A DNA stretch of 64,000 nt from a virus (IMGVR_UViG_3300008952_000003:64001-128000); one strand, 5' to 3'; numbered from the stretch's first letter, positions 1 through 64,000 are shown. The notes: generated by a model not told the origin, from the sequence alone. Translations and numbers: made by a program.

Positions 1-78
1 GCCTCTGTTGTTAAATCCGGTGTCTTTTCGACAGTCCCAGTGAAAGACCTTGATGTAAATGAGGATGAAAATGACTAA
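1..78 (+). CDS. 3' end of an upstream gene (partial)
   Basis: Frame 1 is open from base 1 (ASVVKSGVFSTVPVKDLDVNEDEND) to TAA at 76-78, immediately before the late-type motif at 81. Confidence 0.6.
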   Translation, partial: ASVVKSGVFSTVPVKDLDVNEDEND

Positions 79-80
79 GG

Positions 81-90
81 ACTATTTATA
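81..90 (+). promoter_or_regulatory. putative late promoter motif ACTATTTATA
   Basis: Intergenic, 26 nt before ATG 107; the same motif recurs before many virion genes. Confidence 0.6.
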
Positions 91-106
91 TAAAAGGCGA
101 ACATAG

Positions 107-3100
107 ATGGCTATTAATATTGATACAAAAAATCTTTCTGGCGACATTCTCCCTACAGTTTATATATCGGAGATCGCGATACGTTCGGCCAAGCTATCCA
201 AGTTCGAGCCTCGTGACATCGCATCAAGTAACTTTAGGAATCCATCGGCGCCAGTTGTGCCAAAAAAAACCATTTCTGGAAAACTGCTATCCACCGCCAC
301 CACAGCGATTCCAGTTAAGGATGTTGCTGCCAAAACGAACAGCCTGTTAGAGAAGAAAAAGAATACTTCATCGGGTCTGAGTGTGACTCTCTCTCTATCG
401 ATAAAAGATATTGTCGAAAAGGATCAGATTAGCACATGGCTATTTAATAGCGACTTTACTGAGTTTTTAAATATAAAAATAATTCAGAGTACTGACCCGA
501 CTCTAACAAAAAATCTTTCTAAGGGAAAATTTAAATCACTGAATGATCAAAAATTTAAAAGACATTACAAAGAAAAGATCCTGTCAGTCCGGAAAAACAA
601 CGCTGAAAAAACAAAAAACAAGACAGCAGATTTTGATTTGAAGGATTTTTCTAGTGTTGTGACCTCCACCGGAGAAAGAATATATGAAATTCCCTACGAA
701 ACTGAGTTCACCATTAAGACCGCAAAGCCTAAACATTTAGCATATTTTGCTTTTGTTTATATCGACATACGTCAGATGGCGAGATTTTACGGGATGGACT
801 CAGTAGGTATAAACTCAAAATTTATAAAAGGAATCACATCTGCTGAAAAAGTGATAAACAGGGGAGAAGTAAATACGAGCACTTTTGTATTTTATCTTGC
901 TGACACAAACCAAATATGGGCCGGCCCAAAGCACAAAGACAAAGGGATTTGGATGACTGGCAAACGAGGCGATCCTCTCGCCAAGGTGTTGAGAAAAGAG
1001 GAGATGGCCAACAAGAAGATTAATGATTATAGAGAAGTGAATGATCTGCAGAAAAATGATTTAATTCTCAAAGCGGCCCTGAGACAAGTTCAAAGACTCC
1101 AAAAAACACAGCTAAACAGAGATAGGGTTTCGTACGATGCTCCAGATTCATATATTTCAGCCGGAATAGTTTCTCCCAAGCCAAACGGTGAAGTCAATTT
1201 ATTGTTTCACGTAGATGTCAGGAAATTAGTTCGAACTCAGAGTGCTTTTGGAAATATATTAGATTTAACTTCCAATCAGAGAGCTAAAGAAGAGATTTAT
1301 TTATTGTCAAATATCAAAACAATGAAAATTCTTCGCCGCCGAGTAAAGAATATACCCTCCATCAATAGGCTGGGAACACCAGTTTATTCAAATATTTTTG
1401 ATGCATCGAGGGAGATAGTGAGGACCATAGTGTTCTCTTCGGATGAGGATGGCGCCTTGAAAAAACAGCAAAACGATAATGGTGGAATCCGAGAGGTGGG
1501 AAATATCGCATTTTCTTCTGGCGTCCGAACTTTCACTGTGACCGATAATAGTATTTCCGAAATAACAGATGGCACTTACCAGTATGGTGTGTACGTGGAA
1601 GTCGAAGATGGCACCGTTAAGTTTCTAAACAAACAATTATCCAGGCTCATATTGGCTAATGAGAGATTGCGACTTTATCACACTGATTCTTTAAATCCCA
1701 GATATCTGGAGAAAGATGGAAAGTTTAAAGATACTTTTTCGAAAAAATATAAGAACCTCGCAAGATCTTCAGGGCAGATAGTTCCTTGGGTCCGCGCTAT
1801 AGCTACTTTTATAGATGTATATTCCTCCATTACGGATTTGAAGCAATCTCCAAATAAATTGGCCAAGAAGTTTAACTCGATGACAAATGCCGAAACTGGA
1901 AATGCTGCTGGAATAGCAGCTTTAATAACCTTGATTGATGAGGTTATTAATAAATTGGAGGCCACCCTGGGATCAAAGAAATACCCCAAGCAGTCTTCAT
2001 TTCTGACGTCAAAGAAGTCGGCACCTCAACAGTACAAAGTTTCTATCATGACGATCGACAAATACTTTAGAGACTTGCACGATAGTGATATAGTGAAGAA
2101 TGTTGGTGTGGACTTCGTGGGAAAAGAGGGAGTCGAAGACGTTGGGATCAAGGCTATCTTAACGGACGACTTCTTCGAGAGGATTAAAGAAGAAAATTCA
2201 ATGTACTGGAAAACCGATGACATTAATGCCATTGGGAACAAACTGTCTCTAGAATTCGAAAACACAACACAGGTACCAGATGATAAGAGAGAATTGTTTA
2301 ATTTAGCTGAGACAGAGATGACTTTCCTTACCCCTTCCACTATCAGGGGGGGAAATTACGCCATCGATCGTTTGAATGCCGGAAAATCCCTGTGGGATTC
2401 TGGAAAATATAACGCCATGGCAAGCACCCTAGTCGCCACTAAGAGTGGAAATTATATTAATAAAAACCAAAAAACTAATCCAACAATGCCAGCAACCGAA
2501 AGGGATGCAAAAGACTCTATGGACAACAATCTGAGAAGACAAGCCCAGAATGGTTCGGTTTCCAGCGTTTTGAGTCAGATGGGGGTGACGATAGTTGACC
2601 CCGACATCGCAACAAAACCCAAGTCGCCTCCCCTATCAATACCCGTCTCCGCCGCGCCTCCCGGAGGTAAACCACCAACCTCTTTGGCCGGCGCACAGGG
2701 AAAAGGCGCCTCTTTGGATTTTACAGTCAATACGAAGCCGATAGAAAATTCGAATTTACAATCATTGACTGATTGTGATGGTAATCCAATAGCGTCAAAT
2801 ATGATTTTTGATGATTCTGATCCTGTTGTTAAAGTGACGACCGAGGAGGCAGACATAGAAGAAGAGAAAATAGCTAAACGCCGCCGCATACACAATAACA
2901 AGATACTCGCAGAGAGCAGAAATGCTATTGGGAATGTCTTTGTAAACCGCGCCGCATCACGGGGAACATTAAATAAACTCTCTCCACAAAGCAAATCGTC
3001 CCAACGAAAGGTCGTCGACAACACCCCATCTGTCTCGGGATACGAACTGGGTAGCGTGAGAAATTTGGTAGATAATATTAGGCAATCTCCACTCAAGAAG

Positions 3101-4159
3101 GCAGATTTTGAAAAAATTCCAAATCAAGTGAGATCCCTCATGTTCTCCGAGAGTGATCAGGTAAAAAATAACTTCTTAGATATGGAGCAAGACCCTATGA
3201 GGAGCCCAGAGACTTCTCAAATGATGAAATATAATTTCGACACTTTTGGGAAAATAGAAGCCTTTGTTGGCTTCGTGAAAGACTCGGAAGGAAATAATAT
3301 AATTAAAAAGCCAAAATTTGTCCCCCTTAAAAAGCGATTACTGGATCGAGCTAAATCTGGCGTTATTTTGTGTAGGATACAGAACTATGAAAATAAGCAG
3401 CTAAAGATCGGCCAAAATAGTTCCTTAAATATGAAGATTTATGATAATTGTTTCTTGATGTCCACAAAGCAACTATCGTTGATGCTCGTAAAAAAGAAAA
3501 AGATAGAAACAAAGATAAAAATAGCCAGAAGAAAGGAAGAGATTGAAGCAGCTAAGAGAGCCGCTGCCCTTGCAGCAGCAATGGCTCCCTCAAATAAGCA
3601 GAAAATAAAAGAAAAGTCATTTATAGAAGACGATATAGAGATAGTTTTGGTTGAAGAAGTCAAGAAAGGGGACCAGACAGTTGCTACGTTCGCAGGCGCC
3701 GCTGCTACTGCTCCTGGCGTTCTAAAGAAAAAAGAAGAAAAGAAAAAGAGAGTGAAAAAAATAACAAAAGCTGGAAGTTCTGTGACTATCGAGGTCGACG
3801 CGGATATCGTCGAAGCGGATATTGAAAATCTAATAGATTCCATCAAGGATGAAGATTTGGTAGATACAGTAAGGGGTGATTTTTCCGATTCTAGTTCCTC
3901 AAGGGGAGACGAGCAGTCAAATACCCCCGGCCAAACCCTTGGCGGCATGTTTTCCAAGAAAGAAGAGGAAAAAGAAGAGGAAATTCTAACTCTGAATGAC
4001 GTCGCTGGTCCATCAATTGAGGAACAAATCTTACAAGATCTAGACCAAGCAACACTACTCGCCCCAGTTGGGGACTACTCTGAATCGATAGAAGTGGAAG
4101 AAGAACCAACACCCCCATTCCCCGCCGGCGTTTCAGGCCTAGTAGGTGGCGGAAGATGA
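107..4159 (+). CDS. large hypothetical protein, probably virion-associated (1350 aa)
   Basis: Long ORF after a late motif; beta-rich segment FTVTDNSISEITDGTYQYGVYVEVED; acidic low-complexity C-terminus; no recognisable catalytic motif. Confidence 0.7.
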   Translation: MAINIDTKNLSGDILPTVYISEIAIRSAKLSKFEPRDIASSNFRNPSAPVVPKKTISGKLLSTATTAIPVKDVAAKTNSLLEKKKNTSSGLSVTLSLSIKDIVEKDQISTWLFNSDFTEFLNIKIIQSTDPTLTKNLSKGKFKSLNDQKFKRHYKEKILSVRKNNAEKTKNKTADFDLKDFSSVVTSTGERIYEIPYETEFTIKTAKPKHLAYFAFVYIDIRQMARFYGMDSVGINSKFIKGITSAEKVINRGEVNTSTFVFYLADTNQIWAGPKHKDKGIWMTGKRGDPLAKVLRKEEMANKKINDYREVNDLQKNDLILKAALRQVQRLQKTQLNRDRVSYDAPDSYISAGIVSPKPNGEVNLLFHVDVRKLVRTQSAFGNILDLTSNQRAKEEIYLLSNIKTMKILRRRVKNIPSINRLGTPVYSNIFDASREIVRTIVFSSDEDGALKKQQNDNGGIREVGNIAFSSGVRTFTVTDNSISEITDGTYQYGVYVEVEDGTVKFLNKQLSRLILANERLRLYHTDSLNPRYLEKDGKFKDTFSKKYKNLARSSGQIVPWVRAIATFIDVYSSITDLKQSPNKLAKKFNSMTNAETGNAAGIAALITLIDEVINKLEATLGSKKYPKQSSFLTSKKSAPQQYKVSIMTIDKYFRDLHDSDIVKNVGVDFVGKEGVEDVGIKAILTDDFFERIKEENSMYWKTDDINAIGNKLSLEFENTTQVPDDKRELFNLAETEMTFLTPSTIRGGNYAIDRLNAGKSLWDSGKYNAMASTLVATKSGNYINKNQKTNPTMPATERDAKDSMDNNLRRQAQNGSVSSVLSQMGVTIVDPDIATKPKSPPLSIPVSAAPPGGKPPTSLAGAQGKGASLDFTVNTKPIENSNLQSLTDCDGNPIASNMIFDDSDPVVKVTTEEADIEEEKIAKRRRIHNNKILAESRNAIGNVFVNRAASRGTLNKLSPQSKSSQRKVVDNTPSVSGYELGSVRNLVDNIRQSPLKKADFEKIPNQVRSLMFSESDQVKNNFLDMEQDPMRSPETSQMMKYNFDTFGKIEAFVGFVKDSEGNNIIKKPKFVPLKKRLLDRAKSGVILCRIQNYENKQLKIGQNSSLNMKIYDNCFLMSTKQLSLMLVKKKKIETKIKIARRKEEIEAAKRAAALAAAMAPSNKQKIKEKSFIEDDIEIVLVEEVKKGDQTVATFAGAAATAPGVLKKKEEKKKRVKKITKAGSSVTIEVDADIVEADIENLIDSIKDEDLVDTVRGDFSDSSSSRGDEQSNTPGQTLGGMFSKKEEEKEEEILTLNDVAGPSIEEQILQDLDQATLLAPVGDYSESIEVEEEPTPPFPAGVSGLVGGGR

Positions 4160-4180
4160 TCTCTCGAAGGAAATTATAAG

Positions 4181-6931
4181 ATGTCAAATTCAAAGAAAAA
4201 TATATACATATTATCGGCAAATCATAGCACTTCTAGGGACAGCTTTAGGGATGCTACTGGAAATTATTGGACAACCCCCGGAGAGACTCCAGAATATGGA
4301 GATATGACTTCTAGAACCAGAAAAATCGGACCTGATCGCATAAAACTAAAGAACAAGCCTACGTCGGTCAAGAAAGATAACCTTATAAGAATAATTCCAA
4401 GACATCAGGAAGTTGAAAAGACCAAATCCGCCCCATTCTATGAAATAGTCCACAAATTTGAGGTATATTCAGATAGAGAAATCTATGGAAATATCGATAC
4501 GTGGACGACATTTATGAAAAATAAAGTAAAAATAGGAAAAACATTCCAAGATTACTCAATTGAGATCCATAATCCGCTAGCAGAAAATGAACTGGGAGGG
4601 CAAAATTACAGTCCGTCAGCTATTTTTGAAAAAGTTAGCTTTGATTACAATTATTATTCTAATATTTATGAAATTACTACCAACAATGCAGGTTCCCAGG
4701 AAAATATTTTGCCAAATCTCTATTTCTTTGCCGAAAACCAAGATAACGAAGAGATAAATGAGGCATTCGAGGCTATTACTGCAGGGGGGATCCTCTCCAC
4801 GAACGATATGAAGAGCTTGCGACGTTCAAAGCTTGGATTTATTAAGCCGTCGTTCTTTGATGACTTTGGAAAAGCTCAACGAAATATGCCAGCTAGAAAG
4901 AAGAAGAAACTAGTTGAGAAGGCTTCAAATATTATTTTCGAAACTAAGAGTGTGGAGTTGCTTAAGAAAGCAGAAGAGCTATTCTCACTCTTCCCCATGG
5001 GCGTTGATATCGAATTTATGTCTGATTTTATGAACGAATTCACTGAAATCCTAGAGGATTCCAAATTGAGTACTTCCTTGTTGGGATATTTGGCAGAGAT
5101 TCCAGTAGATCCAACCGGCCCCCAAGCTAAGAGATTCTCCATTAAAAATATGAAAATGAAAAGATATTTTGAAAGGATTGGAAATCCAAAGGACAGGAAT
5201 CCTCAAGTAGAAGTTGATTTTGAGGGTATAACAGCGAAGACAATTGACTTATTTTCGTGGTACCAAAAAGTCGCAGAAGGCATGAGAGTGAAAAGGGGTA
5301 AAGTAACTGTTCTCGGGGACAAAGAGGATGAAAATATATCAAAGTTTGAGAAATTCTTATATCTGATAATTTTTTCTGGAAAATTGCAGACAATGATCAA
5401 GAAGCATCAGAGAACCTATTTGGATATCTCAGATGGGGACCTTTCTTATTCAGAGACCTTCTGCTATAAGATTGAAAAGTCATTAGAAAATGGCGCCCCA
5501 ATGCAAACTGTGTGGCTTCCTAATACGAACGAGATAGATCTCATCAGATATATCGACACTCAGGTTAAATTTAATAAGACATATAAATATAAAGTGACAG
5601 CATATCAGATAGTCATGGGTTCCGAATACGAATATAACAATTTGGAATTTCCAGAAGAGTACAATGCTGATCCAAAAAAGAAAAAAAGAGTGAAGCAAAT
5701 ATCAAAGCCGGGCGGCGGAGTGGTGTTGGAAGTGGACGCAGATATAGCACCGGCAGAGGTGGAAATATCCCCTGGGCTCTTGGCCCGCCAGGGTCAGCAG
5801 TTGCCAGGGTCCAATACTCAACAGCCAGAGTCTAATACTCAGCAGCCATCACTACTATCTCTAAACTCCCAACAGGTCAACTTTTCAAACATTCCTGCCC
5901 CCGGAGCCCAGAGTGTGCTTGTCGATGTGGGTGATTCTAGCTTCGCTCAAAGAAAGTTCGAGGTCGTGGTGCCCGATCCAGAAGATAAAGAGATTTTTGG
6001 ACTAAGTGATAAAAATAAATTTAATACAAAATATGCCAATAGATTATTCGTATTAGCAAGGAAAAGGGAAAAGGTTGATGATGAGAAGTATTTTAGAGCC
6101 ACTATGGAGGTGAGAGTCAGACCTTCGATTAAGATTGTTGAGCTTCCCTTTTTTGAAATCGCAGGTCGAGTGATAGACGATCCTCCGGTACCGCCTCACG
6201 TAAACATCGTGCCATATCGCGGAGTCAATAACAAGCTTTTGATAAACTTAAATACTAATGTTGGAAGATATGAAATGTCCCCTGTTATTTTTTCTAACGC
6301 TGAAAGAAAAATAATCAATGAAATAAGAGCAGCAAAAAGGCTGCCACCGGATAGCAAAATAACATACAGCACGGACGATCCAATTTCATCATTCGAGATA
6401 TACCGGATGGCGACTCCCCCTCAGAAGATAGAGGATTTTGCAGAAAATTTAAGATCAGTGTTGGATACGGATATTGATGCCGCAACCGCCCAAAAGGCAT
6501 CATCAGCTTCAATCAAAGATTCACTATCTCCAAACGTAGACTATTATTATACTTTCAGGGCAATCGATATACACGGGAAAAAATCAAATCCAACAGAAGT
6601 GTATAGAGTTAAGATTGTTGAGAATGACGGCGCCGTATATTCTATTATTGAGCTTTATGAGATGAAAAAAATTAAACCACAAAAGCCGATAAAAAAAGGG
6701 AAAAAACTACTTAATATTGTCCCAAGGTTTACTCAAACTTTAATTAATGAGAATAAATCAAAAATGGGAGATGGTAAAAGCGCCTTTAACGTGAAAAGTG
6801 TGGTGTTGGGACAAGAGGGACAGTCCTTGTTTGGAGAAAGCTTTAAAGTAAGGTTGACCTCACTGAAGACGGGAAAGAAGGTAGATATAAATATTGATTT
6901 TAATGTAGAGTTGGAACAGAGACAAAAATAA
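4181..6931 (+). CDS. hypothetical virion protein with Fn3-like segments (916 aa)
   Basis: Fn3-like strands YIDTQVKFNKTYKYKVTAY and SLSPNVDYYYTFRAIDIHGKKSNP; AAGGA upstream. Confidence 0.65.
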   Translation: MSNSKKNIYILSANHSTSRDSFRDATGNYWTTPGETPEYGDMTSRTRKIGPDRIKLKNKPTSVKKDNLIRIIPRHQEVEKTKSAPFYEIVHKFEVYSDREIYGNIDTWTTFMKNKVKIGKTFQDYSIEIHNPLAENELGGQNYSPSAIFEKVSFDYNYYSNIYEITTNNAGSQENILPNLYFFAENQDNEEINEAFEAITAGGILSTNDMKSLRRSKLGFIKPSFFDDFGKAQRNMPARKKKKLVEKASNIIFETKSVELLKKAEELFSLFPMGVDIEFMSDFMNEFTEILEDSKLSTSLLGYLAEIPVDPTGPQAKRFSIKNMKMKRYFERIGNPKDRNPQVEVDFEGITAKTIDLFSWYQKVAEGMRVKRGKVTVLGDKEDENISKFEKFLYLIIFSGKLQTMIKKHQRTYLDISDGDLSYSETFCYKIEKSLENGAPMQTVWLPNTNEIDLIRYIDTQVKFNKTYKYKVTAYQIVMGSEYEYNNLEFPEEYNADPKKKKRVKQISKPGGGVVLEVDADIAPAEVEISPGLLARQGQQLPGSNTQQPESNTQQPSLLSLNSQQVNFSNIPAPGAQSVLVDVGDSSFAQRKFEVVVPDPEDKEIFGLSDKNKFNTKYANRLFVLARKREKVDDEKYFRATMEVRVRPSIKIVELPFFEIAGRVIDDPPVPPHVNIVPYRGVNNKLLINLNTNVGRYEMSPVIFSNAERKIINEIRAAKRLPPDSKITYSTDDPISSFEIYRMATPPQKIEDFAENLRSVLDTDIDAATAQKASSASIKDSLSPNVDYYYTFRAIDIHGKKSNPTEVYRVKIVENDGAVYSIIELYEMKKIKPQKPIKKGKKLLNIVPRFTQTLINENKSKMGDGKSAFNVKSVVLGQEGQSLFGESFKVRLTSLKTGKKVDINIDFNVELEQRQK
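5810..5848 (+). repeat. 21-bp-period in-frame duplication (SNTQQP x2)
   Basis: tccaatactcaacagcca gag tctaatactcagcagcca. Confidence 0.8.
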
Positions 6932-6960
6932 AATAAATTCTACGACTAGCTAAATTAAAT

Positions 6961-6970
6961 ACTAATTATA
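6961..6970 (+). promoter_or_regulatory. putative late promoter motif ACTAATTATA
   Basis: Intergenic, 28 nt before ATG 6989. Confidence 0.5.
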
Positions 6971-6988
6971 GAGTAAGGAAGGAAAAGA

Positions 6989-7930
6989 ATGGCTTTTTTA
7001 GACAACAGTGGAGACATAATTCTCGACGCAGTTTTGACTGATACGGGACGCGCCCGATTGGCAAAGGGTGATGGTACTTTTAAGATTGCAAAATTTGCTC
7101 TCGGAGACGATGAGATAAATTATGCCAATTATGATAAAAATAATCCGAGCGGATCGGCTTATTATGATCTGCAAATCCTGCAGACCCCGGTTTTGGAGGC
7201 ATTTACTAACAATACAGCAATGCTTCATTCGAAGCTGATATCAATTCCGCGTACAAACTTGATTTATCTGCCTGACATAATCTTAAATGAGGTCTATGGC
7301 GGCGGCGGTTCAACTACTGCCTCTTCGACTGCTATGAATGAGGATGCTAATGCATTTTATGTGGCCGTTGATGACGACACATTGACTGAGCTAGCACTTG
7401 TTTCTGGAGTCGTAAATGGCGTAGATGGTTCTGGTGGTACTCATATTCGTACCGATCAGGGGCTAGACACAGATGAAGTGTCCCCCAAGAGAGAACTCGA
7501 CGCAGATTTGGTAGAAACTCAATATCTGATAGAGATGGACACCAGATTGGGCGAGATATTATCGATTGATGGTGAAACTTTAGCAACCATCTCATTCATA
7601 GATGATGACCAGATTGCGAGCTATTATTTATCACTGGGAACTGATTTGAAATTCGTAGCAGAAATAACAAATGATAAGCCAATTGGCGACGGAGCCCCAG
7701 GACAAGTCATAAGGGGCCCCCGAGGAACGAAGTTGGATTTCAAAATTCAGGCTAGCCTAGATTTGAATACGAGCACCTTCCTGTTCACTCAACTGGGGTC
7801 CACCGTGTCCATAGATACTGGAGGGATTGCCCCGGTCGATTTTAATTATATCGATTCAGTCTTGCGAGTAACGGGAGTTACGACAGGAAACAGGATAGAC
7901 ATTCCCCTAAGATTTGTGAAATTAGCATAA
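6989..7930 (+). CDS. structural protein resembling the N-terminal half of the tail-collar fibre (DUF3751/P2 gpH-type) domain
   Basis: LTDTGRARLAKG...IAKFALGDDE resembles the LTxxGxAKLA...xxxxAVGDG collar motif. Confidence 0.55.
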   Translation: MAFLDNSGDIILDAVLTDTGRARLAKGDGTFKIAKFALGDDEINYANYDKNNPSGSAYYDLQILQTPVLEAFTNNTAMLHSKLISIPRTNLIYLPDIILNEVYGGGGSTTASSTAMNEDANAFYVAVDDDTLTELALVSGVVNGVDGSGGTHIRTDQGLDTDEVSPKRELDADLVETQYLIEMDTRLGEILSIDGETLATISFIDDDQIASYYLSLGTDLKFVAEITNDKPIGDGAPGQVIRGPRGTKLDFKIQASLDLNTSTFLFTQLGSTVSIDTGGIAPVDFNYIDSVLRVTGVTTGNRIDIPLRFVKLA

Positions 7931-7940
7931 GGAAAATAAA

Positions 7941-8909
7941 ATGGCAACAGTATTTAAAAATTTATTAAGCAATGATATAGCGACGACAAGAACACTATTA
8001 AATGAGGCGATTCCGATCACTGGGTCGATTGTGTCTGGTACTTATGCGGATGCAAATATTAAAAATTATGCACACGAAATGTTCCAAAGCATTTATGACT
8101 ATCCATTTTTATCCTCCTCGGCCAATCATATCTTTGATATCACCTACGGGTACTCCAATAGCGAGGATGATCCCTCAAACGTCCAGAACGATAAGAAGAG
8201 AAATGTCTATAATCAAATGGCGCAAGTTTTGGTTGGATATGGCCCTGCCGGAAATATTAGAAGATTCGATCAGGATGGCAGTTTTACTGGTGGCACAAAA
8301 CATCGACAGTGTGTTTTCATCAACTATTCGAGATTGCTCGTCAAAGACGAAATCAAAAAGGGGTCGTACTCCTTAACTATCAATAGTGGGTCATCCGAGA
8401 TTATCTTGGCCGACCACGGCGCCCAAAATGATTATCGAGTCAACTCTCCGACAGGAGAATACGGAATCCTATACACTTCCTCTTTGGCCTCTGAAGGCAC
8501 AGGGGTGGGACTTATTTATTATCAGGCAGGGGTGGCAGTCATTACTGCTTCCGCAGACATATTCGAGAGTGCTTCTAACTACGAAGCTACATTTAATATT
8601 ACTGGAACTGCTAATGATGTTAGAAGGGTCTGGGAAAATAATGAACTAAATAACACTACAGAACTGAACTCCACAATTTATTTTTGCAGAGCAAATAACA
8701 ATGAATTTAATTATTCTTCTAATCAGACATATTTGGAAGATAGCAAAATCATAACAAAAAATGTATCTTCAGACCCTTCGGTTGCCTATATTACGACGGT
8801 TGGCCTTTATTCTGCGGATAACGAGCTTTTGGCAGTTGCAAAGTTGAGTGAACCCCTAAGAAAGGATCAAACTAACGAGCTTACTTTGAGAGTTCGCCTA
8901 GATTATTAA
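7941..8909 (+). CDS. structural protein with a C-terminal tail-collar-like motif
   Basis: Ends YITTVGLYSADNELLAVAKLSEPLRK, similar to the IREIGLYDxDGxLIAVA motif; RBS AAGGA. Confidence 0.55.
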   Translation: MATVFKNLLSNDIATTRTLLNEAIPITGSIVSGTYADANIKNYAHEMFQSIYDYPFLSSSANHIFDITYGYSNSEDDPSNVQNDKKRNVYNQMAQVLVGYGPAGNIRRFDQDGSFTGGTKHRQCVFINYSRLLVKDEIKKGSYSLTINSGSSEIILADHGAQNDYRVNSPTGEYGILYTSSLASEGTGVGLIYYQAGVAVITASADIFESASNYEATFNITGTANDVRRVWENNELNNTTELNSTIYFCRANNNEFNYSSNQTYLEDSKIITKNVSSDPSVAYITTVGLYSADNELLAVAKLSEPLRKDQTNELTLRVRLDY

Positions 8910-8917
8910 AAAATGAT

Positions 8918-10081
8918 ATGGCATTTAAGAAATTTAATGAAAATGATGTTTTTTATAACAGGATAAAGACTTATCCGAATAATCATTTCGCCATATATGA
9001 TGGAAAAGTCTACAAGCAGAGAAGATCGGAGATATCTGGAGCATTTGCTCCGAGTACTCCCAATGCACCAACTGGCTTTGTATCCCTATATGAGATGAAC
9101 GTTGACAGGACAAAGAATGATACGGGATTAATTTATCCGTTTATTGTCAAAAATGGAACTTTGTCCAATTTTAGCACAATTTCCACATCTGAGTTTAACA
9201 GTGACTTTTCTTATGGATCAGAGATAACGGGATCATACCCGCTGACTGCATCAATCAGCAGGGAGTATTTTCAGCTTGGCCAGGGTAGACGACACGTCGA
9301 TGCATTGCGGAACGTTCTTAACTATTATACTTACTTGAGTAAATATTATGCATATAGCTCCAGCTTGGGAGACAAGGCCACCCAGGAACTGAACTTAATT
9401 TCTATTCCTTCAATATTCTATGGATCTTCGATAAAGAAGGGGTCGGTTGATTTAAGATATTATATTTCCGGATCCCTCATAGGTCAAGCAAGAGACATAA
9501 ATAAGAACGGTGAACTAATTCAGGTCGGCCCATCTGGAAGCGTAGGCTCCGGATCTGTCGCGGGCGTTGTTTTATATACCGAGGGATTCTTAGTGTTGAC
9601 GGGTAGCTGGGATCTGGACCCCACCCCCAGAAGATACCTGGGTGATCCAACAAACTTATCTGCATCTTCTTGGCTTTTTTACGGTGTGGGCGCAAATGAC
9701 GGTATCGGCCCCGATTGGATTCCGTTTGTTAACTACGAAGCAGAATTTCAGGGAACCAATTATGTACCAACAATCACCATGTTGGCTCACGCCCCAAAGG
9801 GAGAGTTAAATCACTCTAATAACCCGACATATGTTGACCATGGCCAGAATCAGATTATCAATTCTTCTTCAAACTGGTTCATTGAACCTGATTTAATAAT
9901 AAAAAATACTACAGAGTCCCCATATACAGATACAGAAGCCGCGTTCAAGAAAACAACTTACATTTCGAAGATTGGTATCTATGATGAAAATAGAAATCTT
10001 ATTGGAATAGCTTCTGTCTCGAAACCCGTAAAGAAAACGGAAAATAGAGATTATACTTTTAAACTAAAAATGGATTTCTAA
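8918..10081 (+). CDS. structural protein, paralogue of 7941-8909
   Basis: Ends YISKIGIYDENRNLIGIASVSKPVKK; shares SIKKGSxxL and GxxxxGVxxYxxG segments with the upstream gene. Confidence 0.55.
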   Translation: MAFKKFNENDVFYNRIKTYPNNHFAIYDGKVYKQRRSEISGAFAPSTPNAPTGFVSLYEMNVDRTKNDTGLIYPFIVKNGTLSNFSTISTSEFNSDFSYGSEITGSYPLTASISREYFQLGQGRRHVDALRNVLNYYTYLSKYYAYSSSLGDKATQELNLISIPSIFYGSSIKKGSVDLRYYISGSLIGQARDINKNGELIQVGPSGSVGSGSVAGVVLYTEGFLVLTGSWDLDPTPRRYLGDPTNLSASSWLFYGVGANDGIGPDWIPFVNYEAEFQGTNYVPTITMLAHAPKGELNHSNNPTYVDHGQNQIINSSSNWFIEPDLIIKNTTESPYTDTEAAFKKTTYISKIGIYDENRNLIGIASVSKPVKKTENRDYTFKLKMDF

Positions 10082-10608
10082 TGATTTTAGGGCTTGATAT
10101 TAGTACGAGCATCACGGGCGTGTGCGTGCTTAGTGGTAATGGTGAAATATTATTTAATGACTACATTGATACGAGGAAGTTCAAGTGCTTTTTTGATAAA
10201 GTAGACAAGGTTAAGAAATTCTTGAAAGATTTGTCCGAAGGGTACCAAATTAAACACATTTACGTCGAACAATCCCTCCAGTCCTTCCGAAGTGGATTCT
10301 CTTCTGCTAGGACTCTCTCGACTTTATCGCGATTCAATGGAGTTGTATCCTGGTTGTGTTACGAAATATGGGGAATAAAGCCCGAATATGTCGCCGCGAT
10401 TTCTGCACGAAAGCTTTGCGGGATAAAGGTTCCGAGGGGGGAGAAAGCAAAAGCGGTGGTTATTAAATATTTGCTTGACAATGAGGAATCTTTTGTGGTA
10501 GAATATACAAAACATGGAAATATCAAGCAACATTACTATGACATGGCTGACTCTATCGTCATAGCAAGAGCCGCTTCAAAAATAATACTTGACAACCAGA
10601 GCGTCTAG
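10081..10608 (+). CDS. ruvC: RuvC-like Holliday junction resolvase
   Basis: ILGLDISTSITG (first catalytic Asp), IYVEQ (Glu), C-terminal YDMADSIVIA (Asp pair); TAATG overlap with the upstream gene. Confidence 0.85.
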   Translation: MILGLDISTSITGVCVLSGNGEILFNDYIDTRKFKCFFDKVDKVKKFLKDLSEGYQIKHIYVEQSLQSFRSGFSSARTLSTLSRFNGVVSWLCYEIWGIKPEYVAAISARKLCGIKVPRGEKAKAVVIKYLLDNEESFVVEYTKHGNIKQHYYDMADSIVIARAASKIILDNQSV

Positions 10609-10617
10609 TGTTATACT
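10589..10617 (+). promoter_or_regulatory. sigma70-type promoter with extended -10 (primase; likely leaderless)
   Basis: TTGACA 10589-10594, 17-nt spacer, TG at 10609-10610, TATACT 10612-10617; ATG lies 7 nt after the -10. Confidence 0.8.
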
Positions 10618-10623
10618 ATATGT

Positions 10624-11559
10624 ATGAAAGATAAAATATCGATAATAACTGGTATATTGGGCTCATTTCACAAGTCGAATAACGAGTACCTTTTTCGATG
10701 CCCGTATTGCAAAGACCACAAGCACAAATTCTCAGTAAATATTGAGAAGAATGTTTATAAGTGCTGGCTCTGTGATGCTCGTGGTAGGAGTTTGACCCGG
10801 ATTGTTCGCCGGTTCGGCGCCTTTGTGGATGTGGAAGCGTGGAAAGAGCTTTCCGGAGAGAAATTAAATCTCAATGAATTCGACAACTTGTTCGAGGAAG
10901 ACATAGAAGAATCATATCGAGAAAAGGTAATTAGAATACCAGAATCGTTCAAGACTTTGACTTCCGAACATCTTGATAAATTTGGCAAAAAGGCATTAGT
11001 TTATCTTAGCCAGCGAGGGATAAATAAGAGGGATATATTAAGGTGGAAGATGGGGTATTGTACGAGGGGGAAGTATAGGAACAGGATCGTTATACCCTCT
11101 TTTAATGATTCTGGAGATCTAAATTACTTTGTAGCGCGCTCATATACGGACGGGTATATCAGATATATGAACCCTCCAGTGTCAAGAAACATCATATTCA
11201 ATGAGCTATACGTGGATTTCGATAAAGAGGTGACATTAGTTGAGGGGATATTTGATGCCATTAATACCGAGAACTCTATTCCCATTTTGGGTTCATCAAT
11301 AAGGGAAGATTCGAGATTGTTCAAGAAAATAGTAGAAAAAGATACGCCAGTATTGTTAGCGCTGGACCCCGATGCGAAGAGGAAGTCAAATTGGATTAAG
11401 CGATTGTTGTTGAAGTATGGGATAGAAGTAAGAGAATTGAAATATGTCGACGGTCGAGATCTCGGAGAGATGTCCAAAGAAGAAGTTAGAAAATTAAGCG
11501 TTAAAGCGCCGATTGTGGGAGATTATGACAATCTTCTCTCGGCAATAACTGCAATATAG
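10624..11559 (+). CDS. dnaG: DnaG-type DNA primase (Zn finger + TOPRIM)
   Basis: CPYC..H...YKCWLC zinc finger; RIVIP, YFVARS, YMNP; TOPRIM LVEGIFDA and LALDPDA; DLGEM. Confidence 0.9.
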   Translation: MKDKISIITGILGSFHKSNNEYLFRCPYCKDHKHKFSVNIEKNVYKCWLCDARGRSLTRIVRRFGAFVDVEAWKELSGEKLNLNEFDNLFEEDIEESYREKVIRIPESFKTLTSEHLDKFGKKALVYLSQRGINKRDILRWKMGYCTRGKYRNRIVIPSFNDSGDLNYFVARSYTDGYIRYMNPPVSRNIIFNELYVDFDKEVTLVEGIFDAINTENSIPILGSSIREDSRLFKKIVEKDTPVLLALDPDAKRKSNWIKRLLLKYGIEVRELKYVDGRDLGEMSKEEVRKLSVKAPIVGDYDNLLSAITAI

Positions 11560-11570
11560 GAGAGAATATT

Positions 11571-14500
11571 TTGAAGTTTGCGCACATAGCAGATACTCAC
11601 ATTAAGAATCTGAAGTTTCATTATGAGTATAAAATTATATTTCAGGAGCTTTATGACAAGCTCCGTAAGGAGAAGGTCGACTACATTGTTCATTGTGGGG
11701 ATATCGCACACACAAAAACCCAAATAAGCCCAGAATTTGTGGAAATGTGTACAAATTTTTTTAGAAATTTGGCAGATATAGCTCCAACCTACATTATACT
11801 GGGAAATCATGATGGAAACCTCAAGAATGCAAGTCGCCAGGACGCCATTACACCCATTGTGGAGGCTTTAGAAAACCCAAACATATATTTGCTTAAAAAA
11901 TCAGGAGAAGTCCCCCTAGAGGGCGATATAACGCTAAATGTTTTGTCTGTTTTTGACGAAGAGGGATGGATAAAGCCCACAGATAAGGATAAAATTAATA
12001 TAGCCCTTTACCATGGTTCTGTATCCGGCGTTGTAACTGATACAGGCTGGGTGATGACACACGGCGACCACCCTATCGAGATCTTTGAGGAATTTGATTA
12101 TGCGTTTTTGGGAGATATTCACAAAACTGACCAATCAATCGATATGCACGGGAAAATGAGATACCCCGGTTCAACAATTCAGCAAAATCATGGCGAGACA
12201 GATGACAAGGGGTTTTTAATCTGGGAAATTGAAGATAAGGAGAATTTTACGTGTCGACATGTTGAGATTAAGAATCCGAGGCCATTTGTCACGATAAAAT
12301 TGACACCAAAGGGGAAGATGCCAAAAGGGCTCAAAGTTCCCGAGAGAAGTCGCTTGAGGTTAGTATCCGAAAATAATCTTCCTTTGTCAGCTATGACAAG
12401 GGCCCAGGATATTGCGAAGAGAAGATTTAAACCCGAAAGTGTATCCTTTTTAAACCGAGCTTCTGGTATTCGAGGGAGCGTAGAGAATCTTACAAATAGC
12501 CTCGAAGCAGCCGATCTTCGTAATATCAAGATACAAGAATCCCTGATTAAAGAATATTTGAAAGATTACGAACTCGACGATGATTTGATAAAGAGAATCT
12601 TAGATCTGAATTTGAAATATAACAAGATCGCAGAAGAAAATGAAAAAGTCTCTAGAAATATAAACTGGAGCCTCCGTAAGTTGGAGTTTGACAATTTATT
12701 TAACTATGGAGAGAATAATTCGATTGATTTTGACAATCTTGAGGGTATCGTTGGGATTTTTGGAAAGAATTTTTCTGGAAAATCGAGCATAATTGATTCG
12801 CTTCTATATACGGTCTTCAATTCCACTTCAAAAAATGACAGAAAATCGGTAAATGTTATCAATCAGAACAGGGAGAGTGCCGAAGGCCGCGTCCACCTTT
12901 CGGTGGGAGATACAGATTTTCACATAACTAGAAGCTCTGAAAAATATGTGAAAAAACTTAAAGGAGAGGAGACTATTGAGGCGAAGACTCACGCGACTTT
13001 TTTGTCAAAAGATCGAACAACGGGAGAGTCTAAAAATCTTAACGGATTGAGTCGAATCGAGACGGATAAGAACATCAGAAAGATGTTTGGGACCTTGGAT
13101 GATTTTTTATATTCGTCTATGGCTAGTCAATTGGATTCACTAACCTTCATTAAGGAGGGATCTACCAAACGAAAGGAAATTTTGGCAAAGTTTTTGGACT
13201 TAAAATTCTTTGAAACAAAATTTAAGTTAGCCAAGGAGGACGCATCGGATACAAAAGGAGCCCTCAAGAAGCTGGAAGATAGGGATTTTGAAGAGGAGGT
13301 TGTACTATCCAAGGAAGAGTTAGATATCAACAACAGGGAACTGGAGAAGGTCAAGAAAATATCCGAAAAGTATAAGAAAGATATTTCAGATTTTGAAGAA
13401 GAAGCGTATGAAATATCTGAAAAAATAAAATCAGTCCCAACAGAAATCATTGATATAGTAAAGGTTCGAAAAGAATTGAGAGACAAGAAAAAGCAAATGG
13501 TCTCCATTAGGGACCAAAACGAAGAGCACACGAAGAAAAGAGGAGAGTTTAAATATGACTATGAACAGATAGCCTATTTCCTGGAAGAGTTTGACAAGAA
13601 TACACTATATGAAAAACGAGATAAGATCAAGGAACTCGAAGAAGCACTAGGTGCCCTCGAAATCGAACTAGACAGAGAAGAAAGAGACTTATCAGACAAT
13701 CAAAAGAGAGTTCAGTTATTGAATGGGATCCCGTGCGGAACATCTTTTCCCAAGTGTAAGTTTATTCGAGATGCATATATTTCAAAGGCCAACATTCCAG
13801 AAAATGAAAAAAAGCTTCAGCATCTTGGCTCCGAAAAGGAAGATGTAGATTTGAAAATAAAAGATTTGGATCCGACTCTCGTATCTTTTCAAATTGAGAA
13901 ATATAATGACATTGTTGATAGAAAAAACGAACTTTTCAATCTCATAATGAACTGTGATTTGAATATTGAAAAGAATGATTCCATGATAGAGAGCCTCGTT
14001 TTTCAGGTGGATAAACTCGAATCTGAGGTTTCTGTATACGAATTAAACAAAGACTCAATTGAAAATCTGGAAAATTTAAATGACAGAATGGATGAAATAA
14101 AATACAAGAATGAGTCGAGAAAAATAAAACTTGCAGCATTCAATGATCGTATGATGGAGTTATATAAAATAATTGGATCAATGGAACAAAAACTGGAAAA
14201 CGTGGTGATGCAGAAAGAGGAATATACCGATTTGCAGCAAGAATATTCAGCATATGATCTTTATATGAAATGCATGCACCCGAATGGGATAGCTTTTGAT
14301 GTCATAAGAAAAAAATTACCAATCATTAATGAGGAAATCGCTAAAATATTGGCAAATATCGTTGATTTTGAGGTGTTCTTTGAGGATGATGGCAAGAGGT
14401 TAGATATTTTCATTAAGCACCCCCTTTATAATCCGCGCCCCCTAGAGATGGGTTCGGGCGCAGAAAAGACGATTTCCGCCATGGCAATCAGGCTAGCTCT

Positions 14501-14723
14501 CCTTAGCGTGTCTAGTTTGCCAAAGTCGGATATTTTCATCCTGGATGAACCTGGCACGGCACTGGATGAGGAAAATATGCAAGGATTTGTAGACATTCTT
14601 GCAATAATTCGATCATATTTCAAAACAGTGTTGCTAATTTCTCACCTCGATAACTTAAAGGATTGTGTAGACATGCAAATCACAATCGAGAAAGAAAAAG
14701 AGTTCGCTTCGGTCAAGGAGTGA
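11571..14723 (+). CDS. fused Mre11/SbcD nuclease - Rad50/SbcC ATPase (T4 gp47-gp46 equivalent)
   Basis: TTG start with AGGAG RBS; phosphoesterase motifs ADTH, HCGD, GNHD, LYHG, GDIH; Walker A GKNFSGKSS, coiled coil, GSGAE signature, Walker B FILDEP, H-loop LISH, all in one ORF. Confidence 0.92.
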   Translation: MKFAHIADTHIKNLKFHYEYKIIFQELYDKLRKEKVDYIVHCGDIAHTKTQISPEFVEMCTNFFRNLADIAPTYIILGNHDGNLKNASRQDAITPIVEALENPNIYLLKKSGEVPLEGDITLNVLSVFDEEGWIKPTDKDKINIALYHGSVSGVVTDTGWVMTHGDHPIEIFEEFDYAFLGDIHKTDQSIDMHGKMRYPGSTIQQNHGETDDKGFLIWEIEDKENFTCRHVEIKNPRPFVTIKLTPKGKMPKGLKVPERSRLRLVSENNLPLSAMTRAQDIAKRRFKPESVSFLNRASGIRGSVENLTNSLEAADLRNIKIQESLIKEYLKDYELDDDLIKRILDLNLKYNKIAEENEKVSRNINWSLRKLEFDNLFNYGENNSIDFDNLEGIVGIFGKNFSGKSSIIDSLLYTVFNSTSKNDRKSVNVINQNRESAEGRVHLSVGDTDFHITRSSEKYVKKLKGEETIEAKTHATFLSKDRTTGESKNLNGLSRIETDKNIRKMFGTLDDFLYSSMASQLDSLTFIKEGSTKRKEILAKFLDLKFFETKFKLAKEDASDTKGALKKLEDRDFEEEVVLSKEELDINNRELEKVKKISEKYKKDISDFEEEAYEISEKIKSVPTEIIDIVKVRKELRDKKKQMVSIRDQNEEHTKKRGEFKYDYEQIAYFLEEFDKNTLYEKRDKIKELEEALGALEIELDREERDLSDNQKRVQLLNGIPCGTSFPKCKFIRDAYISKANIPENEKKLQHLGSEKEDVDLKIKDLDPTLVSFQIEKYNDIVDRKNELFNLIMNCDLNIEKNDSMIESLVFQVDKLESEVSVYELNKDSIENLENLNDRMDEIKYKNESRKIKLAAFNDRMMELYKIIGSMEQKLENVVMQKEEYTDLQQEYSAYDLYMKCMHPNGIAFDVIRKKLPIINEEIAKILANIVDFEVFFEDDGKRLDIFIKHPLYNPRPLEMGSGAEKTISAMAIRLALLSVSSLPKSDIFILDEPGTALDEENMQGFVDILAIIRSYFKTVLLISHLDNLKDCVDMQITIEKEKEFASVKE

Positions 14724-14732
14724 CTATTTAAT
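14723..14732 (+). promoter_or_regulatory. putative late promoter motif ACTATTTAAT
   Basis: Overlaps the SbcCD stop codon, 50 nt before ATG 14773. Confidence 0.6.
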
Positions 14733-14772
14733 GTTAAAGAACACACACAATCTTGTGGGGGAGAATTAAAGT

Positions 14773-16803
14773 ATGGCTTTGACAGATGGACTAATCGCAA
14801 AATATGAATTTGATAACTTATCGGATGGTATAGGATCTTATGATCTTACTACGTTCGACGGCGCTACTGTTAGTGGAGGTAAATTAAATCTTCCCTCTGC
14901 CGCTGGTGGTGTTTATCCAAGTAGTAAGGTCCCCACCGGGGATCAATTTACTCTTTCTTTGTGGTTCGAAAATCTAAAAGACAGATCGCTAGCGACGGCC
15001 AATTGGCTGCAATTCGATGGCACAAGTACAGGATCCCCCGCTGGCTCAACTGGCACCACTGGGGTTCACTATATAGCGGCTATATATCACGACGATATGT
15101 TGGGCGCGTTCACGCAAGCTGGAGGTTGGGTTAGTTCGGGCTACTCAATGACGAACATTAGTCATTCCGGACTTCACCATTTGGTCGCAATATACGACAA
15201 CGGGACAATAACTTATTATATCGATGGGCAGCAAGCTGGCAATCCAGTTGCGTATTCCCCCGGTGATGGCATTCAGGTTTTTGGATCTTGGGGTACCCAC
15301 TCTTATGCCCCAGCCGACTCTTTAGATGGCATTCGTGTTTATAATAGGGCCATTTCTCTTTCCGAAGTCGGAGAGCTTTATACTACACAGTGGCCATCGC
15401 AGAATACTAAGTACACCAACACTGACAATCCAGAGATAATTTCATCAGCAGCACCAACTGGTGTGATGGGGATGCAAAATACATCTGGGGATAGCGGGTT
15501 TTTCGTCTATTCGGAAAAACCATACACGTTGTGGTTAAGGGATTCTCTGGGCTCCTGGATCGCCCACCAGACATTTACATCAGAGAACCTTGTGACTGCT
15601 ACTACTTTTCAGTGGGGCGTCAATCAGGCAGCTTATTTTCAAACAGCCGAATCATCTCATGATGTTTATGTGATCGGGCGCTCGGGGGCCCTCCTCATCG
15701 ATTCGACTCCTTCTGATGGGAGCAATGCGATTGACTCCATTGTGCTAGATAATGGAACTTCGTTAAGACTATTTGGCGCCTCAAGCACGGTGACCGTAAC
15801 TGAATCGACTCATGCCATTTCGGATGGCTCCCCTGTGACTATTAGTGATGGGTGTGATGCGAGTGTCGTCATCACAGAAGTCGTGAGCGATTATACAGAT
15901 TCACTCTCTTCTAAAATGGCGGCATATTACAAATTTAACGGAAACGCGAATGATTCCAGCAATGACGCTGTTCATGCAACTGCATCTTCTGGCGTTGCGT
16001 GGCAATCCGGCAAGCTGGGGCAAGGCAGTGCTTTCGTGGATAGTACGGCAGTTATAGAGACAAACAACTCGAACTTGCTAGATCTCGGCCCCAATTGGAC
16101 TATCTCAGCCTGGGTCTATGTACCCTCTTCTCAGGCATTTAGTGGTGATAATAACTCGCAAAATAATATGATTATATTTTCTAATGCTGATCAATATGGT
16201 GACTGGACTTATATGTCTGGCGTCAGAATCATGATTCCCAAGCCAGGATACACTGGCGGAGATTATCTTAATCAGCCAAATAGTCTCGCATTCGAATCTG
16301 GATGCGGCACTGGAAACGGCATATACAGTTTCGCATGGTACGCTAGCGCGACTGGAACCAACTCCTTCCCCTATGATCAGTGGGTTCACATTGCGGTAAC
16401 AATGAGAGATCAGGATCAGCCCGGTTGGGGTGGTAATGAAAAACTCTACATTAATGGGACATCAATGCCAACAAACCCGAGAGTTAATCAGCCAGTTCAG
16501 AATCCTCAAGTGTGGGCGACTCCCCCGGAGGTTGTGAGAATCGGAGGCTGGTGGGCAAAATCACAACCGTATGCCCCACAAACCGCTGGAGACATGGATT
16601 TTGATGAGTTGGTCATCTGGAAGAGAGAGTTGTCCGAAGCAGAAATAGCAACACTCTACAACGCAGGAACCGGCACAGAACTTGATACAGCACATGCAAC
16701 GACAGAGACGGTAAGAAATGATTTCACCGTTGAGAAGAATGTGGTTGTAACTGCTCCTGCGGGAGAAGATAGCACCAACATCAAAGTCAAGATCACTAAA
16801 TAA
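14773..16803 (+). CDS. virion protein with two LamG/concanavalin-A-like domains
   Basis: GLIAKYEF..FTLSLWF..HHLVAIY..YYIDG..IRVYNRAISLSEV and AAYYKFNGNAND..WTISAWV..WVHIAVT..LYING..DELVIWKRELSEAEIATLYN. Confidence 0.85.
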   Translation: MALTDGLIAKYEFDNLSDGIGSYDLTTFDGATVSGGKLNLPSAAGGVYPSSKVPTGDQFTLSLWFENLKDRSLATANWLQFDGTSTGSPAGSTGTTGVHYIAAIYHDDMLGAFTQAGGWVSSGYSMTNISHSGLHHLVAIYDNGTITYYIDGQQAGNPVAYSPGDGIQVFGSWGTHSYAPADSLDGIRVYNRAISLSEVGELYTTQWPSQNTKYTNTDNPEIISSAAPTGVMGMQNTSGDSGFFVYSEKPYTLWLRDSLGSWIAHQTFTSENLVTATTFQWGVNQAAYFQTAESSHDVYVIGRSGALLIDSTPSDGSNAIDSIVLDNGTSLRLFGASSTVTVTESTHAISDGSPVTISDGCDASVVITEVVSDYTDSLSSKMAAYYKFNGNANDSSNDAVHATASSGVAWQSGKLGQGSAFVDSTAVIETNNSNLLDLGPNWTISAWVYVPSSQAFSGDNNSQNNMIIFSNADQYGDWTYMSGVRIMIPKPGYTGGDYLNQPNSLAFESGCGTGNGIYSFAWYASATGTNSFPYDQWVHIAVTMRDQDQPGWGGNEKLYINGTSMPTNPRVNQPVQNPQVWATPPEVVRIGGWWAKSQPYAPQTAGDMDFDELVIWKRELSEAEIATLYNAGTGTELDTAHATTETVRNDFTVEKNVVVTAPAGEDSTNIKVKITK

Positions 16804-16888
16804 GAAAATCATGATGATGGGCGGGAATTTTGTCATTACTAACAAGCCAAATTTGTTCTAAAAAAAAACACTTCTCCTGGGTGCCATG

Positions 16889-16898
16889 ACTACTTAAT
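16889..16898 (+). promoter_or_regulatory. putative late promoter motif ACTACTTAAT
   Basis: Intergenic, 58 nt before ATG 16947. Confidence 0.55.
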
Positions 16899-16946
16899 AT
16901 TGAAATAACTCTCTATGGGATCATTCATAGAGGGGGGGGATATAAA

Positions 16947-19900
16947 ATGGCAATTAACGATAACTTGATAGCGTATTATCGCGCTTCTGATTTTACAGAC
17001 GAAAAGGGCACTTACAACAGCACGACCCAGACAAGCGTGACCGTGAGCGCAACTGGTAAGTATGGGGATGGCTGGAGCTTCGATGATAGCGACGAGTCCG
17101 TAATAATTTTGGATTCTACAATCGATTTCGACATGGCACATGTTGCAAGCACGGGATATACCATCTCAATATGGGCAAAGAATCCATATCCTGCTACACC
17201 GGTCCGCGGAAAGACTTCGATATTATCTTCTGACACCAATTCCGTGATGCCTCTTATGATTTATCGCTTCCTGGGTGGTAAAATTCGTCTAGGCTGGAAT
17301 GGAGATGAACCAAATAGCAATTACGGTGGAACTTCATATGCTGAAGATATTATCAATGGCGGCTATTGGGAGAAGCAAGACAGTGATGAAATTTTTAGTG
17401 GCTGGATTCATTTGGCTGTGACCGTTCAAGCCGGCCACGCTAAATATTATATAAATGGCTCTCATGTTGCCACTTTGAGTCACGCCAAGGTTACGCAAGC
17501 TGTCTCGTTCAACCGTATTGGGAACCTAACCAGCTCCTGGTATAGCAAAACCGCCCTTGCAGAGGTGGTAGATGAGGTCGCTGTATGGTCAAGAGCTTTG
17601 ACAGCCTCAGAAATATTGGATGTTTATGGATCAGAGATCAACTCTTTGGTCGCCGGCCCTCCTGCTCCCGCCCCTGTAGCCCTAGCAGAGAAGTCGACCC
17701 TCTCTTCTGAATCTGACACGTCCGCAGTTGGACTCGTTTCACCTACTGGCGATGTGGGATTTTTAAAAGGCTCAGGACAGACAGGAATTATGGTATATTC
17801 AGAGTCACCATATACTATCTGGTTTAAAGATTCGAACGCTACGTGGACTTCTTATCAGACTTTCACAGCGGAGAATTTACTAAAAAATACTACATTTCCG
17901 TGGGGAAATAATGTAGCGGCCTATATTCAGACCTCCGAAGCGACCCACAAAGTCTACATTTATCCAAAAACCGGCGCGTTGCTGTATGATGGTGATCCAA
18001 CTGATGGAATTAATCAGGCAGACACACTATTATCTTCCGACAATACATCAGTGGCCCAAACAATTGCTTCAAAGTGGGATCAGGATACTGGTGGTCACCT
18101 TATTCCCGGCACTAATGATACATTTGATATCGGGTCTCCTGATTATAGAGTCAGGGACATATATCTATCCAATGACTCTCTTTATATAGGTGACGACGTA
18201 AAAATCTCAAACGATAACGGCGTCAAGAAGACCAAAAAGAGAAAGAAAGATCGAATGCCGCAATTACTGCAAGATCTTGGCGTTACGTCCGCTCAGGTTG
18301 CTGCTGCTTTTCCAAACAAGTCGGGCTTTTCAGATATGACGATGGCCAATTGGCTTAATCTTGCCAAGCAGCAAAGTGGAAATCAAAATCTGACACCAAA
18401 AGACTTATTTGATGCAGTGGCAGACTTCGACATAGATCCAGAGTGGAGTGATTATCTAATCGTAGACTCGCCGACTCTTGGAAATCTTGAATTGAAGGGG
18501 TCTGCTGGTCAAAAAATCAAACTATCCGAATTGATAGGAATGCAATCAGATATTGCAGCCATTGACACTTCTGGTATCGCAACAAACGCGACAGCAATTG
18601 CAACAAACGCGACAGATATCCAGGACACCCTTGGTACCATCACTGGGTCTACTCATTTGGGGTTTTTACCCATTCCCGGAGCTTCTTCTAGTGCCCCATT
18701 TGCAAACCTTATAGAATCGGTCTCTATGCATGGGGATGATGGGGATATAAAGTGGTTTGACGAGGGAGCATTGACTTGGAAGTCTCATATCAGATCTGGT
18801 GAAAATGATGGGGAGACCTACATCGATATATCGCCACAAGTGTTCGGGTCTCCATCGGCCATATGGTTGGGCCAAGGCGCAGATCAATGTACCACCTCTG
18901 TTCGTGGTGATCTGAGAGTAGCAGGCACAATTAAGCCTTACGCGGGCACGAACCACGATTTGGGATCCCCCACTTCCCCTTTTAGAGACTTATATCTTTC
19001 TGATAACTCTTTGTGGGTCGGAGATTCCAAGTTGGACTCCACCACCGGAAAAATCAGAAAGAGGAACAGAAAAAAGGATAAGGTACCAAAATGGTTGTCA
19101 GATCGAGGTGTGACACCTGCCGACGCACAAGCTGCCTTTCCTGGTTATTCGAACATATCGCAGATGACAATGGCAAACTGGATGACAATGGCTAAACAAC
19201 AGTCTGGAGGAGAAGATGCCACCCCAAATGACGTTTTCGGAGCCAGCGAGGACTTCGACATTGATAAAGACTGGGAAGATTATCTCGTTGTCGATGATCC
19301 GGAAATAGGAGACCTCACACTCAAGGGATCCACGGGCATCCCGGCTGTGTTTACTTCGCGACCCGGCGCCGCCCCCTACTACGGAGATGGCTCCCTACGC
19401 TATCTTGATCTTCGAGTTTCGGATATTCAAGCCGAACATCTTGAATTCAAGCAAAACGGCAAAGGGATTATGTGGCGGGATTCTAATGAGGTTCAGCAGT
19501 GGTTACTCATGCACCAAAGCGCCGACGGCGTAGCCCCCACACTCAAACTCTCAGTGGCCACCGCCGCCTCCCGCGACGAAACTGGGCGCACACCGCATTT
19601 AAAATTGATAGCTGGCCGATCTGGCCATGACGATAGCGTTTTGACACTAAGGGCACACCAAGTGGTTGTTGAGGATAATCTTGGCGACAATGCTCTTGAT
19701 TTGCGCGAAGAGTTGCCAAAGATTGCAACAAATACAGCAGCAATCGCAGCAATCGCAGCAATTGATACTTCTGGTATTGCAACAAATACAGCAGCAATCG
19801 CAGCAATTGATACTTCTGGTATTGCAACAAATACTTCTGATATTACAACAATCAACGATAATAAATATATATTTGATGGCGCAGATGCAAACACAATACA

Positions 19901-21086
19901 ACTTAAAGATATCGGACTTGACCTCTATAACGAAGATGGTGCCGAAAGGGGCTCTCGTATAACCTTGAATAGAAACCTGGCCCAACAGAAACAAGATCTT
20001 TGGATAGCGATGGATCACATTGAAAACCAGCCTCGAAAGATTTATCTAGATGCAGGCCTTGGCCACACTACATCTCCACAGATGGGGGGGGTATATCATC
20101 CGCCCGGCGAGGTAAAGGTGAGGGGCACCCTATCGCTCGACACCGAGACACTCTCTGTGGCTGATGTTGCGCAATCTTTGACCGACAATATTGCAGCAAT
20201 CGCAGCAATCGATACTTCTGGTATTGCAACAAATGCAGCAGCAATCGCAGCAATCGATACTTCTGGTATTGCAACAAATGCAACAGCCATTTCAAGTATT
20301 AATGCAGATAAGCACATATTTACGGATCATATCGTCCTCAAAGAGAAAAGGGATCTCCATTTTTATGATGAGACAGATTCCATGAAGGGGCAGGTAGCCT
20401 ACAACGAGAGTTCAGACGGAAATTATATAAAGGTTGCTCTCGAAGCGGACAGCACAAAGACGAGAGTAATTAGCCTTAACGCTGGAAACTTAGACGGCGT
20501 AAGCCCAGAGGGCACTGTCAAACTAATAGGAGAGACCATTATCAATAGAAATGGCACCGTTTACAATGTTACGGACAAATTGGACTCTCTTGATGCTACC
20601 GTGGTATCAAACTCCACCGCAATCGCAGCGATTGACACTAGTGCTCAGGGCACAAACGCAACAAACATTACAACAAACACAACGAATATCGCAGCAAACG
20701 CAACAAACATTACAACAAACACAACGAATATCGCAGCAAACACTGCCACCGAGCTAGAAAATAGGTGGTCGAATTCAAAAAACTGGATGCTTAGACCACC
20801 CGCTCCCTATAGCGGAAATAATGTTTTGCAAATCCAGACAGGCGGAATATTCGGATCAACCGATGGATCCGTAGCCTTCCATTCATCAGACGGAATGTTG
20901 ATAATAAACGGCCCGGCCGACTCCGCGAACGATGCCGTATTGGCCTGTGATGGAAAAAAACTTTCCATGAAAGATACTATTAACTTATTCGTATCAATAA
21001 AGACAGCCGTAGATCAGGCAACTGATTTTGATCACTTTAAGGCGCTCATGGGGCTCGCTTATGCTTTTTGGGATCCAAATTGGTAG
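16947..21086 (+). CDS. long tail fibre-like protein: LamG domain, duplicated internal domain, trimeric coiled-coil repeats
   Basis: N-terminal LamG (LIAYY, YTISIWAK, WIHLAVT, DEVAVWSRALTASEI); DLGSP..RDLYLS fibre motifs; AAIDTSGIATN and TNITTN repeats. Confidence 0.8.
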   Translation: MAINDNLIAYYRASDFTDEKGTYNSTTQTSVTVSATGKYGDGWSFDDSDESVIILDSTIDFDMAHVASTGYTISIWAKNPYPATPVRGKTSILSSDTNSVMPLMIYRFLGGKIRLGWNGDEPNSNYGGTSYAEDIINGGYWEKQDSDEIFSGWIHLAVTVQAGHAKYYINGSHVATLSHAKVTQAVSFNRIGNLTSSWYSKTALAEVVDEVAVWSRALTASEILDVYGSEINSLVAGPPAPAPVALAEKSTLSSESDTSAVGLVSPTGDVGFLKGSGQTGIMVYSESPYTIWFKDSNATWTSYQTFTAENLLKNTTFPWGNNVAAYIQTSEATHKVYIYPKTGALLYDGDPTDGINQADTLLSSDNTSVAQTIASKWDQDTGGHLIPGTNDTFDIGSPDYRVRDIYLSNDSLYIGDDVKISNDNGVKKTKKRKKDRMPQLLQDLGVTSAQVAAAFPNKSGFSDMTMANWLNLAKQQSGNQNLTPKDLFDAVADFDIDPEWSDYLIVDSPTLGNLELKGSAGQKIKLSELIGMQSDIAAIDTSGIATNATAIATNATDIQDTLGTITGSTHLGFLPIPGASSSAPFANLIESVSMHGDDGDIKWFDEGALTWKSHIRSGENDGETYIDISPQVFGSPSAIWLGQGADQCTTSVRGDLRVAGTIKPYAGTNHDLGSPTSPFRDLYLSDNSLWVGDSKLDSTTGKIRKRNRKKDKVPKWLSDRGVTPADAQAAFPGYSNISQMTMANWMTMAKQQSGGEDATPNDVFGASEDFDIDKDWEDYLVVDDPEIGDLTLKGSTGIPAVFTSRPGAAPYYGDGSLRYLDLRVSDIQAEHLEFKQNGKGIMWRDSNEVQQWLLMHQSADGVAPTLKLSVATAASRDETGRTPHLKLIAGRSGHDDSVLTLRAHQVVVEDNLGDNALDLREELPKIATNTAAIAAIAAIDTSGIATNTAAIAAIDTSGIATNTSDITTINDNKYIFDGADANTIQLKDIGLDLYNEDGAERGSRITLNRNLAQQKQDLWIAMDHIENQPRKIYLDAGLGHTTSPQMGGVYHPPGEVKVRGTLSLDTETLSVADVAQSLTDNIAAIAAIDTSGIATNAAAIAAIDTSGIATNATAISSINADKHIFTDHIVLKEKRDLHFYDETDSMKGQVAYNESSDGNYIKVALEADSTKTRVISLNAGNLDGVSPEGTVKLIGETIINRNGTVYNVTDKLDSLDATVVSNSTAIAAIDTSAQGTNATNITTNTTNIAANATNITTNTTNIAANTATELENRWSNSKNWMLRPPAPYSGNNVLQIQTGGIFGSTDGSVAFHSSDGMLIINGPADSANDAVLACDGKKLSMKDTINLFVSIKTAVDQATDFDHFKALMGLAYAFWDPNW
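19722..19834 (+). repeat. near-tandem in-frame repeat (IATNTAAIAAIDTSG)
   Basis: gcagcaatcgcagcaattgatacttctggtattgcaacaaat occurs twice, with extra gcagcaatc triplet units. Confidence 0.9.
20193..20285 (+). repeat. 45-bp tandem repeat of the same AAIAAIDTSGIATN family
   Basis: gcagcaatcgcagcaatcgatacttctggtattgcaacaaatgca x2; a related copy lies near 18552-18620. Confidence 0.9.
20654..20737 (+). repeat. exact 42-bp tandem duplication (NATNITTNTTNIAA x2)
   Basis: aaacgcaacaaacattacaacaaacacaacgaatatcgcagc twice. Confidence 0.92.
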
Positions 21087-21110
21087 CAAATAGTTTTATA
21101 AGGAGGGTCT

Positions 21111-21311
21111 ATGACAATGACACAAATGGCAAAAGGCGCCTTGGATAAGCTTTTAGAAAAAGCTATTTCAAGAAAACTACTGGTATGGGGAACTGCAACA
21201 GCACTTCTCTTTACCTCCAATCTTGAGAGTGAACACTGGCTCTATCTTAGCGCCCTATATATTGGTGGACAATCTATAATCGACGCAATAGTTAAATTTA
21301 AGAGTGCTTGA
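21111..21311 (+). CDS. putative holin (two hydrophobic segments)
   Basis: 66 aa, SRKLLVWGTATALLF / WLYLSALYIGGQSII; RBS AAGGAGG; followed by spanin-like genes. Confidence 0.55.
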   Translation: MTMTQMAKGALDKLLEKAISRKLLVWGTATALLFTSNLESEHWLYLSALYIGGQSIIDAIVKFKSA

Positions 21312-21712
21312 TGATTAATATTAATTTCGGTGATGTTTTCAGATATTTGGGAGAGTTTTTATCAAAGAACTGGCAAGCTATAGGTCTTGTGATCATGGTC
21401 TGTCTCTTCTTTTTGACAAAAAACGATTATGCTGCTTTAAAAAATTCAATGGATGTGATGAGTGTGAGCTATCAAGAGCAAATATCTGTCCTAGAAGCTC
21501 TTCATGCTAAGGAAATAGCAGCGCGAGAGGAGGCAATCGCCGCCTATGAGCGCGAACTAGTTGAATTGACAAGAAAATATGAGGAAGAGATCAGAGATCT
21601 TCAAAGAAATAAAGAAGAGGACATCGAAGAATATATTCGAGACTTTGACCTACAGCCAGAAAAGCTTGCGAGAGAAATAGAAGAACAATTTGGATTTGAA
21701 TATGTTGAATAA
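21308..21712 (+). CDS. i-spanin-like protein (N-terminal TM + coiled coil)
   Basis: AIGLVIMVCLFFL TM segment, then a long charged coiled coil; start overlaps the holin stop. Confidence 0.5.
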   Translation: MMININFGDVFRYLGEFLSKNWQAIGLVIMVCLFFLTKNDYAALKNSMDVMSVSYQEQISVLEALHAKEIAAREEAIAAYERELVELTRKYEEEIRDLQRNKEEDIEEYIRDFDLQPEKLAREIEEQFGFEYVE

Positions 21713-22136
21713 AATAATATTTTTGGCACTCTTTTCTGCTTTTGCAGGTACGGCACTAGCCAGTGATGGGAAATTCACATTCACACAAGAGAATGAGCCA
21801 TCACCATTTACTGGAACTCTGTTCGACCCAGAAGCAACAGCGAGATTGTTGGCAAATAATAAGTTTTTGAAAGAAGAGTATGATTTGAAGCTTGGATTTG
21901 AGCTTTCAAAGCAAGAAAGAGAGTTCAATCTCAAACTAGAACAGCTTCAAATCACCCTGGACACCCAGAAAGAGAAATATGAGACAACACTAGAGTTAAA
22001 AAACACAGAAATCGAACAATTAAACAAGATTATCGCGAAAAAGCCCGGATCAAATGCTATGATTTGGGGAATAATCGGTGGTTTTGTGGCTGGCGCCGCT
22101 TCTACTGTCGCTATCGTACATGCGGTGAACAAATGA
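21702..22136 (+). CDS. exported coiled-coil protein with C-terminal TM (spanin-partner-like)
   Basis: Likely start ATG 21702; signal peptide MLNKIIFLALFSAFAGTALA; coiled coil; C-terminal WGIIGGFVAGAASTVAIV; overlaps the upstream gene. Confidence 0.55.
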   Translation: MLNKIIFLALFSAFAGTALASDGKFTFTQENEPSPFTGTLFDPEATARLLANNKFLKEEYDLKLGFELSKQEREFNLKLEQLQITLDTQKEKYETTLELKNTEIEQLNKIIAKKPGSNAMIWGIIGGFVAGAASTVAIVHAVNK

Positions 22137-22516
22137 AGAAGAGTTTAAATGATATTGCGAAATATGAAGTTGCTATTTCCAAAAAATATGGAAAAGATGC
22201 AATCAAGCATCCCCAAGCCGACTGGAACGACGAAAAAGAGAAGGAATACCAAAAACAATCCAAGGATCTTTATGAAAAAGAGAAGGAAATTCGAGAAAAA
22301 ACTGAAAAAGTAGAAGTTGATGGATTTTTAATATCTAAAAAACTATTTACTAAAGATAGCAATCGAATTTGTCCCACATGTCATTCCTATTCTTTTGATT
22401 TGAGAGACGATGTATATATGACAAAGTTTGATTGTTGCTTTAAATGCTACATTCAATGGGTAGAGGGCCGCGAAGAAAGGTGGAAATCTGGATGGCGCCC
22501 AAAAGAGGAAAAATAA
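22133..22516 (+). CDS. hypothetical protein with C-terminal Cys cluster (CPTC...CCFKC)
   Basis: ATGA overlap with the upstream stop gives the start at 22133 (MKKSLNDIAK). Confidence 0.7.
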   Translation: MKKSLNDIAKYEVAISKKYGKDAIKHPQADWNDEKEKEYQKQSKDLYEKEKEIREKTEKVEVDGFLISKKLFTKDSNRICPTCHSYSFDLRDDVYMTKFDCCFKCYIQWVEGREERWKSGWRPKEEK

Positions 22517-23038
22517 ATGGCTACAACATTAGAAATTATTCAAGGAATTACACAAGCTGCAGCAAACGCTTATGATGGTGCTCACGATCAGAGATTTGTG
22601 CCAGATGGAGAAACAAAGGAAATAGGCCTCTCTCGTGAAGAGGGCTGTGCAATCACAGACTCCAGAGTTTCTGATGGTTTCGGTGTAAAAATAATGGGAG
22701 ACGTGCTCCAGATCAATTATGAGGCCAATATCAGATTATCGGATGTCTATGCTAATGGATTTGAAGAAGAGTGCGAAAGAAGGCTGGCAGCAATAGCGGA
22801 TTTTCTAAAAAAAGAATACAAAGTCGTCACCGGCCGATCTTTGGCCCTAAGCCCCCAAGGCGAGGCAGTTTGTGTCGTGCAGCACACCTCCAGAGTCAGG
22901 ACATTTGTTATGGCTCACAAAATGTTTAAAATTGGGGGCCTGAAAGAGGTTGAAACTCTCGGAGAAGGCATAAGTGACCCAATTGCAGTAAAATACCAGA
23001 AGTTTTTGAAAGAAGGCGCCTTTGACAAAAGTGAGTAG
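22517..23038 (+). CDS. hypothetical protein directly upstream of terminase
   Basis: Abuts both neighbours with no gap; no recognisable motif. Confidence 0.7.
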   Translation: MATTLEIIQGITQAAANAYDGAHDQRFVPDGETKEIGLSREEGCAITDSRVSDGFGVKIMGDVLQINYEANIRLSDVYANGFEEECERRLAAIADFLKKEYKVVTGRSLALSPQGEAVCVVQHTSRVRTFVMAHKMFKIGGLKEVETLGEGISDPIAVKYQKFLKEGAFDKSE

Positions 23039-24628
23039 ATGTCATACACATTATCAAAGAAAGAGGTAGTAGCAGAAATATTAAAATGTGGCAAAGATCC
23101 GGCCTATTTTACCAATAACTACGCAAGAATATCTCACCCTCTAGAGGGATTGATCCCATTTAAGACATACCCCTATCAGGCGGATTTGTTATCTGATTTT
23201 AATGATTATCGATTCACCGTCATACTAAAGGCGCGTCAATTAGGTATCTCCACTATCGTCGCGGCATATATAGTATGGCTAATGTTGTTCCATCGAGACA
23301 AAAATATCCTCGTGATGGCTACAAAATTTGCAACAGCCGCAAACTTGGTAAAAAAAGTCAAAGCTATTTTAAAAAACCTACCAGAATGGATCATAATATC
23401 TAACATATCGATAGATAATAGGACCTCTTTCGAACTTTCTAACGGATCCCAGATTAAAGCCGCCTCAACTTCTGGCGATGCCGGCCGCTCGGAGGCACTA
23501 TCTCTGTTGGTTCTAGACGAGGCCGCCCATATTGATAATTTAGGCGAACTTTGGGCAGGATTATATCCTACAATTTCAACTGGCGGCCGCTGCATAGCGC
23601 TTTCTACTCCGAATGGTGTCGGAAACTGGTTTCACAAAGTATATGTCGAGGCCATAGAGTCTTCAAATGATTTCCACCCGGTCAATCTACCGTGGGATGT
23701 CCATCCAGATCGAGATCAGGAGTGGTTTGAGAAAGAGACCAGAAATATGTCTCGACGAGAAATCGCACAAGAACTCGAATGCAACTTCAATACTTCCGGA
23801 GAGAGTGTAATTCATCCAGACGACATAGACTGGATAGAAAAACACGTCTGCGATCCAAAATATCGAACAGGGTTTGATAGGAATATGTGGATATGGGAAG
23901 AATATCAGGCAGATTGTACATACCTTTTAGTTGCCGATGTAGCTAGGGGAGACGGCGCCGATTATTCCGTGTTCCACATAATCAAATTGGAGACTATGGA
24001 AGTTGTGGCTGAGTATCAAGGGAAACCAAATCTGGATATGTATGCCAATGTCTTAACTCAGGCCGGCAAAGAATATGGCAATTGTCTATTGGTGGTGGAA
24101 AATGTTGGAATCGGAATCTCTGTTTTAGAGAAGCTAATAGATTTGGAATACTCAAATCTATATTATTCGATAAAGAGCACACACGAGTATGTTGACAGCT
24201 ACCAGGGTGAAGCCAACAACTCTGCAGTCCCTGGATTTACTACATCGACAAAAACAAGACCACTCATTGTGGCAAAATTAGAAGAATTCATAAGAAACAA
24301 ACTAATTAAAGTATATTCAGTTCGTTTTTCCAATGAACTGCGAACTTTTATTTGGCATAATGGAAAGCCACAAGCAATGCGAGGGTATAATGATGACTTA
24401 ATCATGGCCTTAGCAATCGCTTGTTGGGTAAGGGACACAGCATTAAGCGTGAATAAGAGAGAAGTAGAGTATAAGAAGGCATGTCTAAACTCAATAATCA
24501 AAGTTAATACAAAAATAAACACTACAATTCCAGGAATGGAAGGATACAATAGAAAAGAAGCATTTGATGAAAAAATGTTTAAATCATTAGAAGAATATAA
24601 AAAATATTCTTGGTTAATAAAAGGATAA
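23039..24628 (+). CDS. terL: terminase large subunit (T4 gp17-like)
   Basis: YPYQ, LKARQLGISTI (Walker A), GRS, LLVLDEAAHI (Walker B), STPNG, nuclease ADVARGDGADYS and NDDLIMALAI. Confidence 0.95.
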   Translation: MSYTLSKKEVVAEILKCGKDPAYFTNNYARISHPLEGLIPFKTYPYQADLLSDFNDYRFTVILKARQLGISTIVAAYIVWLMLFHRDKNILVMATKFATAANLVKKVKAILKNLPEWIIISNISIDNRTSFELSNGSQIKAASTSGDAGRSEALSLLVLDEAAHIDNLGELWAGLYPTISTGGRCIALSTPNGVGNWFHKVYVEAIESSNDFHPVNLPWDVHPDRDQEWFEKETRNMSRREIAQELECNFNTSGESVIHPDDIDWIEKHVCDPKYRTGFDRNMWIWEEYQADCTYLLVADVARGDGADYSVFHIIKLETMEVVAEYQGKPNLDMYANVLTQAGKEYGNCLLVVENVGIGISVLEKLIDLEYSNLYYSIKSTHEYVDSYQGEANNSAVPGFTTSTKTRPLIVAKLEEFIRNKLIKVYSVRFSNELRTFIWHNGKPQAMRGYNDDLIMALAIACWVRDTALSVNKREVEYKKACLNSIIKVNTKINTTIPGMEGYNRKEAFDEKMFKSLEEYKKYSWLIKG

Positions 24629-24631
24629 AGA

Positions 24632-26569
24632 ATGGCCGACAGAACTAAAAATCCAAACAATCCACAATCTGAACTTTTTAGGAGATTGACAAGATTATTT
24701 TCTGGTCCGATTATAAATTGGCGGACTCAAATGAATCGAAAGATTCGCAGGACATCTCTGGATAAATATGCGACTCAGTTTAAGTCAGCGTCTGGCCAAC
24801 AATTTAAAAAATCCGAATATAGTCCTTTTGACGTGATGCATTCGAAGATAATGGCGCAACAAAATCGCGCCGAAAGGTATGTCGATTACGAGCAGATGGA
24901 ATATATGCCAGAAATAGCTTCGGCCTTGGATATATATGCAGATGAGATGACGACGCATACCGCACTGACTCCCATGTTGACAATTACGTGCCCCAATGAG
25001 GAAATAAAGGCCATTTTGCGCTCACTTTACGATAATGTACTCAATATTAATCATAATCTTTTTGGCTGGTGCCGCTCGATGTGTAAATATGGAGATATCA
25101 TATTATATATGGACCTCGATGAGAGGTTGGGCGTTAAATCAGTCATCCCTCTTCCACTTCGAGAGATTGAGCGCATGGAGGGCGAAGATCCGTCTAATCC
25201 AAATTATATACAATATCAATGGAACTCCGGAGGGATGACTTTTGAAAATTGGCAGATAGCTCATTTTAGAATTCTTGGAAATGACAAAAATACCCCATAT
25301 GGGACTTCCGTTTTGGACGCTGGCCGAAGAATTTGGCGCCAACTAGTTTTAATGGAGGACGCGATGATGGCTTATCGTATTGTCCGATCATCGGAGAGGA
25401 GGGTTTTCTATATTGATGTTGGGAACATCGCCCCCCAAGACGTTGAGAGTTTTGTGCAAAAAACTATCACTTCAATGAAGCGAAATCAGGTAGTTGATGC
25501 AAACACTGGACGCGTCGACCTTCGTTATAATCCGCTATCTGTCGAAGAGGACTATTTCATCCCGATAAGGGGAGGAGAATCATCAAAAATAGACACACTC
25601 CAGGGCGGACAATTTACTGGAGATATCGACGACGTAAAATATTTGAGAGACAAGCTCTTTTCAGCCCTCAAAATACCATCATCATATTTGTCGAGTGATT
25701 CTGAGGCAGCGATTGAAGATAAAAATACGCTAGCTCAGAAAGATGTTCGCTTTGCAAGAACTATTCAACGGTTACAGCGCTCGGCAATTACAGAGTTGGA
25801 AAAGATAGGGATTGTACACCTATATACTTTGGGATTCCGAGGCGACGATTTAGTCAGCTTCAGACTCAGCTTAAATAATCCATCTAAAATAGCAGAACTA
25901 CAAGAGCTAGAACACTGGAAAACGAAATTTGATATCGCAGGCGGCGCCACAGAGAACTTTTTTAGTAGGCGGTGGATTGCTCAAAATATTTTCGATTTAT
26001 CAGATGAAGAATTTGTCAGAAATCAAAGGGAGATGTTCCACGATAGAAAATATGAGGCTGCACTTGCATCTGCGGCCGAAGAATCCGCCGAAGAGGGTTA
26101 CGATGACGCAGGCGTCGATCTTGGAGGTGAAGAAGATTTCGATCTTGGAGGTGAAGAAGATTTCGATCTTGGAGGTGAAGAGGAAGCAGGGACAGAAACG
26201 GCTGAAGAAGAGCCAGAAAGCCCCCTTTTGGCCGCTCCAGCAAAAAGAAACGACAATGGCCAGAAGTATTCTAAAAACTCACTCCGCCCCTCCGCCAGGG
26301 GCAAAAAATATGTAAATAAAGGCCTTCGAGGAGGAGACGGCCGCAATGGCCGCCCCCAGAGCTATAGAAGTATCGCCATTCCTAAGCCGAAAGAGATTAT
26401 ACCCGGTATGATGGATATGAAAAGCTTATCTCGTGGTATTTACGAGGGCGAGCAGCCTATTTATAAAAACGAAGAAAATATTTTATTGGAATCCAACTTA
26501 GCGGTCAAAAGAGTTATTATGGAATTGCAACAAAATTCGGAGATTAAACTAAATGAAGATGAAACATAA
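24632..26569 (+). CDS. gp20: portal protein (T4 gp20-like)
   Basis: YEQMEYMPEIASALDIYADE, LMEDAMMAYRIVRSSERRVFYIDVGN, EDYFIPIRGG, IDDVKYLRDKLFSALKIP. Confidence 0.95.
   Translation: MADRTKNPNNPQSELFRRLTRLFSGPIINWRTQMNRKIRRTSLDKYATQFKSASGQQFKKSEYSPFDVMHSKIMAQQNRAERYVDYEQMEYMPEIASALDIYADEMTTHTALTPMLTITCPNEEIKAILRSLYDNVLNINHNLFGWCRSMCKYGDIILYMDLDERLGVKSVIPLPLREIERMEGEDPSNPNYIQYQWNSGGMTFENWQIAHFRILGNDKNTPYGTSVLDAGRRIWRQLVLMEDAMMAYRIVRSSERRVFYIDVGNIAPQDVESFVQKTITSMKRNQVVDANTGRVDLRYNPLSVEEDYFIPIRGGESSKIDTLQGGQFTGDIDDVKYLRDKLFSALKIPSSYLSSDSEAAIEDKNTLAQKDVRFARTIQRLQRSAITELEKIGIVHLYTLGFRGDDLVSFRLSLNNPSKIAELQELEHWKTKFDIAGGATENFFSRRWIAQNIFDLSDEEFVRNQREMFHDRKYEAALASAAEESAEEGYDDAGVDLGGEEDFDLGGEEDFDLGGEEEAGTETAEEEPESPLLAAPAKRNDNGQKYSKNSLRPSARGKKYVNKGLRGGDGRNGRPQSYRSIAIPKPKEIIPGMMDMKSLSRGIYEGEQPIYKNEENILLESNLAVKRVIMELQQNSEIKLNEDET
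26115..26181 (+). repeat. 24-bp tandem repeat x2.8 in the portal tail (DLGGEEDF)
   Basis: tcgatcttggaggtgaagaagatt repeated. Confidence 0.9.
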
Positions 26570-27374
26570 TAAAAAGAGAAACACGGCCTTTATCTTTGAA
26601 GCGCTCATACGAGAATTGACAAAATCTATTATCTCTAAAGATGATAATAAGAAGAAAACTATCCTATCTCTCATAAAAGAGAACTTCAAGGGAAGCGGAA
26701 TACTAGCAAGAGACTTAGAATTGTATAAATCGATTCTTGAGACCAGGAGTGTTGATAGGAGAACGGCAGAGAAGATAATATTCGAATCTAGAATACAAAA
26801 AAAGACCATCGATCACAAAGAACTGTTCGAAAAGCAGACAGAAGTGATTAAAAAGATAAATAAGATGGTATCTCCAGGCGTATTTAATAACTTTATTCCA
26901 AATTATAAAGATATGGCAACAATATTCCAAATATTTCATCCAAAAACGAAGACAAAGCAGCGAATATTGATGGAAAACCAATTAGCTGACAAGATGATTT
27001 CCGATAAAGAGCGCGAGAAAGAGTTATTGAGGCCAATTGATAATCTGACATACAAGACGTTCGTTAAAAAATTCAATGAGAAATATGGTTCCTCCCTGAT
27101 GGAGGTGCAGAAAGAGCTATTAAAGAGATATATCGGATCATTCACAGATAATGGAATAGAATTAAAGATATTCCTAAATGAAGAAATACCAAGACTGAGA
27201 AAAGAGGTGCAAGTAGCCCTCGGAATGGAAGAAATTAGGTCAGACAGTGATATGCTCTCTGGCGCCAAAAAAGTCTCTTCGATGCTTGACAATATGATAA
27301 AGAGACCAGTGGATAATATTTTTATTCACGATATCTTGAAGATACAAAATTTAGTTAAGGAAATTAAAAGCTAA
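26553..27374 (+). CDS. hypothetical protein (head-assembly region)
   Basis: KHNKKRNTAFIFEALIRE start; overlaps the portal end. Confidence 0.75.
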   Translation: MKMKHNKKRNTAFIFEALIRELTKSIISKDDNKKKTILSLIKENFKGSGILARDLELYKSILETRSVDRRTAEKIIFESRIQKKTIDHKELFEKQTEVIKKINKMVSPGVFNNFIPNYKDMATIFQIFHPKTKTKQRILMENQLADKMISDKEREKELLRPIDNLTYKTFVKKFNEKYGSSLMEVQKELLKRYIGSFTDNGIELKIFLNEEIPRLRKEVQVALGMEEIRSDSDMLSGAKKVSSMLDNMIKRPVDNIFIHDILKIQNLVKEIKS

Positions 27375-27928
27375 TGGCATCATTAACCGTCTATATGGGC
27401 CCCGAGGCCAACAAAAAAAGAGTAACTTTGGAGTTGCAAGCCAGAAAGACGTTGGATGGTAACATTCTGATCTTTGATCATCAAGAAATCGATATCGTCA
27501 TAATGCCAAAAAAGAAAAAAGTGGTTGCTTTTGCGAAAGATGACTTTTCTGACACTGTTTACGAGGTTCAAAATAGACTATTCGACCACCTGAAGAAGAA
27601 GGGGATCGTTTCTTATGACTCAATAAGAGGGGGCAACGTTTATGGTTCGTTTGAGGGCCTAATAGAGGAATCTGCTGATGAAAGTATCAATCCTGTTGAT
27701 TACGCCCTATACAATATCTATACTTTCCTGAAAGAAGAGGCGCCTTATTACAATTATATCGAGGATTACGAAAAAATGCTCGATGATTACTACACTAGTC
27801 CGACCGATGAAGACTCAACGGAACTAGGTGAGGTGCCGCAAGCCTCCGAAAAGGGCGCCCTTAAGCCCGGCTACAACTACGAGCCGTATTGGATGAGCTA
27901 TATGCTCGAAGAAAGCAAGGAAAAGTAG
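27374..27928 (+). CDS. hypothetical protein
   Basis: TAATG coupling to the upstream gene. Confidence 0.7.
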   Translation: MASLTVYMGPEANKKRVTLELQARKTLDGNILIFDHQEIDIVIMPKKKKVVAFAKDDFSDTVYEVQNRLFDHLKKKGIVSYDSIRGGNVYGSFEGLIEESADESINPVDYALYNIYTFLKEEAPYYNYIEDYEKMLDDYYTSPTDEDSTELGEVPQASEKGALKPGYNYEPYWMSYMLEESKEK

Positions 27929-28224
27929 TGAGTCTTGTTTACTTTATTTTAGCATCGCACGGGCTCACCCAACTGCTATGTTACGCGAAGATTTTTGACA
28001 AGATTCGCCCCACTGGCTATTTCTGGTGCTGCCCCATGTGCATTGGATTCTGGGTTGGAGTATTTTTGTGCGTCATTAGCCCCTTGACTGAACTATTTAC
28101 TTATGAACTTTCGATCACGAATCTTTTAATTTGTGGTGGAATAAGCTCAGGAACATCATATATTTTGAGCATGGTATTCGGAGACGAAGGCATAAACCTA
28201 AAAAAAGGAGGTGAATATGTCTAA
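27928..28224 (+). CDS. small membrane protein with CPMCIGFW motif (DUF1360-like)
   Basis: Likely GTG start overlapping the TAG at 27926-27928; three hydrophobic segments; CxxCxGxW motif. Confidence 0.6.
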   Translation: MSLVYFILASHGLTQLLCYAKIFDKIRPTGYFWCCPMCIGFWVGVFLCVISPLTELFTYELSITNLLICGGISSGTSYILSMVFGDEGINLKKGGEYV

Positions 28225-28270
28225 AAGATGGTTGATTCGCGGTGTCCGTCGTTGCAAAAACGGCTGTTGA
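28217..28270 (+). CDS. 17-aa basic micro-peptide MSKRWLIRGVRRCKNGC (not in the ORF track)
   Basis: Preceded by AAGGAGGTGA (28205-28214), the longest anti-SD match seen in the window. Confidence 0.55.
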   Translation: MSKRWLIRGVRRCKNGC

Positions 28271-28291
28271 CTACTTTAGAAGGAAATTAAA

Positions 28292-28909
28292 ATGAGTAAA
28301 GTTTTACTAAGAGAATATTACGCCCTCTGTGAGGGCGGCGTCTGTCAAGATTTGTTGACAGAGGCAGAAAAAAGAGACATTAAAGAAAATAATGCCATGT
28401 ACTTGACAGGCTTGATGCAACAAGCTGACCTACAAAATGGCAATGGAAGGGTATATCCACAGCAAATACTCATGAGAGAGATAAAGACATACCAAAAGCT
28501 TGTTTTGGAGCGCCGCGCCTTGGGAGAATTAGATCACCCGGATGATTCCATCATTAACTTGAGGAATGCCTCTCACATGGTCTCCCGGATTTGGACTGAG
28601 GGCCCAAAAGTCATGGGAACAGTGAAAGTTCTCAATACCCCTTCTGGGAATATCTTGAGGGGACTCGTCGAGAGTGGGTGTCAATTGGGCATTTCATCGA
28701 GAGGTCTGGGTTCAGTAAGAGAAAACATGGACAGTAGTGTCGTGGTCGAAGATGATTTTCAATTGATCTGCTTCGATTTCGTATCAGAACCATCAACGCC
28801 AAACGCATACATGCAACTGCAAGAAGGTAAGAAATACGATGAACCAAACATTTTTACCAAAGCAGATAGAATTAATCGTGCTTTGAACAGTATTTTGGGT
28901 GATAAATGA
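28292..28909 (+). CDS. gp21: prohead core protease (T4 gp21-like)
   Basis: NGNGRVYP, ALGELDHP, NASH, GISSRGLGSV, FDFVSEPSTPNA. Confidence 0.95.
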   Translation: MSKVLLREYYALCEGGVCQDLLTEAEKRDIKENNAMYLTGLMQQADLQNGNGRVYPQQILMREIKTYQKLVLERRALGELDHPDDSIINLRNASHMVSRIWTEGPKVMGTVKVLNTPSGNILRGLVESGCQLGISSRGLGSVRENMDSSVVVEDDFQLICFDFVSEPSTPNAYMQLQEGKKYDEPNIFTKADRINRALNSILGDK

Positions 28910-29328
28910 AAAAAAGTGAACTACAAAAAATCCTAAAACCCCTTATCAAAGAGTGTATTAAAGAAGTGATCTTTGAAGAGGGGGTTTTGTCAAATTTGAT
29001 TAAAGAAATAGCCGTTGGTTTGGGAACTCAGCAGCCACTCGTTGAGATAAGAAATCCAGAGCCACAATATGACTTCTCAAGGCAACAAGTTGAGCTTCAA
29101 GAGGAGGCCTCCGAGGCTCTAAAAGAGAAGAAGAAGAAACTAGAGGAGTCAATGGGTGCCGGATTCAGTGGCATATTTGATAATGTGGCTCCGATATCAA
29201 GAGCAGGCACCCCAGGGGCCCCCACATCACAAAGTCCATTATCTACTTACGCACCGAATGATGCTGGTGTGGATATCAGCGGGATTATGGCAATTGCAGG
29301 CGGAAAAAATTGGAAAAATATGATTTAG
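28906..29328 (+). CDS. hypothetical protein
   Basis: ATGA-type overlap; MKKSELQKILKPLIKECIKEV helical N-terminus. Confidence 0.7.
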   Translation: MKKSELQKILKPLIKECIKEVIFEEGVLSNLIKEIAVGLGTQQPLVEIRNPEPQYDFSRQQVELQEEASEALKEKKKKLEESMGAGFSGIFDNVAPISRAGTPGAPTSQSPLSTYAPNDAGVDISGIMAIAGGKNWKNMI

Positions 29329-29339
29329 TTTCTTATTTA

Positions 29340-29349
29340 ACTATTTATA
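29340..29349 (+). promoter_or_regulatory. putative late promoter motif ACTATTTATA
   Basis: Intergenic, 31 nt before ATG 29371. Confidence 0.6.
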
Positions 29350-29370
29350 TAGGTAAAGTGAACTAAATAT

Positions 29371-32300
29371 ATGTCAAGATTTAGGCCAAGTAGAAATTAC
29401 GTTAGTGGCAAAGTTGTATTTGATGGAGGCCCCGTTGATATATCAGGTGATCTGGTTGTATCTGGGTCCGTAACAGCTAACGAATATAATGTAAATGTCA
29501 TTAATACAAATGTGACTCATATTGACATGGATGGGTCAACAAAATTTGGAGACACTCCAGATGACACACATGTCTTTACGGGCTCGGTCTTTATTGACGG
29601 CCCCCTATCTGCTAGCAGTATTGTCGGCGGCGGCGCCACAACACCGGGCGCCCCAGTCAACTCGGTTCAATTTAACGATGCTGGTGCATTTGCTGGTGAT
29701 GCCGATTTTACGTGGGACAATGCGGCAAATGTACTGACCGTGACTGGTGACATTACAGCATCCGTAAATATTTCCGGAGCCTTTTTCTACGGCGATGGAT
29801 CCGGCCTGACCGGTGTCACAGCAACAGCAGCCCCAGCCGGATTAAATACAGAGATCCAATATAATGCTGACGGCATATTGGGTTCGGACGCCGATTTTAC
29901 ATGGAGTAGTGGTAGTAACACCCTGAGTGTTAATGGATCCATAACTTCGTCAGCCATCCTGATATCTTCCTCTGGCGATCCAGGCCCCCTTTTAGCAGTT
30001 TGTGGAAATGATTTTCCGTGTCTGTTGTCCGTCGACGCCTCCAGTAGCATTGACGGCGGTGGACGCGTACTAATTCGAACCTCAAACGATGACATAGAAC
30101 TTCCAACTTTCACGGCCCAGAGGGGCGCACTTCACTTGGAGCAGGAGTCTACTTCTTCAGCGGCCCTCAATGCAAACGGCATCTCTATGTATACCTATGC
30201 TCAAGAGCAATACCAATCTAGCATTAGGTTACATACTTGGGATCCAGTTCCGGGCGGCGCATCACACTTGTCTTTCTTTACAAATGAGGGCACATTCCCC
30301 CGCAGAGGATTTGTGCTGGACAACCAGCGTCTTGGTAGAATAAATTTCGGAGGATACGATGGCAATCAATCAGCATTTGGGTGTTATATTCAGGCCCGAG
30401 CCGATGAAGACTGGCATTTTTCAAGTAAAAACGGCACAGACCTTCAGTTCTACCTGGTCCCGAAAGAAAAGGGGTACTCGCCAAATTTAAGAGAGAGAAT
30501 AAGGATGACCGGCGAGGGGCACTTGATTGTTTTTCCTTATTCCGCCTCCAATGATGACGCTGATCTGATACAAAACAATTTTCTTTCAAGCCCAGGCTCT
30601 CCTGCATTACAAGTCTATGGCCCCACCATTTTTGGCAGTTCATCGCTGAATACACACACCTTCACCGGCTCAGTTAATATAAGCGGAGATCTGAGTGCCT
30701 CTTTAAATATGTCAGCCAGTGCGTTTTATGGTGACGGATCAAACTTAACAAATGTAAATGCATCTCTTTTAGTTGGAAACTCTCTCTTTGTCGATAGCGT
30801 CAACGGAGATGATGGAACCGCAACGAGGGGAAATGAGTCCCTTCCCTATTTGACAATCGCTGCAGCCCTCGCGGATTCCTTGAGTGGTGATGCTATTTAT
30901 GTTGGCCCCGGCGATTATCCGGAAACGTCCCTGTCCCTTACCACCGGCCGCGCCCTATTTGCTCCTGCCGGATACTCTCAAACTTCAATCGGTATAACAT
31001 CTTCTGCTACCGATATCATCGCGGCAGTTGATAATACTTGGATCGAGGGTTTTACTATTCATGTTCCGACTGGATCTGGAAATGCGGGGATTCGATATAC
31101 TGGGACTGGTGGGACAATGCTGGCTTACTCCATGGCCTATTCTGGCGACGGCGCAAGTGGCCTCGGCGATGGCTTTGTAAAGACGGGTACTGGAAAGGTT
31201 GTAGGGGCAGAAGTTAGGCTCGCCAAGGGCGGCCTGAATTCCATGATCAGGGTTGATCAGGGAGTCATGGCTTTCGAATCAATACACGTTCCCGGAGCCA
31301 CAGGTGTCATAGAAAATGTGGCAATAGCAGAGGGCACCGGCCGCGCTCAATTGATCAATTTTAATGTTGGGAATCCAAACGTTGTTGATACAATGACAGT
31401 TTCTGGTTCGGCAACTGCAATTTGTTTAAACGTCAATTGGTTCAATGTGGCAAATGGAATAAATTTACTGCAAGACGGAGTGACCCTTGAGGTCAACGGC
31501 GGAAAGGTACAGCCAACAACATATAGTATTAAAATGGATCTTGCAACTACCTGGACAACCGCTACGGGAATAACACTTACGAATGTTAGTTTGATTCCGA
31601 CATATTATGTTCCACCAACCGCATTCTCAAGCAACTTTGAGGCATTCTATTCTCAAAAGAAGGGAGAAGATTACGCAGGCGCCGTGAGGTTGTTGGGAGT
31701 TGATTTCGTCGCAGGACTCCCAGAGAAAGGCTCAGGCATAATGGCCGGACGAGGCGCTTCTTTTGGCTTAAATACAAAGGTTTATACGAGCGACGGCACA
31801 GACACGTCGACGACGGTAGGCGCAGTGATAGATGTCACGCCGACAGCATCCTCTATGGAAGATTCAACGTTCACTTTTCAGGGAGGCGCTGTAGATCACT
31901 GTATCTATTATGGAACGATTAGGCGAACCCCTGATAGCCAATTGGTTAAGAACTTTGGGACATTGATTGACACCACCGCTGGATCCCTCACCGGGTCCTA
32001 TGTCTTTGAAATTTGGGATGGTGCAGCCTGGGCGGATGTGGATTACATGTGTACTTCAGTAGATGAGGGATACAGGTATGCTAATAATCCTTTTATGAGG
32101 CCCTCAAGTAGAGAATTCATAAGAACAGGCGTTACTCCCGAGACAACCTGGGCAACATCTTCAATCGACGGAATCGACGCTTATTGGTCGAGATGCAGGA
32201 TAACAACTTCTGCCAGTTTGCCAACTTTCGAAAGATGGTGGCTGACCCCCTCACACTTCATGGTTAGCACCGAGGGCGTTAGGCAATCACACGGCTCGGC

Positions 32301-32913
32301 AGCTTGGAAAGAAACTCTTGTAGGTGCAGGTAATATCTTTGGAGAATCCGGAGGAGTGGTCACGGCAAATCCTGCAGTCGGATCGGGAGTAGTCCCGAAT
32401 GCTTGGAATCACAACATGCCAAACTCCCTCTTAAACTCACCAGGGGGTGATGCAATCTATACTCAGTTTGCCCTGCCAGCGGGAATTGATACATCATTCC
32501 CCTTGACTTTCAAAGTCCTATACTCCCTAGATGACTCCTCCCCCGCTGTCGATTTCCCAACGGGAATTTTATCCGCAATACCATTTGGGGTCACGGGAAT
32601 AGCGATTGCCGACCCGACTGGAGGGAAGATTCCAACCGCTCGCCAATTTGACAACACAGAAACCTTAACGTCCAAAGCGGCTCCTCTCGCTCTATCTTCG
32701 TCTATGCAGCCACCCGGCGCCGTGTTAGGCGATGATCTCAGTAATAAAATCTTTTCTATCGAATATTCATCATTATCTATTGAGGAATACTACGAGGACG
32801 ACATAATCGCAATCCGCTTTGAGTTGGACGACGACGGAGATCCAGCCTACAATGTTGCCATTTGGGCAGTTATTGTGGAAGGGCACAAATTCACAGATGG
32901 GAAAGCAATCTAA
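29371..32913 (+). CDS. tail fibre/tailspike with a pectin-lyase-like beta-helix start motif
   Basis: GSTKFGDTPDDTHVFTGS fibre motif; two (V/I)Q(F/Y)N..G....DADFTW repeats; FVDSVNGDD...PYLTIAAAL...GDAIYVGPGDY beta-helix cap. Confidence 0.7.
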   Translation: MSRFRPSRNYVSGKVVFDGGPVDISGDLVVSGSVTANEYNVNVINTNVTHIDMDGSTKFGDTPDDTHVFTGSVFIDGPLSASSIVGGGATTPGAPVNSVQFNDAGAFAGDADFTWDNAANVLTVTGDITASVNISGAFFYGDGSGLTGVTATAAPAGLNTEIQYNADGILGSDADFTWSSGSNTLSVNGSITSSAILISSSGDPGPLLAVCGNDFPCLLSVDASSSIDGGGRVLIRTSNDDIELPTFTAQRGALHLEQESTSSAALNANGISMYTYAQEQYQSSIRLHTWDPVPGGASHLSFFTNEGTFPRRGFVLDNQRLGRINFGGYDGNQSAFGCYIQARADEDWHFSSKNGTDLQFYLVPKEKGYSPNLRERIRMTGEGHLIVFPYSASNDDADLIQNNFLSSPGSPALQVYGPTIFGSSSLNTHTFTGSVNISGDLSASLNMSASAFYGDGSNLTNVNASLLVGNSLFVDSVNGDDGTATRGNESLPYLTIAAALADSLSGDAIYVGPGDYPETSLSLTTGRALFAPAGYSQTSIGITSSATDIIAAVDNTWIEGFTIHVPTGSGNAGIRYTGTGGTMLAYSMAYSGDGASGLGDGFVKTGTGKVVGAEVRLAKGGLNSMIRVDQGVMAFESIHVPGATGVIENVAIAEGTGRAQLINFNVGNPNVVDTMTVSGSATAICLNVNWFNVANGINLLQDGVTLEVNGGKVQPTTYSIKMDLATTWTTATGITLTNVSLIPTYYVPPTAFSSNFEAFYSQKKGEDYAGAVRLLGVDFVAGLPEKGSGIMAGRGASFGLNTKVYTSDGTDTSTTVGAVIDVTPTASSMEDSTFTFQGGAVDHCIYYGTIRRTPDSQLVKNFGTLIDTTAGSLTGSYVFEIWDGAAWADVDYMCTSVDEGYRYANNPFMRPSSREFIRTGVTPETTWATSSIDGIDAYWSRCRITTSASLPTFERWWLTPSHFMVSTEGVRQSHGSAAWKETLVGAGNIFGESGGVVTANPAVGSGVVPNAWNHNMPNSLLNSPGGDAIYTQFALPAGIDTSFPLTFKVLYSLDDSSPAVDFPTGILSAIPFGVTGIAIADPTGGKIPTARQFDNTETLTSKAAPLALSSSMQPPGAVLGDDLSNKIFSIEYSSLSIEEYYEDDIIAIRFELDDDGDPAYNVAIWAVIVEGHKFTDGKAI

Positions 32914-33956
32914 TGGCGGGAAATTTTAATTTATTATATACACAATCTTTTACGGCGACAGACACAATCGTTGTCAATCACTCTCTCAATAGATATCAGA
33001 TGGGTGTCATAATTACCATTGCCGGCTCAGCAGATAGTTCGGCACTTATTTCCTCTATTGATCTCGACCCCGTGGATCCGAGAAACTCCCTAACAATTAC
33101 TTTGACTTCTGCTCAAACCGGATTTGTCAAGATTATAGACACAGATTATTCTTGGGCGAACATGCTGACCCCAGAAGAGAGTGCAGAACTTCCAGATGCT
33201 ATAATTTCTGGTTCTGCCGCTGCCGGCGATCTTTCTGGAGCATATCCAGATCCAAGTGTTGCGACCGTTGGCGGAACACTAGCAGCAACTATTGGCTCAC
33301 ATCCATCAGACACAGCAAATCCCCACGCAACAGACGTTGCTAATCTTGGCGCCGGAACTTTAGCAGAATTAAATACGGTAATCTCCGATGCAACTTTGGA
33401 TGATTCTTCGGCCAGTCGTCCACCAAGCGGAAGCGCTGGTGGAGATCTTGCGGGAACATATCCAAACCCCAGTTTATCTACCACGGCCGTCTCCGCAGGA
33501 TCGTATACTTCGGCTGATATTACTGTTGATGCCCAAGGTAGATTGACTGCGGCCTCTAATGGGTCTGGTGGGGGAGTTTTCGGACAAGATTATCAAACAG
33601 CAATTTCTGTTGCAAGAGATACTACCACCTCAACTACATTTCAGATAAAGGTTACTTTGACAACGCCGATACTGACGGGGACATATCGAGTTGGGTGGCA
33701 TTCAGTGATCGACCTTGCTCGAACCGACAGAGATGGCGAATTTCAGTTATATAATGCAACAGACGCTTCGACAGTAGGGGTAGTACAACAACTGGAAGTC
33801 AAAGACATCGACAATAAAACCGTTGTTGGTGGATTCGCCGAAGTCGTATTTAGTAGTGAATCCAAGTCTTTTGAGATTCAATATAGAAGATCTTCATCGG
33901 GATCAACAACAGTGGGAATCGAAGACGCGAGAATTGAGTTTTGGAGGGTTAGTTGA
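32913..33956 (+). CDS. tail fibre-like protein
   Basis: TAATG coupling; GDL(S/A)G(A/T)YP(D/N)PS twice; AGSYTSADITVDAQGRLTAASNG fibre motif. Confidence 0.7.
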   Translation: MAGNFNLLYTQSFTATDTIVVNHSLNRYQMGVIITIAGSADSSALISSIDLDPVDPRNSLTITLTSAQTGFVKIIDTDYSWANMLTPEESAELPDAIISGSAAAGDLSGAYPDPSVATVGGTLAATIGSHPSDTANPHATDVANLGAGTLAELNTVISDATLDDSSASRPPSGSAGGDLAGTYPNPSLSTTAVSAGSYTSADITVDAQGRLTAASNGSGGGVFGQDYQTAISVARDTTTSTTFQIKVTLTTPILTGTYRVGWHSVIDLARTDRDGEFQLYNATDASTVGVVQQLEVKDIDNKTVVGGFAEVVFSSESKSFEIQYRRSSSGSTTVGIEDARIEFWRVS

Positions 33957-34009
33957 TGTCATTTCCTAATTATGTGGCGCCACCGAGTGTTGAAATTCAT
34001 AAAGGCACT

Positions 34010-34019
34010 ACTACTTATA
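34010..34019 (+). promoter_or_regulatory. putative late promoter motif ACTACTTATA
   Basis: 30 nt before ATG 34040. Confidence 0.45.
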
Positions 34020-34039
34020 ATGTCCGGAGGCAAAGTTAA

Positions 34040-34597
34040 ATGAACTATTTTTATTCACTATCCGCAGATTTCCCACAAGGCATAGATGGCGAAAAACTAC
34101 ACGATGAAATAGGGGGATCTATCGATATCAGCACAACAATAAATGGCATCACTATTTCTGGCGATACTGTGAAAATATCGTTTGATGAAGAGATCACCCT
34201 GGGCGAGAAAAACGACCTAGATCACATCGTAGCGACTTGCACGCCACCATCCTCTATAGATACAGCAAGAGAGGAGAAGCATTTCGAGATTGATCAAAAA
34301 ACTCATGAAATTATAGAAAGAGGGTTTCAGTTTGATGGGAAGGTGTTCAGTCTCGATATCAGATCTCAGATGGAGTGGGTTTTCTTGAAGTTGATGGAGG
34401 TGGAACAAATTTGGCCCGCAAGGATTCAAACTATTGATGGAGAGATATACTATTTGCAACAAGCAGATTTACACAACTTCGCCCTGGCCGCTTTTGATAA
34501 AATACGGCAAACATTCGACAGTTCGACAGCCCTAAAAGATGATATAAATATGTACTCGACAGAAGAAGAAATTCTCAGCATCGAAGATACGAGATAA
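34040..34597 (+). CDS. tail fibre assembly/chaperone-like protein (DUF4376-like C-terminal half)
   Basis: AREEKHFEIDQKTHEIIERGFQFDGKVFSLD..SQ..W pattern; follows the fibre genes; RBS GGAGG. Confidence 0.55.
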   Translation: MNYFYSLSADFPQGIDGEKLHDEIGGSIDISTTINGITISGDTVKISFDEEITLGEKNDLDHIVATCTPPSSIDTAREEKHFEIDQKTHEIIERGFQFDGKVFSLDIRSQMEWVFLKLMEVEQIWPARIQTIDGEIYYLQQADLHNFALAAFDKIRQTFDSSTALKDDINMYSTEEEILSIEDTR

Positions 34598-34608
34598 TTG
34601 GAGTAAAA

Positions 34609-34887
34609 ATGTCTAGATCTAAGCCATCTAATTTGACAGAAAGGCCGAGAGGAAAGCACGATAATGATTTGCGAATGATTCGCAGATTTATGAAAAAGAT
34701 TAAAAAGTTCAGAATATTAGATGATTATAAAGAGACTCTGGTATTTGAAAAAGATTCTACAAAAAAGAGAAAAGCAAGAAAGAGAAGAAGAAAGGTTCTC
34801 GACAAATTGAGAGATGAGGAAAAGAAATCAATGGAAATCAATGATGAACTTCCCAAACTACCAAAAAAAAGAAAAACAAGAAGATAG
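34609..34887 (+). CDS. rpsU: phage-encoded ribosomal protein bS21 homologue
   Basis: DLRMIRRFMKKIKKFRILDDYKETLVFEKDSTKKRKARKRR aligns by eye to the bS21 pattern FEKALRRFKRK..KAGIL.E.RRREFYEKPS..RKR. Confidence 0.75.
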   Translation: MSRSKPSNLTERPRGKHDNDLRMIRRFMKKIKKFRILDDYKETLVFEKDSTKKRKARKRRRKVLDKLRDEEKKSMEINDELPKLPKKRKTRR

Positions 34888-34898
34888 AATTTTTAAAA

Positions 34899-34908
34899 AC
34901 TATTTATA
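34899..34908 (+). promoter_or_regulatory. putative late promoter motif ACTATTTATA
   Basis: Intergenic, 41 nt before ATG 34940. Confidence 0.6.
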
Positions 34909-34939
34909 TTATTAAAAGAAACAATGGGAGTTTATTTAA

Positions 34940-35338
34940 ATGAGTGTATATCAATATAGAGCGGGATTGAATAATGTTGGATCCTACCAAGTTGGCGGAA
35001 CTCCGTATCTGACTGGCTCAACATTGGATGGCGGTGGCGCCGAAACTAAAATAGAATTTCCCAATGTAACAAAGAATATTTTGGTAGTCAATACTTCTGC
35101 CTCTGTTCCGATTAGAGTCCACTTTAATTCTCTTTCTGACGGAAATGTAGACGGCGGACATCACTTTTTTACACTTGAGGATAAAAAAGACAATGTAACC
35201 CTAAATAGCAAGTGTAAAGAGATATTCATATCAGTATTGGCGCCTGGATTTGACGGGTCTTTCGAGTTGGTTGCCGATCTAACCGGGATTAAATCTACTG
35301 AAATGTTCGTCCTAACTGGATCCGGACTTACAGAGTAG
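34940..35338 (+). CDS. hypothetical protein, probably virion
   Basis: Has its own late motif; beta-rich; lies next to the scaffold and capsid genes. Confidence 0.7.
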   Translation: MSVYQYRAGLNNVGSYQVGGTPYLTGSTLDGGGAETKIEFPNVTKNILVVNTSASVPIRVHFNSLSDGNVDGGHHFFTLEDKKDNVTLNSKCKEIFISVLAPGFDGSFELVADLTGIKSTEMFVLTGSGLTE

Positions 35339-35404
35339 AAAAGATTTCAATTTATTTTTTATAAAACAAACTCTTTATAAAAAGGTCTTTTTATGTTTTA
35401 AAAG

Positions 35405-35414
35405 ACTATTTATC
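35405..35414 (+). promoter_or_regulatory. putative late promoter motif ACTATTTATC
   Basis: 41 nt before the scaffold ATG; RBS AAGGAG follows. Confidence 0.6.
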
Positions 35415-35445
35415 TGTGAGGTAATTTTTTTTAAGGAGTTCACAA

Positions 35446-36411
35446 ATGTCTTCACTTTTGGAACAAGCAATAATTGACGCATCGGCGCTAAAAGAAGCTG
35501 CTGTAAAAAATGCAGAAACAGCAATATTGAATAAATATTCAAGCGATATCAAGGAGGCCGTTGAGAGCCTCTTGGAGCAAGAAGATGAGGAGGTGCTAGA
35601 TCCCATAGATCCCGAGACACCAGACATTCCTCTTGCTGGTGCTCCCGCCGATAGCGCCGAAGAAGTTATTACTTTGGATTTTGAAGAATTGAAGGAAATG
35701 GCGGAAACCTTAGCGGAAAAAGATCAAGAACTGATTGGCTCGGAGTACGCACATTCTGCAGCTAGCGATGAGGAGGGACAATTGTCACCTCCCGAGACGG
35801 AAGTCGATAAAGTCGATGTAGATGTCGCGCTAGAAGAAGATATTGACCTGGCAGATTTGGATAATATCCTAGAAGAACTGGTTGTCGATATTGATCCTCG
35901 TAAATCCGGCTGGGCCGGAACTCCCGAAGAGGTTATGAATTATAAAGAAGAAATGGAACTCGCACACAGATCTTCAACTGCGGCTAAAGAAAAAGCCGAA
36001 GAACTTCAGTCTGCTGTCGAGAGACTTTCCGAAGAAAAACAAATTTTAAAAGATAAAAACACAAAGATTATTGAAGCCATAAAGGCTTTAAAAGAGAATT
36101 TTGATAAAGTAAATTTATCAAATGCAAGATTACTCTATACAAATCGCATTTTGACAAACGACTCCTTGAATGAGCGACAAAAACATAAAATTGTCGAAGC
36201 TTTGTCGAATGCTATTTCTATTGAGGAAGCAAAGGTTATTTTCGAGACTCTAGAAAGCGCAGTGGGTAGTGTATCAGGTAAAGCGCGACCACAATCACTC
36301 CGCGAGACTATTGAACGACCTTCTGCCACTTTACCTAGAAGAGCACCAGCTAGGAACATAGAAACTCCAGTAATGGAGAGAATGAAAATTCTAGCAGGTA
36401 TTAAAAACTAG
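35446..36411 (+). CDS. prohead scaffold protein (T4 gp22-like)
   Basis: Acidic coiled coil directly upstream of the MCP; NLSNARLLYTNRIL...LNERQK..IVEA. Confidence 0.75.
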   Translation: MSSLLEQAIIDASALKEAAVKNAETAILNKYSSDIKEAVESLLEQEDEEVLDPIDPETPDIPLAGAPADSAEEVITLDFEELKEMAETLAEKDQELIGSEYAHSAASDEEGQLSPPETEVDKVDVDVALEEDIDLADLDNILEELVVDIDPRKSGWAGTPEEVMNYKEEMELAHRSSTAAKEKAEELQSAVERLSEEKQILKDKNTKIIEAIKALKENFDKVNLSNARLLYTNRILTNDSLNERQKHKIVEALSNAISIEEAKVIFETLESAVGSVSGKARPQSLRETIERPSATLPRRAPARNIETPVMERMKILAGIKN

Positions 36412-36436
36412 ATAACAATTAGGAGAATATAAAAAA

Positions 36437-38176
36437 ATGTCTATTTTAAATAAATTAACTGAAGGTATCGTTCGACGCGATCTTTCTAAAGAAGGTGCCG
36501 CTCTTCTCTCCAAGTGGGAAAAGACTGGTCTTCTTGAGGGGATTTCTAATGAGCGTGCCAAACACGGAATGGCTTCGTTGCTCGAAAACCAAGCTAAAGA
36601 ACTTCTTCGCGAAGCCTCCACCATGGCAGGTGCCGGCGGCGGTGACGTTGAGGGTTTCGCTTCCGTAGCTTTCCCCATCGTCCGCCGCGTCTTCGGTGGT
36701 TTGATCGCAAACGATCTCGTCTCGGTTCAGCCGATGAGCTTGCCTTCTGGCCTCATCTTCTTCCTTGACTTCACACTTCACCCTCGTGATGGTGCCCGCC
36801 TTGATTCTGTTATTGGCGAGTCCGTTTACGGTGGTGGTGTTGTTGCTTCACAAATCACTGGTGGCGTCTCGCTCGCCGGTAACGAAGCAGAGCAGAGCTT
36901 TTATGCTCTGAACAATGGTTACTCCAGCCCGACTGGATCAGTTAGACCACTCGTACTAACTGATCTTGGAGCCGCTTCAGGTACTGTTGGCTCCGGCATT
37001 CCAGGTGACTGGACAGGTACGGGCCCCGGAGGCGCAGCCCTTGCTTCCCTCGGTGACCGCCTCGTCCGCTTCGATCCGGATATCGCTTCCGGCACTGCAG
37101 CATGCGTTGTTTCTGTGCCCCTCGCGACATTCACCGCTGGCCAGTTGAATATCAAGGATTATGTCACAATCACCCTTGATGATAACGCAGGCACAGTCGA
37201 TGCAACCCAGGTCCGCAGATTGACCCGCGACGATCCCAATACTGCAGCAAATATTCTGCTTGTAACATCAGATGGTACAAATACTATAACACTCTCTGGT
37301 ACTATGACCACTGCACCCAAAGGAGCTTCTTTTGTCATTGACGATGCGTTCCAGGCAGCAGGTGCTATTGGTTCTGTCGAAGGTATCGACGTCTGGGGTC
37401 TTGAGAATGAAGAACGTATCCCAGAAATCGACATCAAAGTCGATTCTGTGGCTGTGACCGCAAAGACCAAAAAGCTCAAAGCTAAGTGGACGCCTGAATT
37501 GGCACAAGACTTGAACGCTTATCATAATCTCGATGCAGAGGTTGAGTTGACTAGTATTCTGTCTGAGCACATTGCTCTTGAGATTGACCAAGAAATCTTG
37601 GAAGACCTTATCAAAGGTGCTACTGCTGAAACCCTGTTTTGGTCGCGACTTCCTGGAAAATTCGTGAATCGTGTCACTGGCGGCGCTCTGGATTCCGTAA
37701 CTAACGGCTTCCCAGACTTCACCGGCAACGTTAGCGAATGGTATGAGACCCTCGTCGAGACCATCAATGACGTCTCCGCACAGATCCACAGAAAGACACT
37801 TCGTGGTGGTGCCAACTTCATCGTTGTTTCGCCTGAAGTTGCAAACCTCCTCGAATTCACTGCTGGATTCCGTGGATCCGTCACTCACGATGATGATCGT
37901 GGGCAAGTTGGTGCAGTCAGAGTTGGCTCCTTGAGCAAGAAGTTTGACGTATATGTTGATCCTTACTTCCCGAGAAACGTTGTTCTCGCGGGTCGCAAAG
38001 GCTCCTCATTCCTCGAAAGTGGATACGTTTACGCTCCGTATGTGCCGCTCCAGATGACTCCTACCATTTTTGGTACTGAGGATTTCGTGCCGCGCAAAGG
38101 CGTCATGACTCGTTATGCCAAGAAAATGGTTCGTCCTGATATGTATGGACTTGTCATTGTTCAAGATCTTGTATAA
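36437..38176 (+). CDS. gp23: major capsid protein (T4 gp23-like)
   Basis: AFPIVRRVFGGLIANDLVSVQPMSLPSGLIF, KTKKLKAKWTPELAQDLNAYH, EIDQEIL, GYVYAPYVPL, PRKGVMTRYAKKMVRPDMYG. Confidence 0.97.
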   Translation: MSILNKLTEGIVRRDLSKEGAALLSKWEKTGLLEGISNERAKHGMASLLENQAKELLREASTMAGAGGGDVEGFASVAFPIVRRVFGGLIANDLVSVQPMSLPSGLIFFLDFTLHPRDGARLDSVIGESVYGGGVVASQITGGVSLAGNEAEQSFYALNNGYSSPTGSVRPLVLTDLGAASGTVGSGIPGDWTGTGPGGAALASLGDRLVRFDPDIASGTAACVVSVPLATFTAGQLNIKDYVTITLDDNAGTVDATQVRRLTRDDPNTAANILLVTSDGTNTITLSGTMTTAPKGASFVIDDAFQAAGAIGSVEGIDVWGLENEERIPEIDIKVDSVAVTAKTKKLKAKWTPELAQDLNAYHNLDAEVELTSILSEHIALEIDQEILEDLIKGATAETLFWSRLPGKFVNRVTGGALDSVTNGFPDFTGNVSEWYETLVETINDVSAQIHRKTLRGGANFIVVSPEVANLLEFTAGFRGSVTHDDDRGQVGAVRVGSLSKKFDVYVDPYFPRNVVLAGRKGSSFLESGYVYAPYVPLQMTPTIFGTEDFVPRKGVMTRYAKKMVRPDMYGLVIVQDLV

Positions 38177-38209
38177 TAGCCGAATAGCTACACAATAAGA
38201 GAATTAATG

Positions 38210-38240
38210 CCCTCCCACTTTTTGTGGGGGGGTTTTGTTT
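38210..38240 (+). terminator. intrinsic terminator after the MCP
   Basis: Stem ccctcccac / gtggggggg, then ttttgttt. Confidence 0.8.
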
Positions 38241-38248
38241 ATCTAGAA

Positions 38249-38258
38249 ACTACTTAAT
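38249..38258 (+). promoter_or_regulatory. putative late promoter motif ACTACTTAAT (neck / yeaH-spoVR-prkA operon)
   Basis: Lies just after the MCP terminator, 26 nt before ATG 38275; RBS AGGAGG. Confidence 0.6.
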
Positions 38259-38274
38259 CTAGGAGGAAACAACT

Positions 38275-39543
38275 ATGGCGCTACCGACATTAACCCCCGC
38301 AAGCCAGATGAGTAAAGCGATCTTGCCCCCCACGGGCAATGTGAATAACGTTTCCGCCGCTGTACCATATGGAATGTACACCGGATCGGCTGATTTTCTG
38401 TCCGGCGCCTCTGATCAGGTTGCTTATACTTATAAGAAACTGGGCGGCGATGTTTTGGATATCGAATTGAAGGCGGCAAATGTATATGCGAATTATGAAG
38501 AGGCGGTCTTAGAATATAGCTACCTGATAAATCTACATCAGACAAGAAATGTTCTTTCCGATGTCCTCGGCCAGGCAACTGGAACATTCGATCACCATGG
38601 CGAATCAAAAACGGGCCCAGAAAACGTAAATTTAAAATATCCACGAGTCATGTTCGAATACGCCAGGAGAGTTGGTGATGGAATATCTTTTGAAGCTAAC
38701 GTTGGTGGAACTATTCCGATATACTCGGCCTCCTTTAAATTAAAGGAAAATCAGCAGGACTACAATTTGCAATCAATAATCTCATCCTCAGCCGCCTCTG
38801 GCGTAGATCCAACCGGAAATGCCGTTCCATTTGCTGGAATAGTGGGAGATAAAAGAGTTATTGTAAAGAAAGTTTATTATAAGACGCCTCACGCTATGTG
38901 GAGGTTTTTTGGCTATTTTGGGGGCCTCAATGTGGTTGGAAATCTAAATTATTATGGACAGTTTACAGATGATTCATCATTCGAATTGGTGCCGACTTGG
39001 CAAAACAAACTTCAGGCAATGGCCTTTGAAGATAACTTATGGACAAGACTATCTCATTATTCATATGAACTGAAAAATAACCGATTAAGAATATATCCGA
39101 TTCCTCAAATATTGAGTACTTATTTGTATATGTGGGTCGAATTTTCAGTTATACCAAATAGCTGGGATGAGTCACCAGACTATGATTCTGGTACAGATGG
39201 AATTAACAATTTAAATACGGTTCCTTTTGACAACTTACCTTATAAGAATATCAATGCCATCGGAAAGCAGTGGATCAGGCGCTTCGCTCTTGCACTCTCG
39301 AAGGAGACCCTGGGCCAGATAAGAGGAAAGTTTCAGACAATACCAATTCCAGGAGAATCAGTAACTCTCAATGCTACTGATTTGTTATCGCAGGCAAAGG
39401 ATGAGCAAGAAAAATTGAGAACAGAGTTGAAGGAGATTATGGATCAACTGACATATGTGGAGATGGCAAAAAGTGATGCTGAGAAGGTCGAAGCAGTGGG
39501 ATCAATTCAGAAAACAATCCCAAGGCTGATATATCAAGGATAA
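38275..39543 (+). CDS. neck protein (T4 gp13-like)
   Basis: KKLGGDVLDIEL, KQWIRRFALALSKETLGQIRGKF, GESVTLNATDLLSQAKDEQEKL. Confidence 0.8.
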   Translation: MALPTLTPASQMSKAILPPTGNVNNVSAAVPYGMYTGSADFLSGASDQVAYTYKKLGGDVLDIELKAANVYANYEEAVLEYSYLINLHQTRNVLSDVLGQATGTFDHHGESKTGPENVNLKYPRVMFEYARRVGDGISFEANVGGTIPIYSASFKLKENQQDYNLQSIISSSAASGVDPTGNAVPFAGIVGDKRVIVKKVYYKTPHAMWRFFGYFGGLNVVGNLNYYGQFTDDSSFELVPTWQNKLQAMAFEDNLWTRLSHYSYELKNNRLRIYPIPQILSTYLYMWVEFSVIPNSWDESPDYDSGTDGINNLNTVPFDNLPYKNINAIGKQWIRRFALALSKETLGQIRGKFQTIPIPGESVTLNATDLLSQAKDEQEKLRTELKEIMDQLTYVEMAKSDAEKVEAVGSIQKTIPRLIYQG

Positions 39544-39546
39544 AAC

Positions 39547-40422
39547 ATGAGCAGTGAAAAAGAAAAGTTTCAGGGTTTTCGTCCTTATTTTAAGGAAGAC
39601 CTCTTAGATGACAGTCGAGTTCCATTGAAGGAGATCTCCCTGATGCCATCAACAGTGGAAACTATTGATCTGGCCCTTTTTGATTGGGTTAGTGAAACAA
39701 TGGATTTATATTGCACGACCAATGAGGGATGGAAGAAAGTTCCTATTATATGGTCGATGCCCGAGAGATCATTTCAGATAAAAGACAATAAAGATTTGAG
39801 AAATTCTAATAATATCTTCACGCTCCCCGTGATATCAATCGAGAGAAAATCTTTAATAAAGGATCCAAGCATGAAAGGCGTTGCATGGGCCCATTTACCA
39901 CAATATAATGATCCTCGCGGAGGAACTATAGAGGTATCCAGGAGAATTCAGCAAGATAAGACGTCGAACTTTGCTAATGCCACATCGCAAAGAAAGTTTA
40001 AACAGCAAAATTTCCCATTTAATAACAAGAAAGTAGTCTACGAAACGGTCACAATGCCAATTCCCACATATGTGGTAGCAACTTATTCTTTGGTCATTAG
40101 CACTGAATATCAGCAACAAATGAACGAGATTTTTACTCCATTTTTAACGACCACTGGACAAATTAACAATTTCTTTATACATAGAGACGGGCACAAGTTC
40201 GAAGGATTCATTCAGAATGATCCATCTCTGGATAACAATTTATCAGACTTAGCAGAAAAAGAAAGAAAGTTTAAAACTACGATTGATTTAAAAGTATTGG
40301 GGTATTTGTTGAGCGCCGGCAAGAACGACGAACGCCCCAAAATTACGATCAGGGAGAATGCGGTAGAGGTTCGTATGCCGAGAGAGAGAGTTATATTTGG
40401 GGATAAAAAGGAATATAAATAA
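39547..40422 (+). CDS. tail completion / sheath stabiliser (T4 gp15-like)
   Basis: KVPIIWSMPER...TLPVISIER; MPIPTYVVATYSL..STEYQQQMNEI. Confidence 0.7.
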   Translation: MSSEKEKFQGFRPYFKEDLLDDSRVPLKEISLMPSTVETIDLALFDWVSETMDLYCTTNEGWKKVPIIWSMPERSFQIKDNKDLRNSNNIFTLPVISIERKSLIKDPSMKGVAWAHLPQYNDPRGGTIEVSRRIQQDKTSNFANATSQRKFKQQNFPFNNKKVVYETVTMPIPTYVVATYSLVISTEYQQQMNEIFTPFLTTTGQINNFFIHRDGHKFEGFIQNDPSLDNNLSDLAEKERKFKTTIDLKVLGYLLSAGKNDERPKITIRENAVEVRMPRERVIFGDKKEYK

Positions 40423-41255
40423 TGGCGGATGATGAAAAAAAGTGGAGCAGACCGTCGAACCCGCCACCGCCTCTTTTTTTGGGCGAGAGCGAAAGAAACT
40501 TAGTTAAGCAAGTTAACGATGAACTGATAGAGCGAGTCATCGGCCAGGCTATCACTTACCTCCCTATTTCCATGGAGAGGACAAATTTTCATCCACTTTA
40601 CGGCGAAGCGATAGAAAAAAGTTTCATGCCCCCAGTTAGAGTCTACGCGCTTGTGGAATTTCCGGGAATAACCACAACAACTGATCACTATGGGTTGGAT
40701 AAGGAATATCCAATAACGGTTAGATTTCACGAAAGAAGGCTTTTTGAAGATCAGGATTTGTACATCCGAGAAGGTGATTATATTCAATATGGAACATCAT
40801 TTTTTGAAATTGTATCTCTGAAGGAGGACCGCCAGCTTTTTGGCCAGGTTGAACATCTTTTCCAGATCGAGGCCAAATGTATAAAGACCAGAAAAGGACT
40901 CATAGATCTGGATGTGCTCCCACCTGAGACGATTTCTGCAATCATTGAAAGTTCGGACTCTGAATCTGCATCAACCTCTGGCGGCGGCCCATCATCAACA
41001 CCCACCCAGGTCGTGAGAGTGTGCTATGTGAATGATGCTACAGTGCTCCTAGCGGCAGATACGTCGCTCAATGGGTTTCTGGGCGTGGGAGAATTGTCAC
41101 TTACCACCGCAGCAGTATATGAAGACGGCCTGCGTCAAAAATTAACAGGACTCCCGGCAACTGGTGATTATTATATCGATGATGGCACCTTGTATAGTGT
41201 TATGGATATTGAGATCGACCAACGTGTTTTATTGGAGGTCTTGACTTTGGTATGA
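40422..41255 (+). CDS. head completion / neck protein (T4 gp14-like) with a C-terminal extension
   Basis: ERNLVKQVNDELIERVIGQAITYLPI...LYGEA, REGDYIQY..FFEIV; about 110 extra aa after a Ser/Gly linker. Confidence 0.75.
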   Translation: MADDEKKWSRPSNPPPPLFLGESERNLVKQVNDELIERVIGQAITYLPISMERTNFHPLYGEAIEKSFMPPVRVYALVEFPGITTTTDHYGLDKEYPITVRFHERRLFEDQDLYIREGDYIQYGTSFFEIVSLKEDRQLFGQVEHLFQIEAKCIKTRKGLIDLDVLPPETISAIIESSDSESASTSGGGPSSTPTQVVRVCYVNDATVLLAADTSLNGFLGVGELSLTTAAVYEDGLRQKLTGLPATGDYYIDDGTLYSVMDIEIDQRVLLEVLTLV

Positions 41256-42460
41256 GTACTTTTCGTGAACATAAATCAGTTGCAGACCGGTCGGCATCGG
41301 ACAGGAAGAGACACAAACATAAGATCGAGAAAGCACTCCGAGAGGGAATCAAGGATGTAGTCGCCGATGAATCCATTATCGGCCAGGACGGCAAAAAGAG
41401 AATAAAGATTCCAGTAAAAGGAATCAAGGAATATCAATTTATATATGGTGAGAATAAAGACAATAATAAAGCCGGCTCAGCCGGCGATAAACAAGTCAAA
41501 AAGGGTCAAATTTTAAGAAAAAAGCCACGAAAGGGAAAAGGCAAAGCCCCCGGTAAGAAAGGCAGTGACGAGCCGGGAGAAGAATATTACGAAGTAGAAA
41601 TAACTCTAGAAGAGTTGGCAGAATATTTATTTGATAATTTGGATTTGCCTGATTTACAAAAAAAGAAGTTTAGGTTTATTAAAGATAAAAAACTCAAAAG
41701 ACGCGGCTACCGAAAGAAGGGAATCAGAACTAGACTATCGAAGAAAGAAACGATAAAAAGAAAGATAAGAAGAAAAAAGAGAGCCATAGCTTCCGGAGCC
41801 TTTGATCCCGAGGGTGAAGAGAGATTCCCATTCCACCAGGATGACTTGAAATATAAACATATGAAAATAAAGAATGTTGAGAATAGCTCAGCAGTCGTCT
41901 TCTTTCTTATGGATGTATCAGGGTCTATGGACAAAAATAAGAAATATTTAGCACGAAGTTTTTATTTCCTACTGTATCAGTTCTTGAGATATCGATATGA
42001 GAATATTGATGTGGTTTTTATATCTCATTCAACAGAAGCTAAGGAAGTTGGCGAATCGGAATTCTTTGAAAGGGCCACTTCCGGAGGAACTCTAATGTCT
42101 TCAGCCCTCCAGATGGAAAAAGACATCATAGAGAAAAGATATCATCCGTCTTCATGGAATATTTATACTTTTTATTGCGGCGACGGAGAAAATTGGACCA
42201 TTGATAATGCAAAATCAATAGACTTGATAAAGTCGTTGGCAGAGGTTAATCAAATGGTGTGCTATGCAGAAATTAATCCGTTCTTCGCTTCCGGGTCAGA
42301 TAATGATACATTTTTTGTGTTACGCCCGGAAAATGACCCTAATAGTATTTGGTCACGCTTAGGAGTACTTGAAGGTGGGAACATAAAGATGGTAAGAATG
42401 GCCACTCCCGAAGATATCTGGCCATCTTTTCAGAAACTGTTTGGGGGTGATATTTCATGA
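41252..42460 (+). CDS. yeaH: YeaH/YhbH (DUF444) vWA-domain protein
   Basis: DRKRH..KI, IKIPVKGIKEYQF, YEVEITLEELAEYLF..LDLPDL, MIDAS MDVSGSM, GGT, GDGEN. Confidence 0.92.
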   Translation: MSTFREHKSVADRSASDRKRHKHKIEKALREGIKDVVADESIIGQDGKKRIKIPVKGIKEYQFIYGENKDNNKAGSAGDKQVKKGQILRKKPRKGKGKAPGKKGSDEPGEEYYEVEITLEELAEYLFDNLDLPDLQKKKFRFIKDKKLKRRGYRKKGIRTRLSKKETIKRKIRRKKRAIASGAFDPEGEERFPFHQDDLKYKHMKIKNVENSSAVVFFLMDVSGSMDKNKKYLARSFYFLLYQFLRYRYENIDVVFISHSTEAKEVGESEFFERATSGGTLMSSALQMEKDIIEKRYHPSSWNIYTFYCGDGENWTIDNAKSIDLIKSLAEVNQMVCYAEINPFFASGSDNDTFFVLRPENDPNSIWSRLGVLEGGNIKMVRMATPEDIWPSFQKLFGGDIS

Positions 42461-43758
42461 GGGACTGGACTGTAAAAGAATTACAAAAATGGGATAAAGA
42501 AATTTGCAAAATAGCAAAAGAAAAATATGATCTTGATTGGTTCCCAATAGAATATGAGATATTGGATTATCATGAGATGTTGAGTTCTATGGCGTACAGT
42601 GGCCTGCCGACTCACTATCGACATTGGTCATTCGGAAAAGCGTTCGAGAGGACCTCTACTCGCTACAACTTGGGAATGGAGGGTCTGCCATACGAGATGA
42701 TCATTAATAGCGATCCTAGCATTGCCTATTTGATGCTTGAGAATCCAATGAGTATACATTTACTAACAATGGCACACTGTGTGGGTCATTCTGATTTTTT
42801 TAAAAATAATCGCATGTTTAAAGATACGGATCCTGCAAATATCATATCTAAATTTAAATCAGCATCAAAAAGAGTAAGGGATTATATCGAAGATCCAAGT
42901 ATTGGAATTGATAAAGTAGAGGCAATGTTGGATGCATGCCACTCAATACAGTATCAAGTACAAAGGACTCCTGGAATAATAAGAGATGCGGATACTGACA
43001 AAAAAGAAACAGAAAATAATAGTAAAAAAATAATAAATGAATTATTTCATTTCGAAAACTTGAAGGATTATAATTTGCTTGGCTTCATAAAAGAGAACTC
43101 TCGCAATTTGGAGGACTGGCAAAGAGATTTGGTGGGGATGGTTGAGAGGAGGTCTCAATATTTTATTCCACAAGCGAAAACAAAGATCATGAACGAAGGC
43201 TGGGCAGTCACAATTCATGAAAAGATCATGAACGATTTAAAACTACCAGACAAATATCAAATAGCTTTTTTGAAATCGCATAATCAAGTTGTGAGGCCGG
43301 TAGTTGGCAGAATTAATCCATATCACCTTGGATATAGCATGTTCAAGAAGATAGAGAAGCAGCGCGGATTTGAGGAGTGTAAGCTGGTTCGAGAGACGCA
43401 TGACGACGAGGCTTTTATAAGGAAATACTTAGATGAAGAATTGTGCAGAGAGCTAAATCTATTCAGTTATTCCTACAATAGACTGGGAAGAAAATACTCA
43501 ATTAGTGATATTTCTGACAAAGAAGGGTGGAAAAGCGTGAGAGACGCCCTAATTAGCAATGTGGGACTTAACAGCGTGCCCGTTGTTTATGTCGATAAGT
43601 TTAATAAGAAAATGAATATCCTTTATTTGAAACACGAGCATGACGGCAGAGATCTGGAGATCAAATATGCAAACAAGGTGTATGATCATATTAGATTTTT
43701 GTGGGATGATGATATAATATTTACTTCCATTTTGGAAGGTGAACTATGGGAATTTTAA
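42457..43758 (+). CDS. spoVR: SpoVR/YcgB family protein
   Basis: GLPTHYRHWSFGKAF, GLPYEMIINSDPSIAYLM, AHCVGHSDFFKNN, KTKIMNEGWA, NPYHLG. Confidence 0.93.
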   Translation: MRDWTVKELQKWDKEICKIAKEKYDLDWFPIEYEILDYHEMLSSMAYSGLPTHYRHWSFGKAFERTSTRYNLGMEGLPYEMIINSDPSIAYLMLENPMSIHLLTMAHCVGHSDFFKNNRMFKDTDPANIISKFKSASKRVRDYIEDPSIGIDKVEAMLDACHSIQYQVQRTPGIIRDADTDKKETENNSKKIINELFHFENLKDYNLLGFIKENSRNLEDWQRDLVGMVERRSQYFIPQAKTKIMNEGWAVTIHEKIMNDLKLPDKYQIAFLKSHNQVVRPVVGRINPYHLGYSMFKKIEKQRGFEECKLVRETHDDEAFIRKYLDEELCRELNLFSYSYNRLGRKYSISDISDKEGWKSVRDALISNVGLNSVPVVYVDKFNKKMNILYLKHEHDGRDLEIKYANKVYDHIRFLWDDDIIFTSILEGELWEF

Positions 43759-43759
43759 G

Positions 43760-45694
43760 ATGACAAAAACAAATGAATTTTTAGATATCGTTGAGAAGAG
43801 AAGCAAGGAAAAAAAGAGAAGTAAGTTTTCTGGTGCTTTTTCCGACTATTTGGATTTGGTGGAAGAAGACAGAGGAATTTCCATCTTGGCTCACAGAAGG
43901 CTATATGATACAATAAAATCCTACGGAATAACAAGAATGACGCCAGATGACGGCCGCTGCGCAAATCTATTTAATGGCGAAAAAATAAGAACCTACGACT
44001 ATTTTCAGTCCAATTTCTTTGGTATGGAGAGGTCCTTGGCTAAAATTATGAGATATTTGCACTCTGCGGCCATGCGAGGCGAGGAGAGCAAGCAAGTTCT
44101 TCTTCTGCTGGGCCCAGTTGGGGCTGGAAAATCTGCTCTAATCGAACATATCAAACGCGCTTTGGAGTCTGCAGGCTCATTTTATCAAATAGGTGGTTGT
44201 CCGATTCAAGAGGAGCCGCTACATTTGGTTCCGAGGAGCTTGAGGGAGGAATTTAAGAATATTTATGGGATCTCGATTGAGGGAGATTTGTGTCCCGTCT
44301 GTCGACATAATTTGCTAAATGAGTACGACGGTGATTATTTAAACATGCCAGTGGTTGAGACGACTTTCTCAATAAGGGGTCGCAGAGGTATCGGAGTTGT
44401 TCCGCCGATGGACGCAAATACTCAAGATACCAGCATCTTGATAGGCTCTGAGGATATTTCTAAGTTAGATTTGTATCCCGAAGACGACCCGAGAGCCCTG
44501 AGTTTTAATGGGGCCTTTAATGTCGGAAATCGAGGGATTGTTGAGTTTGTAGAGGTATTCAAAAATGAGATAGAATTTCTCCACACCATGATCACAGCAA
44601 CGCAAGAGAAGGCTATTCCAAGCCCCGGAAAGGGCGCCATGATTTATTTCGATGGGGTTATATTAGCTCACTGCAATGAGGCAGAATGGAATAAGTTTAA
44701 ATCAGAGAACACCAATGAGGCTATTCTAGATAGAATTGTTAGAGTGAATGTTCCATATTGCCTTGAGGTCACAGAAGAACAGAAGATATATCAAAAAATG
44801 CTCGATGAGTCTGATTTTGATGCACATATTGCACCACACACGCTTGAAATTGCAGCAATGTTCGCTGTACTATCCCGTCTAAAGATCTCCAACAAGGTTG
44901 ATCCCATTACAAAGATGAAGATTTACAATGGGGAGGAAATTGTTGAGAAGGGATATATTAAGAAAATCGATATTAATGATCTCAGAGAAGAGGCGAGAGA
45001 TGAGGGAATGACTGGCCTCTCAACTAGATTCATAATGAAATCAATCGACGCCGCTTTGGCCGATTCGGATAGAAATATGGTTACTCCTATATCAATTCGA
45101 GATGCTCTGGTGAAACAAGTCAAAGAACAAGTTGTCGTCGAAGAGCTAAGAGAAAAGTATCTATCATTTCTCCAGAAAGAGCTTCACGATGAATATTTGA
45201 GAATACTAGAAAAAGAAATAACCAAAGCTTTTGTTTCTGCGTATAAAGAGCAGGCTGAATCACTCTTTGACAATTATCTTGATCATGCTGAAGCGTATGT
45301 CAACGCCACAAAGGTGAAGGATAACATCACCGGAGAGGAGATGGTCGCTGATGAGGAATTTTTGTGCTCCATTGAAGAGCAAATTGGTATTGTCGGCTCG
45401 GCACGAGAAAACTTCAGAGCAGATATAACTGCTTATATGTTTGCCAAGTTGAGAAGAAAAGAGAAAATTGACTGGAGAGCATACGGCCCGCTTAAAGAAG
45501 CAATCGAGAACAAACTATTGGATTCGGTGAGAGACATATCCAGAATTGTGACTAAATCAAAGTCCAGAGACAATAAGCAGAAAAAGAAATACAATGAGAT
45601 GGTCAAGACTCTCATTGAGGACTATGGATATAGCGAAGATTCTGCAAATGAAATTATTAAATATGCCTCGAATAATCTCTGGCGCGATAGCTAA
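43760..45694 (+). CDS. prkA: PrkA/YeaG family AAA+ ATPase / serine kinase
   Basis: Likely start ATG 43760 (ORF open from 43739); FFGMERSL, LLLLGPVGAGKS, CPIQEEPLHLVP, NRGIVEFVEVFK, HCNEAEW, EAILDRIV. Confidence 0.93.
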   Translation: MTKTNEFLDIVEKRSKEKKRSKFSGAFSDYLDLVEEDRGISILAHRRLYDTIKSYGITRMTPDDGRCANLFNGEKIRTYDYFQSNFFGMERSLAKIMRYLHSAAMRGEESKQVLLLLGPVGAGKSALIEHIKRALESAGSFYQIGGCPIQEEPLHLVPRSLREEFKNIYGISIEGDLCPVCRHNLLNEYDGDYLNMPVVETTFSIRGRRGIGVVPPMDANTQDTSILIGSEDISKLDLYPEDDPRALSFNGAFNVGNRGIVEFVEVFKNEIEFLHTMITATQEKAIPSPGKGAMIYFDGVILAHCNEAEWNKFKSENTNEAILDRIVRVNVPYCLEVTEEQKIYQKMLDESDFDAHIAPHTLEIAAMFAVLSRLKISNKVDPITKMKIYNGEEIVEKGYIKKIDINDLREEARDEGMTGLSTRFIMKSIDAALADSDRNMVTPISIRDALVKQVKEQVVVEELREKYLSFLQKELHDEYLRILEKEITKAFVSAYKEQAESLFDNYLDHAEAYVNATKVKDNITGEEMVADEEFLCSIEEQIGIVGSARENFRADITAYMFAKLRRKEKIDWRAYGPLKEAIENKLLDSVRDISRIVTKSKSRDNKQKKKYNEMVKTLIEDYGYSEDSANEIIKYASNNLWRDS

Positions 45695-45721
45695 GATATT
45701 TTAAAAAATAGTATTTAAAAT

Positions 45722-45757
45722 AAGCCCCTTATTTCATTTAGAAAAGGGGCTTCTTTG
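45722..45757 (+). terminator. intrinsic terminator after prkA
   Basis: aagcccctt (45722-45730) / aaggggctt (45744-45752), then ctttg. Confidence 0.7.
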
Positions 45758-45889
45758 TGTCTTTTCGATATCGGACTCTCTATGTATTCCCGGACAAGGA
45801 TATAAATCACTCTCGTCCCTGGTTTCTTTAACAATGTTTATCGAAACTGGCATATTTTAATTTCAAAACAATAAGGAGAAAATAACAAT

Positions 45890-47020
45890 ATGGCTAAAAC
45901 AAGAATTAATGTCCGTCAGGTCGACCTGGAACTTGCAGGTGGAGCCTCGGACTATGAAACAATGGCAGAAGCAGTCGCCGCAGAGGGCGCAGCCCTCGTT
46001 GGTAAGCTGGTTCCTGCTAAGTTTGACCCAAAATATTTGGGTGTTAGTCTTTCTGTCGCCGATTATGACGGTGCAGCATCTGACTATACAATCGTAAACA
46101 AGGGAGTACTGACCTCCCTGTCAGCCTCAATCACGGCTACCACAGACCTCCACATGAGCTACCTGAACGCCGATTATAATGCCCTCCTGACGGCTTCGGC
46201 TGAACGTGCAGCACTTCAGGCTGATATTGATCAGAACGAAGCAGACGCAGACGCAGCAATCGCAGCACTTCAAGCTGACGTTGATCAGAACGAAACAGAC
46301 GGCGATACCGATCGCGCAGCAATTCGCTCTGAATTCGCAGCAGCAGATGCAATCCAGTGGAAGAACGTGCTAGGCGCCGTAGGCGCAGTTCAAGCTGACG
46401 TTGATCAGAACGAAACAGACGGCGATACCGATCGCGCAGCAATTCGCTCTGAATTCGCAGCAGCAGATACAGCAATTCTGCTCCAAATCGCTACGAACCT
46501 AACAAACGGTACCGCAGCCCTCGCAGCAGTTCAAGCTGACGTTGACGGTAACGAAGCAGACGCTGACGCAGCAGACGCAGTTCTCCAGGGTCAGATTACA
46601 TCTAACGATGCCGACATCGCTACGAACGCCGCCGACATCGCAACAGAGACAGCACGCGCTCTTGCAGCAGAAGCAGTTAATGCTGGCTTGATTAGTGCAG
46701 AAGCGACTCGCGCTACTGCAGCAGAAGGTGTACTCACCACAGATGTGTTGGAACTCAACGCTGATGTCCTCGCACTTCACGGAAGACACTTCAGAGCAAG
46801 TAGTGTTGTAGTTGCAGGAGGCGCCCATGGTGTTTCTGTTTCTCCAGCAGACGCAGGCTCGTTGCAAGTATTTGTTAACGGTCTACTTAAAGTGGCTGGA
46901 GACGATTACACTGTAACTGCAGACGGAAACGGTTCTGTTACTGACGTTAGTGTTCTTGGTTGTGAAGCAGGTGATGATGTCACCGTCATGGGTCAAGGAT
47001 ACGTGTCTCTAACATCGTAA
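45890..47020 (+). CDS. repeat-rich coiled-coil virion fibre protein
   Basis: QADVDQNE(A/T)D repeats, ETARALAAE/EATRATAAE, C-terminal LQVFVNGLLKVAGDDYTV; RBS TAAGGAG. Confidence 0.75.
   Translation: MAKTRINVRQVDLELAGGASDYETMAEAVAAEGAALVGKLVPAKFDPKYLGVSLSVADYDGAASDYTIVNKGVLTSLSASITATTDLHMSYLNADYNALLTASAERAALQADIDQNEADADAAIAALQADVDQNETDGDTDRAAIRSEFAAADAIQWKNVLGAVGAVQADVDQNETDGDTDRAAIRSEFAAADTAILLQIATNLTNGTAALAAVQADVDGNEADADAADAVLQGQITSNDADIATNAADIATETARALAAEAVNAGLISAEATRATAAEGVLTTDVLELNADVLALHGRHFRASSVVVAGGAHGVSVSPADAGSLQVFVNGLLKVAGDDYTVTADGNGSVTDVSVLGCEAGDDVTVMGQGYVSLTS
46269..46468 (+). repeat. 80-bp exact direct repeat, period 120 bp (QADVDQNETDGDTDRAAIRSEFAAAD)
   Basis: 46269-46348 is identical to 46389-46468; degenerate copies lie near 46212 and 46530. 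Confidence 0.92.
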
Positions 47021-47065
47021 TCTAAATCATTAATGTGATATTCCAATTTTATTGAAATATTGCTT

Positions 47066-47099
47066 GGCCCTCCCAAATTAATGGGAGGGCCTTTTTTTT
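47066..47099 (+). terminator. intrinsic terminator
   Basis: ggccctccca / tgggagggcc followed by T8. Confidence 0.9.
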
Positions 47100-47102
47100 A
47101 AA

Positions 47103-47110
47103 ACTATTTA
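47103..47110 (+). promoter_or_regulatory. putative late promoter motif ACTATTTA
   Basis: Lies directly after the terminator, 38 nt before ATG 47141. Confidence 0.55.
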
Positions 47111-47140
47111 AAATTGATTGCATGTCAAGGAGTCACAAAC

Positions 47141-47515
47141 ATGTTCGAGAAAATAAGAAACTTTTTTAACCCTGCTAGTAAGGCTGAATCGGAAGAAGAA
47201 GTCTCCGAAGAGTTAATCCAGGAGCCCAAGCCAGAAATACCAGATACGCTTGAGGTCCCATGGGAAGACATAGTTCAATTGAAGAATATCGATATCGCCA
47301 GAAAGAAGGTCTATAGCCAGTTAAAAGAGTTATTATATAATGCGAAGCTTGCTGAAAGAAACGCTTTTCAGACCTTGGACGCCTATCGAGACATCGAGAA
47401 AGAAAAGCTAGAAAAACTGCATGAAAAATACAAAATCCCAGCAGATGGGAGCTACGACTTCGAATTACCAGAGGTAACGGGCAAGCGAGGATACTTTAAG
47501 AAAAGAAATAAGTAG
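47141..47515 (+). CDS. hypothetical protein
   Basis: AAGGAG RBS before ATG 47141 (the ORF track starts at TTG 47114). Confidence 0.7.
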   Translation: MFEKIRNFFNPASKAESEEEVSEELIQEPKPEIPDTLEVPWEDIVQLKNIDIARKKVYSQLKELLYNAKLAERNAFQTLDAYRDIEKEKLEKLHEKYKIPADGSYDFELPEVTGKRGYFKKRNK

Positions 47516-47557
47516 ACTCATTCTAGAATATTTAATATGACTTTGAAAAAATAATAA

Positions 47558-47567
47558 ACTATTTATA
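47558..47567 (+). promoter_or_regulatory. putative late promoter motif ACTATTTATA
   Basis: 48 nt before the sheath ATG. Confidence 0.6.
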
Positions 47568-47605
47568 GTATAACAGGATTTTATTTCCCGTAGGAGAAAA
47601 TTTAA

Positions 47606-50461
47606 ATGTCAGTCAAAAAGTTCAAATTTGTATCGCCAGGTGTGTTTTTAAGCGAAGTTGACAATTCGCAACTACCTGCTGCAGAGCGAGAAATCGGACC
47701 ACTTCTTGTAGGCCGAACCCAATTCGGACCAGCCATGAGGCCCGTCACGGTCCAGTCTTTTTCGGAATATGTAGAGACTTTTGGAAATCCAGTGCCAGGG
47801 TCATCCGGCGGGGATGTCTGGAGAGATGGTAACCAGCAGGGCCCCACCTATGCGGCTTACGCAGCCCAAGCTTATCTTAAGGCGGACGTGGGCCCAGTGA
47901 CAATGGTTCGTTTGTTGGGTTCGGACAATCCAGACTTCATCGGAAGTCCGGTCGCATCAAATCGCGCCGCCGCAGGTTGGGCGACAGAAGGCACAATTGA
48001 CCCAGGAAACGACGGTGGCGCCTATGCCCTGGTTGTTTGCAATAGTTCTTCTACACCCACTGGAGAAGTCCAAACAGCAACGATAGGGGCTATCTGGTAC
48101 ATCAATGACGGCACAATATCCCTAAGCGGAACTCTCGCCGGCCCTGGAGGGGCAACCAGCCAAACTGGCTCATATGCACTCTTCAGAAACAATGGGTCAG
48201 CATTCAATCCAGAATATACAGCTATCATAAAGGACTCGGGAGGAAATATAGTCCACAAGACTGCATTCAATGGAGATCCTGATTCTGCCAAGTATATTCG
48301 CAATGTTTTTAATACAAATCCACAACTGTTAAACTCGGATGTGGTGGACACAAGTGCCTTTTCTCATGGAGAGGATCTATATTGGCTTGGTGAAACATTC
48401 GAGGGTGCTTTATCAACAAAGAATTTAAGTAATCCGGACGCAATGATCGTTGCTCTAGGAAATGATATAGGAACTGTCAGCAGATCCGATATGAAAGAGA
48501 ACTACCGAGAGGCATCTACTGGCTGGTTCATTTCTCAGGATTTAACAACAGATACCGGATCTTACAGCCCCAGAACTCAAGACACTCTCTTCAGAATTGT
48601 CGCGAGAGATGCGGGCGAGAGCATACAAAATACTTTAAAAATATCAATACAAAATGTCAAAGCATCTACGAGTCTTCTTGATCAATATGGAACCTTCGAT
48701 GTTGTCGTGAGAAGAGCCAACGATTCGGACAATGTTGTAAAGTATGTTGAAAGATATACCAATCTGTCCCTCAATCCTGCTTCTGATAATTACATCGGTG
48801 TCAAGATAGGTGACAAATACACAGAATATGATGATGACCAAAAGAGACTTAGAGAATATGGCGAATATAATAATCAATCAAAATACATTCGAGTGGACAT
48901 TAGAGATGACGTAGCATCAGGTCTAACTGATGCAAAATATCTTCCATTTGGAGTGCAGGGCCCCAGAATCCCCGCCCCCGTTACTATGAGTAGCGGCTCC
49001 ACAACTATGACCGTGCCGCTAGGTCTCGGGTCAATAATAGTCACCGGATCATTAGCGGCCGATACGAAGGCATCAGCAACATCGATGTATGATGCTGGGG
49101 GATACATCCAACATACCTGTTCTGTGGAGTGGCCCCTGGTTACCTTAAGACACTCCGCTTCTGACGGGGGGATTGGAAATCCAAAGGACGCATTCTTTGG
49201 TGCCCAATCATCAACACAGGTCTCCCTCAATGACAATATTAACTTCGATCAAGGCTACGGCGACCTTCTACGGGCTTTTCCAACAGCCCTCGAAGGTACT
49301 ATGGCAGCCGGCTGGGTATTCTCTCTGGATGATGTAGTCATCAGTGGATCTGCCACAGCATTTTATCAAGAAAACTCCAGAGTAAACGGCAATTCGGCAA
49401 CAGCCCAGGGTGACTACAAGTCTATCTTGGAGGCTGGATATGATAGTTTTACTGCTCCTCTTTATGGTGGGTTTGATGGATTAAACATCACGGAAATTGA
49501 GCCATTTAGAAATAGCGCAATGACTTCCGCAGATAATGAGTTCACCAACTATGCTTTCAACTCAATACAACAGGCGCTTAATAGCGTGGCAGACCCAGAG
49601 GTGGCTGAATACAACCTCCTCGCTGTTCCTGGATTGACGAATACAAAGTTAACACAGCACATGATCAACACTTGTGAAGACCGCGCAGACGCGCTAGCAG
49701 TTGTTGACTTAGGGAGTGTTTATGAGCCCTTTACTGAGACAACCGACTCCTTTAAAGAAAGAATAAGCACGCCAAAGGATGCCGTAGACGCACTTAGGTT
49801 GAGGCAAATTGATTCTTCATACGCTTGCACCTATTTTCCATGGGTCCAGGTTAGGGATACGATCGCCTCACGCCTCTTGTGGGTACCACCTTCAGTAATC
49901 GGCCTTGGAGTCATGGCTAACTCGGAAGCAAAATCAGAAGTCTGGTTCGCCCCGGCTGGCTTTAATCGCGGAGGACTCACAGAGGGATCTGCAGGCCTCC
50001 CAGTCGCGGGATTGACATATAAGTTGACTTCGAAAGATAGGGATCTTCTCTACGATGCGAGCGTTAATCCAATCGCCTCATTTCCTTCCGAAGGAATCGT
50101 GGTCTTTGGACAAAAGACTATGCAAGTTCAGAGATCTGCACTCGATAGAATCAATGTCAGAAGACTAATGATTTTCATCAAGAAGCAGGTTTCCAGAATC
50201 TCTTCAGGTCTCTTGTTTGATCAAAATGTTAGCGTGACGTGGGAAAGGTTCTTGAATCAAGTCAACCCTCTGTTGGCTAGTATCCAATCCAGACTCGGCT
50301 TAACTGAGTTTAAGGTGGTCTTGGATGAAACAACTACGACCCCGGATTTGATAGATCAAAACATCATGTATGCCAAGATATTCTTGAAGCCCGCAAGAGC
50401 TATTGAATTCATCGCAGTTGATTTTGTGATCACAAGATCCGGCGCATCTTTTGATGATTAA
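47606..50461 (+). CDS. gp18: tail sheath protein (T4 gp18-like)
   Basis: FVSPGVFLSEVD, GRTQFGPAMRP, VWFAPAGFNRG, NPIASFPSEGIVVFGQKT, LDRINVRRL, LKPARAIEFIAVDF. Confidence 0.96.
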   Translation: MSVKKFKFVSPGVFLSEVDNSQLPAAEREIGPLLVGRTQFGPAMRPVTVQSFSEYVETFGNPVPGSSGGDVWRDGNQQGPTYAAYAAQAYLKADVGPVTMVRLLGSDNPDFIGSPVASNRAAAGWATEGTIDPGNDGGAYALVVCNSSSTPTGEVQTATIGAIWYINDGTISLSGTLAGPGGATSQTGSYALFRNNGSAFNPEYTAIIKDSGGNIVHKTAFNGDPDSAKYIRNVFNTNPQLLNSDVVDTSAFSHGEDLYWLGETFEGALSTKNLSNPDAMIVALGNDIGTVSRSDMKENYREASTGWFISQDLTTDTGSYSPRTQDTLFRIVARDAGESIQNTLKISIQNVKASTSLLDQYGTFDVVVRRANDSDNVVKYVERYTNLSLNPASDNYIGVKIGDKYTEYDDDQKRLREYGEYNNQSKYIRVDIRDDVASGLTDAKYLPFGVQGPRIPAPVTMSSGSTTMTVPLGLGSIIVTGSLAADTKASATSMYDAGGYIQHTCSVEWPLVTLRHSASDGGIGNPKDAFFGAQSSTQVSLNDNINFDQGYGDLLRAFPTALEGTMAAGWVFSLDDVVISGSATAFYQENSRVNGNSATAQGDYKSILEAGYDSFTAPLYGGFDGLNITEIEPFRNSAMTSADNEFTNYAFNSIQQALNSVADPEVAEYNLLAVPGLTNTKLTQHMINTCEDRADALAVVDLGSVYEPFTETTDSFKERISTPKDAVDALRLRQIDSSYACTYFPWVQVRDTIASRLLWVPPSVIGLGVMANSEAKSEVWFAPAGFNRGGLTEGSAGLPVAGLTYKLTSKDRDLLYDASVNPIASFPSEGIVVFGQKTMQVQRSALDRINVRRLMIFIKKQVSRISSGLLFDQNVSVTWERFLNQVNPLLASIQSRLGLTEFKVVLDETTTTPDLIDQNIMYAKIFLKPARAIEFIAVDFVITRSGASFDD

Positions 50462-50474
50462 AAGAAAACTAATA

Positions 50475-50484
50475 ACTATTTAAG
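50475..50484 (+). promoter_or_regulatory. putative late promoter motif ACTATTTAAG
   Basis: 44 nt before the tube ATG. Confidence 0.6.
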
Positions 50485-50518
50485 ATATAATACACATCAT
50501 AAAGGAGTATTTTAAGAC

Positions 50519-51103
50519 ATGGCATTCTGGACAGACGCACAAAATAAAGATCCAAAAAGAGCATTTAGATTTATGGTCCAAATTGGCGGCATGGAAAATG
50601 GCGCTACTTGGTATGCTAAGGCAGTGACGAAGCCAAAAATAACTGTTGAAGAGGCAGATCACACTTTTCTAAATCACAAATTTTACTATCCTGGGAGAAC
50701 AAGCTGGGATTCCGTAGAAATTACCCTGGTCGACCCCGTTAGTCCGGACGCCGCTGCAAATACTGCAGCCATCATTCGTGCTTCTGGCTATACTCCACCA
50801 AAAGATGTCAATGACGTTACCACTATGTCAAAAGCAGCAGCAGTTAAAGCTCTCAACGGCGTAGTGATCAAACAGATTGATTCTGTTGGCGAGACTCTTG
50901 AAAAATGGACTCTTTGGAATGCTTTTCTTACTAACGTTACTTATGGTGATCTGACTTATGATGAAGATGGCCTTACGGAAATCACAATGACAGTCCGCTT
51001 TGATTGGGCCGTACTAGAGACACTCAACGAATCAAAAACTGGAAGAACCACACCTGAAGGCGCTTCAGCCGATGGAAAAACATTCTTCAAACCAGGAAGC
51101 TGA
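50519..51103 (+). CDS. gp19: tail tube protein (T4 gp19-like)
   Basis: Follows the sheath; DPKRAFRF, FYYPGRTSWDSVEITLVD, EKWTLWNAFLTNVTYGDLTY, ITMTVRFDWA. Confidence 0.9.
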   Translation: MAFWTDAQNKDPKRAFRFMVQIGGMENGATWYAKAVTKPKITVEEADHTFLNHKFYYPGRTSWDSVEITLVDPVSPDAAANTAAIIRASGYTPPKDVNDVTTMSKAAAVKALNGVVIKQIDSVGETLEKWTLWNAFLTNVTYGDLTYDEDGLTEITMTVRFDWAVLETLNESKTGRTTPEGASADGKTFFKPGS

Positions 51104-51128
51104 TAAATAATTTTAAGAGAGGTGTATA

Positions 51129-51986
51129 TTGGCTAGAAATAAGGACCGCCTTGGTCTGGGAAAAGAAGTAGAGAGCAGTGATCCCCTCGCATCTCCATCC
51201 CCGACAAACTCAGATGGCCCGCTCATATTTGAGACTCCATCCGAATTCGTCGAATTGCCGACAAAGGGGAGGTTTTATTCAGAAAACCATCCGCTTTATA
51301 ACCAAGAGCATATTGAGATAAAGCATATGACCGCAAGAGAGGAGGATATTCTATCTTCTAAATCTCTCTTGAAAAAGGGAATAGCTTTAGATAGATTTGT
51401 TCAGAGTGTGATAAAGGATAAGAGGATAAAAGTAGAGAATCTCTATATTGGAGATAGAAACGCTATTCTTATCGCAGCCAGGGTTACTGGCTATGGTGAG
51501 GAGTATGCAACTCAGATTACGTGCCCATCCTGTATGAGTGTCGAGAGACATTCTTTTGATCTGGACCAGAGGACCCTGACTGAGGGGGTTATCTCTGAGG
51601 GTTCTGACGCAGAATTTACAGATACGGGAACAATAACTACGAGATTGCCTATTTTTAAGGTCAAGACTGAACTCCGACTTCTAACTGTGAAAGAGGAAAA
51701 TTATTTAAGTCGCTTGACAAATAACAAAAAAGATAAGAATCTTCCTGATACGAAATTAACTGACATGTTGAAGATGATCATTGTATCTGTTGAGGGAAAA
51801 GACGATTCAGCCACAATTGCTTCTCTGGTGGATAACCTTCCAGCTAGAGATTCTAAACACTTGAGAGATATCTACACTAAAGCTATCCCAAATGTTAGCA
51901 TGAGACAGAGTTTTGAATGCTCTTCATGTTCTTACGAAGGTGAAACGGAGGTTCCGCTTAATGCGGAGTTCTTTTGGCCTAAGTAA
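51129..51986 (+). CDS. tail/baseplate-hub assembly chaperone (T4 gp26/gp51-like)
   Basis: TTG start, RBS GAGGTG; FVELPTKGRFY, MTAREEDIL, GDRNAILIAARVTGYGEEY, CPSC...CSSC, ends EFFWPK. Confidence 0.8.
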   Translation: MARNKDRLGLGKEVESSDPLASPSPTNSDGPLIFETPSEFVELPTKGRFYSENHPLYNQEHIEIKHMTAREEDILSSKSLLKKGIALDRFVQSVIKDKRIKVENLYIGDRNAILIAARVTGYGEEYATQITCPSCMSVERHSFDLDQRTLTEGVISEGSDAEFTDTGTITTRLPIFKVKTELRLLTVKEENYLSRLTNNKKDKNLPDTKLTDMLKMIIVSVEGKDDSATIASLVDNLPARDSKHLRDIYTKAIPNVSMRQSFECSSCSYEGETEVPLNAEFFWPK

Positions 51987-52158
51987 CGAATACATAGAAA
52001 GCGTATACGAAGAGATTTTCACTTTGAAATATCACGGTGCTTGGTCATTTTATGAAGCCTATAGTCTGCCGATTCAGATAAGACGATGGTTCTTGAATCG
52101 CCTGGTTAGGCAATTTGAAATGGAAAGACAACAGATGGAGAAATCTTCAAAGAAATAA
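51961..52158 (+). CDS. small overlapping ORF in the +1 frame (gpGT-like / gp51 C-terminal-like segment)
   Basis: EEIFTLKYHGAWSFYEAYSLPIQIRRWFL; either its own start ATG 51961 (GGAGGT 8 nt upstream) or a frameshift extension. Confidence 0.7.
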   Translation: MRSSFGLSNEYIESVYEEIFTLKYHGAWSFYEAYSLPIQIRRWFLNRLVRQFEMERQQMEKSSKK

Positions 52159-52190
52159 AAGCCGAATTTTTAGTTTTCGGCTTTTATTTT
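52153..52190 (+). terminator. intrinsic terminator
   Basis: 14-bp inverted repeat aaataaaagccgaa / ttcggcttttattt. Confidence 0.8.
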
Positions 52191-52198
52191 GGTAAATA

Positions 52199-52208
52199 AC
52201 TATTTAAT
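52199..52208 (+). promoter_or_regulatory. putative late promoter motif ACTATTTAAT
   Basis: Lies directly after the terminator, before the 52212 ORF. Confidence 0.55.
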
Positions 52209-52211
52209 ACA

Positions 52212-52583
52212 GTGGGGGAGTTTATCTTGGATAATATTCTGAACGAAGACAAGATCGTCAAAATTAAGATAGATTTTGATGAACTTAGAAAGAATGAAAT
52301 AAATGAAAGCTTTTTGGCCATGTTCGCCGGAACCATCAAAAGTATAATGAAGTATATATTTGCATCTCCAGGCGGCCACGTCCCAAGGGATTTTTTTGAA
52401 TTCAAAGGCAGAAGGGGAGATATCAGTTCTTTTGCTCGGACACTCGGAAATGAAAAGAAGTATCTAGAAGCATTTAAGAAGAATGGTTTAGATCACCCGG
52501 ACACCTATAAATCAAAAAGCGCTTTAGATAGATCCATAAAAAACTTCGAGAAGAGCACTGGCTTAAAGTGGCCCTATAAATAA
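52212..52583 (+). CDS. hypothetical protein (start uncertain)
   Basis: ORF between the chaperone and tape measure genes. Confidence 0.65.
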   Translation: MGEFILDNILNEDKIVKIKIDFDELRKNEINESFLAMFAGTIKSIMKYIFASPGGHVPRDFFEFKGRRGDISSFARTLGNEKKYLEAFKKNGLDHPDTYKSKSALDRSIKNFEKSTGLKWPYK

Positions 52584-52600
52584 GAGGAGTACTTAGATAG

Positions 52601-54844
52601 ATGGCTGAAGAAGATGGTGATTTAGGTGATCTAGCTGCCACTGCAACAACAGTTGCTAACTTATTGCAACAGCTTGGCAAATTAAAGGAAGTTAAGGAAA
52701 CCACGACCGATATTCGCGCCCAAAGAGAGGCCATGTATGAGATAGCCAAGCTCGAATTGAAGTTGCGAGGAGAAGAAGTTTCTCTTGCGGCCCTCGCCCT
52801 AGATAATCAAAAAGAATCAGCAGAAGCCTGGGATCAGACATTCCAGAACATGCTCGGTGTGAGTGATAAGTGGAAATCTTCTAATCTCGGAAGACTTATG
52901 CAGCCAGGTGGACTCGATGGCTTTATTAACAGTATGAAAACTACTTTTACTTGGAGCAATCTTGCTGTTAGTTCACTGACGAAGACCGTGGAAATCGCCG
53001 GCGCTCTTGTCGCCATGAGTTGGTCATTGGCAAAAAGTCAAGATGAGGCTATGGTAGCTTTCAACAAGACTACTGGCGCCTCTAGACTTTATGGGGAAGA
53101 ACTATTGAGATTGGAGTCCTCCATGTATCACCACGGCGTGACCATGGAAGAGGCAGGAGCCGCCTATGCCTCAATGACAACTAACGTTAAGAATCTCAAG
53201 GGCATGTCAGAAATATCAAGAAAGGATCTTGCAGAAACAACAGTAGTACTTGCTCAGCTTGGCGTGAATGCCGACACCACAACTGCAAACTTCCAATTTC
53301 TAACAGCAGCTATGGGATATTCCGCCTCAGAAGCAAATAACTTATCAAGAGAAATGTTTGTACTTGCCCAAGAGATAGGCATGCCCCCAGAGGAGATGGC
53401 CCAAGGACTACAGGGCGCCGCCCCAGCCATGGCTAAATTCGGCTCTCAAAGTGGTGAGATGTATAAGAAGCTCGCCGTTAATGCTCGTGCTGCAAATATG
53501 GAAGTTCCGCAGTTGTTGGGAATTATTGAAAAATTTGATACTTTTGAGGGAGCAGCCCAATCGGTTGGGCAACTCAATGCAATCCTCGGAGGCCCATTCT
53601 TGAATTCTTTGGAAATGGTACAAACAACGGACCCAGTAGAGAGAATGAAACTCCTGAGTGACGCAGCAAATCAGGCTGGGACAAGCTTTGATGACATGAG
53701 TTATTACCAGAGAATAGCCCTGACTGAAGCAATGGGACTAAAAGACGTTTCAGAATTGGCCCTTGTTATGGCAGGTAGCTTCGACGAAGCAGTGCCAGCA
53801 ATGAAAAAAACGCAAGCCGAATTGGCAGAGATTGCAAAACAATCGAACGAGTTCAATACTTTGGCAGAAGAGTGGAGTCAGATACTGAGGATGTTGACAG
53901 TAGATCTTTTTGGCGGCGTGATACCAGCACTCAAGGGGTTCTTGCAGGGAATTCAAGACGCTAACCAAGCAATGGGAGGTCTCCTGATACCAGCACTAGC
54001 AGGCATGATATTGGGAACTGGCGCCGCAGCTACGATAGTTTTCGGGCTCGCTGCAGCAGTTCAAGCATCTCTTCCGTTCGTCCTGTTACTGGGCCCAGGC
54101 CTTGGTGCCACAGGTGCAGGAGGCACCGCCGCCGCAGCAGGAGTAGCTTCATTCTCCGGTGCCCTCGCGGCATCAACTCCAGTTATAATGTCGTCCGCAT
54201 CTGCTGTTGGGTCATTTACTCCAATAATCCTTGGCCTCGGCGCCGCAGCATTTATGGCTGGCGCCGGAATATACTTGGCCCTCTCTGGCGTGACTGGCTT
54301 GATGAGCGCGATAGACGCCGATACTGTGATGCAAAAGGTTCTTTCATTAAATAGCTTGTCTTTCGCGCTTGGTAGTTTGGTCCTTTCTTCTGCCCTCATG
54401 CCATTTGTCGCAGGCAATTTGTGGCAATTAATCGCCACCCTAAATGCTATCGATGGAGATAATCTTATTCCAGTGGCAGAAATGTTTAGCAGCATTAACT
54501 CGATTCTCGACAGGGACCTAGAAGGCTTAACGAAGGTAGAGCAAACTATTGCCAGGGTTGCTGCTTCCATAAATTCAATCGATAGCTCTGAAAAAGTATT
54601 TGCAGTGAAACAACTGATTGATTCTGTCAATGCTGCTACGGCCCGGCCCGCAGCAGCCGCAACAACGACGGCCCTCGCGGCCCAATCCGCGGCCCGGCCC
54701 GCAGCAGCCGCAACAACGACGGCCCTCGCGGCCCAATCCGCAGGTGCTCTAAATAGGCCGATTCAAATCTCACTAAATGTCGCAGGCAGAGAGTGGCTAA
54801 GCTTGCAGACAGATACTCTAGATAAGCTGTTAAACCAATATTGA
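52601..54844 (+). CDS. tape measure protein
   Basis: Position after tube and chaperone; Ala/Gly-rich helical; FDTFEGAAQSVGQLNAILGG; hydrophobic Ala/Gly stretches. Confidence 0.85.
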   Translation: MAEEDGDLGDLAATATTVANLLQQLGKLKEVKETTTDIRAQREAMYEIAKLELKLRGEEVSLAALALDNQKESAEAWDQTFQNMLGVSDKWKSSNLGRLMQPGGLDGFINSMKTTFTWSNLAVSSLTKTVEIAGALVAMSWSLAKSQDEAMVAFNKTTGASRLYGEELLRLESSMYHHGVTMEEAGAAYASMTTNVKNLKGMSEISRKDLAETTVVLAQLGVNADTTTANFQFLTAAMGYSASEANNLSREMFVLAQEIGMPPEEMAQGLQGAAPAMAKFGSQSGEMYKKLAVNARAANMEVPQLLGIIEKFDTFEGAAQSVGQLNAILGGPFLNSLEMVQTTDPVERMKLLSDAANQAGTSFDDMSYYQRIALTEAMGLKDVSELALVMAGSFDEAVPAMKKTQAELAEIAKQSNEFNTLAEEWSQILRMLTVDLFGGVIPALKGFLQGIQDANQAMGGLLIPALAGMILGTGAAATIVFGLAAAVQASLPFVLLLGPGLGATGAGGTAAAAGVASFSGALAASTPVIMSSASAVGSFTPIILGLGAAAFMAGAGIYLALSGVTGLMSAIDADTVMQKVLSLNSLSFALGSLVLSSALMPFVAGNLWQLIATLNAIDGDNLIPVAEMFSSINSILDRDLEGLTKVEQTIARVAASINSIDSSEKVFAVKQLIDSVNAATARPAAAATTTALAAQSAARPAAAATTTALAAQSAGALNRPIQISLNVAGREWLSLQTDTLDKLLNQY
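54640..54741 (+). repeat. exact 51-bp tandem duplication (ARPAAAATTTALAAQSA x2)
   Basis: ggcccggcccgcagcagccgcaacaacgacggccctcgcggcccaatccgc twice. Confidence 0.93.
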
Positions 54845-54877
54845 GATATTTAATGGTTGTATCTTTTTGGTTAACAC

Positions 54878-54887
54878 TCTATTTAAT
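54878..54887 (+). promoter_or_regulatory. putative late promoter motif variant TCTATTTAAT
   Basis: 33 nt before ATG 54911. Confidence 0.45.
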
Positions 54888-54910
54888 AAGCAGAAGGAAT
54901 ACATTTTGTA

Positions 54911-55858
54911 ATGGCTAATTTTGGAAAAAATAGAAAAGATTTAACTTTTCAAGACCCGAGTGATTTATATGCAAATCAAAAAGAACTATTTATTGAGTTT
55001 GAATATATTTTCGGAAATCCAGAAGCCAACAAAGTTGCATTCAAAGCATTTATAACAGATTACTCAGACGAATTTGTGTCAGAGTGGAATTCGGAAGCAG
55101 TCTATGGAAGACCAGACCCGATTCACACTTTCTCAAACACCTCCAGGAAGATTACAATTGGGTGGAAAGTCCCGTCTGCAGATCTTACAGAGGCCAGAGA
55201 AAATATGGCTAAAGCATCACAAATGATGAGATTTCTTTATCCCACATATCTTACTCCAGGTAACGCATCTACCATATTTAAGCCACCATTATTGCGCTTT
55301 AGGTTTGTAAATTTGGCAAAGAAAAATGGCTCTCAGGGCCTCCTGGGGAAGCCAAATGGATTTACTTTTTCTCCCGACATGGAGGAGGGGTGGTATGACG
55401 CCGATTTTAACTTGGGCGCCTCCGGGATGACCAATCTGTTGTATCCCAAATTATTAACTTTTCAATGCACGTTTGACGTGATTCACGAGCACCATCTTGG
55501 CTGGCATGAAGGAAATTGGGAAGTCCTCCCGGCCATACCATTTGCCCTGGATGTCGAGAGGGATTCATTTCCGTTTCTTTCTACTGCAACGAGTGCGAAT
55601 ACCATCTTGGGAGTTCCCATCGCAGAAGAGAAGATAGGGGATGTGCAAGATAACTATGCAGATTCCGGCGCCGTAGCCCTCCCTCCTGCTGATTCAACAT
55701 CGCGCGCCCAAGAAGAGGGCGGATCATCAGATTCTGACGAGGTAAATGCAGCAAGCCAAACAGCGCCAGAACCTCTCCCAACTAATCTGACACCAGAAGT
55801 AACTGAGGAGCAAATAGCGCTTGAAAATGAATATTTTGATCCCCAATCTATCTCGTAG
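54911..55858 (+). CDS. baseplate tube-initiator-like protein
   Basis: FKAFITDYSDEFVSEWNSEAVYGRPDPIHTFSNTSRKITIGW...PPLLRFRFVNL; follows the tape measure. Confidence 0.75.
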   Translation: MANFGKNRKDLTFQDPSDLYANQKELFIEFEYIFGNPEANKVAFKAFITDYSDEFVSEWNSEAVYGRPDPIHTFSNTSRKITIGWKVPSADLTEARENMAKASQMMRFLYPTYLTPGNASTIFKPPLLRFRFVNLAKKNGSQGLLGKPNGFTFSPDMEEGWYDADFNLGASGMTNLLYPKLLTFQCTFDVIHEHHLGWHEGNWEVLPAIPFALDVERDSFPFLSTATSANTILGVPIAEEKIGDVQDNYADSGAVALPPADSTSRAQEEGGSSDSDEVNAASQTAPEPLPTNLTPEVTEEQIALENEYFDPQSIS

Positions 55859-55869
55859 GAAAATATAGT

Positions 55870-56220
55870 ATGTCCAATAGAAATAATAATAGAGTAATCA
55901 GAACAAACGGCGCACAGATTTATAAAGAGAAGCTGAAGAAGAAGGGTCTAAAAAAGATCCAACAATATACAACTCCAATTTTTAATGAACTAACTGCAAA
56001 GAAGAGGGGCTCTCTAGAGAGAGTGAGGCACATATGGTCTCGTGGCGATCGATTATATAAGCTTGCTTCGAAATACTACGGAGATCCAGAATTGTGGTGG
56101 CTCATCGCTTGGTACAATCAAAAGCCAACTGAAAGCCACTTTAAGCTTGGTCAGACTGTCCTGATACCGCTCCCCCTCGAAGATATTTTGGGATACTATT
56201 ATCAAAGTGATGTGAGATAA
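55870..56220 (+). CDS. LysM-like baseplate protein (P2 gpX-type)
   Basis: HIWSRGDRLYKLASKYYGDPELWWLIAWYN...GQTVLIP. Confidence 0.85.
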   Translation: MSNRNNNRVIRTNGAQIYKEKLKKKGLKKIQQYTTPIFNELTAKKRGSLERVRHIWSRGDRLYKLASKYYGDPELWWLIAWYNQKPTESHFKLGQTVLIPLPLEDILGYYYQSDVR

Positions 56221-56223
56221 GAA

Positions 56224-59200
56224 ATGGGACACTTGGGACACTATCATGATTTAATAACCTCACTTACGTTTGAGACTGAATCTGGGATAGAATCAGGCAC
56301 AATCGGTGCAATCAAGATCAAGGAGCTTATTCGCGGTGATACTTGGGGTGCAATCAAAGCCACTGGGCCCCCTGGCCTGCTCGTGGAAACCGCCACTTCC
56401 ATCGCAGGTACCCTAACTCCAAACGTGACTTCGACAGCCAAGCTACAAGAAGAGTTGAATAATTTCAAATACAACAGCGAAATCACATTCAAAGTCTTTA
56501 TAGAGTCTACTGGGGTTAGCCCTGCTGCTTTCGGGGCATCCGAGAGCGATGACAGAAAAGACGTTATAGAGGACAATGTTGGAATCAGTGCCCTCGATAT
56601 TTTGGCATACAATCTTCTTGAGTCGGACACCTATACGACTTTATTGGCCCTACAAGAAGATAACTTGAGATCGGGCCGCTCCGAAGATCTGGTTAGTACC
56701 GACTCCGAGTTGCTCGGCGCCGCCGCCATCGATCTAGCCATAGGCCCTTCAGGGAGATTGGCCTACGAAGCCGCGTCCGCGGCCCTCTCTTTGATCAAGG
56801 AGGAAGAAGACCTCCAAGCCTTGGAGGAAAGACACAACCAGTTCCTAAAGGGTGGCGCGGAGGCAAAAGAAGCGTCAAAAGAAGATATAGAGAAATCAGC
56901 ACAGGATGTCAAAATTCACATGCAGTCACTATTGGCATCCCACTTGACAACGCTCGCAGCCTTCAACAAGGGCGCCCGCGCAGAATTGATGCCACGCTAT
57001 GAGAAGACATTTTTGTTGGACGGCCCTCCTTCCCAACTGGTGAACAAACTAACATATGTTCCGGGCTCAGAGGCGTTTGCCAATATAACGGTTCCGGAAG
57101 CATCTTCTCTGGTTCCAATGATTAGATTATTTAAGGTTTTGTATAATTCGAAGGGCGAACTCGACAGAGAGAGGCCAGAGATTGAGTTAATTTTCAAAAC
57201 GTTTACTGATGTCGATAGCGATTTCATGTCGGGCAACGGCGCCGGAAGATCCGGAGTGGGAATAAAATCGTTTGATTGGCAATACAATGGAACAAATCCA
57301 GCAACCGTCAAGAACGATATAACTGCGAAACTAGTGCTATACTTTCAGAACTTTAATGATCTCTTAAAGGAGCAAGAAAATGGATTTAAATATGTTGATT
57401 TGTTGATACGCAGTAGCCCGACTGGAGAAGCAGATAAAGATAAATCAATAGAAGATCCAAATGAAACTGGGATCGTAGAAAATAAATCTACAACAACCGG
57501 CGATTCAAAGAACTTTGAAATAAAAGCTCAAGTCGGATGGTCTCCAAATCCACAATACGCCGAAGAGGTGAGCGTAAATCCAGATTTGGCAAAGAGTATA
57601 AAAAATCAACAGGTAAGTCTGTTCCTTACCCTCGTAGAGCACGAGTTTAGCATCAGACAGGATGGAACTTTTGAGTTGACAATCGATTATCGAGGAAGAA
57701 TAGACGGAATTATGATGGAAAAGCGAGCAGACGTCATCCTCGATGGAGAGGTTCAGAGGCAAATGTGCGAACTTACCAACAAGTTAGAGGAGGCAAAGTC
57801 CGGCTGCTTTCAGGACGAAATCGAAGGCCTCGAAGAGCAGATAGAAGAAGTAAAAACTAGAGCTAAATTTGAATCACACACTAAGATATTTACAGATTTA
57901 CTAAGCACTGGAAGACTTTACTATGCCAAAATTGATAAAAACGCTTGGGAGGAAGCTGATAAAAAAATAGTAAATTTGCAGCCAGGAGACATTGGGATAT
58001 CCACGGATGAAGCAAGCGTTCTTTATCAGGCGGACGCAGATATATTGAAGAAAGAGATGCAAATCGCTTTTGGCGAGCGCCCCGATGTTAATGTCGGAGG
58101 CTGCACCTCTTTGAGTGAAAGGTCCGCACAATTGCTCTCCCCCTTTACTGTCGTTAACGACGCGGCATGGAATTTCGGCCTTGATCTGGTGGGCATAGAT
58201 CCTCTTGGTCACGACGGTTCGGCCTACAGCCTAGCTCCTGATGATAGTGAATTTTGGCAGTGTTTCAAGGACCAATATAACTATGTATCTGGCCAAGAGA
58301 CCCCAGGGGGAGAGTTGCAGGTCGCCGATGAGGTGGAATTTAAAAATGGCCAACTTGGTGAGAAATACGGTCTCCGCGAAGACGATGGCGCACTAATCAT
58401 TCCCTACTTCTTTCTTGGGGATCTAATCGATATTGCGGCCCGCAAGGCCCTCGGGAGCCAAAACGAGACATCTGACGAATCAGAGTGTAATACCTATTTT
58501 CACCCAAACAGGGTTGATCACTTGGGAATAATATTGGGATGCTTAGAGATAGCTCCCCACGGAAATCAAACGGGCTGGCAGCAAATTAATATTGGAGACA
58601 TTCCTATATGTCTTCCTTATTTTAGAGATTGGTGGGCTCGCCATACTACAAAATCCTCAAAAAATAACTATCCATTGATTAAATTCATTCGCGATTGTCT
58701 CAAGGATTTCGCGCTGGAAGCCCTCGGAGACGATCTTTTCGACGGAATGAGATCCCAAAAACTCCTAATAAGAGACGCGTCAATTAATATCCCAGCACAT
58801 ACGCCAGGAATAAATCCCATAAGGCAGAGAATTAGAGAATCGATAAGCGAGCCAGCATATCACGATAAACTTATAGCATCCAGATTAGATCTTAGTATGA
58901 TACCAAACTCTAGACCTATGCAGCTTGTCAATTCGCCAAATTTGACACCGAATGACATGTATTTTTACAAGGTATTTTATTTGGTGAATGACTCTCCGGA
59001 TTATCTGAAGGGAAATAAGGCCGAAGATCTAGAAAGAGGCATACAGCACGTAGTAATGGGTTCCAGATCTGGACTCCTCAAGGAAGCTAACTTTTCAAGA
59101 TCTACGGCAGCAGGACTTCGAGAACAAAGAGTGGTAGAAGAATCAGAGTTTAATCCCCTCTCTCATTTAGCGGATGTCTATAACATCGATGTGAGAATGA

Positions 59201-59547
59201 TAGGGAATACCATGTTTTTTCCTGGTCAATACGTCTACTTAAATCCAATAGGTTTTGGCACCAAGCTGGGAAACCCTTCGGATCCTGGCTCGCCATCGCG
59301 AGCTATGGGATTGGGAGGATATCACTTGATTACACAAGTTTCTAGTTTCATTGATGCTGGAAAATTTGAGACATCCATTGAGGCTCTTTGGGAAACCAGT
59401 GGAGGCGAAGGATCTCGCAGAAACGAGAGAGGACAAAGAACCGAGACAACAAAGTGTTCTTCAAAGGTCGGTACTTTAAACGACGCCCTTGCATCCGCTA
59501 TAGCAGGATCCACAGGAACTGATAGCACCATAGAACTTCCAGAATAA
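56224..59547 (+). CDS. baseplate hub protein (gp27-like), large
   Basis: Follows the LysM gene; C-terminal YNIDVRMIGNTMFFPGQYVYL...GGYHLITQVSSFI...FETSIE hub motif. Confidence 0.7.
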   Translation: MGHLGHYHDLITSLTFETESGIESGTIGAIKIKELIRGDTWGAIKATGPPGLLVETATSIAGTLTPNVTSTAKLQEELNNFKYNSEITFKVFIESTGVSPAAFGASESDDRKDVIEDNVGISALDILAYNLLESDTYTTLLALQEDNLRSGRSEDLVSTDSELLGAAAIDLAIGPSGRLAYEAASAALSLIKEEEDLQALEERHNQFLKGGAEAKEASKEDIEKSAQDVKIHMQSLLASHLTTLAAFNKGARAELMPRYEKTFLLDGPPSQLVNKLTYVPGSEAFANITVPEASSLVPMIRLFKVLYNSKGELDRERPEIELIFKTFTDVDSDFMSGNGAGRSGVGIKSFDWQYNGTNPATVKNDITAKLVLYFQNFNDLLKEQENGFKYVDLLIRSSPTGEADKDKSIEDPNETGIVENKSTTTGDSKNFEIKAQVGWSPNPQYAEEVSVNPDLAKSIKNQQVSLFLTLVEHEFSIRQDGTFELTIDYRGRIDGIMMEKRADVILDGEVQRQMCELTNKLEEAKSGCFQDEIEGLEEQIEEVKTRAKFESHTKIFTDLLSTGRLYYAKIDKNAWEEADKKIVNLQPGDIGISTDEASVLYQADADILKKEMQIAFGERPDVNVGGCTSLSERSAQLLSPFTVVNDAAWNFGLDLVGIDPLGHDGSAYSLAPDDSEFWQCFKDQYNYVSGQETPGGELQVADEVEFKNGQLGEKYGLREDDGALIIPYFFLGDLIDIAARKALGSQNETSDESECNTYFHPNRVDHLGIILGCLEIAPHGNQTGWQQINIGDIPICLPYFRDWWARHTTKSSKNNYPLIKFIRDCLKDFALEALGDDLFDGMRSQKLLIRDASINIPAHTPGINPIRQRIRESISEPAYHDKLIASRLDLSMIPNSRPMQLVNSPNLTPNDMYFYKVFYLVNDSPDYLKGNKAEDLERGIQHVVMGSRSGLLKEANFSRSTAAGLREQRVVEESEFNPLSHLADVYNIDVRMIGNTMFFPGQYVYLNPIGFGTKLGNPSDPGSPSRAMGLGGYHLITQVSSFIDAGKFETSIEALWETSGGEGSRRNERGQRTETTKCSSKVGTLNDALASAIAGSTGTDSTIELPE

Positions 59548-59562
59548 AAGGTAACAATAGAG

Positions 59563-60849
59563 ATGGCTAACAATTTTTTAATCAATAACGACATTTTTTT
59601 TGGTAAAAATGATTTAGATTCGCAAGATTATTTTTATTCTAGAATGGCCTACTCAGTATATGCTTTTCGTGATCACGAGGAAATGAAAAAGAAGGGGGTG
59701 ATTAGGGATTTTTGGTTCGCAGAGAATATGTTATATGGAAAAGTTAATTCCTCTTTTTTTGCCATCGAGCCCAGACATGAGGTATTGGTACCCATCCAGG
59801 GAACTGACGATCAGTTTACTCTCCCTTTCATCGCTGATGCCTTTAATGAGTTTGAAAAAGAGATTCGAAATGCGATTTTGTCTGGAAAGATTAGCAATAT
59901 GCCGTTCTTGAGGCAACTTAAGGTCTACAAATCAACCGAATCGATAAATCGACTATATTCTGGATTGACAACAATTATGACAAGCAAGATTGTTAGGCTC
60001 TTGACAAAGACCAGAAAATCTGATAATATAATAAACTTTGAAGATTTTATGGTACACTTTGAAGATTTTATGCTGGAATACAGCAATAACAATATCGTAA
60101 CCAAATCATCCTTCGTGATGTCCAATGACGTCGGCCTCCCGCATACTGCCTTGGCTCTGGAGCTTGCAGAAGCAGAATACGCATCAGATTTCGAAAAAGC
60201 CAACGACTTCATCAATGACCCAGAATACGCCTATTATCTTAAAGTAGCTGAGAAATACGGGTTTTATGTTGACAAGAATGTTCCTTGGCGACTTGTAGCA
60301 AACCTATCTTCTCGCGCCATGCAACTCTTCATAGAGGAGTCTGGAAGCTCCAGCGGACTGGATTCGATCTTGGCATCAAATTTTCGAAAAGCGTACATCA
60401 ATGATCTTGGTGCTTTGAAGTTCTGTGCCTACAATGCTTACAGCACAATTGTATCTTCGAGACCAAACATTTCCAAGACATTTCAAGAAAATAGAAAGCT
60501 GTTCACCTCATTTGAAAAAAGAATTCCAGTCACCCCCGAAGAGGTAGATGTCTTATATCCCGATGAAAGGTGGCTGCAGCTATATATTAAGATCAAGAAC
60601 AATGAAAAGAAGCTTGATTTTAACGAGCAAGAAATCAAGAGAATAACAAAAAATTCAATTAGTTTAAAGAATTTGCTTGACACGAGGGAAGCAATGGGGT
60701 ATATTAATAGAGTGTTTCGAGATATTCCGTCATTAGAGGGATCATTCAATGATCTTCAGAATAAGAACTTTTTTAAAAATGTAAAAGATCGCCCATTTTC
60801 AGATTATAGAAATTTCCTAACAAAAACGACCAAAATAAAAAAGAGGTAA
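59563..60849 (+). CDS. hypothetical protein
   Basis: 428-aa ORF with no recognised motif. Confidence 0.7.
   Translation: MANNFLINNDIFFGKNDLDSQDYFYSRMAYSVYAFRDHEEMKKKGVIRDFWFAENMLYGKVNSSFFAIEPRHEVLVPIQGTDDQFTLPFIADAFNEFEKEIRNAILSGKISNMPFLRQLKVYKSTESINRLYSGLTTIMTSKIVRLLTKTRKSDNIINFEDFMVHFEDFMLEYSNNNIVTKSSFVMSNDVGLPHTALALELAEAEYASDFEKANDFINDPEYAYYLKVAEKYGFYVDKNVPWRLVANLSSRAMQLFIEESGSSSGLDSILASNFRKAYINDLGALKFCAYNAYSTIVSSRPNISKTFQENRKLFTSFEKRIPVTPEEVDVLYPDERWLQLYIKIKNNEKKLDFNEQEIKRITKNSISLKNLLDTREAMGYINRVFRDIPSLEGSFNDLQNKNFFKNVKDRPFSDYRNFLTKTTKIKKR
60677..60705 (+). promoter_or_regulatory. sigma70-type promoter inside the 3' end of the upstream gene (polA/tubulin)
   Basis: TTGACA 60677-60682, 17 nt, TATATT 60700-60705. 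Confidence 0.65.
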
Positions 60850-60851
60850 GA

Positions 60852-62036
60852 TTGCTATTTCAGACACTTGACGATAAGAGAGAGTGTGTCGGTATATATT
60901 ATGAAGGCGATCTTTTGTTCAATCAGTCCCTCCCGACAGACCTGACTCACACTTGGTCATATTCCAGTTTTCTGGCAGATCGAGATATTGAGTATGCTAA
61001 GATTTATTGTGGGGGATTATCCCTGCGAGAAGCTTGTCCTGACCACCTAGCAGAGCGCTGGAGCCACGTAGAAGAGAAGCTTAGATCTTTCCTTAAATCT
61101 TTTCATACAGCCCGTGTATCGCTCGATAAGAACTGTTTTTTTGATTTAGTGCCTAGAAAGTTCCTTTTGGAGATGAGCTATGTAAAGAACATGATTTGTG
61201 AATATATTTTTGCGAATTATGAAAAGCCCAAAGACTACGATTATCTCTTATCCCTGACTAAGGATATCGAAGAGATAAGACATAGGAAGTTGAACATAAA
61301 CTCAAAAAATCTATCACTGTACAAATCAAAGCATAGAAAATTTGCACGAAAACTAAACGAACTGGAGCCTTACTGCAAGTTCAATATTAATGGCACGAAA
61401 ACGGGGCGCCTAACGAGCAACCCTGCAGGCTTCCCCATCCTCACTCTGGCCAAAGAACTTCGTTGTGTGATTGAACCCAAGAATGACTATTTCGTCGAGC
61501 TTGATTTCAATGCTGCCGAATTGAGAACTCTCATGGCGCTACAAGGAAAGAGCCAGCCAAAAGGAGATATTCATATGTGGAATATTAAAAATGTTTTTCG
61601 AGGCATTGGAACGAGAGAAGAAGCCAAAAGGAGAATATTTGCGTGGCTATACAATCCGGAAAGTCACGACTATCTGTGTGAAAGGTTCTATGATAGAGAG
61701 TCGATAGTTAAAAAATATTTTACCCAAGGACAAGTAACCACCTTTTTCGATAAGAGAATAGTCTCAGAGAAGAGAACTGCCCTAAACTACATCATTCAGA
61801 GTACGTGTGCAGAAAATGTTTTGAGGCAAATGATTAAAGTATCTAATTACTTAAAAGGGTCGAATTCACATCTGGCTTTTCCGATTCACGACTCCGTAGT
61901 CCTAGACATGACAAAAGAAGATTTAAGCAACTTGCCAAAAATCATAGATATCTTTTCAGACACAGAACTGGGGAAATTCAAGGTTAATGTCAGTAAGGGT
62001 GTGAACTTCGGCCAACTAGTGAAAGTGAGGGCCTAA
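60852..62036 (+). CDS. polA: minimal family A DNA polymerase-like protein
   Basis: TTG start; TKTGRLTS, motif A ELDFNAAELR, motif B REEAKRRIFAWLY, ALNYIIQSTCA, motif C PIHDSVVLD. Confidence 0.85.
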   Translation: MLFQTLDDKRECVGIYYEGDLLFNQSLPTDLTHTWSYSSFLADRDIEYAKIYCGGLSLREACPDHLAERWSHVEEKLRSFLKSFHTARVSLDKNCFFDLVPRKFLLEMSYVKNMICEYIFANYEKPKDYDYLLSLTKDIEEIRHRKLNINSKNLSLYKSKHRKFARKLNELEPYCKFNINGTKTGRLTSNPAGFPILTLAKELRCVIEPKNDYFVELDFNAAELRTLMALQGKSQPKGDIHMWNIKNVFRGIGTREEAKRRIFAWLYNPESHDYLCERFYDRESIVKKYFTQGQVTTFFDKRIVSEKRTALNYIIQSTCAENVLRQMIKVSNYLKGSNSHLAFPIHDSVVLDMTKEDLSNLPKIIDIFSDTELGKFKVNVSKGVNFGQLVKVRA

Positions 62037-62038
62037 TT

Positions 62039-62878
62039 TTGAATATCGTAGGCATAGGATCCGCAGGATGCAACATAGCAAGCCACTTCGGCGAATATCC
62101 ACAATATGAAATATACAAGATTGATGTTGGCATCGAAGGGGAGAGATGCTACAGCGTCCCGCACTGTGAGACTGCCGAAGAGTACGAGGCAGTAAAACTA
62201 CCAAGAATGAAGACATTCTTTAAGGGTATGAAAGGCGAAACACTTGTTGTGGTTGGTGGCTCGGGAAAAATTTCTTGTGCGTCTCTTCGTATCTTGGAGA
62301 ACATTAAAAAACTACCAATTTCAATTTTATATATAAAGCCAGATATGACATTATTGAATGGCTCCTCCCTTCTACGCGAACGTGTTGTATTTGGGGTCTT
62401 GCAGGAATATACAAGATCGGGAGTTTTTGAAAAGATGTATCTCGTATCAAACGAGATGCTAGATGAGATACTTGATGGCGCTCCGATTATAGGATATCAT
62501 GAGAGGCTCAATGAAATCCTGGTTCCAACATTTCATATGCTAAACGTATTCAGCAACAATGAACCGATCATCGGAAAGATAGAGAAGCCGAAAATCACAC
62601 ATAGAATTGTGACCCTCGGCCTATACGATCCCGACCAAAATCAGGAAAAAAAGTTTTTTTCGCTTGACAATGTGAGAGAAAAATGCTATATTTATGGTAT
62701 CAACGAAGAGAAGCTTAAGAATGACGGAAAGTTATTCAAGAAGATAATGAGTCAAGTGAAATCGAAATCAGAAGAAAATGTTAAGATATCCTACGCCGTG
62801 TATTCTACGAATTATGACTATGATATCGCGTATGTTATCGAAAGAACTCCATACGTTCAGGCTCAAAATAATGAATAA
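62039..62878 (+). CDS. divergent tubulin/FtsZ-family protein
   Basis: TTG start; IVGIGSAGCNIA phosphate loop, IDV, degenerate GGSGK loop, LVSNEML, ERLNEIL. Confidence 0.7.
   Translation: MNIVGIGSAGCNIASHFGEYPQYEIYKIDVGIEGERCYSVPHCETAEEYEAVKLPRMKTFFKGMKGETLVVVGGSGKISCASLRILENIKKLPISILYIKPDMTLLNGSSLLRERVVFGVLQEYTRSGVFEKMYLVSNEMLDEILDGAPIIGYHERLNEILVPTFHMLNVFSNNEPIIGKIEKPKITHRIVTLGLYDPDQNQEKKFFSLDNVREKCYIYGINEEKLKNDGKLFKKIMSQVKSKSEENVKISYAVYSTNYDYDIAYVIERTPYVQAQNNE
62664..62692 (+). promoter_or_regulatory. sigma70-type promoter with extended -10, inside the tubulin-like gene
   Basis: TTGACA 62664-62669, 17 nt, TG 62684-62685, TATATT 62687-62692. Confidence 0.65.
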
Positions 62879-62893
62879 ATTTTAATAAAGTTC

Positions 62894-62922
62894 TTGACAA
62901 TCTGGAAGGATTGTGTTATATT
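62894..62922 (+). promoter_or_regulatory. sigma70-type promoter with extended -10 (gp32)
   Basis: TTGACA 62894-62899, 17 nt, TG 62914-62915, TATATT 62917-62922; AT-rich upstream. Confidence 0.8.
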
Positions 62923-63035
62923 AATACTAATGATAACGTTACTGTTGTTATTGATTTAAGACAAAAAAATAGCAGAATAAGAGATTTGTTATTCTGACTT
63001 TAGCCGAATGGCACACTACACTAGGAGAAAATTAA

Positions 63036-63815
63036 ATGGGATTAGATTTAACAAAAATTCGAGCACGACTCGATACTGTAAAGAGCAATGGAAAGGCAGG
63101 CGGTTCTTTTTGGCGTCCACAGGATGGACAACAAGTTATTCGAATTGTTCCGACTTCCGACGGAGACCCCTTCAAGGATTATTGGTTTCACTATAATCTC
63201 GGCCCCGAGCAGCGCGGCGGACTATTATGCCCGAAGAAGAATCACGATGAGGCATGCCCCATCTGTGATTTCAAAGATCAACTTTGGAAGGAATATAACG
63301 CCACTCAAGACACGGATACTCTTAAGTTGGCAAAAGACATGACTCCTCGACAGAGGTTTTTCTCTCCCGTTATGGTGCGAGGGGAGGAATCAGAAGGTAT
63401 TCGAATTTGGGGATATGGTAAAGAGGCTTATACCTCCTTGCTCAACCTGGTTCTAAATCCAGAATATGGCGACATCACTGACGTCGATGATGGAACCGAC
63501 CTGACTTTGACCTACGGAAAGCCTCCTGGGGCGAATTTTCCAAAAACAACTTTGACCCCCCGACGCCGCACTTCGCCACTTTGCGACGAAGCTGTCGGTG
63601 GAGATGATGAGTGCTCTCGTTTGTTGGAAAACATTCCTAAATTCGATAACCTGTTTCAGGTAAAGACGCCAGAAGAGGTTCAGGAGACTCTTGATACGTT
63701 TGCTAGCTCGCTCGGCGAAGCTTCAGATACGCCCGAGAAATCTGAAATTTATGAACCATCTTCTTCTGACACCCCAGAAGTTTTGGCAGCCTTTAACGAG
63801 TTGACAGGAAATTAA
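63036..63815 (+). CDS. gp32: single-stranded DNA-binding protein (T4 gp32-like)
   Basis: FWRPQDG.QVIRIVP, WFHY, CPK..HDEACPICD, RQRFFSPVMVRGEE, IWGYGK, DITDVDDGTDL, acidic tail; RBS AGGAG. Confidence 0.9.
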   Translation: MGLDLTKIRARLDTVKSNGKAGGSFWRPQDGQQVIRIVPTSDGDPFKDYWFHYNLGPEQRGGLLCPKKNHDEACPICDFKDQLWKEYNATQDTDTLKLAKDMTPRQRFFSPVMVRGEESEGIRIWGYGKEAYTSLLNLVLNPEYGDITDVDDGTDLTLTYGKPPGANFPKTTLTPRRRTSPLCDEAVGGDDECSRLLENIPKFDNLFQVKTPEEVQETLDTFASSLGEASDTPEKSEIYEPSSSDTPEVLAAFNELTGN

Positions 63816-63878
63816 AATACATGCCGCAGGTGGGGCACGGGCTTACAGGTGTCCCAAATTTATAAATAAAGGATTATT

Positions 63879-64000
63879 ATGTCTACAGTAAAAAATGGTG
63901 ATCACGTTTTGGTCAATTATCGTGGAACGCTTGCCGATGGAGAAGAGTTTGACAACTCGTATACACGAGGGGCCCCGCTCCCCGTAGAAGTCGGAGATAA
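63879..64000 (+). CDS. FKBP-type peptidyl-prolyl isomerase (partial, runs off the window)
   Basis: MSTVKNGDHVLVNYRGTLADGEEFDNSY matches GD.V.VHY.G.L.DG..FDSS; TATAAATA at 63861-63868 and AAGGA upstream. Confidence 0.8.
   Translation, partial: MSTVKNGDHVLVNYRGTLADGEEFDNSYTRGAPLPVEVGD

Follow-up and report, generated by a model that had tools for sequence, protein, structure and literature searches.

A captured YeaH-SpoVR-PrkA trio behind the neck-type genes of an uncultured marine T4-related myovirus, with a probable role in host-protein turnover or remodelling

The window analysed here, a stretch of 64,000 nucleotides, belongs to an uncultured 193-kb marine T4-related myovirus in which homologues of bacterial yeaH, spoVR and prkA lie 3' of the neck genes. 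The Gp23-like major capsid gene (36437-38176) is followed by an intrinsic terminator (38209-38233, plus strand; 10-pair stem with 7 GC pairs and a T run; -23.2 kcal/mol, z -3.87), after which a promoter-like motif of the AACTAYTTA family, AACTACTTA (38248-38256, plus strand), opens a run of six tightly packed plus-strand genes that extends to a hairpin terminator 3' of prkA. Twenty-seven nt downstream of the motif, an ATG at 38275 begins a neck/adaptor-like gene of 422 aa (38275-39543), followed by genes for a probable gp15-like tail-sheath stabiliser/terminator of 291 aa (39547-40422) and a probable gp14-like neck protein of 277 aa (40422-41255), and then by yeaH/yhbH (DUF444, vWA; 41252-42460), spoVR/ycgB (42457-43758) and prkA/yeaG (AAA+ ATPase with PrkA C-terminal domain; 43760-45694). 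Gaps between neighbouring genes are at most 3 nt throughout. The stop of the third neck-type gene overlaps the yeaH start in ATGA (41252-41255), yeaH and spoVR share a second ATGA (42457-42460), and at the spoVR/prkA junction (TAA-G-ATG, 43756-43762) the prkA ATG lies 1 nt past the spoVR stop, with a GTG at 43739 as an alternative start. The trio is co-oriented and translationally coupled with the neck-type genes, in support of the overlaps described in the initial annotation. A terminator had also been placed at 45722, and a hairpin was indeed found at 45723-45751 (plus strand; AAGCCCCUU...AAGGGGCUU, then a U-rich tail) within a 71-nt stretch folding at -17.2 kcal/mol (z -2.99); a pattern scanner did not list it, probably because of its long loop.

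The word AACTAYTTA occurs 11 times in the window, exclusively on the plus strand, against 1.09 copies expected, and genome-wide 21 times on the plus and twice on the minus strand, mostly 13-45 nt 5' of a start codon. Its position 5' of sheath, tube and adaptor-like genes, among others, is the sole ground for a putative late timing; the late-type motif initially noted at 38249 is thus real, starting at 38248, while its lateness derives from the genes downstream. The T4-type late promoter, whose consensus TATAAATA is found ~10 nt 5' of the late transcription start, was rejected as an identity for this motif, since the two words differ. No exact copy of AACTAYTTA is present from 38257 to 47101, the next one being at 47102. 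The run does contain weak matches to sigma70 promoters (9 of 12) and weak hairpins resembling terminators, and may thus carry internal signals, although none had been noted initially. Overall, the layout argues that the six genes are one transcription unit.

The product of the first neck-type gene matches the head-tail adaptor Ad2 (phrog_211; E 1.9e-11) in its C-terminal part only, and the gene is syntenic in relatives with 74-88% identity. No match in Pfam, PHROG or NCBIfam was obtained for the second; PF16724 (T4-gp15_tss) is present in 52% and 38% of the members of its look-alike clusters (score 0.93), and the clusters of the third include PF11649 (T4_neck-protein) in 11% of members (score 0.92), these look-alikes being language-model atlas matches that serve as leads only. 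The AlphaFold model of the third protein (pLDDT 46) was too poor for use. With a C-terminal PHROG match and atlas look-alikes as their basis, the gp13-, gp15- and gp14-like labels given initially are best kept as provisional.

The trio itself proved to be intact, as had been annotated, with Pfam scores far above the cut-offs and all the cited motifs present in the translations. YeaH matched PF04285 (DUF444) at 2.5e-109 and 366.6 bits (cut-off 27), and its translation reads FFLMDVSGSM, SGGT and CGDGEN, preserving a complete MIDAS site (D221-x-S223-x-S225, T280, D311) whose residues are kept in 84 of 84 phage and 71 of 71 cellular rows. PrkA matched both AAA_PrkA (PF08298; 5.5e-144, 480.1 bits, cut-off 25) and the PrkA C-terminal domain (PF06798; 5.7e-79, 265.8 bits, cut-off 25), and aligned over its full length to the solved structure 9xip (E 1e-99). 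Its Walker A motif is GPVGAGKS, and the invariant residues comprise K124 and S125 of that motif, E262, E265 and R325. Membership of the MoxR family (AAA_5) was discarded for PrkA, which scored 16.8 bits, under the cut-off of 22. All three proteins remained under the NCBIfam equivalog cut-offs (PRK15455, 408.9 vs 576 bits; TIGR02877, 383.6 vs 467.95, despite an E-value of 9.6e-115 for YeaH; PRK11767, 276.2 vs 679), indicating divergent family members and not equivalogs. The PADLOC defence-system models gave no match at E <= 0.01 for YeaH, SpoVR or PrkA.

SpoVR matched PF04293 at 1.2e-118 and 396.9 bits (cut-off 27), while the SpoVR_C domain scored 22.2, under its cut-off of 27.6. The translation reads AHCVGHSDFF, containing H107-x3-H111, and MNEGWA, containing N246-E-G-W-A; H107, H111, E247 and H254 do not vary across 85 phage and 65 cellular rows. 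When the predicted model (pLDDT 83.7) was compared with 48,161 chains by VIA-align, the top 50 were nearly all zincin metallopeptidases (Z 11.6-6.3), aligned over 107-196 residues (>=162 in all but two) with an rmsd of about 4 A, although Z values under ~13 in helical proteins may reflect a common arrangement. Foldseek gave no match to the model at E <= 0.001. Phage-clade copies carry the His motif as HC(V/I)GH, cellular copies and the copy of another phage lineage (L099) as HVYGH, and the Glu of the NEGWA/NEGFA motif, which we take to resemble the NEGFA ligand motif of M1 peptidases, is conserved 131-166 residues C-terminal to it. The catalytic Glu of HExxH is absent from position 2 in every lineage compared, so that the HExxH motif of gluzincins is not matched and SpoVR may bind metal without cutting. 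The earlier description of SpoVR as zincin-like stands for the fold, as far as the VIA-align search supports it, but the catalytic Glu is missing.

Relatives of the trio were detected in at least 155 IMG/VR contigs, 80 loci of which were fetched, with PrkA identities of 62-92%, and more than 120 related protein clusters, of which some come from Tara Oceans, share 75-95% identity. Below the phage clade, PrkA identity falls to 55% and then to at most 41%. The PrkA tree recovers a monophyletic phage clade (SH-aLRT 100), and its sister (97) is a cellular clade of MAGs mostly labelled Bdellovibrionota, with PrkA at 55% identity; the SpoVR and YeaH trees agree with this topology. Of 83 phage-clade loci, 81 are ordered yeaH-spoVR-prkA, whereas prkA-yeaH-spoVR occurs in 70 of the 80 sister-clade cellular loci, the other ten being cut off at contig ends, which confirms that the vWA-SpoVR-AAA+ order differs from the cellular one. 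The phage genes are adjacent, co-oriented and coupled but do not keep the usual order, which would be typical of the PrkA-YeaH-SpoVR module and not strictly defining. In a comparison of ten genes with the nearest relative, in which dS was saturated, dN was lowest for PrkA (0.049), the values for SpoVR and YeaH being 0.078 and 0.105. These sequence comparisons indicate that the trio, a hallmark accessory module throughout a large phage clade, goes back to a single acquisition of a bacterial prkA-yeaH-spoVR operon; it was permuted afterwards so that prkA is now last, and has been held under strong purifying selection since.

The genomic setting of the trio varies within the clade. It lies among structural genes in only 19 of the 80 loci, each with a PrkA identity of >=77%, while in 35 it stands beside PIN-PhoH and glycosyltransferase genes, with a nuclease among the neighbours, and in the remaining 26 neither setting applies; when mapped on the tree, one change suffices. 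Wiring into the neck operon can therefore not be upheld as stated initially: the link to the neck operon is a derived, lineage-specific feature of one sublineage. AACTAYTTA lies within 160 nt 5' of yeaH in 12 relatives' loci, at -13 to -27 in ten of these, and further relatives show CTAYTTA variants 5' of yeaH, after a terminator. From parsimony and these signals, most clade members would have the trio beside PIN-PhoH, often with its own AACTAYTTA copy, and in the sublineage studied here it would have moved en bloc to a site flanked by the neck genes and the sheath gene, losing its own promoter and being read through from the neck-gene promoter. PrkA is absent from the closest cultured relatives, Mel-JY01 and the immuto phages, in which the MCP and the second and third neck-type genes do have homologues. 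Trios located in morphogenesis modules were found in three independent phage lineages, namely this sublineage, L099, where the trio lies directly 3' of a Gp23-type capsid gene, and Thermus phage Lalka8, where it is placed between the minor head protein and TerL.

We propose that the trio probably serves the phage to degrade or remodel proteins of its host. The motor, driven by ATP, would be PrkA, with YeaH as its MIDAS-bearing adaptor and SpoVR as a metal-binding zincin-like partner, and the three would act together like their cellular homologues, for which cofitness exceeds r = 0.7 in six bacteria (bioRxiv 10.1101/072470). Cytoplasmic proteins of the host would be turned over or remodelled on a broad scale, as by E. 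coli YeaG/SpdA in starvation, which would supply amino acids and energy at the time when the phage, in nutrient-poor hosts, produces its most abundant proteins. In E. coli, YeaG is needed for a non-specific, starvation-induced degradation of cytoplasmic proteins that feeds new synthesis, with a flux of a few percent of the proteome per hour (PMC13684143), a rate that may be slow for a lytic cycle. In the light of the YeaG/SpdA work, the override of host dormancy suggested initially is better recast as host-protein turnover. Whether PrkA itself is a protease is disputed: the B. subtilis protein showed an ATP-dependent casein hydrolysis that was abolished in a K108A mutant (PMC9512850), while highly purified B. 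anthracis PrkA displayed neither protease nor kinase activity, and the PrkA AAA+ domain was likened to the YME1/FtsH clade (PMC13001217). Taken as a whole, the explanation combining a six-gene unit, a single bacterial capture, a relocated block and a host-protein turnover/remodelling trio has in our judgement about an even chance of being correct.

That the trio is passenger DNA, i.e. a recent insertion from a host, an assembly chimera or a decaying remnant without any role for the phage, finds nothing in its favour beyond the bacterial origin of the families, and can be considered refuted, its probability being close to nil. The same junctions were found again in assemblies made independently from different samples (L008, L010, L019, L020, L055), which together with the tree and the identity gap rules out a recent transfer from a host as well as a mis-assembly; the closest cellular PrkA reaches just 55% identity, the monophyletic phage clade has members down to 62% of the window's PrkA, all the catalytic-type residues are invariant, the dN of PrkA is the lowest in the region and the GC content of the trio (0.37-0.41) is similar to or below that of its flanks. 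A second alternative, advanced in the initial annotation, is virion-assembly remodelling or quality control, in which capsid, neck or tail intermediates would be the targets of the AAA+/vWA/zincin-like machine. The trio's translational coupling to a neck-type gene, its location between neck and sheath genes and the independently acquired trios in the morphogenesis modules of L099 and Lalka8 would fit such an assembly-linked role. Nevertheless, 61 of the 80 clade loci have no structural setting, 35 of them lying beside PhoH, nuclease and glycosyltransferase genes, and the cultured relatives that share the capsid and two neck-type homologues lack PrkA, so that this role is disfavoured; moreover, no virion is involved in the work of the cellular homologues, T4-type morphogenesis genes are present in the phage itself and, according to the trees, the trio evolves as a self-contained cassette. 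We therefore regard an assembly function as improbable.

Signalling or dormancy control, in which the trio would switch a stationary-phase or stress programme of the host without bulk proteolysis, acting as a kinase-like or AAA+ remodeller that keeps a starving cell productive or blocks its dormancy, draws on the linkage of the wider clade's trio to PIN-PhoH, a starvation-associated phage accessory gene, and on the proposal that the cellular trio forms one signalling pathway with species-specific outputs (bioRxiv 10.1101/072470). Likewise, PrkA of B. anthracis influences the expression of sporulation genes and the survival of osmotic stress with no detectable protease activity (PMC13001217), and among 'sporulation' accessory genes in viromes of oxygen-minimum zones, spoVR was reported to be the most abundant (PMC8940887). 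Yet a kinase activity could not be confirmed for PrkA of either B. subtilis or B. anthracis, E. coli yeaG mutants broadly lose protein degradation (PMC13684143), and a regulator would be expected early, whereas the trio lies behind structural-gene promoter motifs; such control seems to us a rather unlikely account. As an extension of the turnover reading, we tentatively consider, without giving it much weight, that PrkA, YeaH and SpoVR might constitute a three-chain FtsH-like, ATP-dependent proteolytic machine of an AAA+ unfoldase, a MIDAS adaptor and a zincin-fold subunit, captured independently by several unrelated large-phage groups and expressed with structural genes, which degrades the host cytoplasmic proteome to amino acids. 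If this were true, it would amount to a virus-encoded bulk recycling programme resembling autophagy, with a non-canonical active site in SpoVR.

Phage trios have been annotated before, in the Thermus phages phiYS40, TMA and Lalka8 and in the Ralstonia jumbo phage RsoM2USA, and no functional study of them was found in the searchable literature. In the Thermus phages the order is likewise vWA-SpoVR-PrkA, with portal, head and terminase genes nearby, whereas RsoM2USA keeps the cellular order in an accessory-gene setting; their PrkA proteins are 31-34% identical to the one described here and fall in separate parts of the tree, which points to independent acquisitions. MoxR-type pairs such as NorQ/NorD and CobS/CobT, with their AAA+ motor and MIDAS-bearing vWA protein, are analogous to the trio without implying membership. 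Since it also holds a putative zincin-fold protein, the trio has the same kinds of parts as the AAA+ zincin proteases FtsH/YME1, but spreads them over three chains, PrkA having no protease domain of its own and SpoVR carrying HCVGH rather than HExxH. In the cellular prkA(yeaG/spdA)-yeaH(yhbH)-spoVR(ycgB) module, the same three Pfam families are present at full length, adjacent and co-oriented, with the same Walker A, MIDAS site and SpoVR His/Glu residues. The nearest sampled cellular type, from MAGs mostly labelled Bdellovibrionota/Oligoflexia and sister in the PrkA tree, shares 55% identity in PrkA and about 40% in YeaH and SpoVR, the phage SpoVR being ~45 residues shorter. Starvation or stress induction and joint action are described for the cellular copies (PMC13684143, bioRxiv 10.1101/072470), while in the phage, which is of lytic type, the trio follows a phage promoter-like motif instead of a stress sigma-factor promoter.

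The yeaH, spoVR and prkA genes of this virus, whose source record of 193,157 bp is complete by CheckV, close a run of six + strand genes that begins after the strong terminator (38209-38233) of the Gp23-type major capsid gene (36437-38176, + strand; PF07068, 2.7e-73) and whose gaps do not exceed 3 nt. The run comprises a neck/adaptor-like gene (38275-39543; 422 aa) whose C-terminal part matches a head-tail adaptor family of PHROG (1.9e-11), a probable gp15-like gene (39547-40422; 291 aa), a probable gp14-like gene (40422-41255; 277 aa), yeaH (41252-42460; 402 aa; DUF444/YeaH, 2.5e-109), spoVR (42457-43758; 433 aa; SpoVR, 1.2e-118) and prkA (43760-45694; 644 aa; AAA_PrkA, 5.5e-144, and PrkA C-domain, 5.7e-79), and is followed on the same strand by a hairpin at 45723-45751 (71-nt stretch, z -2.99). 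The ATGA overlaps at 41252-41255 and 42457-42460 described in the initial annotation agree with the ORF coordinates, the prkA start 1 nt past the spoVR stop was read as TAA-G-ATG at 43756-43762, and the MIDAS residues and the Walker A, HCVGH and NEGWA motifs, cited as intact, were all found in the translations. The labels gp13, gp15 and gp14 are better kept as plausible leads than as established identities. Besides the adaptor match, they draw on language-model look-alikes carrying T4-gp15_tss for the second gene (52% and 38% of cluster members, score 0.93) and T4_neck-protein for the third (11% of members, score 0.92); neither gene matched a Pfam, PHROG or NCBIfam profile, and the AlphaFold model of the third was too poor for searching (pLDDT 46, 10-row alignment). 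Further downstream lie a 376-aa gene (45890-47020, + strand), a strong terminator (47066-47091), a 133-aa gene and the tail sheath gene (47606-50461), the 376-aa and 133-aa genes having no PHROG, Pfam or NCBIfam match. Homologues of the 376-aa gene in relatives (e.g. L023:10528-11895) reach 771-841 aa with several tandem copies of a ~60-aa segment, so its product looks like a variable-length repeat protein between trio and sheath. The capsid protein itself is long (579 aa), and its matches to the Pfam model and to most phage capsid genes are each split in two, suggesting that the N-terminal half is inserted or divergent.

The promoter-like motif AACTAYTTA, a different word from the T4 late word TATAAATA, occurs 11 times in the window, always on the + strand, versus 1.09 copies expected (0 of 100 shuffles reached 11), with no copy in the window beyond 55 kb. 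Genome-wide there are 21 copies on the + strand and 2 on the - strand, mostly 13-45 nt ahead of a ribosome-binding site and start codon. Genes that follow a copy are the adaptor-like gene (motif at 38248), those for the sheath and the tail tube (phrog_4542), the 133-aa gene and several without annotation. Because the tail tube was the one product that PHROGs could name among ten genes downstream of the motif, the motif's late character is something that we reasonably infer rather than observe. The earlier claim that no promoter lies inside the run stood as regards this motif, of which 38257-47101 holds no exact copy; the + strand sigma70-like matches there do not exceed 9/12, and weak internal signals may be present. 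Likewise, the motif is absent upstream of the 376-aa gene, where only a weak sigma70-like match was found (45828-45856). The window cassette thus has no motif copy of its own and is predicted to depend on the promoter of the neck genes. Among its relatives, AACTAYTTA lies within 160 nt upstream of yeaH in 12 loci, ten of them at -13 to -27, and other loci bear CTACTTATATA- or CTATTTACATA-type variants after a terminator and ahead of yeaH; the cassette therefore often has its own copy of the structural-gene motif.

Megablast of the region against cultured phages gave no DNA-level match, and tblastn of PrkA retrieved only 17 phage records, all at 31-34% identity (Thermus phages, RsoM2USA, Enterobacter phage LAU1 and four megaphage contigs). 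The metagenomic relatives are far closer: over 120 protein clusters, some of Tara Oceans origin, lie at 75-95% identity, and IMG/VR has 155 contigs with a relative, of which the 80 fetched span 62-92% PrkA identity on contigs of up to 293 kb. The order yeaH-spoVR-prkA and its tight spacing are kept in 81 of 83 fetched loci, the remaining two ending at contig ends. Below this clade, an exhaustive search of 1.84 billion cluster representatives found a gap, with matches at 55%, then 49-50%, then 41% or less. The 55% representative has a cellular-looking context with the order prkA-yeaH-spoVR, and genome assemblies contain 207 relatives of it, mostly labelled Bdellovibrionota or Oligoflexia and in some cases lying on contigs of 1.4-3.3 Mb; that order recurs in 70 of 80 fetched loci of this cellular sister clade, the other ten ending at contig ends. 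In a PrkA tree of 74 rows (IQ-TREE, LG+G4, quick search), the phage clade formed one side of a branch (SH-aLRT 100), sister to the cellular clade (97), with the Thermus phages, RsoM2USA and a separate T4-like phage, L099, placed elsewhere. Since phage PrkAs sit in separate parts of the tree, at least four independent acquisitions by phages are indicated, and since the SpoVR and YeaH trees give the same split and the same nearest neighbours, the three genes have travelled together. Five proteins of 1000-1570 aa (P0125, P0128, P0148, P0157 and P0171) align with PrkA only over its C-terminal two-thirds, beginning near residue 218, and are by this alignment long fused PrkA forms.

Contigs with a phage-type trio (L090, L091 and L092) also occur in MAGs that bear the labels Luteolibacter, Halobacteriovorax and Bdellovibrionota. 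We rejected a host call from such labels because the Luteolibacter- and Halobacteriovorax-labelled contigs bear the phage clade's own accessory neighbours; L090 and L091 are probably mis-binned phage contigs. L092 shares one MAG with a cellular-type trio contig, L137, yet their GC contents are 0.48 and 0.54.

A neighbourhood survey showed that gene order is constant in the clade and that position varies. The proposal that the triad is wired into the neck operon is thus true of the window but lineage-specific: the cassette lies among structural-gene homologues in 19 of 80 related loci, all with at least 77% PrkA identity, whereas in 35 loci prkA is followed within 10 kb by a PIN-PhoH homologue and 26 show neither context. 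PIN-PhoH directly abuts prkA in five loci (L021, L026, L027, L052, L053), and the alternative neighbours, homologues of this genome's PIN-PhoH, PD-(D/E)XK nuclease, glycosyltransferases and nucleotidyltransferases, are accessory genes, not structural ones. Both deep branches of the clade contain PhoH-linked loci, so parsimony favours linkage to PhoH as the ancestral state and the neck-operon position as a derived relocation; a single change of state suffices on the PrkA tree, where the structural set forms one group with low support (40), a grouping that was not rejected. In this genome the PIN-PhoH fusion (PF13638 + PF02562) lies outside the window, at 23001-24335 of the whole genome. Two genes past it, a 230-aa protein (genome positions 24664-25356) with a sub-threshold ATLF zincin domain match (PF07737, 24.1 bits versus a cut-off of 27.4) is possibly another zincin-like product of the accessory region. 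Between neck genes and yeaH, some close relatives carry a giant LamG/Laminin_G_3 repeat protein (1717-2603 aa; L005:1-7372, L006:2294-7447) with a terminator after it, an insertion that the window lacks.

Over its full length PrkA can be aligned with 9xip, a solved 'serine protein kinase' (E 1e-99); Lon AAA+ modules match it only weakly. Sequence searches gave no solved structure related to YeaH or SpoVR. The SpoVR AlphaFold model (38-row alignment, pLDDT 83.7, pTM 0.83) gave no Foldseek match to the PDB at E <= 0.001. In an all-against-representatives VIA-align search, however, its residues 1 to ~335 retrieved almost purely zincin metallopeptidases (DUF885 proteins, M1 aminopeptidases, M3, M30, M32, thermolysin, ACE and collagenase), with 107-196 residues aligned (at least 162 in all but two), rmsd ~4 A and Z of 11.6-6.3, a range (below ~13) that can reflect a shared helical arrangement. 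H107-x3-H111 and the NEGWA Glu, E247, are invariant; the latter resembles the third zinc ligand motif of M1 peptidases. Position 2 of H-x3-H, however, is Cys or Val in all lineages checked, never Glu. The zincin-like character proposed earlier therefore agrees with the fold search, the catalytic Glu being missing, and SpoVR is probably best described as a zincin-fold, metal-binding protein without a canonical general base. Our literature search found no paper naming SpoVR a zincin.

For ~30 years the biochemical function of PrkA, YeaH and SpoVR has resisted explanation. The link between E. coli YeaG (renamed SpdA) and bulk starvation proteolysis dates only from 2026: the protein is needed for a slow, non-specific degradation of cytoplasmic proteins in carbon starvation that feeds amino acids and ATP to new synthesis (PMC13684143). 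In six bacteria, each of the three cellular genes has its best cofitness partners in the other two (bioRxiv 10.1101/072470). B. subtilis PrkA showed ATP- and Walker-A-dependent casein hydrolysis (PMC9512850), whereas the B. anthracis protein, after careful purification, was active neither as a protease nor as a kinase and was compared to AAA+ proteins of the YME1/FtsH clade (PMC13001217). We incline, with about as much doubt as confidence, to a reading in which the phage would make a PrkA motor, a YeaH adaptor and a SpoVR partner together with its structural proteins, and these would turn over or remodel host cytoplasmic proteins in favour of virion production in starved marine hosts. A regulatory or dormancy-control module seems rather unlikely, and a role in virion assembly, which the initial annotation had offered, less likely again. 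The window position is derived, 61 of the 80 related loci lack the trio among structural genes, and the cultured relatives nearest by capsid sequence, Microcystis phage Mel-JY01 and the Flavobacterium immuto phages, lack PrkA but encode homologues of neck-type genes two and three. What keeps assembly alive as a rival is that two independent trios also sit within morphogenesis modules. In L099 (L099:4327-15116; Logan contig SRR22048058_7788), the trio keeps the cellular order prkA-yeaH-spoVR and comes after genes for portal, S77 protease, scaffold and Gp23 capsid and one of 153 aa; its PrkA shares only 40% identity with that of the window and, judged by the position of this PrkA in the tree, the trio was captured independently into a similar site, just past the capsid gene. 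In phage Lalka8 the order is portal, minor head protein, vWA, SpoVR, PrkA, two small genes and TerL. We read this recurrence as selection that would favour late, high expression rather than an assembly role.

That the trio is passenger DNA, an insertion, chimera or remnant without a phage role, is highly improbable. Relative to the nearest relative, L008, PrkA has the lowest dN of ten genes (0.049; SpoVR 0.078, YeaH 0.105, capsid gene 0.096), dN/dS being not computable for most genes because synonymous sites are saturated even at this distance, and the catalytic-type residues are invariant in 84-85 phage and 65-80 cellular rows. The junction at 41250 recurs in five independent assemblies and the downstream order in L008, which disposes of the mis-assembly raised as a concern in the initial annotation; the trees likewise exclude recent transfer from a host, the phage clade being monophyletic and its nearest cellular PrkA 55% identical. 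Invariant residues, low dN, recurrent junctions and a deep clade together exclude recent transfer, decay and mis-assembly. We also rejected a defence-system reading, as PADLOC gave no match for the three proteins at E <= 0.01. What remains of our credence belongs to roles outside the four readings weighed here, with host protein turnover or remodelling ahead.

At least four separate acquisitions by phages would mean that the module gives a direct, portable benefit to the virus. A large, abundant ocean phage clade keeps the trio, with PrkA more constrained than the compared virion genes, capsid included, and the phage trio would offer a compact, host-independent version of the system. Viral spoVR has been counted as a 'sporulation' accessory gene in marine viromes (PMC8940887), a label that these data suggest is misleading. 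Our literature search found no paper on the timing or virion content of the phiYS40 trio. Phage-borne trios, annotated already in phiYS40 and RsoM2USA, are unstudied, and that of the window is another such case, to which it adds modestly: a derived relocation into the neck operon, a motif that travels with the cassette in some relatives, and a zincin-like SpoVR without the Glu.
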